This document shows positions 1-20,444 of a stretch of 20,444 nucleotides of DNA, piece after piece; the stretch's first letter is position 1, and the number at the start of each line of letters is the position of its first letter. Made by a program: the position numbers and the translations under genes. Source of the stretch: Oligoflexales bacterium (GTDB lineage: Bacteria; Bdellovibrionota_B; Oligoflexia; Oligoflexales; Bog-1112); NCBI GenBank assembly GCA_045105515.1, contig JBGCDR010000204.1, positions 1-20,444 of the forward strand, in the 5' to 3' direction. Under the pieces are notes generated by a model. It saw only the letters and a list, made by a program, of their open reading frames with translations. It did no database searches and was not told the DNA's origin.

Positions 1-34
1 TCACTTGTCTTTCCGGTAACATGAAAATAAACAT
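1..34 (-). CDS. Possible 5' end of a downstream gene running off the window
   Basis: GGAGG at 42-46 on the minus strand, followed by ATG at 34 (MFIFMLPERQV...), open to the window edge. Confidence 0.25.
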   Translation of the reverse strand, partial: MFIFMLPERQV

Positions 35-133
35 ATCAAGCCCTCCCAGAATTACGTTTGGGATCAGCTTATCAATATTTACATAATAATCATATAAAAT
101 AATAATATTAGCCGGTTAAAAAATTAGACAACT

Positions 134-580
134 CTATTGTAGCAACTCAACTAATTCAATCAGAGTTCCTTCAGGCGCTTTGCAAAAAGTTAATCTTGCA
201 TATCCATCAGGTGAAGGCTGTGGGGGAGCATAAAACTCTATTCCTTTGTCCGAGAATGAATTGTAAATATTATCTAAGTCTTCAACAGTAAATGCCAAAT
301 GAGAAATACCTATACTGCAGGCTTCATTGAAAAATTTTTCACGGGGATGGGACAAATAGTGGAGCAATTCAATCTGGCAGGAGCCATCTCTCGACATTTT
401 TACAGTTCTTACTTTTATACCTTTTAAGTTGAGTGTTTTATCGAGAAAAATACCACTTTCAATCTGATCTTTTCTTACCTCGTATCCGAATAAAGAATGA
501 TAAAATTTTATCGATTCCTCTATGTTATCTGTGACAATCCCAACATGGCGCAAATCTGTAATTGAAGAAGTGAGATCCAT
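134..580 (-). CDS. VOC (glyoxalase/bleomycin-resistance/methylmalonyl-CoA epimerase-like) family protein
   Basis: 148 aa with the four VOC metal-ligand motifs: LRHVGIVT, QIELLHY, ISHLAFTVED, GTLIELVE. Starts 3 nt after the aminotransferase stop. Confidence 0.85.
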   Translation of the reverse strand: MDLTSSITDLRHVGIVTDNIEESIKFYHSLFGYEVRKDQIESGIFLDKTLNLKGIKVRTVKMSRDGSCQIELLHYLSHPREKFFNEACSIGISHLAFTVEDLDNIYNSFSDKGIEFYAPPQPSPDGYARLTFCKAPEGTLIELVELLQ

Positions 581-583
581 TTT

Positions 584-1957
584 TTATTTTCTCCCGTTTA
601 TACAGTAATCAAGAGATTCTCGCAGAACAGTGAGGGATTCGACTAGTGCATCATCTGGAATATTTATTGGAGGACCTAGTTTAAAGGTTCCCGAGCATGT
701 TCGAATCGAACATACTCCTCGTAGCATAGCTTGCTCAATCGCTTTATCCACCAGCTCCACCTCAAGGTCACTGCTACCAGGCTTTTTCAAGAAGATTCCC
801 CAGACCGCCCCCTGTCCATAGTAAGAATCTATGTATTCACAATCTCGCGTCCAATCCGACAAAAAATTGGATATAATCTCTCCTTTTCGCCTAGAAGCGC
901 TGAGCAAGTCTTCATCATGAATAACATCAAGCACTGCGATCGATGCAGCCATACCAACAGGATTACCACCATGGGTGCTATTCAATGACGGATCTAAATT
1001 AAGGAGATGTTCAGGACCAATAACTGCCGATACCGGAATAGAAGAGGACAGTGCCTTACCGCAACAAATAAGATCCGGATTAACATCATACCAGTCAAAT
1101 CCAAAATATTTTCCAGTTCTTCCAAATCCAGCTTGCACTTCATCAAATGCTAGAAGACATTCATGGTCGATTGTCCATTGTCTTAGTGCAGAAATATAGT
1201 CTTTGGGAAAAAATATAGCACACCAACCTTGGTATGATTCCGCCATAAAACCTGCGATATCATCAATATTAAGCCCCTGATCATCGAAAACTTTACGTAT
1301 GCTGTAATGGAAAAATTCATGTCCGGACATTTTTAGATCTTTCAACACCCAAGGATACGGGTAAGGTAGGGTAACAAAATTTGGATTTTGGTACCCAATC
1401 CATGCTTTGCCACCATGTTTCCCTCCCAACATTTGAGATCCCATAGTCTTACCGTGGAAGGATCCTTCAAACCCTGCAATTATTTTCTTCTTGGGATTTA
1501 TTTTGGCTCCATTTATGGTCATGATCTTTATTGCAGCTTCGGTAGATTCCGAGCCTGTTGATAGAAATATTACCTGATTAAGCTTCTTGGGTGCAATGGA
1601 GGTGATTCTCTCTGCCAATTGATTGCGAATTTCTGTTGGGTAGTTATAGGCATTCAACAAACCCTGCTCAGCTGTCCGATTTATGGCAGCTGTCACTCTA
1701 GGATGAGCATGGCCAATATTGGCAACGAATATGGTTGAAGTTAAATCAATCCATTGATTTCCTGATCGGTCAAAAATTTTATACCCACTTGCCTTATCCC
1801 AAACTATCGGTAACTGATCATTCATTGAATTAGGCATAAGCTCGAAAGATTTTTTCAAAATATTAGCTATTTCAGCGCTTGGATAGGGGCTTTTAATGGT
1901 ACGATGTTTGGTATTTATAGGGGGCACTGATTTAGGTTCGATATCAAAAAAATGCAT
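584..1957 (-). CDS. Class III PLP-dependent aminotransferase (GabT/ArgD fold)
   Basis: Motifs WIDLTS..FVANIGHAHP, STGSESTEAA, FHGKT, FDEVQAGFGRTG, CGKALSS (PLP lysine), THGGNP. AGAGGA RBS upstream of the ATG. Confidence 0.9.
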   Translation of the reverse strand: MHFFDIEPKSVPPINTKHRTIKSPYPSAEIANILKKSFELMPNSMNDQLPIVWDKASGYKIFDRSGNQWIDLTSTIFVANIGHAHPRVTAAINRTAEQGLLNAYNYPTEIRNQLAERITSIAPKKLNQVIFLSTGSESTEAAIKIMTINGAKINPKKKIIAGFEGSFHGKTMGSQMLGGKHGGKAWIGYQNPNFVTLPYPYPWVLKDLKMSGHEFFHYSIRKVFDDQGLNIDDIAGFMAESYQGWCAIFFPKDYISALRQWTIDHECLLAFDEVQAGFGRTGKYFGFDWYDVNPDLICCGKALSSSIPVSAVIGPEHLLNLDPSLNSTHGGNPVGMAASIAVLDVIHDEDLLSASRRKGEIISNFLSDWTRDCEYIDSYYGQGAVWGIFLKKPGSSDLEVELVDKAIEQAMLRGVCSIRTCSGTFKLGPPINIPDDALVESLTVLRESLDYCINGRK

Positions 1958-2051
1958 TCGAAATCCTCTTGGATAATCTATTTGTTTTATGAGATAAAAT
2001 TTAATGAATATTTATGCTGAAAATCGATATTTCTATATATGAACTATACAC

Positions 2052-2843
2052 CTAGGTTTTTGGATTTGCTTCAAGATCTGATATTTTTGGCATTGCACCC
2101 CTTTTCGATTTGTTTTTTTTGTTCAAGAAAACCCGGATATCTCTTTCAAGATGATTCTTAATATGAAAATCTAAAAACTCAATATCATCTTCTTCGTCTA
2201 GCTCATAGGCACGTTCAGTTTCAAAAACCAAGACCCTATCCCCATGTAAAACTTTGCTCTCCTGGATTACTTTACTGCGCACTATATCTATGTATCCATT
2301 GGGTATATAGACATCCGGAAATTTTTGCCGCGGAGTATTAATATCTTCCAAAGAAAATTCTTGGGATATAGGACTTGCAAGCATTTGTCTGTTCTTCAGG
2401 AACCATTTGAAGGGGCTTTCGCTTGATTTGTGCGCTGACCGCAGAGAAGTGGCTGCTGGGTGCTGAGATAAATATTCAACAGCTTTATTCAAGGTTTTGG
2501 AGCATCGATTCGGTGTTGTAGGTCGCAAGTAAAGCCATAAGTCAGGTAAATTTCCTTCCTTCTCTGGGAACCAGTTGGTAACATGAGACATACATTCATA
2601 GTCGGTAGCGTTATTGCCAGATATCTCTTTTGGTCTCAAAAATGGCGTTTCAGCGCCATAAGAATTAGCCAAGCTTGCAAATTCCTGAGAATCCGTCGAC
2701 ACTATGATTCGTTCGATACAGGGTGTGCTCTTGGCAACTGCTATCGAATAGGCCATTAGAGGGTGACCATCAAAAGCTAATATGTTCTTATTGGGAATAG
2801 CGGTCGATCCGCTTCTGGCTGGAATAATCGCCCAAATGCTCAT
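2052..2843 (-). CDS. neuA: Acylneuraminate cytidylyltransferase family (CMP-ulosonate synthetase)
   Basis: AIIPARSGSTAIPNKNI, IVSTD, PFLRP, LRPTTP.R, NGYIDI and acidic ELDEEDD motif. GGAG RBS upstream. Confidence 0.9.
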   Translation of the reverse strand: MSIWAIIPARSGSTAIPNKNILAFDGHPLMAYSIAVAKSTPCIERIIVSTDSQEFASLANSYGAETPFLRPKEISGNNATDYECMSHVTNWFPEKEGNLPDLWLYLRPTTPNRCSKTLNKAVEYLSQHPAATSLRSAHKSSESPFKWFLKNRQMLASPISQEFSLEDINTPRQKFPDVYIPNGYIDIVRSKVIQESKVLHGDRVLVFETERAYELDEEDDIEFLDFHIKNHLERDIRVFLNKKNKSKRGAMPKISDLEANPKT

Positions 2844-2861
2844 GACATCTCCAAAGGCATT

Positions 2862-3641
2862 TTAATTAATTGAAATAGTCTGCCCACCATCTACATAAAA
2901 ATTAGACCCTGTTATAAAACTGCTGCGATCAGATGCTATAAATGCCACAACATCGCCAATCTCCCTAGGGTTTCCAAATCTCCCTAGTGGAACCTTTTCA
3001 TTCAACATACATTGAACCTTTTGTTTATCATCTCGCACTTTGGCTTCCCAGGTTCCACCGGGAAATAAAATGTTACCGGGTGATATGGTATTTACCCTTA
3101 TTCCCTTCGAGCCTAATTTTATTGCGAGATTTTTAGATAGTGAATTTATCGCTGATTTTGCCACTGAGTAGCCTGTCGGTGCACCTATAACTTCGGATCC
3201 AGCGATTGAGGAGACAAAAATTATGTTGCTGTTAGTTCGTTTTTCTAAATATGGCAACGAAAGTCTTACCGCATAAACCGCTGAATTCAAATTAGTTTGA
3301 AACGTGGATTCCCATGAATCTTCGTCCGGTAAAGCTTCAGAGGATGAAGTTCCAGAACCTACATTGCAGACTAATATATCGATTTTTCCAAAATGATTTG
3401 TAACTTGGTTTATCATATTTTTAACTTTTGTAGGACTTCTGAAGTCACTTTGAATAGCTAACAGAGCTTCTTGCCCAAATCTATTTACTAAATTGAACTC
3501 AGCTTTTTTCAGATGGTCTATATTTCTCCCGGTTATGACAACCTTGCATTTTTCAGTTAGTAGCGTCTCAGCTATGCCTAGGCCAATCCCTTTGGATGAG
3601 CCTGAAATTACGACAACTTTATCATTTAGTTTTAGGTCCAC
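2862..3641 (-). CDS. Classical SDR oxidoreductase
   Basis: GTG start preceded by GGAG. GSSKGIG Rossmann motif, SSIAG, catalytic YSVAK, RVNTISPG, SFITG..FYVDGG. Confidence 0.9.
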   Translation of the reverse strand: MDLKLNDKVVVISGSSKGIGLGIAETLLTEKCKVVITGRNIDHLKKAEFNLVNRFGQEALLAIQSDFRSPTKVKNMINQVTNHFGKIDILVCNVGSGTSSSEALPDEDSWESTFQTNLNSAVYAVRLSLPYLEKRTNSNIIFVSSIAGSEVIGAPTGYSVAKSAINSLSKNLAIKLGSKGIRVNTISPGNILFPGGTWEAKVRDDKQKVQCMLNEKVPLGRFGNPREIGDVVAFIASDRSSFITGSNFYVDGGQTISIN

Positions 3642-3849
3642 GGATGCTCCGCATGAGGATAGAAAATACGCGCTATTATCGTAGAAAGTTAAATACTTCC
3701 TGCATTTTCCAAGTTTATCATTTGCTATCTATGATGTCGAAGTAGATTTTTTGGCCGGGAGGTTTATAAACTTACGTTTATATTGCTTCGTTTAACGGTC
3801 AATTATTGATAAATTGAAAAAGCAATAATGAAATTTGAGGTATTTATTC

Positions 3850-4665
3850 ATGTTTAATTTAGAGCGAAAAGTAGCCGTAATAACTGGTGGAGCTGGTCTA
3901 CTTGGAAAAAAACATGCCGAGGCTTTACTGAGTTGTGGTGCGAAAGTAGTACTAGTAGATATTGAAGAAGCTCGTTTGGAAGCAGCGGTAGAAGAGATTG
4001 GAGATAAACACAACAAAAATATTTATACCCATGTTGTGGATATTACCTCGGAGTTGCAAGTACGGGACTTAAAGAACTGGTTAGTTTCAGATTTTAAAAG
4101 ATTTGATATTTTAATTAATAATGCAGCTATTAATCCAGCCGTTTCTAATACAGGTGCCATCAAAAATAGCAGTAGATTAGAAAATTTTGACCTAGATTCT
4201 TGGGATTTAGAAATGAGAGTTGGCTTGACAGGGGCTTTTCTCTGTTCGAAATACTTGGGCAGCATGATGGCTGAATGGAAGAGCGGAAGTATTATTAATG
4301 TCTCATCAGATCTAGGTATTATTGGCCCTAACCAAGAAATTTACAAAGAGGAGGGGCTCCATGATCGAGATCAGTCAGTAAAGCCGGTAACTTATTCTGT
4401 GATTAAATCTGGTTTAATTGGATTGACTAGGTATTTAGCAACCTACTGGGCAAGAAGTAATGTACGATGTAATGCAATTTGCCCTGGTGGCGTGTTTAAT
4501 AACCAGCCAGAAGATTTTGTAAACAGGTTATCAAAATTGATCCCTCTTGGTAGAATGGCATCTCTAGATGACTATAAGGGTGCAATTGTCTTTTTAAGCT
4601 CAGATGAATCTAGTTATATGACAGGTTCAACACTTATTGTAGATGGAGGCAGAACCTGTTGGTAA
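3850..4665 (+). CDS. SDR oxidoreductase, PtmA-like type found in nonulosonate clusters
   Basis: TGGAGLLG, NNAA, KPVTYSVIK (YxxxK), CPGGV..NQP, YMTG..LIVDGG. Start placed at ATG 3850 after GAGG at 3837-3840, rather than TTG 3835. Confidence 0.88.
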   Translation: MFNLERKVAVITGGAGLLGKKHAEALLSCGAKVVLVDIEEARLEAAVEEIGDKHNKNIYTHVVDITSELQVRDLKNWLVSDFKRFDILINNAAINPAVSNTGAIKNSSRLENFDLDSWDLEMRVGLTGAFLCSKYLGSMMAEWKSGSIINVSSDLGIIGPNQEIYKEEGLHDRDQSVKPVTYSVIKSGLIGLTRYLATYWARSNVRCNAICPGGVFNNQPEDFVNRLSKLIPLGRMASLDDYKGAIVFLSSDESSYMTGSTLIVDGGRTCW

Positions 4666-4670
4666 TGGGT

Positions 4671-5501
4671 TTAATGTATATTATCAAAAAAATTTAGTAC
4701 ATAATCCCTGTAATCGCACAATACTTCTTTATGATTGTTGTTGGTGGCTCTGGCTGTCTGTAAAATAAAGTCACTTTGGTAGTTTATGTTCTTAAGGCAT
4801 TTAAAAACTTGGCAAAAATCAGCATTCCCTTGTCCTAGCGGGACAGTTTCACCTCCTTTCAACCTATCTTTGATATGAACATGACAGATTCGATGACCGT
4901 AAGCTTGGATCTCTTCAGAAGGGGAGTACCCTAAAGAAGCACTATTACCAATGTCGTAAGTTATACCGAAAGAGTCAGCAGGGAGTTTGTCAATAAAATG
5001 TGCGAGTTTACTGGGCCCTAAGTCAGACTCAAAGGTGATTTTAACTCTTTTAAGTTTTAAAAAGTTATGTAATGAAAGCAATGTGTCAATTATAGTTTTT
5101 TCTTGATCGATATTTTCTACTTTCCCATTGTCAACTAAAGGGATTAGCAATTTCTCGATATTGATCTCAGATGCGGCGGAAATCACTGTTTTTAGGCAGT
5201 CGATTTTTTCCTGTCTGTAGACCCCCTTGTAGAAGGGATCTTGCATAAAGCAATCTCCAGTAATGGAGGATATTTTGATATTATTTTCTGACGATATTTC
5301 TCTTACTTTTTCTTTGCTTTCAAGAAGAGGGTTTTGATAAAGGCCGTCAATATCAAGCGTCCATTCCATTAGCTTGAAGCCACAAGCTTGTGCGATTGCA
5401 AATTCATTTTTCCAGAATTGTTTTGGAAAGCACTGGATTTTCCCGTCGATTATTGGCGATAAACGCCCTTGCATAAAACCAACTTTTTCTTTTAATTCCA
5501 T
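4671..5501 (-). CDS. Sugar-phosphate isomerase/epimerase, xylose-isomerase-like (AP endonuclease 2) TIM barrel
   Basis: GFMQGRLS N-terminus, ITFE, YDIGN, HVHIKDR, LGQGNADF, ILQTAR metal-site motifs. Confidence 0.82.
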   Translation of the reverse strand: MELKEKVGFMQGRLSPIIDGKIQCFPKQFWKNEFAIAQACGFKLMEWTLDIDGLYQNPLLESKEKVREISSENNIKISSITGDCFMQDPFYKGVYRQEKIDCLKTVISAASEINIEKLLIPLVDNGKVENIDQEKTIIDTLLSLHNFLKLKRVKITFESDLGPSKLAHFIDKLPADSFGITYDIGNSASLGYSPSEEIQAYGHRICHVHIKDRLKGGETVPLGQGNADFCQVFKCLKNINYQSDFILQTARATNNNHKEVLCDYRDYVLNFFDNIH

Positions 5502-5649
5502 TTTTTCACTCGCTTTTATTTGATATAAGATAAATTAAGATCATTGTCCTATTTGTATATTTAGCATATTTTTAGCTATCCTGAGGTGATGAACAACTTA
5601 TTTCTCAAGGGGATGAGCCTGGTGTGATTATTTTGACTTAGCGGCTACG

Positions 5650-5678
5650 TTGACTAACTATTGCGGATTTATTAGAAT
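5650..5678 (+). promoter_or_regulatory. Putative sigma70 promoter for the neuB operon
   Basis: TTGACT (5650-5655), 17 nt spacer, TAGAAT (5673-5678), about 40 nt before the start codon. AAAGGAG RBS at 5705-5711. Confidence 0.6.
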
Positions 5679-5717
5679 TGCAATGCTTAACCATATAAAA
5701 AATTAAAGGAGCAGATT

Positions 5718-6566
5718 TTGTCGGTATTTATTATCGCTGAAATAGGAATAAATCATAATGGTGATATTGATTTAGCTAAGCAGCTAATCGATCAATCAAA
5801 AAAAGCTGGCGCAAATGCTGTGAAGTTTCAAAAAAGAACTTTAGACCTAGTTTATGAAAAAAGTGAGTTGCAGAAAGACAGAGAAAGCCCATGGGGTACT
5901 ACCAATCGGGATCAAAAGCAGGGGTTGGAGTTTTCACTCGAAGAATACAAAGAGATTGATGCTTATTGCAAAGAAAATAACATCTGTTGGTTTGCATCAG
6001 CATGGGATTTGGAAAGTCAAAAGTTTCTTCAACAATTCGATTTACCGTATAACAAAATCGCTAGTGCAATGCTAACTCACAAAGATCTTTTGGAAATGGT
6101 TGCTCATGAAGGCAGGCATACCTTTATATCAACAGGTATGAGTACCCTTGAAGAAATTTCAGAAGCTGTAAATATTTTTAGAAAGATCAACTGTCCATTT
6201 GAACTAATGCACTGCAATAGTTCTTACCCCGCAAAGATTGAAGAGTTAAATTTAAGGTGTTTACAAACACTAGCTAGAAAATTTGACTGCAAAGTAGGAT
6301 ACAGTGGACATGAAACAGGTCTTCCAACAAGTGTCGCAGCCGTTGTACTGGGAGCAACATCTATAGAGCGTCATATTACATTAGACCGTTCTATGTACGG
6401 ATCTGATCAGTCAGCTTCAGTAGAGCCAGTAGGTTTTGAACGCATGGTTCGCGATATAAGAGCTGTGGAATCTGCCTTGGGTGATGGAGACAAAAAAGTT
6501 TATTCTAGTGAGGTGCCTTCATTGAATAAACTACGGAGAACAAAAGACTATGAAGCATCCATCTAA
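5718..6566 (+). CDS. neuB: N-acetylneuraminate synthase (NeuB) family PEP-dependent ulosonate synthase, short form without C-terminal AFL/SAF domain
   Basis: TTG start with strong RBS. FIIAEIGINHNGD, AVKFQKR, KIAS, ISTGMS, MHCNSSYP, GYSGHE, IERHITLDR..YGSDQ.AS. Only 282 aa. Confidence 0.92.
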   Translation: MSVFIIAEIGINHNGDIDLAKQLIDQSKKAGANAVKFQKRTLDLVYEKSELQKDRESPWGTTNRDQKQGLEFSLEEYKEIDAYCKENNICWFASAWDLESQKFLQQFDLPYNKIASAMLTHKDLLEMVAHEGRHTFISTGMSTLEEISEAVNIFRKINCPFELMHCNSSYPAKIEELNLRCLQTLARKFDCKVGYSGHETGLPTSVAAVVLGATSIERHITLDRSMYGSDQSASVEPVGFERMVRDIRAVESALGDGDKKVYSSEVPSLNKLRRTKDYEASI

Positions 6567-7713
6567 TGCACTCGATGGGAGGTTAGAGTATTTCTTTCTC
6601 AAAAATAAAAGTCTTCTTTGTATCGAGAAAGAAATTATACAAGGATATGAAGTATTATCTAGCTGTATTTCCAATGGTAATAAAATCATGACATGTGGAA
6701 ACGGGGGAAGTGCGGCAGATGCTAATCACATAGTGGGTGAATTAGTAAAAAGTTTTGCTATCAAAAGAGAGCTGCCTTGTAAAGATAAAGAAAAAATAAA
6801 AAGTAGCCTAACAAGTGAAGCGGATAATTTTATTCAAAATCTAGAAGGTGGAATTCCAGCCATTTCATTGATAGAAAATTCATCTTTCCTAACTGCATTC
6901 GCGAATGATATTAACTATGAATACGCAATAGCTCAAAGTTTGTATGTTCTAGGAAAGGAAAAAGACGTTCTAATTGCAATTTCTACCTCTGGAAATTCAC
7001 AAAATATTATTAATGCAGCGAAGCTTTGCCATGCATTTGGCATTAGGTGTATTGGTCTAACAGGAAACAGTGGCGGTAAATTGGCGGATATAGCAGATGT
7101 AGCTATCCAAGCTCCCTCCGAAAAAACACATGAGATACAAGAATTCCATCTTCCAATTTACCATTTTTGGTGCAGCTTGCTTGAACTTGAGTTTTTTCAT
7201 CCTGAGTTCGATAGAGGCTTTGATTTCTCTAATTATCAAAAAAGCATGCCTACTGAAAATATTAAATTAATGATTTTTGATTTTGATGGAGTCTTTACCG
7301 ACAACAAAGTATATTCCCTATCAGATGGAAATGAAGCTATAGTATGTGATAAAGCCGACAGCCTCGGGCTTAACTTTCTAAAAAAGGGAGGCATAAAGCC
7401 TTTAATAGTTTCCATGGAAACTAATGAAGTTGTCAAAAAGCGCTGTGAAAAAATGAGAGTTAGTTACTTTGTGGGGATTGATAACAAAATAGAAACAGTG
7501 AAAAAGATTGCCAAAGAACAAAATCTTAGACAGGATCAGATAGCTTATGTAGGCAATGATATTAATGACCTAGAAGCAATGGAATGGGTTACCATGCCCA
7601 TTGCAGTAGCTGATGCCCATCCTAAAATCAAGTCCGTTGCCAAATTCATATCTAGGAGAAAAGGTGGGCATGGCGCAGTCAGAGATGCGGTGGAATTTGT
7701 CTTAAATATTTAA
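6550..7713 (+). CDS. Fusion of GmhA-like SIS phosphosugar isomerase and KdsC-like HAD phosphatase
   Basis: N-terminal CGNGGSAADANH..GEL, AISTSGNS.N, GLTG..GG, IQE.H...H..C (GmhA). C-terminal IFDFDGVFTDN, YVGNDINDL, GGHGAVRD (KdsC-type HAD). One continuous ORF overlapping neuB by 17 nt. Confidence 0.88.
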   Translation: MKHPSNALDGRLEYFFLKNKSLLCIEKEIIQGYEVLSSCISNGNKIMTCGNGGSAADANHIVGELVKSFAIKRELPCKDKEKIKSSLTSEADNFIQNLEGGIPAISLIENSSFLTAFANDINYEYAIAQSLYVLGKEKDVLIAISTSGNSQNIINAAKLCHAFGIRCIGLTGNSGGKLADIADVAIQAPSEKTHEIQEFHLPIYHFWCSLLELEFFHPEFDRGFDFSNYQKSMPTENIKLMIFDFDGVFTDNKVYSLSDGNEAIVCDKADSLGLNFLKKGGIKPLIVSMETNEVVKKRCEKMRVSYFVGIDNKIETVKKIAKEQNLRQDQIAYVGNDINDLEAMEWVTMPIAVADAHPKIKSVAKFISRRKGGHGAVRDAVEFVLNI

Positions 7714-7734
7714 TAATTAGATTAAAACCCCTCC

Positions 7735-9465
7735 ATGGAAATCCCTATGAGATTTATGTCGTTATTTTGGAATACAATTCTAAATATTGGGCAAAAAAGA
7801 ATGCTTCCTTTACTGATTATTGGAAGCCTTCTATTTAGCCTTTTTGAAGCAGGGGGCATAGGTCTATTATGGATAAATATTGAATTTTTAACAAAGGGAC
7901 TCACGGAGCAATCAATTTCCGTTTGGATGTTGAAATATATTCCAATACTGACGGAAGAAAATTTTTATACACTCATGGGAATGGGTCTGATACTATTCTT
8001 CATAATTAGAATGGTATATATGACATTTTTTACTTTTTTTCAGTATAGCTATACCCAATCAATTTTTAGAAATATTAGTAAACGTTTGATGTATTCGCTG
8101 CTAAATCAGAGTTATCAAAATTATTTAAAAAACAACACCTCAGAATACAAAAGATCTCTTGTGATGGATGTTAATTCTGTTTCAAGCATTGCCATTTCTG
8201 CAATTCAAGTTGCAGCAGAGCTTTTTACATTATTATGTATTGGAGGATTCTTGTTTTATCAGTTTCCTCAGACAATTTTTGTAGTATCTCTGATAGTAGT
8301 TGTTTTCTTTGGTGTGTCATACATTTCTACTTTTGATTACATTAGAAAACTAGGTTCTGAAAAGAACTATTACCTTGGAAAAATAATTAAATCACTCGAT
8401 GAAATATTCTCAAATTTCAAGCTACACAAGATCGATAATACCGAAAGTTATGCAGTTAATAAACTGTCTAAATATACTCTGCCTTATAGCAAAACACAAA
8501 TAAAGTATGGCACGGTTCAATCATTGCCTAGGGTAGTATTTGAAACAGTGGGATTTATTGGAATAACAGTAGCTTTGTTGTTTAATACTATATCTAGTAC
8601 GAATATTGAGCATATCCTGAAAGAGGTTACTATATTATTAATAGCCATAATGAGAATTGTTCCATCTATTAATCGAGTTATATTAGCATTAAATACCATT
8701 TCATTTGCTACTGAAGCCCTTTTCAAAGTAGCAGAATTGCTGAATCTAAAGCCTGAAATATCAGGTCGGATTGAAAATAAGGTAGATTTTAAAAGACTTA
8801 TAGAGGTCAAGGACCTAAGTTTTTCATTCGTAAAGAACAAAAGTATGTTTCGTCACTTGAATTTCAGAATAGAAAAAAGTGATAAAATTGGGATAATAGG
8901 AGCCTCTGGGAATGGGAAAAGTACTCTTATGGATCTTTTGCTTGGTTTCTTGTCGGCTAATGCTGGTCAAATATTGATTGATGGAACTCCTCTAAATAAA
9001 ACTGGGTACCGATCATGGCGATCGCTATTTGGGTATATTCCACAGTCAGTGTTTCTTTACGACTCCAACGTAGCTGAAAACATTTGCAATGGGCTTAAAA
9101 AAAGAGAAATGCGGCTGAATGAAGTTATTGATAAAGCGATGATTAAAAGTGTTCTTGAAAATAGGGAGGGACTAGAGACTGAGGTGGGTGAAAATGGAGT
9201 CCAATTATCAGGTGGACAGAAGCAACGAATTGGTATCGCAAGAGCATTATATAAAAATCCTGAAGTTATTATTATGGACGAAGCCACCTCAGCCCTCGAT
9301 TTACAGACAGAAGCAAATCTAATAGACGAGATTTTTGACGCTGCGATAGATAAAACATTGATAATTATTTCGCACAGAAAAGAAACACTAAGAAAATGTA
9401 ACAAGCTATTTTCAATAGAAAATTATCAGATAAAGCCCATTGAAAAATCTAGTCTTTATATTTAG
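7735..9465 (+). CDS. ABC transporter, fused permease/ATPase (PglK/Wzk-like glycan flippase)
   Basis: Hydrophobic N-terminal TM domain, Walker A GASGNGKS, GYIPQ, signature LSGGQKQR, Walker B IIIMDEATSALD, ISHR. Flippase role inferred from context. Confidence 0.88.
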   Translation: MEIPMRFMSLFWNTILNIGQKRMLPLLIIGSLLFSLFEAGGIGLLWINIEFLTKGLTEQSISVWMLKYIPILTEENFYTLMGMGLILFFIIRMVYMTFFTFFQYSYTQSIFRNISKRLMYSLLNQSYQNYLKNNTSEYKRSLVMDVNSVSSIAISAIQVAAELFTLLCIGGFLFYQFPQTIFVVSLIVVVFFGVSYISTFDYIRKLGSEKNYYLGKIIKSLDEIFSNFKLHKIDNTESYAVNKLSKYTLPYSKTQIKYGTVQSLPRVVFETVGFIGITVALLFNTISSTNIEHILKEVTILLIAIMRIVPSINRVILALNTISFATEALFKVAELLNLKPEISGRIENKVDFKRLIEVKDLSFSFVKNKSMFRHLNFRIEKSDKIGIIGASGNGKSTLMDLLLGFLSANAGQILIDGTPLNKTGYRSWRSLFGYIPQSVFLYDSNVAENICNGLKKREMRLNEVIDKAMIKSVLENREGLETEVGENGVQLSGGQKQRIGIARALYKNPEVIIMDEATSALDLQTEANLIDEIFDAAIDKTLIIISHRKETLRKCNKLFSIENYQIKPIEKSSLYI

Positions 9466-9498
9466 AAACCAACCAATTTGTTAAGGTAAAATCTGGAG

Positions 9499-10812
9499 AT
9501 GAAATATAGAATACTTATATTTAATGACAATACAAAAAGAGATTTACTTGGTCTAAAAATAATCCAAAAAGAATTTATATTGGCTGGTTGTAAAGCGATT
9601 ATCTGCAATCCTGATACTGTGAAGTACAAATTTAGACTGCTGAAACCACACGCTTTTATTGCGGCTAGAGGAGACCATTGGGAAGCAAAAGAAGCTGCAA
9701 AGGCCTGCTTAGTCTACATAGTCCCAGGCGAAGGCGCGCAGCAAACTAAGGAAACCATATTATCGGTATTTATGGGACGTGCATATTGGAAACTAACAGA
9801 TGTTCATTGGATTAAGAAATGTTTTCTTTGGAATAGAGATACGAGAGATTGGTTACTAGATACGAAGCTTTTTAAGAATCATCAGTTAACTGTTTCTGGG
9901 AACACTAGGCTTGATATTTATAGAAATCAAAAAGTCCTAAGAAATTTATTAATAGGTAAACCAAAAGAGTTTGTATTGGGTGTAGCTTTTTCATCAAAAT
10001 CTACAAGTACTTATGATGGTAAGCTTAAGTACGCTGAAAACTATTTTAATATGCATCGGGACTTAAACTTTCCTATTACTCCACCTGGCAGAAATTTTGA
10101 GGACATATGTTGGAGAGATCATATCATTCTCAGATTGTCTATGAGATATATTAAAAGGTTTTTGGATACCATGAATGGAAAAATCATTCTTAGACCAAGC
10201 CCCTTTGAGGACCCAAAAACATTTAGATTTCTTGAAAAACTATACCCTGGTCGAATTTCTATCGAATCAAACCAGCCTTTACCTGAATTTTGCTCCCAGA
10301 TTGACACACTATTAACTTGCTGGTCTACAACTGGCCTCGAAGCATTAATCATGAATAAGCCAGTAATTTCAATTGCTGGGACCATAGATCAAGAGCATCT
10401 ATTTAGACACGTATCGGCAAGGGCAAGCGGATTTGAAGGCTATGTGAAATACTTTCATTATCCGAAAACAGAGCAAGAATTGATGTCTCTCGTAGACTTA
10501 GCGGCTCATAAAAAATTGGCACCATCACCAAGAACAGATCTACCAGAACTTCTAGAGAAAATGTATAACTGGCCGTCAGAATCGGCCGCTTCGAGCATCA
10601 TAGTCGAAAAAATACTTTGCGATTTAAAAACTGATTGTCCTGCTACAGGTTGGAAGAGTACTTTTACATATCCAATCCCAGATTTTATGGCTCCAGTTTT
10701 CTATACGCTTCGAAATTATATACGTTATATAAGAAGCGGTTTTTTTAACACTTACTATGGTTTTCGCAAGGTAAATGATAAGAAAATTTCTAAGCTTGTG
10801 AAGCAGATGTAG
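9499..10812 (+). CDS. Surface-carbohydrate biosynthesis protein, putative GT-B fold transferase
   Basis: 437 aa ORF with GNTRLDIY, ILRPSPFE (RPHP-like) and STTGLEALIMNKPVI motifs typical of GT-B/capsule synthesis proteins. Confidence 0.55.
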   Translation: MKYRILIFNDNTKRDLLGLKIIQKEFILAGCKAIICNPDTVKYKFRLLKPHAFIAARGDHWEAKEAAKACLVYIVPGEGAQQTKETILSVFMGRAYWKLTDVHWIKKCFLWNRDTRDWLLDTKLFKNHQLTVSGNTRLDIYRNQKVLRNLLIGKPKEFVLGVAFSSKSTSTYDGKLKYAENYFNMHRDLNFPITPPGRNFEDICWRDHIILRLSMRYIKRFLDTMNGKIILRPSPFEDPKTFRFLEKLYPGRISIESNQPLPEFCSQIDTLLTCWSTTGLEALIMNKPVISIAGTIDQEHLFRHVSARASGFEGYVKYFHYPKTEQELMSLVDLAAHKKLAPSPRTDLPELLEKMYNWPSESAASSIIVEKILCDLKTDCPATGWKSTFTYPIPDFMAPVFYTLRNYIRYIRSGFFNTYYGFRKVNDKKISKLVKQM

Positions 10813-10964
10813 TGAGAAAGGATTCTAAGGCATTTCAGTATGGATCATTATGCGGGACGAAACGTCAACTTAGCAATGGCGAGCTCTATAATTGCAACAC
10901 TTTTCAATGATTTGGACTAACTAGCTTCCAGCTTAGATATTAACATAAAGTTAATGATTAACAT

Positions 10965-11903
10965 TTATGCAACTGGAAATTCATTAGTATCTAATCTCGA
11001 CATTGTAAGATTATTTTCCTTTTTAAGATCCGCAATTTCAGGTTTTGTAGTGAATGCAAGATGGTATCCTTGATTCGCTAAATGTTCAATAGTATTCTCG
11101 CAAAAGTCCCCATAGGGGTAACAAAAGCTCATTACATTTGGTTTGGAAAAAGACTTAATAAATGAGCTAGATCTTTCTATTTCTTCTTTTCTTGATTCGG
11201 GCGATATTAAAGAGAGCCAATGATGATTATATCCATGGCCACCAATATGCATTCCTCCTTCTAGCATTTCATTTATTTGATCAATCTTAAGATACAATTC
11301 AGCATTAAATTTTTCTATTTCAGAAGATACGATCTTTTTAAAAAGATCGTCTATAACCACCGATCTTAAGTCAGCTGGAAGCGCATGCTGTAACATTCGC
11401 TTGATGTATATCACTTGTGAATTATCGTACCCTGCTGCTTTTCTATATGTAGATCTATACCATGATATTGGTTTAATATCGTGGTGGTCAGAATTTAACT
11501 TAACATAGTTTTCGATCACGTATTCCAATTCATCAAAGATTTCTGATTTTTCTAATATGAAATGAATTTTATTGACATCCATGATATAGGGCTCAAGTAT
11601 AGGTTTGGCAGGTATGAAAAATGAACCTTGTAAACCCCGCTTTTTTAACTCTGGATAGACAAAATTGTAGTGGTCGGAATAACCATCATCAAAGGTTAGT
11701 AGTAATGGGCGTGCAGGAGGGATCGATTTTTCAAAAATGAATGAATTGCAATCTTCCATTGATACTATGTCGTAGTTAGCACAAAGCCAGTCAAGCTGGA
11801 ATTTAAATTCATGCAATTCACGTCCTTTTATATTTGGATATTTTGAATCTTTTATTGGGCGGACGTAATGGTACATTACTATTGTTAAGTTACTTGACTG
11901 CAT
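10965..11903 (-). CDS. Polysaccharide deacetylase (NodB/CE4 family)
   Basis: VMYHYVR, LTFDDG, GGHGYNH, FCYPYG, RLDTN. ATG at 11903 forms a TGATG overlap with the upstream stop codon. Confidence 0.88.
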   Translation of the reverse strand: MQSSNLTIVMYHYVRPIKDSKYPNIKGRELHEFKFQLDWLCANYDIVSMEDCNSFIFEKSIPPARPLLLTFDDGYSDHYNFVYPELKKRGLQGSFFIPAKPILEPYIMDVNKIHFILEKSEIFDELEYVIENYVKLNSDHHDIKPISWYRSTYRKAAGYDNSQVIYIKRMLQHALPADLRSVVIDDLFKKIVSSEIEKFNAELYLKIDQINEMLEGGMHIGGHGYNHHWLSLISPESRKEEIERSSSFIKSFSKPNVMSFCYPYGDFCENTIEHLANQGYHLAFTTKPEIADLKKENNLTMSRLDTNEFPVA

Positions 11904-13564
11904 CAATGACTCCTAAGGGATAAAGGGTCAGGGCCCGATTGAAGAGTTGCCTGAAAACTTTCTCGATCCTTTTGTAAAAAATCTACGTTCAAATTATTTA
12001 GATAGTTGATTAATTCTTCCGCTGAATTAGCAGAAGGGATCTTATAATTTGCGAAAACGCTGGTTTTAGGTAAATCTCCATTTACTACTATAAATGGTGT
12101 TCCCGCTCTAATACATTCCAGAATACCAGTTGTGCTTCCGATAAATACGAAATCAGATTGACGAATTAATGGATAACTTTGTTTGGTACTGATAACTATA
12201 TTTGGTTTTAGTTTATATCTTGCTGATATACTTTCTATAATATTTACTCTACTTGTATACAGTTCATCAGACCAGCAGTGGTGAATTTTGAAATCTACCT
12301 TTTTAACACCAAATTTGGACAAAGCATCGCAAATCAAATCACAGTCAAAAGTAAAGGCGTCCGGACGACCGGCAATATTAGTGGAAGACCAGTCAGGTAG
12401 CATGACAAGAAAATTAGATTGACTATTAATTATGAACGGTTTCATGGGTTCAAGAGGTTTGGTGTTGATTGGATGTGAAACTGTGAGGCTAGATATTCCA
12501 AGTTTTTTATACATAGTGCTTGAAGAATGATTCATTGCTAAAACGTGTGATGGTGAAAACGAACTTGTTGTCGAAGAAACATCTTCTTCCCAGGTCAATC
12601 CATGAGGTAGGTAATCAACAGTAATATCTAAATTTCTCAAACAATATGCAATGAGCCGAGAAGAACATAAGGTTTCTTGATTTTGGATGTGCCTTTTATA
12701 ACCGCTCAGCCTAAAGAAGATATTTAAAGACCGATAAATTTTATCGATGTTCTTAGGTGAACAAATTTCGAAAAAGCGATGAAGTGTCGAATTGATGTGA
12801 ATTAAATCGTAATCGTCAAATTCCGGCCAATTTGATTTGCAAATGCGCAAAGGGAGGTTTTCATCTATGGAATCACTTAGGTCACAGAGAGGTTTATTAT
12901 ACCGCTTTATATTTAGATATCTGCTCAGAATACTGTTTATTACTGTAATGCTCCTGCTCCAGGAGAATAGTGCCCAATCGTAATTGCTGATTAAATACTT
13001 ATTTGGCTCACAGGAGATTTTTTTTCTCGAAATTCTGGCTAATATCCCCGCCAAAATCGTTACCCATACAGGATCTATTGCGCGAATATCAGGTAAATCG
13101 TAAGGTGCAAGGCGAGATAGTTTGCTTCCAGATTTGTCTTCAAAACTCCCATTCAACAGTCTTAGCTGTATCCCGAGTTCACTGCATATCGCCTTAGCGG
13201 CAAGGTTGAGGTCTTCGTCAAAATCAGATGATAGAGTTAAAACTCTGGTTGAAGATTTTGAAAGCCAAGATTTAATTCTCAATTTGTACTGATAATACTT
13301 ACTAAATCGCCATTTGATCTGCTGAATTGATAATGGAGCCCAGCGATTATTTTTTGAATCTGCCTCGCGATATAAAGATTTATCGATAGCTAAAAGTAAT
13401 TTTCGATTATAGTAGTCTTCCAACTCTATTGCAGAAATAAGAATAGTGGCTGGATTAATTTGTCTGGAAGTATATAAATCCAGAGTATTCAATACACAGA
13501 TGCTCTCAAAGCTTTTTAGGTCGATATCATTTCCGGAGGAGCAAAGTATTAATCTTTGGGACAT
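11903..13564 (-). CDS. Hypothetical protein, possible GT-B/capsule-synthesis type transferase
   Basis: 553 aa ORF with GAGG RBS. Weak motifs YLPHG, FKIHH, STTGILECIRAGTP. Translationally coupled to the deacetylase. Confidence 0.5.
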   Translation of the reverse strand: MSQRLILCSSGNDIDLKSFESICVLNTLDLYTSRQINPATILISAIELEDYYNRKLLLAIDKSLYREADSKNNRWAPLSIQQIKWRFSKYYQYKLRIKSWLSKSSTRVLTLSSDFDEDLNLAAKAICSELGIQLRLLNGSFEDKSGSKLSRLAPYDLPDIRAIDPVWVTILAGILARISRKKISCEPNKYLISNYDWALFSWSRSITVINSILSRYLNIKRYNKPLCDLSDSIDENLPLRICKSNWPEFDDYDLIHINSTLHRFFEICSPKNIDKIYRSLNIFFRLSGYKRHIQNQETLCSSRLIAYCLRNLDITVDYLPHGLTWEEDVSSTTSSFSPSHVLAMNHSSSTMYKKLGISSLTVSHPINTKPLEPMKPFIINSQSNFLVMLPDWSSTNIAGRPDAFTFDCDLICDALSKFGVKKVDFKIHHCWSDELYTSRVNIIESISARYKLKPNIVISTKQSYPLIRQSDFVFIGSTTGILECIRAGTPFIVVNGDLPKTSVFANYKIPSANSAEELINYLNNLNVDFLQKDRESFQATLQSGPDPLSLRSH

Positions 13565-13717
13565 AAACCCTCAAAATGCTATGTTTAGTAAAAAAGATGT
13601 CATGGATGAACAGCCAATATGGACAAAGAATCCTCTTTTAATATAATCTGGGTTATAAGATAGGTCTACAATTGTGATTGGTAATTTTAGATATAAAGCA
13701 AATATAATGAGAAAAAA

Positions 13718-14041
13718 ATGAATGAAAATAGTAATTTTGAGTTCATGGATATTATTTTTGATGTTATAGACGAGATAAATGAAACATTGCCGAAAGATGG
13801 CCAATTAGCTAAATCACCTGATACGCCCGTAGCAGCTTTTGGAAGCAGCTTGGACTCACTTGGAATTGTAAATTTTATTCTTTTAACTGAGGAAAAGTTG
13901 CAGGAAAAATTAGATTCGTCAATCACTTTGTTTGACGAGTCATTGCTTGGTAAACCAGAGGGACCTTTTAGTACTGTGGCAAATTTATGCCAATTTGCTC
14001 AAAGTAGGGTTAGGAATCATAGCCATGCTCACTCGACCTGA
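13718..14041 (+). CDS. Acyl carrier protein
   Basis: Acidic 107 aa protein with phosphopantetheine motif LDSLGIVNF and C-terminal PFSTVANL. Overlaps the FkbH gene. Confidence 0.85.
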   Translation: MNENSNFEFMDIIFDVIDEINETLPKDGQLAKSPDTPVAAFGSSLDSLGIVNFILLTEEKLQEKLDSSITLFDESLLGKPEGPFSTVANLCQFAQSRVRNHSHAHST

Positions 14042-15695
14042 GTTACATATTCTTTCTGATTTTAATGTTTCGATATTAGCATCCAGTTTGCGGAAGAATC
14101 TCGAGGCTAAGTATTACATACCAGAGTCACCTTTCGGGCAAGTACTGCAACAAATTAATAAGCCCGAAAATTATTCTTCAAATTGCAGTTTATTGATATG
14201 GACGAGGCCGGAAAAAATTATTAGTTTCTTTAATGACCTAATTAATTACAAAAAGGTACCATTTACAAAAATTCATGCTGAGCTTGATAGATTCAAAAGT
14301 CAATTGTTAAAGCTATCAAAGCAATGTAAATCGGTTTTTTTGCCAAAGTGGTCTATTCCTGCCACTAATCACCAATATGGCTTACTTGACTGGTCACCTG
14401 GCTTCGGTGTTCGTAATGCTTTAGCACAGATGAATATTTCCATTAGCGAGCTTATGGAACTTCAACAAAATATTTATATACTCGAAACAGATAAATGGTT
14501 TCAAAATATAAATTCCGGAGCTCTTTCTCCAAAGATGGAGTATGTAACTAAAGTTCCCTACAAGAACGAAGTTTTTCATAGAGCAGCTGAAGATATCAGT
14601 GGCTTCATCTCATGCATAGATGGGAACCTTAAAAAGGTAGTTGTCTTAGATCTTGATAACACTCTATGGGGTGGTGTAATTGGCGATGACGGCTTGAACA
14701 ATATTCGTTTAGGCGGTCACGACTATATTGGGGAAGCATTTGCAGATTTCCAGCATTGTTTATTAGCCCTTTATAGAAGAGGGGTGCTATTGGCAATAGC
14801 CAGTAAAAATAATGAAAATACAGCTTTGGAAGTGATTGATACTCATCCAGAAATGATACTTAAAAGAAAGCACTTCTCCGGTTGGAAAATAAATTGGGAT
14901 GACAAAGCTAAGAACATTGACCTCCTGGCACAAGAACTAAACCTTGGAATTGATGCATTTGTTTTTATTGATGATAACCCCGTAGAAAGAGACAGGGTGT
15001 CAAAGGCACTACCTAAAGTTCTTGTCCCTGATTGGCCTAGTGATCCATGTAAATATTCTATCGCTTTGAAAGCCATGACATGCTTTGATCAAGCCCAAAT
15101 TAGTCAAGAAGACTATGATCGAGGGGTTATGTCTCGAGAAGAGAAAAAAAGGCAAGTAAGTAATTTACATTTGGATAATTATGAAGAGTGGCTTGTATCC
15201 TTAGACACCGCAATAGAGGCAGAACCGCTTAACAGTAAAAATATTCAGAGGATAGCGCAATTATACAACAAAACCAATCAATTCAATTTATCGACACGAC
15301 GGCTAACATCTGGGGAAATAGAGAAATGGTATGGGCACAAAGACCGACATTTATGGGCATTAAGAGTGAAAGATAAGTTTGGGAATTTGGGCTTAACGGG
15401 TGTTATAGGGTTTGAACTAGCAGAGGGGATCTCCAAAGTAGATGATATGATCTTAAGTTGCAGAGTTATGGGGCGAAAAATAGAAGAAGTTATGTTGCAC
15501 ATTGCATCCAAAATATCCCAAGAAAATGGCTCGGATAAATTGATAATGTGCTACAAAAAGACAGACAGGAATTCTCCTTGTTTAGAGAGTTTGAACAAAA
15601 CTATGCTGAAGAAAATAGAAGAAGATAAATTTATGTGGGATTGCACGCAAGCTTACCCTTGTCCAAACAGCATCAATGTAAATATGTTAGGTTAA
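14025..15695 (+). CDS. FkbH-like HAD-IIIC glyceryl transferase/phosphatase
   Basis: VLDLDNTLWGGVIGDDG, ASKN, INWDDK, FIDDNPVE, KTNQFNL, DKFG..G, LSCRVMGR..E. Start set at ATG 14025, overlapping the ACP stop. Confidence 0.92.
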   Translation: MLTRPELHILSDFNVSILASSLRKNLEAKYYIPESPFGQVLQQINKPENYSSNCSLLIWTRPEKIISFFNDLINYKKVPFTKIHAELDRFKSQLLKLSKQCKSVFLPKWSIPATNHQYGLLDWSPGFGVRNALAQMNISISELMELQQNIYILETDKWFQNINSGALSPKMEYVTKVPYKNEVFHRAAEDISGFISCIDGNLKKVVVLDLDNTLWGGVIGDDGLNNIRLGGHDYIGEAFADFQHCLLALYRRGVLLAIASKNNENTALEVIDTHPEMILKRKHFSGWKINWDDKAKNIDLLAQELNLGIDAFVFIDDNPVERDRVSKALPKVLVPDWPSDPCKYSIALKAMTCFDQAQISQEDYDRGVMSREEKKRQVSNLHLDNYEEWLVSLDTAIEAEPLNSKNIQRIAQLYNKTNQFNLSTRRLTSGEIEKWYGHKDRHLWALRVKDKFGNLGLTGVIGFELAEGISKVDDMILSCRVMGRKIEEVMLHIASKISQENGSDKLIMCYKKTDRNSPCLESLNKTMLKKIEEDKFMWDCTQAYPCPNSINVNMLG

Positions 15696-15703
15696 AATTA
15701 GGA

Positions 15704-16729
15704 ATGAATCCTATAAAAATTGAAATATGTAGAAAAGAAGATACTGACAAGGTGATGGATTTTCTCGGTGAGTACTACCGACCAGGCCACGTTCTTTCAG
15801 TAAATAAAAAGGTGTTTCATGAACAGTATTTTAATCCAACTTCAGGCACATATAATATTGTAGTCGCTAAATCATGTGACAGTGAAATTTTTGGCATGCT
15901 TGGATATATTGAGACAAAAAAATTTGACTCAAGCTTAGAATCAGAAAATTCTTTGTGGTTGGCAACATGGCAAGTTAATCCAAATACTAGAATCCCATCG
16001 CTGGGAATCATGTTATTAAACTATCTGCGTCGGAATAATAAACATAAAAGTATTGCAGTCGCAGGAGTGAACCCCAAGCACGATCGAATGTATAAGGCGA
16101 TGGGATTCAAGGTTATTAAATTTAGGCATCATTATATTCCTAATCTTACGATCAATGATTTTAAAATTGCTCATTTGCCTAAATTAGAAAGAGTAACTAG
16201 TAAAGATCATGACGAATATCGTTTTGAGCTAGCCAATCCAACAACTTTTCTAGAAGAGGCTCCGCAGTTGCATCTTTCCTACGAGCCAAGAAAATCTGCA
16301 AGGTATTTCTTATCGCGGTACTTGTGTAACCCCCTTTACGAATATCAAGTTTATTTCGCAAAAAGGGGAGCTAAAAATATTGGTTACATTGCAACTAGGC
16401 TAGTCCCTCTTAAAGAAGGTAAGGTGATTCGTCTAGTAGATATGCAATTGAGCTTCGAACTGATACCATATTATCGATCCGCGTTTCAGCGTCTGGTAAT
16501 TGAGAATGACTGTGAGTATATTGACCTACTTCAAGTAGGAGTGCCTGCTAAAATGTTGCAAGAGTCTGGTTTCATGGAAGTAGATAAAGATAGCGAGGAA
16601 ATTATTCCTAATCACCTAGATCCTATAGTTAAGATAAATAACTTCGTAACGATATGCTATAAGAATCAAAATATGGAAAATTTCGTAGCATTCAAGGCGG
16701 ATGGAGATCAGGATAGACCAAATAGGTAA
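15704..16729 (+). CDS. Hypothetical protein, probable tandem-GNAT acyltransferase
   Basis: GNAT-like pattern (IFGMLGYI, LWLATWQV...SLGIMLL, MYKAMGF), second lobe IRLVD..CEYIDL, C-terminal KADGDQDRPN. Start set at ATG 15704, 8 nt after the FkbH stop. Confidence 0.55.
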   Translation: MNPIKIEICRKEDTDKVMDFLGEYYRPGHVLSVNKKVFHEQYFNPTSGTYNIVVAKSCDSEIFGMLGYIETKKFDSSLESENSLWLATWQVNPNTRIPSLGIMLLNYLRRNNKHKSIAVAGVNPKHDRMYKAMGFKVIKFRHHYIPNLTINDFKIAHLPKLERVTSKDHDEYRFELANPTTFLEEAPQLHLSYEPRKSARYFLSRYLCNPLYEYQVYFAKRGAKNIGYIATRLVPLKEGKVIRLVDMQLSFELIPYYRSAFQRLVIENDCEYIDLLQVGVPAKMLQESGFMEVDKDSEEIIPNHLDPIVKINNFVTICYKNQNMENFVAFKADGDQDRPNR

Positions 16730-16733
16730 AGAA

Positions 16734-18137
16734 ATGGAGTTTATAGGTCAGCATCAATTTTCCTGGGAAGACCAACTTTGGTTTGCGAATCTTAGTGGTG
16801 ATTTTAATCCGTTGCATGTCGACCAACACTGGGCGCGTAGATCAATAGCAGGGGAGCCTGTATTACATGGTATTCATGGAGTCTTAGTAGCTTTATATAA
16901 GGTGATGGAAAAGGTTAGTTCATGCACTATTCAAAGTATTGAGTGCTCTTTTTTAGAATATATTACCATTGGTCAGATGGTAGACTTCTACTATGTTATA
17001 GAAGAATCTAAACTCAGAATCTTAATTAAAACAACAGACAGAACCTATACCCGTATTTCATGTTTATTGGGTAGGAGAAAAAAAGATAATTACAATGTAG
17101 AGACCTCCATTAAGCCAAGAAGGCCACCAAAAAAACAAGTGCTAGACTGCACTTTCGATGATCTGAAGAAAAATTTGGGTATTTTCTTCTCTGGTTTCGA
17201 TGAAATCGAGGTAAGTAAGCTATATCCCGGCCTGTCAGAAAAATATGAGCCAGAATTAATAGGTGCCTTGATTAATTTGTCAGCACTTGTTGGAATGGAC
17301 TGCCCAGGCAAAAATGCACTTTTCAAAGGGTTTAAGATTAGGCTTAAGAATAAAGGGCAATCAGGTAATAAGTCGAAATGGTGGGTCAAGCGAGCAGCTT
17401 TTCCTTTACTTGTTGTACAGATAGATAGTGATGTTGCCGAAGGAACAGTTTCAAGCTTTTACATTGAGAACTGTACTGATCAGATAGGTATGAATGAGCT
17501 TACCTACCGGGTAGGAAGGCATGAATTTGCTCATCAACGAGCTTTAATAATCGGTGGATCTCGTGGCTTAGGTGAATTGACTGCAAAAATCATAGCCGCT
17601 GGAGGCGGGAGGCCCTGCATCACTTGGTGTCACGGTCAACTAGAGGCTTTAAAAGTCAGTAATGAAATTAAGCAGAGTGGATTTTATTGTAAACAAGCGC
17701 AACTTGACATTGATAATTTAGATACGTGTATTTCTAATTCTGGAAATTTTGGGAATCCTACTCATATCTATTACTTTGCTAGTCCAAAGATATCTGCAAG
17801 GCAAGAATATGAAACATACGCGCGTTACTATGTATCTAGCTTTAAAAAAGTAGTTCTACATTTCTTAGAGATTTCAGGTACAAGAAATGTCTTTTATCCT
17901 TCAACAATTTTTATTGGCCAGTGTCCGAAAGGACTAGAGGCTTATGCAGAAGCTAAGCATCAAGGTGAATTGCTCTGTGAAAATATGAGTGAGACAAGTG
18001 AAATACTCGCATTTTCTGCGCGGTTACCTAAGCTGCGAACAGATCAAAATATTGGACTAATCCGTGAGGATTTCCCGGACAGTGCAAACACTATGCTTTC
18101 TCATATCAGGGAATTTAACTCTGTCTCTCAATTCTAA
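16734..18137 (+). CDS. MaoC-type hot-dog dehydratase fused to SDR/ketoreductase
   Basis: N-terminal FANLSGDFNPLHVD...VLHG hydratase-2 motif. C-terminal IIGGSRGLG, YPST and YAEAK. Start set at ATG 16734, 4 nt after the upstream stop. Confidence 0.82.
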   Translation: MEFIGQHQFSWEDQLWFANLSGDFNPLHVDQHWARRSIAGEPVLHGIHGVLVALYKVMEKVSSCTIQSIECSFLEYITIGQMVDFYYVIEESKLRILIKTTDRTYTRISCLLGRRKKDNYNVETSIKPRRPPKKQVLDCTFDDLKKNLGIFFSGFDEIEVSKLYPGLSEKYEPELIGALINLSALVGMDCPGKNALFKGFKIRLKNKGQSGNKSKWWVKRAAFPLLVVQIDSDVAEGTVSSFYIENCTDQIGMNELTYRVGRHEFAHQRALIIGGSRGLGELTAKIIAAGGGRPCITWCHGQLEALKVSNEIKQSGFYCKQAQLDIDNLDTCISNSGNFGNPTHIYYFASPKISARQEYETYARYYVSSFKKVVLHFLEISGTRNVFYPSTIFIGQCPKGLEAYAEAKHQGELLCENMSETSEILAFSARLPKLRTDQNIGLIREDFPDSANTMLSHIREFNSVSQF

Positions 18138-18151
18138 GTCAATGTTTGAAG

Positions 18152-19596
18152 TTAGGTCATAGGTTGGTATAGTGAAGTATATCTGATACTATTCCTGCCA
18201 TCTAATGGGCGAAATTTTTTTGCATCATTCGCAACTCGTTCACTTGCTTCTGCGTAGATCTCATTATCATTAATCAAATCTGATAGATAGTTTCGATAAT
18301 CTTTTTCTGAATTAGCAACATAAGTAGAATCTAAATATGAGAATTCTTCAACTTCATTGATAAGTTTGACATTGATAGATATCACATTAGCATGGGGAGC
18401 CCAAAAGCAGATGGAAGAACCATAGGAAACTAATATATCGCAAAAAGGCAGAATGCAGCTGGATTTCTTTTTGGTTATTATGATGTCATACTGTTTTTCA
18501 AGAAATAAATAGTCAATAATATCCATTTTTGGATGTAACAAAATAATTATGTTAGCATCGAGATCCAATGCTGGTTTTAGTAGTTTATTATTCCAAGACC
18601 AATGTTCATCCCAAGTTTCTACAATATTGTGTTCCTAATAATTTGCTAAAGCTATGGCTATAATTTTTTTTCCGTTATTGATATTGTGCTCTAATCGAAA
18701 GTTAAGATTGCTATTGGATATTTTAGCATTATACATTTCATCTCTTTCTACATGGCCAACAATTTTAACTTTGTTGTAGTCTACGCCATCTTTTATAGCC
18801 CTTTCTCTTGAGTGTTAATCTTCAACGCATAAGATGTCTGCGAAATTAAGGCCGCGAATCCAAGGGTGTTTTGGAAGTGTACCTAAAAAATACATGGCCA
18901 AAATTTCATGAGGAAGAAAAAATAAACAAGAATTATGTTCTAATACTTGGTTGGGCATTAATTTAGCTATTAGTCTATTTATGTATGGACTTTTCGGGTT
19001 TTGAGAAGAAATGATGGGCCGTGTTCTGCGGTTATAGCATACCGATTGCGTAAAAAATGCCGCGTATATTACAATGATTTGACACTTTAATTTTTTTGCT
19101 GTGCTGTATAGTGATGCAATAGGTCCCCCGACAGTATCGACATAAGTATAAATAGCGGTGACATTGTTGTACTTAATAAGCAGGTGAGCATATGCAAGGA
19201 AAAGAAAATCTTGGATGATTTGACTAACTGTGTTTATGCAAACCGTAAGAGATAGATTTCTGAACTTTTCGGGAAGACGGTCTATTAAACTACTTAATCT
19301 TGAGTTAATATATGCACTAATTTTTAATGGAAAAAATAGCAAATAGAAGAGTGTTAGGAAAATATTAGGATTTTTTATGTCAAATTTAATAGATGATGGT
19401 GATATATTCCAGCTAAAATATATCCATTCAATTTTTTTTTGTCACACCATTCTGAATTTCTTAGTGTCAACTAGGTAAGAACCATGACAGGTTTCTGCCT
19501 AGACCTTGCCATTGATTCAGATATTTTAGCTAAAGATTGAAATGCTGTTTGATTCAATGCCAGCATTAAGCAGCTTTTTTGTTTAGAATTATTCAT
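18152..19596 (-). pseudogene. Disrupted ~480-codon GT-B-like surface-polysaccharide protein
   Basis: ATG 19596 behind GAGGA. TAG at 19471-19473, frameshift at the A9 run 19432-19440, then in-frame TAA 18815-18817 and TAG 18635-18637. ORFs 18815..19342 and 18152..18568 are in the same frame and the linker translates sensibly (KVKIVGHVERD, KKIIAIAL). Confidence 0.75.
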
Positions 19597-19602
19597 TTAT
19601 CC

Positions 19603-20350
19603 TCAAACCATCCCTTTGGCTAACCAACCGCCATCTACTATTAGATCAGAGCCGGTAATATATGACGAAGCTGGGCTTCCTAAAAACAGTGCAACACCGA
19701 TGAGGTCTTCACATACTCCTATTAAGTATTGTATTGCTTTCACGTTGAGATTTTAGATGAGGATCCATGAAGCTTGCGCTAGTCATGTCAGTCTGAATAT
19801 ATCCAGGAACTAAGTTATTGACTCTAATACCATACCTTCCTAGGTCTACAGCAAACGATTTTGTTAGCATTTTAAGAGCACTCTTTGAAGATACATAGCT
19901 CGGATTGCCAGGAAAACCTGCATCTTGAGCTATGCTCGTAATATTTATGATGGATCCATACCCAAATTCAATCATAGGCTGCTTTATTAAATTAGTTATA
20001 ACAAACGAGGATTCGACATTTATTTTATGGGTTGATACAAAATCATCCAACATTTTTTCAGTAAAAGTATCTTCCCGAGATGGTATTGTTACTCCTGCAG
20101 CATGGATGAAAATTTCTATGTTGATTCTATCTGCTAGGATTTTATTTATTTGAGATATTATTGATTCTGTATCATGTAGATCTACGTTAAGGAACTTTAT
20201 TCCATGAGAATTTTCTGGAGTTCCTCTGGCTATCCCTAAAACATTAGCACCTGCATCAACATAGGCCTTTGCAATTGAAAAACCAATACCTCGAGATGCT
20301 CCAGTAATTAGTGTCTGGTCGGAAACTAAATTCTTGCCTTTGCAACTCAG
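19603..20350 (-). pseudogene. Disrupted SDR oxidoreductase
   Basis: Frame open from 20350 through LITGASRGIG, HAAG and YVSSK, but with no ATG/GTG/TTG before the Rossmann motif (in-frame TAA at 20357-20359). Frameshift near 19720; the conserved tail EDLIGVALFLGSPASSYITGSDLIVDGGWLAKGMV* lies in another frame, ending TGA 19603-19605. Confidence 0.82.
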
Positions 20351-20444
20351 TTTTTTTTATCGCGGTTGAAATTAATTTTAAAAACTCTTCTTATTTTCCA
20401 GTGATAAGTGAAAAATACCATATTTTCGGCAATTAAATATCTTC

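Follow-up and report, generated by a model that had tools for sequence, protein, structure and literature searches.

A NeuB-family synthase overlapping a GmhA-KdsC-type fusion: a candidate heptose-fed route to ten-carbon ulosonic acids

Organisation of the locus

The window, i.e. the whole 20,444-nucleotide stretch of Oligoflexales DNA that was analysed, contains a NeuB-family ORF (5718-6566, + strand, 282 aa) with a TTG start and an AAGGAG motif 6 nt upstream. It overlaps by 17 nt the next ORF (6550-7713, + strand, 387 aa), in which an SIS domain is joined to a HAD domain. The pattern describing this overlap junction matched once in the window and in none of 100 shuffles; a promoter scan stayed at chance level (2 seen, 1.7 expected). 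The features are as follows:

134..580, - strand: VOC/glyoxalase-fold protein (PF00903)
584..1957, - strand: class III aminotransferase, predicted side-chain tailoring (PF00202)
2052..2843, - strand: predicted NeuA-type CMP-ulosonate synthetase (PF02348, PseF model)
2862..3641, - strand: SDR oxidoreductase (SDR1), predicted tailoring (PF13561)
3835..4665, + strand: PtmA-like SDR (SDR2), predicted tailoring (top-scoring model PRK09186 at 169.5 bits, under its cut-off)
4671..5501, - strand: xylose-isomerase-like TIM barrel (AP_endonuc_2), predicted epimerase (PF01261)
5718..6566, + strand: predicted SAF-less NeuB-family PEP:aldose-phosphate synthase of the Q-loop clade (PF03102, tree)
6550..7203, + strand: SIS domain of the fusion, residues 1-218, predicted insertion-type GmhA-like phosphosugar isomerase (E 1e-34 to B. 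pseudomallei GmhA)
7246..7713, + strand: HAD domain of the fusion, predicted KdsC/YrbI-family ulosonate-phosphate phosphatase with a Glu290/Lys301 pair (TIGR01670)
7735..9465, + strand: PglK/MsbA-like ABC flippase, separated from the end of the fusion by 21 nt (top-scoring model PglK NF050066, under its cut-off)
9499..10812, + strand: surface-carbohydrate protein, candidate CMP-sugar transferase (weak TIGR04396 and NF046086 matches, below cut-offs)

The central arrangement had been described in a sequence-only reading as a NeuB overlapping a fusion of GmhA-type SIS and KdsC-type HAD domains, and the profile searches bear this out, with PF03102 on the synthase and SIS_2/SIS and TIGR01670 on the two halves of the fusion. 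The NeuA-type CMP-transferase placed nearby by the same reading is likewise found (115 bits with the PseF model, no more than 39 with KdsB models). NeuC, PseB and LegB, reported there as missing from the window, gave no model match among the 19 window ORFs scanned. The host genome does carry a NeuC, in a separate cluster (C158) that has two NeuBs of its own.

The synthase and the two domains of the fusion

The window NeuB matches PF03102 (E 5e-76), and the profile search found no SAF domain. Its scores lie below the NeuB_NnaB (265.7 vs 399.65) and PseI (212.3 vs 340.25) cut-offs. It differs from canonical NeuB, LegI and PseI enzymes in lacking the SAF domain, in its sub-threshold equivalog scores and in having no NeuC, LegB or PseB partner in the window. 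Its structure model resembles 6NCS and 1XUU (TM 0.85). In the tree the protein falls into a clade termed Q (n=76, support 0.998), separate from a second clade, Y (n=43, support 0.926), at about 47% identity. The Y clade is presumably 'Kdn-like', judging from Streptomyces work and a Nonomuraea member (L205), in a tree built without any characterised Kdn synthase sequence. Q-clade NeuBs occur in about 3-4% of sampled Pseudomonadota genomes and 2% of sampled Desulfobacterota genomes, and are currently annotated 'N-acetylneuraminate synthase'; Azospirillum thermophilum CFH 70021 (L083) is an example of a cultured Q-type strain. Fixed differences between Q and Y cluster in the β2-α2 loop, a substrate loop that in human NanS is reported to favour the phosphorylated substrate (PMC8208679).

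The N-terminal half of the fusion is an SIS_2/SIS domain that scores 139 bits against TIGR00441 (gmhA), below the cut-off of 209, which many housekeeping gmhA copies also miss. In the AlphaFold model of the fusion (mean pLDDT 92.5) this half resembles GmhA 2X3Y, with TM 0.80-0.84 on target length. Residues H60, E64, Q197 and H205, which we take to be catalytic, align with B. pseudomallei GmhA; together with N119, D120 and the NGGS and TSGxS motifs, they are invariant across all GmhA groups compared. The domain is of an insertion type: it contains an insert of about 27 residues, and Ser68 occupies the position of the canonical GmhA Arg. Its earlier description as an intact GmhA-type SIS domain holds for fold, catalytic residues and motifs, but not for this Arg or for the TIGR00441 score. 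A GTDB scan with the fusion alignment returned at least 79 standalone insertion-type SIS loci and at least one unfused cassette; among the matches listed, HddA-like kinases adjoin 15 of the 79 and HddC/GmhB-like genes 12.

The insertion type has substitutions of its own (K67, S68, Q129, Y204), which would fit a substrate of another chain length: octulose-8-P, leading to a C11 product, or xylulose-5-P, leading to a C8 sugar epimeric with Kdo. LmbN, for instance, has a GmhA-like domain that acts on octulose-8-P. Canonical GmhAs, however, serve the same NeuB clade, and inspection by eye of the ORFs of 80 loci (see below) revealed no recurring transaldolase- or transketolase-like cluster; such a change of chain length is improbable.

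Residues 233-387 form the HAD domain, which scores 108.8 against TIGR01670 (KdsC/YrbI; cut-off 106.95) and has the motifs of this family (D244, D246, S288, K313, G335-D340). Its best solved relative is 3MMZ (TM 0.87, rmsd 1.6-1.8). In place of Glu290, the KdsC-type proteins 3N07, 3MN1, 2P9J and 4NAV have an Arg; we take this position, after HAD motif II, as a specificity marker. The KdsC equivalog model PRK09484 gives 115.6 against a threshold of 208. Glu290 and Lys301 are spaced as Glu56 and Lys67 of the Bacteroides Kdn-9-P phosphatase 3E81; the NF058599 model for this phosphatase (BT1713 type) scores 106.4 against a cut-off of 180. Of the 118 fusion HADs aligned, all but one (117) have the pair.

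Distribution of the cassette and its GmhA partners

The sequence-only reading had proposed a domain-architecture search and a test of co-occurrence with short NeuB, and both yielded recurring associations. The fusion is found in either domain order (91 SIS-HAD and 27 HAD-SIS, i.e. 118 of the 120 best matches). Clostridia have a HAD-GmhA fusion of more divergent sequence, and cassettes of unfused gmhA, HAD and neuB genes are common. The neighbourhood pattern, which required only a gmhA adjoining a HAD gene, gave 120 stretches, 80 of them with flanks; a short NeuB lies at most 1.5 kb away in 66 of the 68 gmhA-HAD loci with enough room. Five of these NeuBs are truncated and all 61 typable ones are Q-type, in a pattern that is blind to the Y-type HADs of Bacteroidota but fits five Y-type HADs from Desulfobacterota. 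Loci selected by NeuB instead have a gmhA within about 8 kb in 3 of 20 Q cases and about 12 kb off in a fourth, with none nearby in the other 16; among Y loci it is nearby in 1 of 9. Overall, comparative genomics strongly supports the proposal that the fusion brackets the NeuB step, with the isomerase before it and the phosphatase after.

The NeuB-linked GmhAs all keep the core GmhA residues and are not monophyletic (AU p=1.2e-9; the tree requires five or more label changes). One of them has as its sister, with 100/100 support, a GmhA from an HldE+GmhB cluster. Since these partners retain their catalytic residues and have no single origin in the tree, they are probably ordinary sedoheptulose-7-P isomerases that were recruited repeatedly. 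In Clostridia, gmhA is present in 3 of 3 genomes with a short NeuB and in 9 of 57 controls (Fisher p=0.006, small n), and in the two typical Q-type genomes among these three the sole gmhA match is the fusion directly after neuB. The same comparison is uninformative for Gram-negatives (49/50 vs 71/80 controls, DiaA-like matches counted). HldE does not discriminate either, because 48 of 51 short-NeuB genomes have it.

The main competing product is Kdn (C9): the NeuB would then form Kdn-9-P from Man-6-P, and the GmhA-like domain would be either a Fru-6-P/Man-6-P isomerase or a passenger. The Glu/Lys pair of the HAD, common to Y-type loci, is that of the Kdn-9-P phosphatase, Fru-6-P shares its C3-C5 configuration with sedoheptulose-7-P by established chemistry, and the 16 Q loci without a gmhA nearby also fit. 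In Serratia, Kdn is made with a NeuB that carries a COG1082 isomerase domain as a fusion (PMC9000132), and according to the accessible text of PMC6200933, Man-6-P is the substrate of the characterised bacterial and algal synthases of the phosphorylated route. Against this, several unrelated GmhA lineages would have had to undergo the same switch in specificity, with no shared active-site change seen, and a type I phosphomannose isomerase is already encoded in the host genome. A Kdn product also leaves unexplained both the uniform Q type of the NeuBs beside gmhA-HAD and the adjacent Q and Y NeuBs of one locus (L115). We consider it unlikely, if the most serious of the alternatives.

Heptose kinases bear on another reading, in which two pathways merely lie side by side: the SIS domain would feed ADP- or GDP-heptose synthesis via HldE or HddA encoded elsewhere, and NeuB and HAD would make a C9 sugar. 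Besides a second, housekeeping gmhA, the host genome encodes hldE and a gmhB-like gene, so heptose-7-P has another outlet there. In one of nine fused loci (L090), the roughly 9.5 kb on each side of the fusion contain no NeuB, and genes for GT9 heptosyltransferases are close by. In genome G441 the operon gmhA is the sole match and HldE is present. Yet the separate housekeeping gmhA of the host speaks against this reading, as does the near absence of heptose kinases from cassette loci: among the 80 flanked gmhA-HAD loci, HldE was found in one, and GmhB and the GHMP motif in none. Four incomplete genomes that carry the cassette (G1217, G1057, G454, G131) yielded no kinase of the HddA or HldE class; in G1057, the locus includes genes for flagellin, a Maf-type protein and NeuA. 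The repeated fusion of SIS to an ulosonate-phosphate phosphatase implies one pathway. Two independent pathways therefore seem very doubtful.

The divergent block of aminotransferase, VOC, SDR and TIM-barrel genes, which had escaped the sequence-only reading, travels with the Q NeuB clade. Close homologues of the class III aminotransferase occur in 10 of 46 Q loci and of SDR1 in 15, the VOC protein (which travels with the aminotransferase) in 9 and the TIM barrel in 24, all four being absent from the 12 Y loci; SDR2 is found in 24/46 and 4/12, respectively. A NeuA homologue is present in 38 of the 46 Q loci (loci of at least 8 kb). ABC homologues occur in 19 of the 120 pattern loci, and the protein at 9499..10812 has homologues in two loci (L133 and L135). 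The aminotransferase was also considered as the KdnA of Kdo8N synthesis; this was rejected, KdnA being a DegT-family enzyme.

Among 131 genomes of the same phylum, the fusion was found in G000 only, and a Q-type NeuB in one further genome. Viral contigs gave no match to the pattern and plasmids no full-length fusion. The E. coli matches were only 69-nt N-terminal ones, so no structurally characterised E. coli antigen can serve as an anchor.

A candidate route and its relation to known pathways

The repeated recruitment of unrelated GmhA lineages, and the presence of GmhA-linked cassettes in genomes that yielded no heptose kinase, favour heptose-7-P as the NeuB substrate. At C2-C5 this heptose has the manno configuration, as used by Kdn synthases. 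On balance, we favour a pathway whose substrates and products, all of them inferred, would be as follows. Sedoheptulose-7-phosphate is likely isomerised by the fused SIS domain, and the short NeuB would condense the resulting D-glycero-D-manno-heptose-7-phosphate with PEP to a ten-carbon 3-deoxy-dec-2-ulosonate 10-phosphate, i.e. Kdn with one more CHOH. The fused HAD would remove the phosphate before the CMP step, and the NeuA-type enzyme likely activates the dephosphorylated C10 sugar. The SDRs, TIM barrel, aminotransferase and VOC protein may then oxidise, epimerise or aminate the side chain, and the product would enter an ABC-exported surface glycan.

We also lean, if narrowly, towards a wider proposal: that the SAF-less NeuBs with the Q loop are widespread 3-deoxy-deculosonate-10-phosphate synthases branching from heptose-7-phosphate, so that CMP-activated C10 homologues of sialic acid, diversified by epimerisation and amination, would decorate LPS, capsules and flagellin of Pseudomonadota, Desulfobacterota, Clostridia and the host phylum. 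To our knowledge, characterised PEP-condensing sugar synthases end at nine carbons (DAHP C7, Kdo C8, Neu/Kdn/Leg/Pse C9). The route, if correct, would be the first genetic one to a higher-carbon ulosonic acid, would mean that biology makes C10 homologues through aldose extension, and would require re-annotation of a NeuB clade. It would also offer chemoenzymatic access to extended sialic-acid analogues, and a new surface sugar would be relevant to phage receptors and sialidase specificity.

The label 'Kdo-style' given by the sequence-only reading fits the gene logic, in that the Kdo pathway (KdsD, KdsA, KdsC, KdsB) also runs from an SIS isomerase through a PEP aldol synthase and a HAD phosphatase to a CMP-transferase. 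It does not fit the enzymes: NeuB replaces KdsA, the GmhA-like SIS lacks CBS domains, the HAD has Glu where KdsC types have Arg, and the CMP-transferase is NeuA-like; synthase, phosphatase and CMP-transferase resemble the Kdn route instead. A housekeeping role in Kdo synthesis was rejected, since the host has its own kdsA and kdsD away from the locus and the HAD is without the KdsC Arg. Moonlighting of the HAD in Kdo synthesis is possible, because no other KdsC-like gene was found in the 91% complete host genome.

The ADP/GDP-heptose pathways (GmhA, HldE or HddA, GmhB, HddC) share the GmhA fold and catalytic residues, and insertion-type relatives occur in HddA/HddC/GmhB clusters; here, in contrast, the window and nearly all cassette loci are without heptose kinase, GmhB and HddC, and the partners are NeuB and a KdsC-family HAD. 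A close parallel is Kdn synthesis in Bacteroides thetaiotaomicron (Kdn-9-P synthase BT1714, Kdn-9-P phosphatase 3E81, CMP-Kdn synthetase) and in Prymnesium parvum, where, as far as the accessible text of PMC6200933 goes, a NeuB acting on an aldose phosphate is followed by a KdsC-family HAD with Glu/Lys and a CMP-synthetase. The present system differs in including a GmhA-type isomerase, fused to the phosphatase, and in having a NeuB from the distinct SAF-less Q-loop clade, accompanied by SDR, TIM-barrel and aminotransferase genes for predicted tailoring.

In the literature searched, which covered few subscription journals, no GmhA/NeuB heptose-fed pathway to a C10 ulosonate was found, and C10 ulosonates appeared only as mass-spectrometric evidence of the amino-deoxy type; in the accessible texts, higher-carbon ulosonates are so far MS signals with no pathway assigned. 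The unmodified DMB-C10 mass of 414.127 is present in the Kleikamp spreadsheet as a theoretical composition only, with no match there. By calculation, the C10 route would give [M-H]- 377.049 for the phosphate (Kdn-9-P 347.038), DMB [M+H]+ 415.135 for the dephosphorylated sugar (Kdn 385.124), with C10 markers at 307.07, 325.08 and 343.09, and [M-H]- 602.124 for the CMP-sugar (CMP-Kdn 572.113). For Magnetospirillum gryphiswaldense, the accessible parts of PMC8157484 and bioRxiv 10.64898/2026.04.20.719630 give MS evidence of a natural CMP-activated ulosonate with a C10 backbone, of the amino-deoxy type with two N-acetyl groups (marker 311.10, Pse/Leg + CH2), and name no genes for it. In contrast, the sugar predicted here, in its unmodified form, would be nitrogen-free and more oxidised. 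The proposed tailoring resembles by its role the acinetaminic acid module aciABCD/E, in which post-synthase SDRs are proposed to alter side-chain stereocentres, although that module acts on CMP-legionaminic acid (PMC5595891, accessible text).

Synthase and fusion gene in their host

The window encodes a short NeuB whose ORF overlaps that of a SIS–HAD fusion by 17 nt, with a transporter gene close behind:

5718–6566, +: NeuB, 282 aa, PF03102 match, without the SAF domain
6550–7713, +: fusion of a SIS domain and a KdsC/YrbI-family HAD domain (domain searches), 387 aa
21 nt 3′ of the fusion ORF: PglK-like ABC transporter

The sequence-only reading had described a NeuB overlapping a single SIS–HAD ORF, and this is confirmed by the ORF overlap, by domain searches and by superposition of the fusion's AlphaFold model on GmhA (2X3Y) and a HAD protein (3MMZ). 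The divergent upstream block encodes a TIM-barrel protein, two SDRs, a NeuA-type cytidylyltransferase, a class III aminotransferase and a VOC protein. The nearby CMP-transferase is thus also borne out, as is the absence of NeuC, PseB and LegB, models of which matched none of the 19 window ORFs scanned. The proposed Kdo-style route stands in part: the isomerase, synthase, phosphatase and CMP-transferase set is present, but by membership tests the cassette belongs neither to Kdo nor to classical Neu/Leg/Pse synthesis; it operates like the phosphorylated Kdn route.

The host genome (6.29 Mb, 91% complete) carries kdsA, kdsD, hldE and a gmhB-like gene elsewhere. Its canonical, housekeeping gmhA directly adjoins a type I phosphomannose isomerase gene (G000:C65:23011–25146), with a flagellin gene near. 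A second nonulosonate cluster (G000:C158, about 8600–24300) holds NeuC, two NeuBs (345 and 318 aa) and two NeuA-type genes. The Kdo, heptose and classical nonulosonate routes are therefore encoded elsewhere in the genome, and the window cassette comes on top of them.

Distribution and gene neighbourhood

The window feature is genuine and is a single instance of a widespread cassette, no characterisation of which was found in the literature searched. That search, in which subscription journals were thinly covered, returned no account of a gmhA-HAD-neuB cassette or of deculosonic acid. A domain-architecture search, one of the checks suggested earlier, found SIS and HAD joined in 118 of the best 120 fusion homologues, in both orders (91 SIS–HAD, query counted; 27 HAD–SIS; 2 SIS alone). 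Most SIS–HAD proteins carry a 27-residue insertion, and nearly all HAD–SIS proteins a canonical GmhA. By eye, ten source entries appear common to the fusion and NeuB match tables, including the three best non-self NeuB matches; this is indirect evidence that the homologues are located together.

The neighbourhood check used a DNA pattern, a GmhA C-terminal motif followed by a HAD N-terminal motif, with the NeuB term deliberately absent. Scanning metagenomes with it gave at least 120 stretches, 80 with flanks (9 fused, the others adjacent genes). After removal of 12 loci without room for a visible neighbour, a short NeuB lay within 1.5 kb in 66 of the 68 scored. NeuA, TIM barrel, SDRs, aminotransferase and VOC recur in pattern loci; HldE occurs in one of the 80 flanked loci, and no GmhB or GHMP motif was found in them. 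Full-length NeuBs of clade Q (see below) in the selected set, locus L001 included, number 53 and form 44 clusters at 90% identity. In L001 the unfused cassette is preceded by what is, by eye, an Fe-alcohol-dehydrogenase-like and DegT-like gene pair (3968–6244), which we take to be reminiscent of kdnB/kdnA.

The two exceptions are L122, with little room, and L090 (1085–10687), whose SIS–HAD fusion lies upstream of ABC transporter, HAD, 2-hydroxyacid dehydrogenase and GT9 heptosyltransferase genes and is flanked on either side by about 9.5 kb free of NeuB. L090 fits a SIS domain that serves an independent heptose pathway. This is improbable for the cassette at large, since four genomes (G1217, G1057, G454 and G131) lack a match to either HddA or the HldE class (54 bits at best for the latter, cut-off 345). 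Subject to assembly gaps, NeuB would be the sole recognised fate of heptose-7-P there; the G1057 locus also contains flagellin, a Maf-type (MptE-like) gene and NeuA.

A short NeuB was found in three of the 399 Clostridia that were scored. Two of these NeuBs are typical of clade Q, and in each of their genomes gmhA is matched only by a HAD–GmhA fusion directly after NeuB; the remaining genome has an atypical NeuB (49% identity) and a gmhA-like match on another contig. Clostridia controls have gmhA in 9 of 57 (Fisher p=0.006 against the short-NeuB genomes, with small n and kin that are not independent).

Synthase clades and the HAD phosphatase

Short NeuBs from pattern loci and NeuB-selected genome samples (Pseudomonadota 15/401, Desulfobacterota 15/251, Bacteroidota 85/251; 30 of the last 85 fetched, one truncated locus, L255, left out) form two monophyletic groups, Q (n=76, with the window NeuB) and Y (n=43). 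Fixed differences are concentrated in the β2-α2 loop (positions 45–47, 57, 63, 66, 67) and at Tyr227/Trp; in human NanS this loop is reported to favour phosphorylated substrate (PMC8208679). All 61 typable NeuBs adjoining gmhA-HAD are Q, under a pattern blind to Bacteroidota Y-type HADs, although five Desulfobacterota Y-type HADs do fit it. TIM barrels occur in 24/46 Q loci vs 0/12 Y loci. Among NeuB-selected loci, gmhA lies within about 8 kb in 3 of 20 Q loci (a fourth is about 12 kb off) and in 1 of 9 Y loci, there adjoining HldE; a gmhA match exists somewhere in 21/21 Q genomes tested, but also in 71/80 controls. The tandem L115 (5833–10059: gmhA, HAD, Q-type NeuB, Y-type NeuB, NeuA, third divergent NeuB) is a natural test set.

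All 30 short NeuBs fetched from Bacteroidota (L274–L303) are Y-type, with a HAD upstream in nearly all and a PtmA-like SDR in some; these loci look like a housekeeping envelope sugar route. On a Methylomagnum plasmid (L207), split transketolase-like genes, a class III aminotransferase and an SDR precede Y-type NeuB and HAD. An atypical short NeuB and NeuA lie on a phage-like contig stretch (L352, G1426:C1), and two large phage records (LR756508.1, MH319754.1) hold NeuB homologues of about 45% identity.

Glu290 and Lys301 occur in 117 of 118 aligned fusion HADs, spaced like Glu56/Lys67 of the Bacteroides Kdn-9-P phosphatase 3E81, the positions mutated to Ala in 4HGQ and 4HGR; KdsC-type entries have Arg, unlike the Glu of the fusion HADs. 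The pair is presumably a phosphatase specificity marker. As it also occurs in Y loci, it indicates a Kdn-like ring and is silent on chain length. Kdn made from Man-6-P is a rather unlikely product, and another chain length seems improbable.

Isomerase origins and proposed pathway

GmhA core residues are invariant across 297 SIS domains, NeuB-linked or not. Insertion-type domains replace the canonical Arg and have Lys67 and Tyr204; of 79 loci with a standalone gene of this type, 15 have an HddA-like kinase beside it and 12 have HddC/GmhB-like genes there. In an IQ-TREE phylogeny of 40 hand-picked GmhAs (17 NeuB-linked, 23 other), monophyly of the NeuB-linked proteins is rejected (p-AU 1.2e-9) and at least five label changes are forced; one is sister (100/100) to a GmhA encoded in a cluster with HldE and GmhB. 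The simplest account of such repeated recruitment from different GmhA branches would be that the cassette needs their common activity, sedoheptulose-7-P isomerisation.

The evidence leans towards a NeuB that uses heptose-7-P and yields a ten-carbon product, and the following route is somewhat probable as a whole. The SIS domain would convert sedoheptulose-7-P to D-glycero-D-manno-heptose-7-P, and NeuB would condense this with PEP to a 3-deoxy-dec-2-ulosonate 10-phosphate with C4–C8 as in Kdn. The HAD domain would remove the phosphate and NeuA would activate the C10 sugar with CMP. SDRs, TIM barrel and aminotransferase may oxidise, epimerise and aminate the side chain, by analogy with the aci module proposed in PMC5595891; sugar transfer and ABC export would follow. 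In Magnetospirillum, MS evidence exists for C10 ulosonates of the di-N-acetyl deoxy type (PMC8157484; SugarBase preprint, bioRxiv 10.64898/2026.04.20.719630), to which the accessible parts of these sources assign no genes.

Near the window's contig end, a third SDR of a type found in related cassettes (about 19607–20350, −) is interrupted by a frameshift near 19715, and ORFs at 18152–19342 resemble pieces of one larger gene; pseudogenisation or assembly error may be responsible. A glyceryl-derived or hydroxyacyl substituent could come from an acyl-loading module of ACP-like, FkbH, GNAT-like and MaoC-SDR genes (13718–18137, +); FkbH is also present in two other loci (L093, L157).
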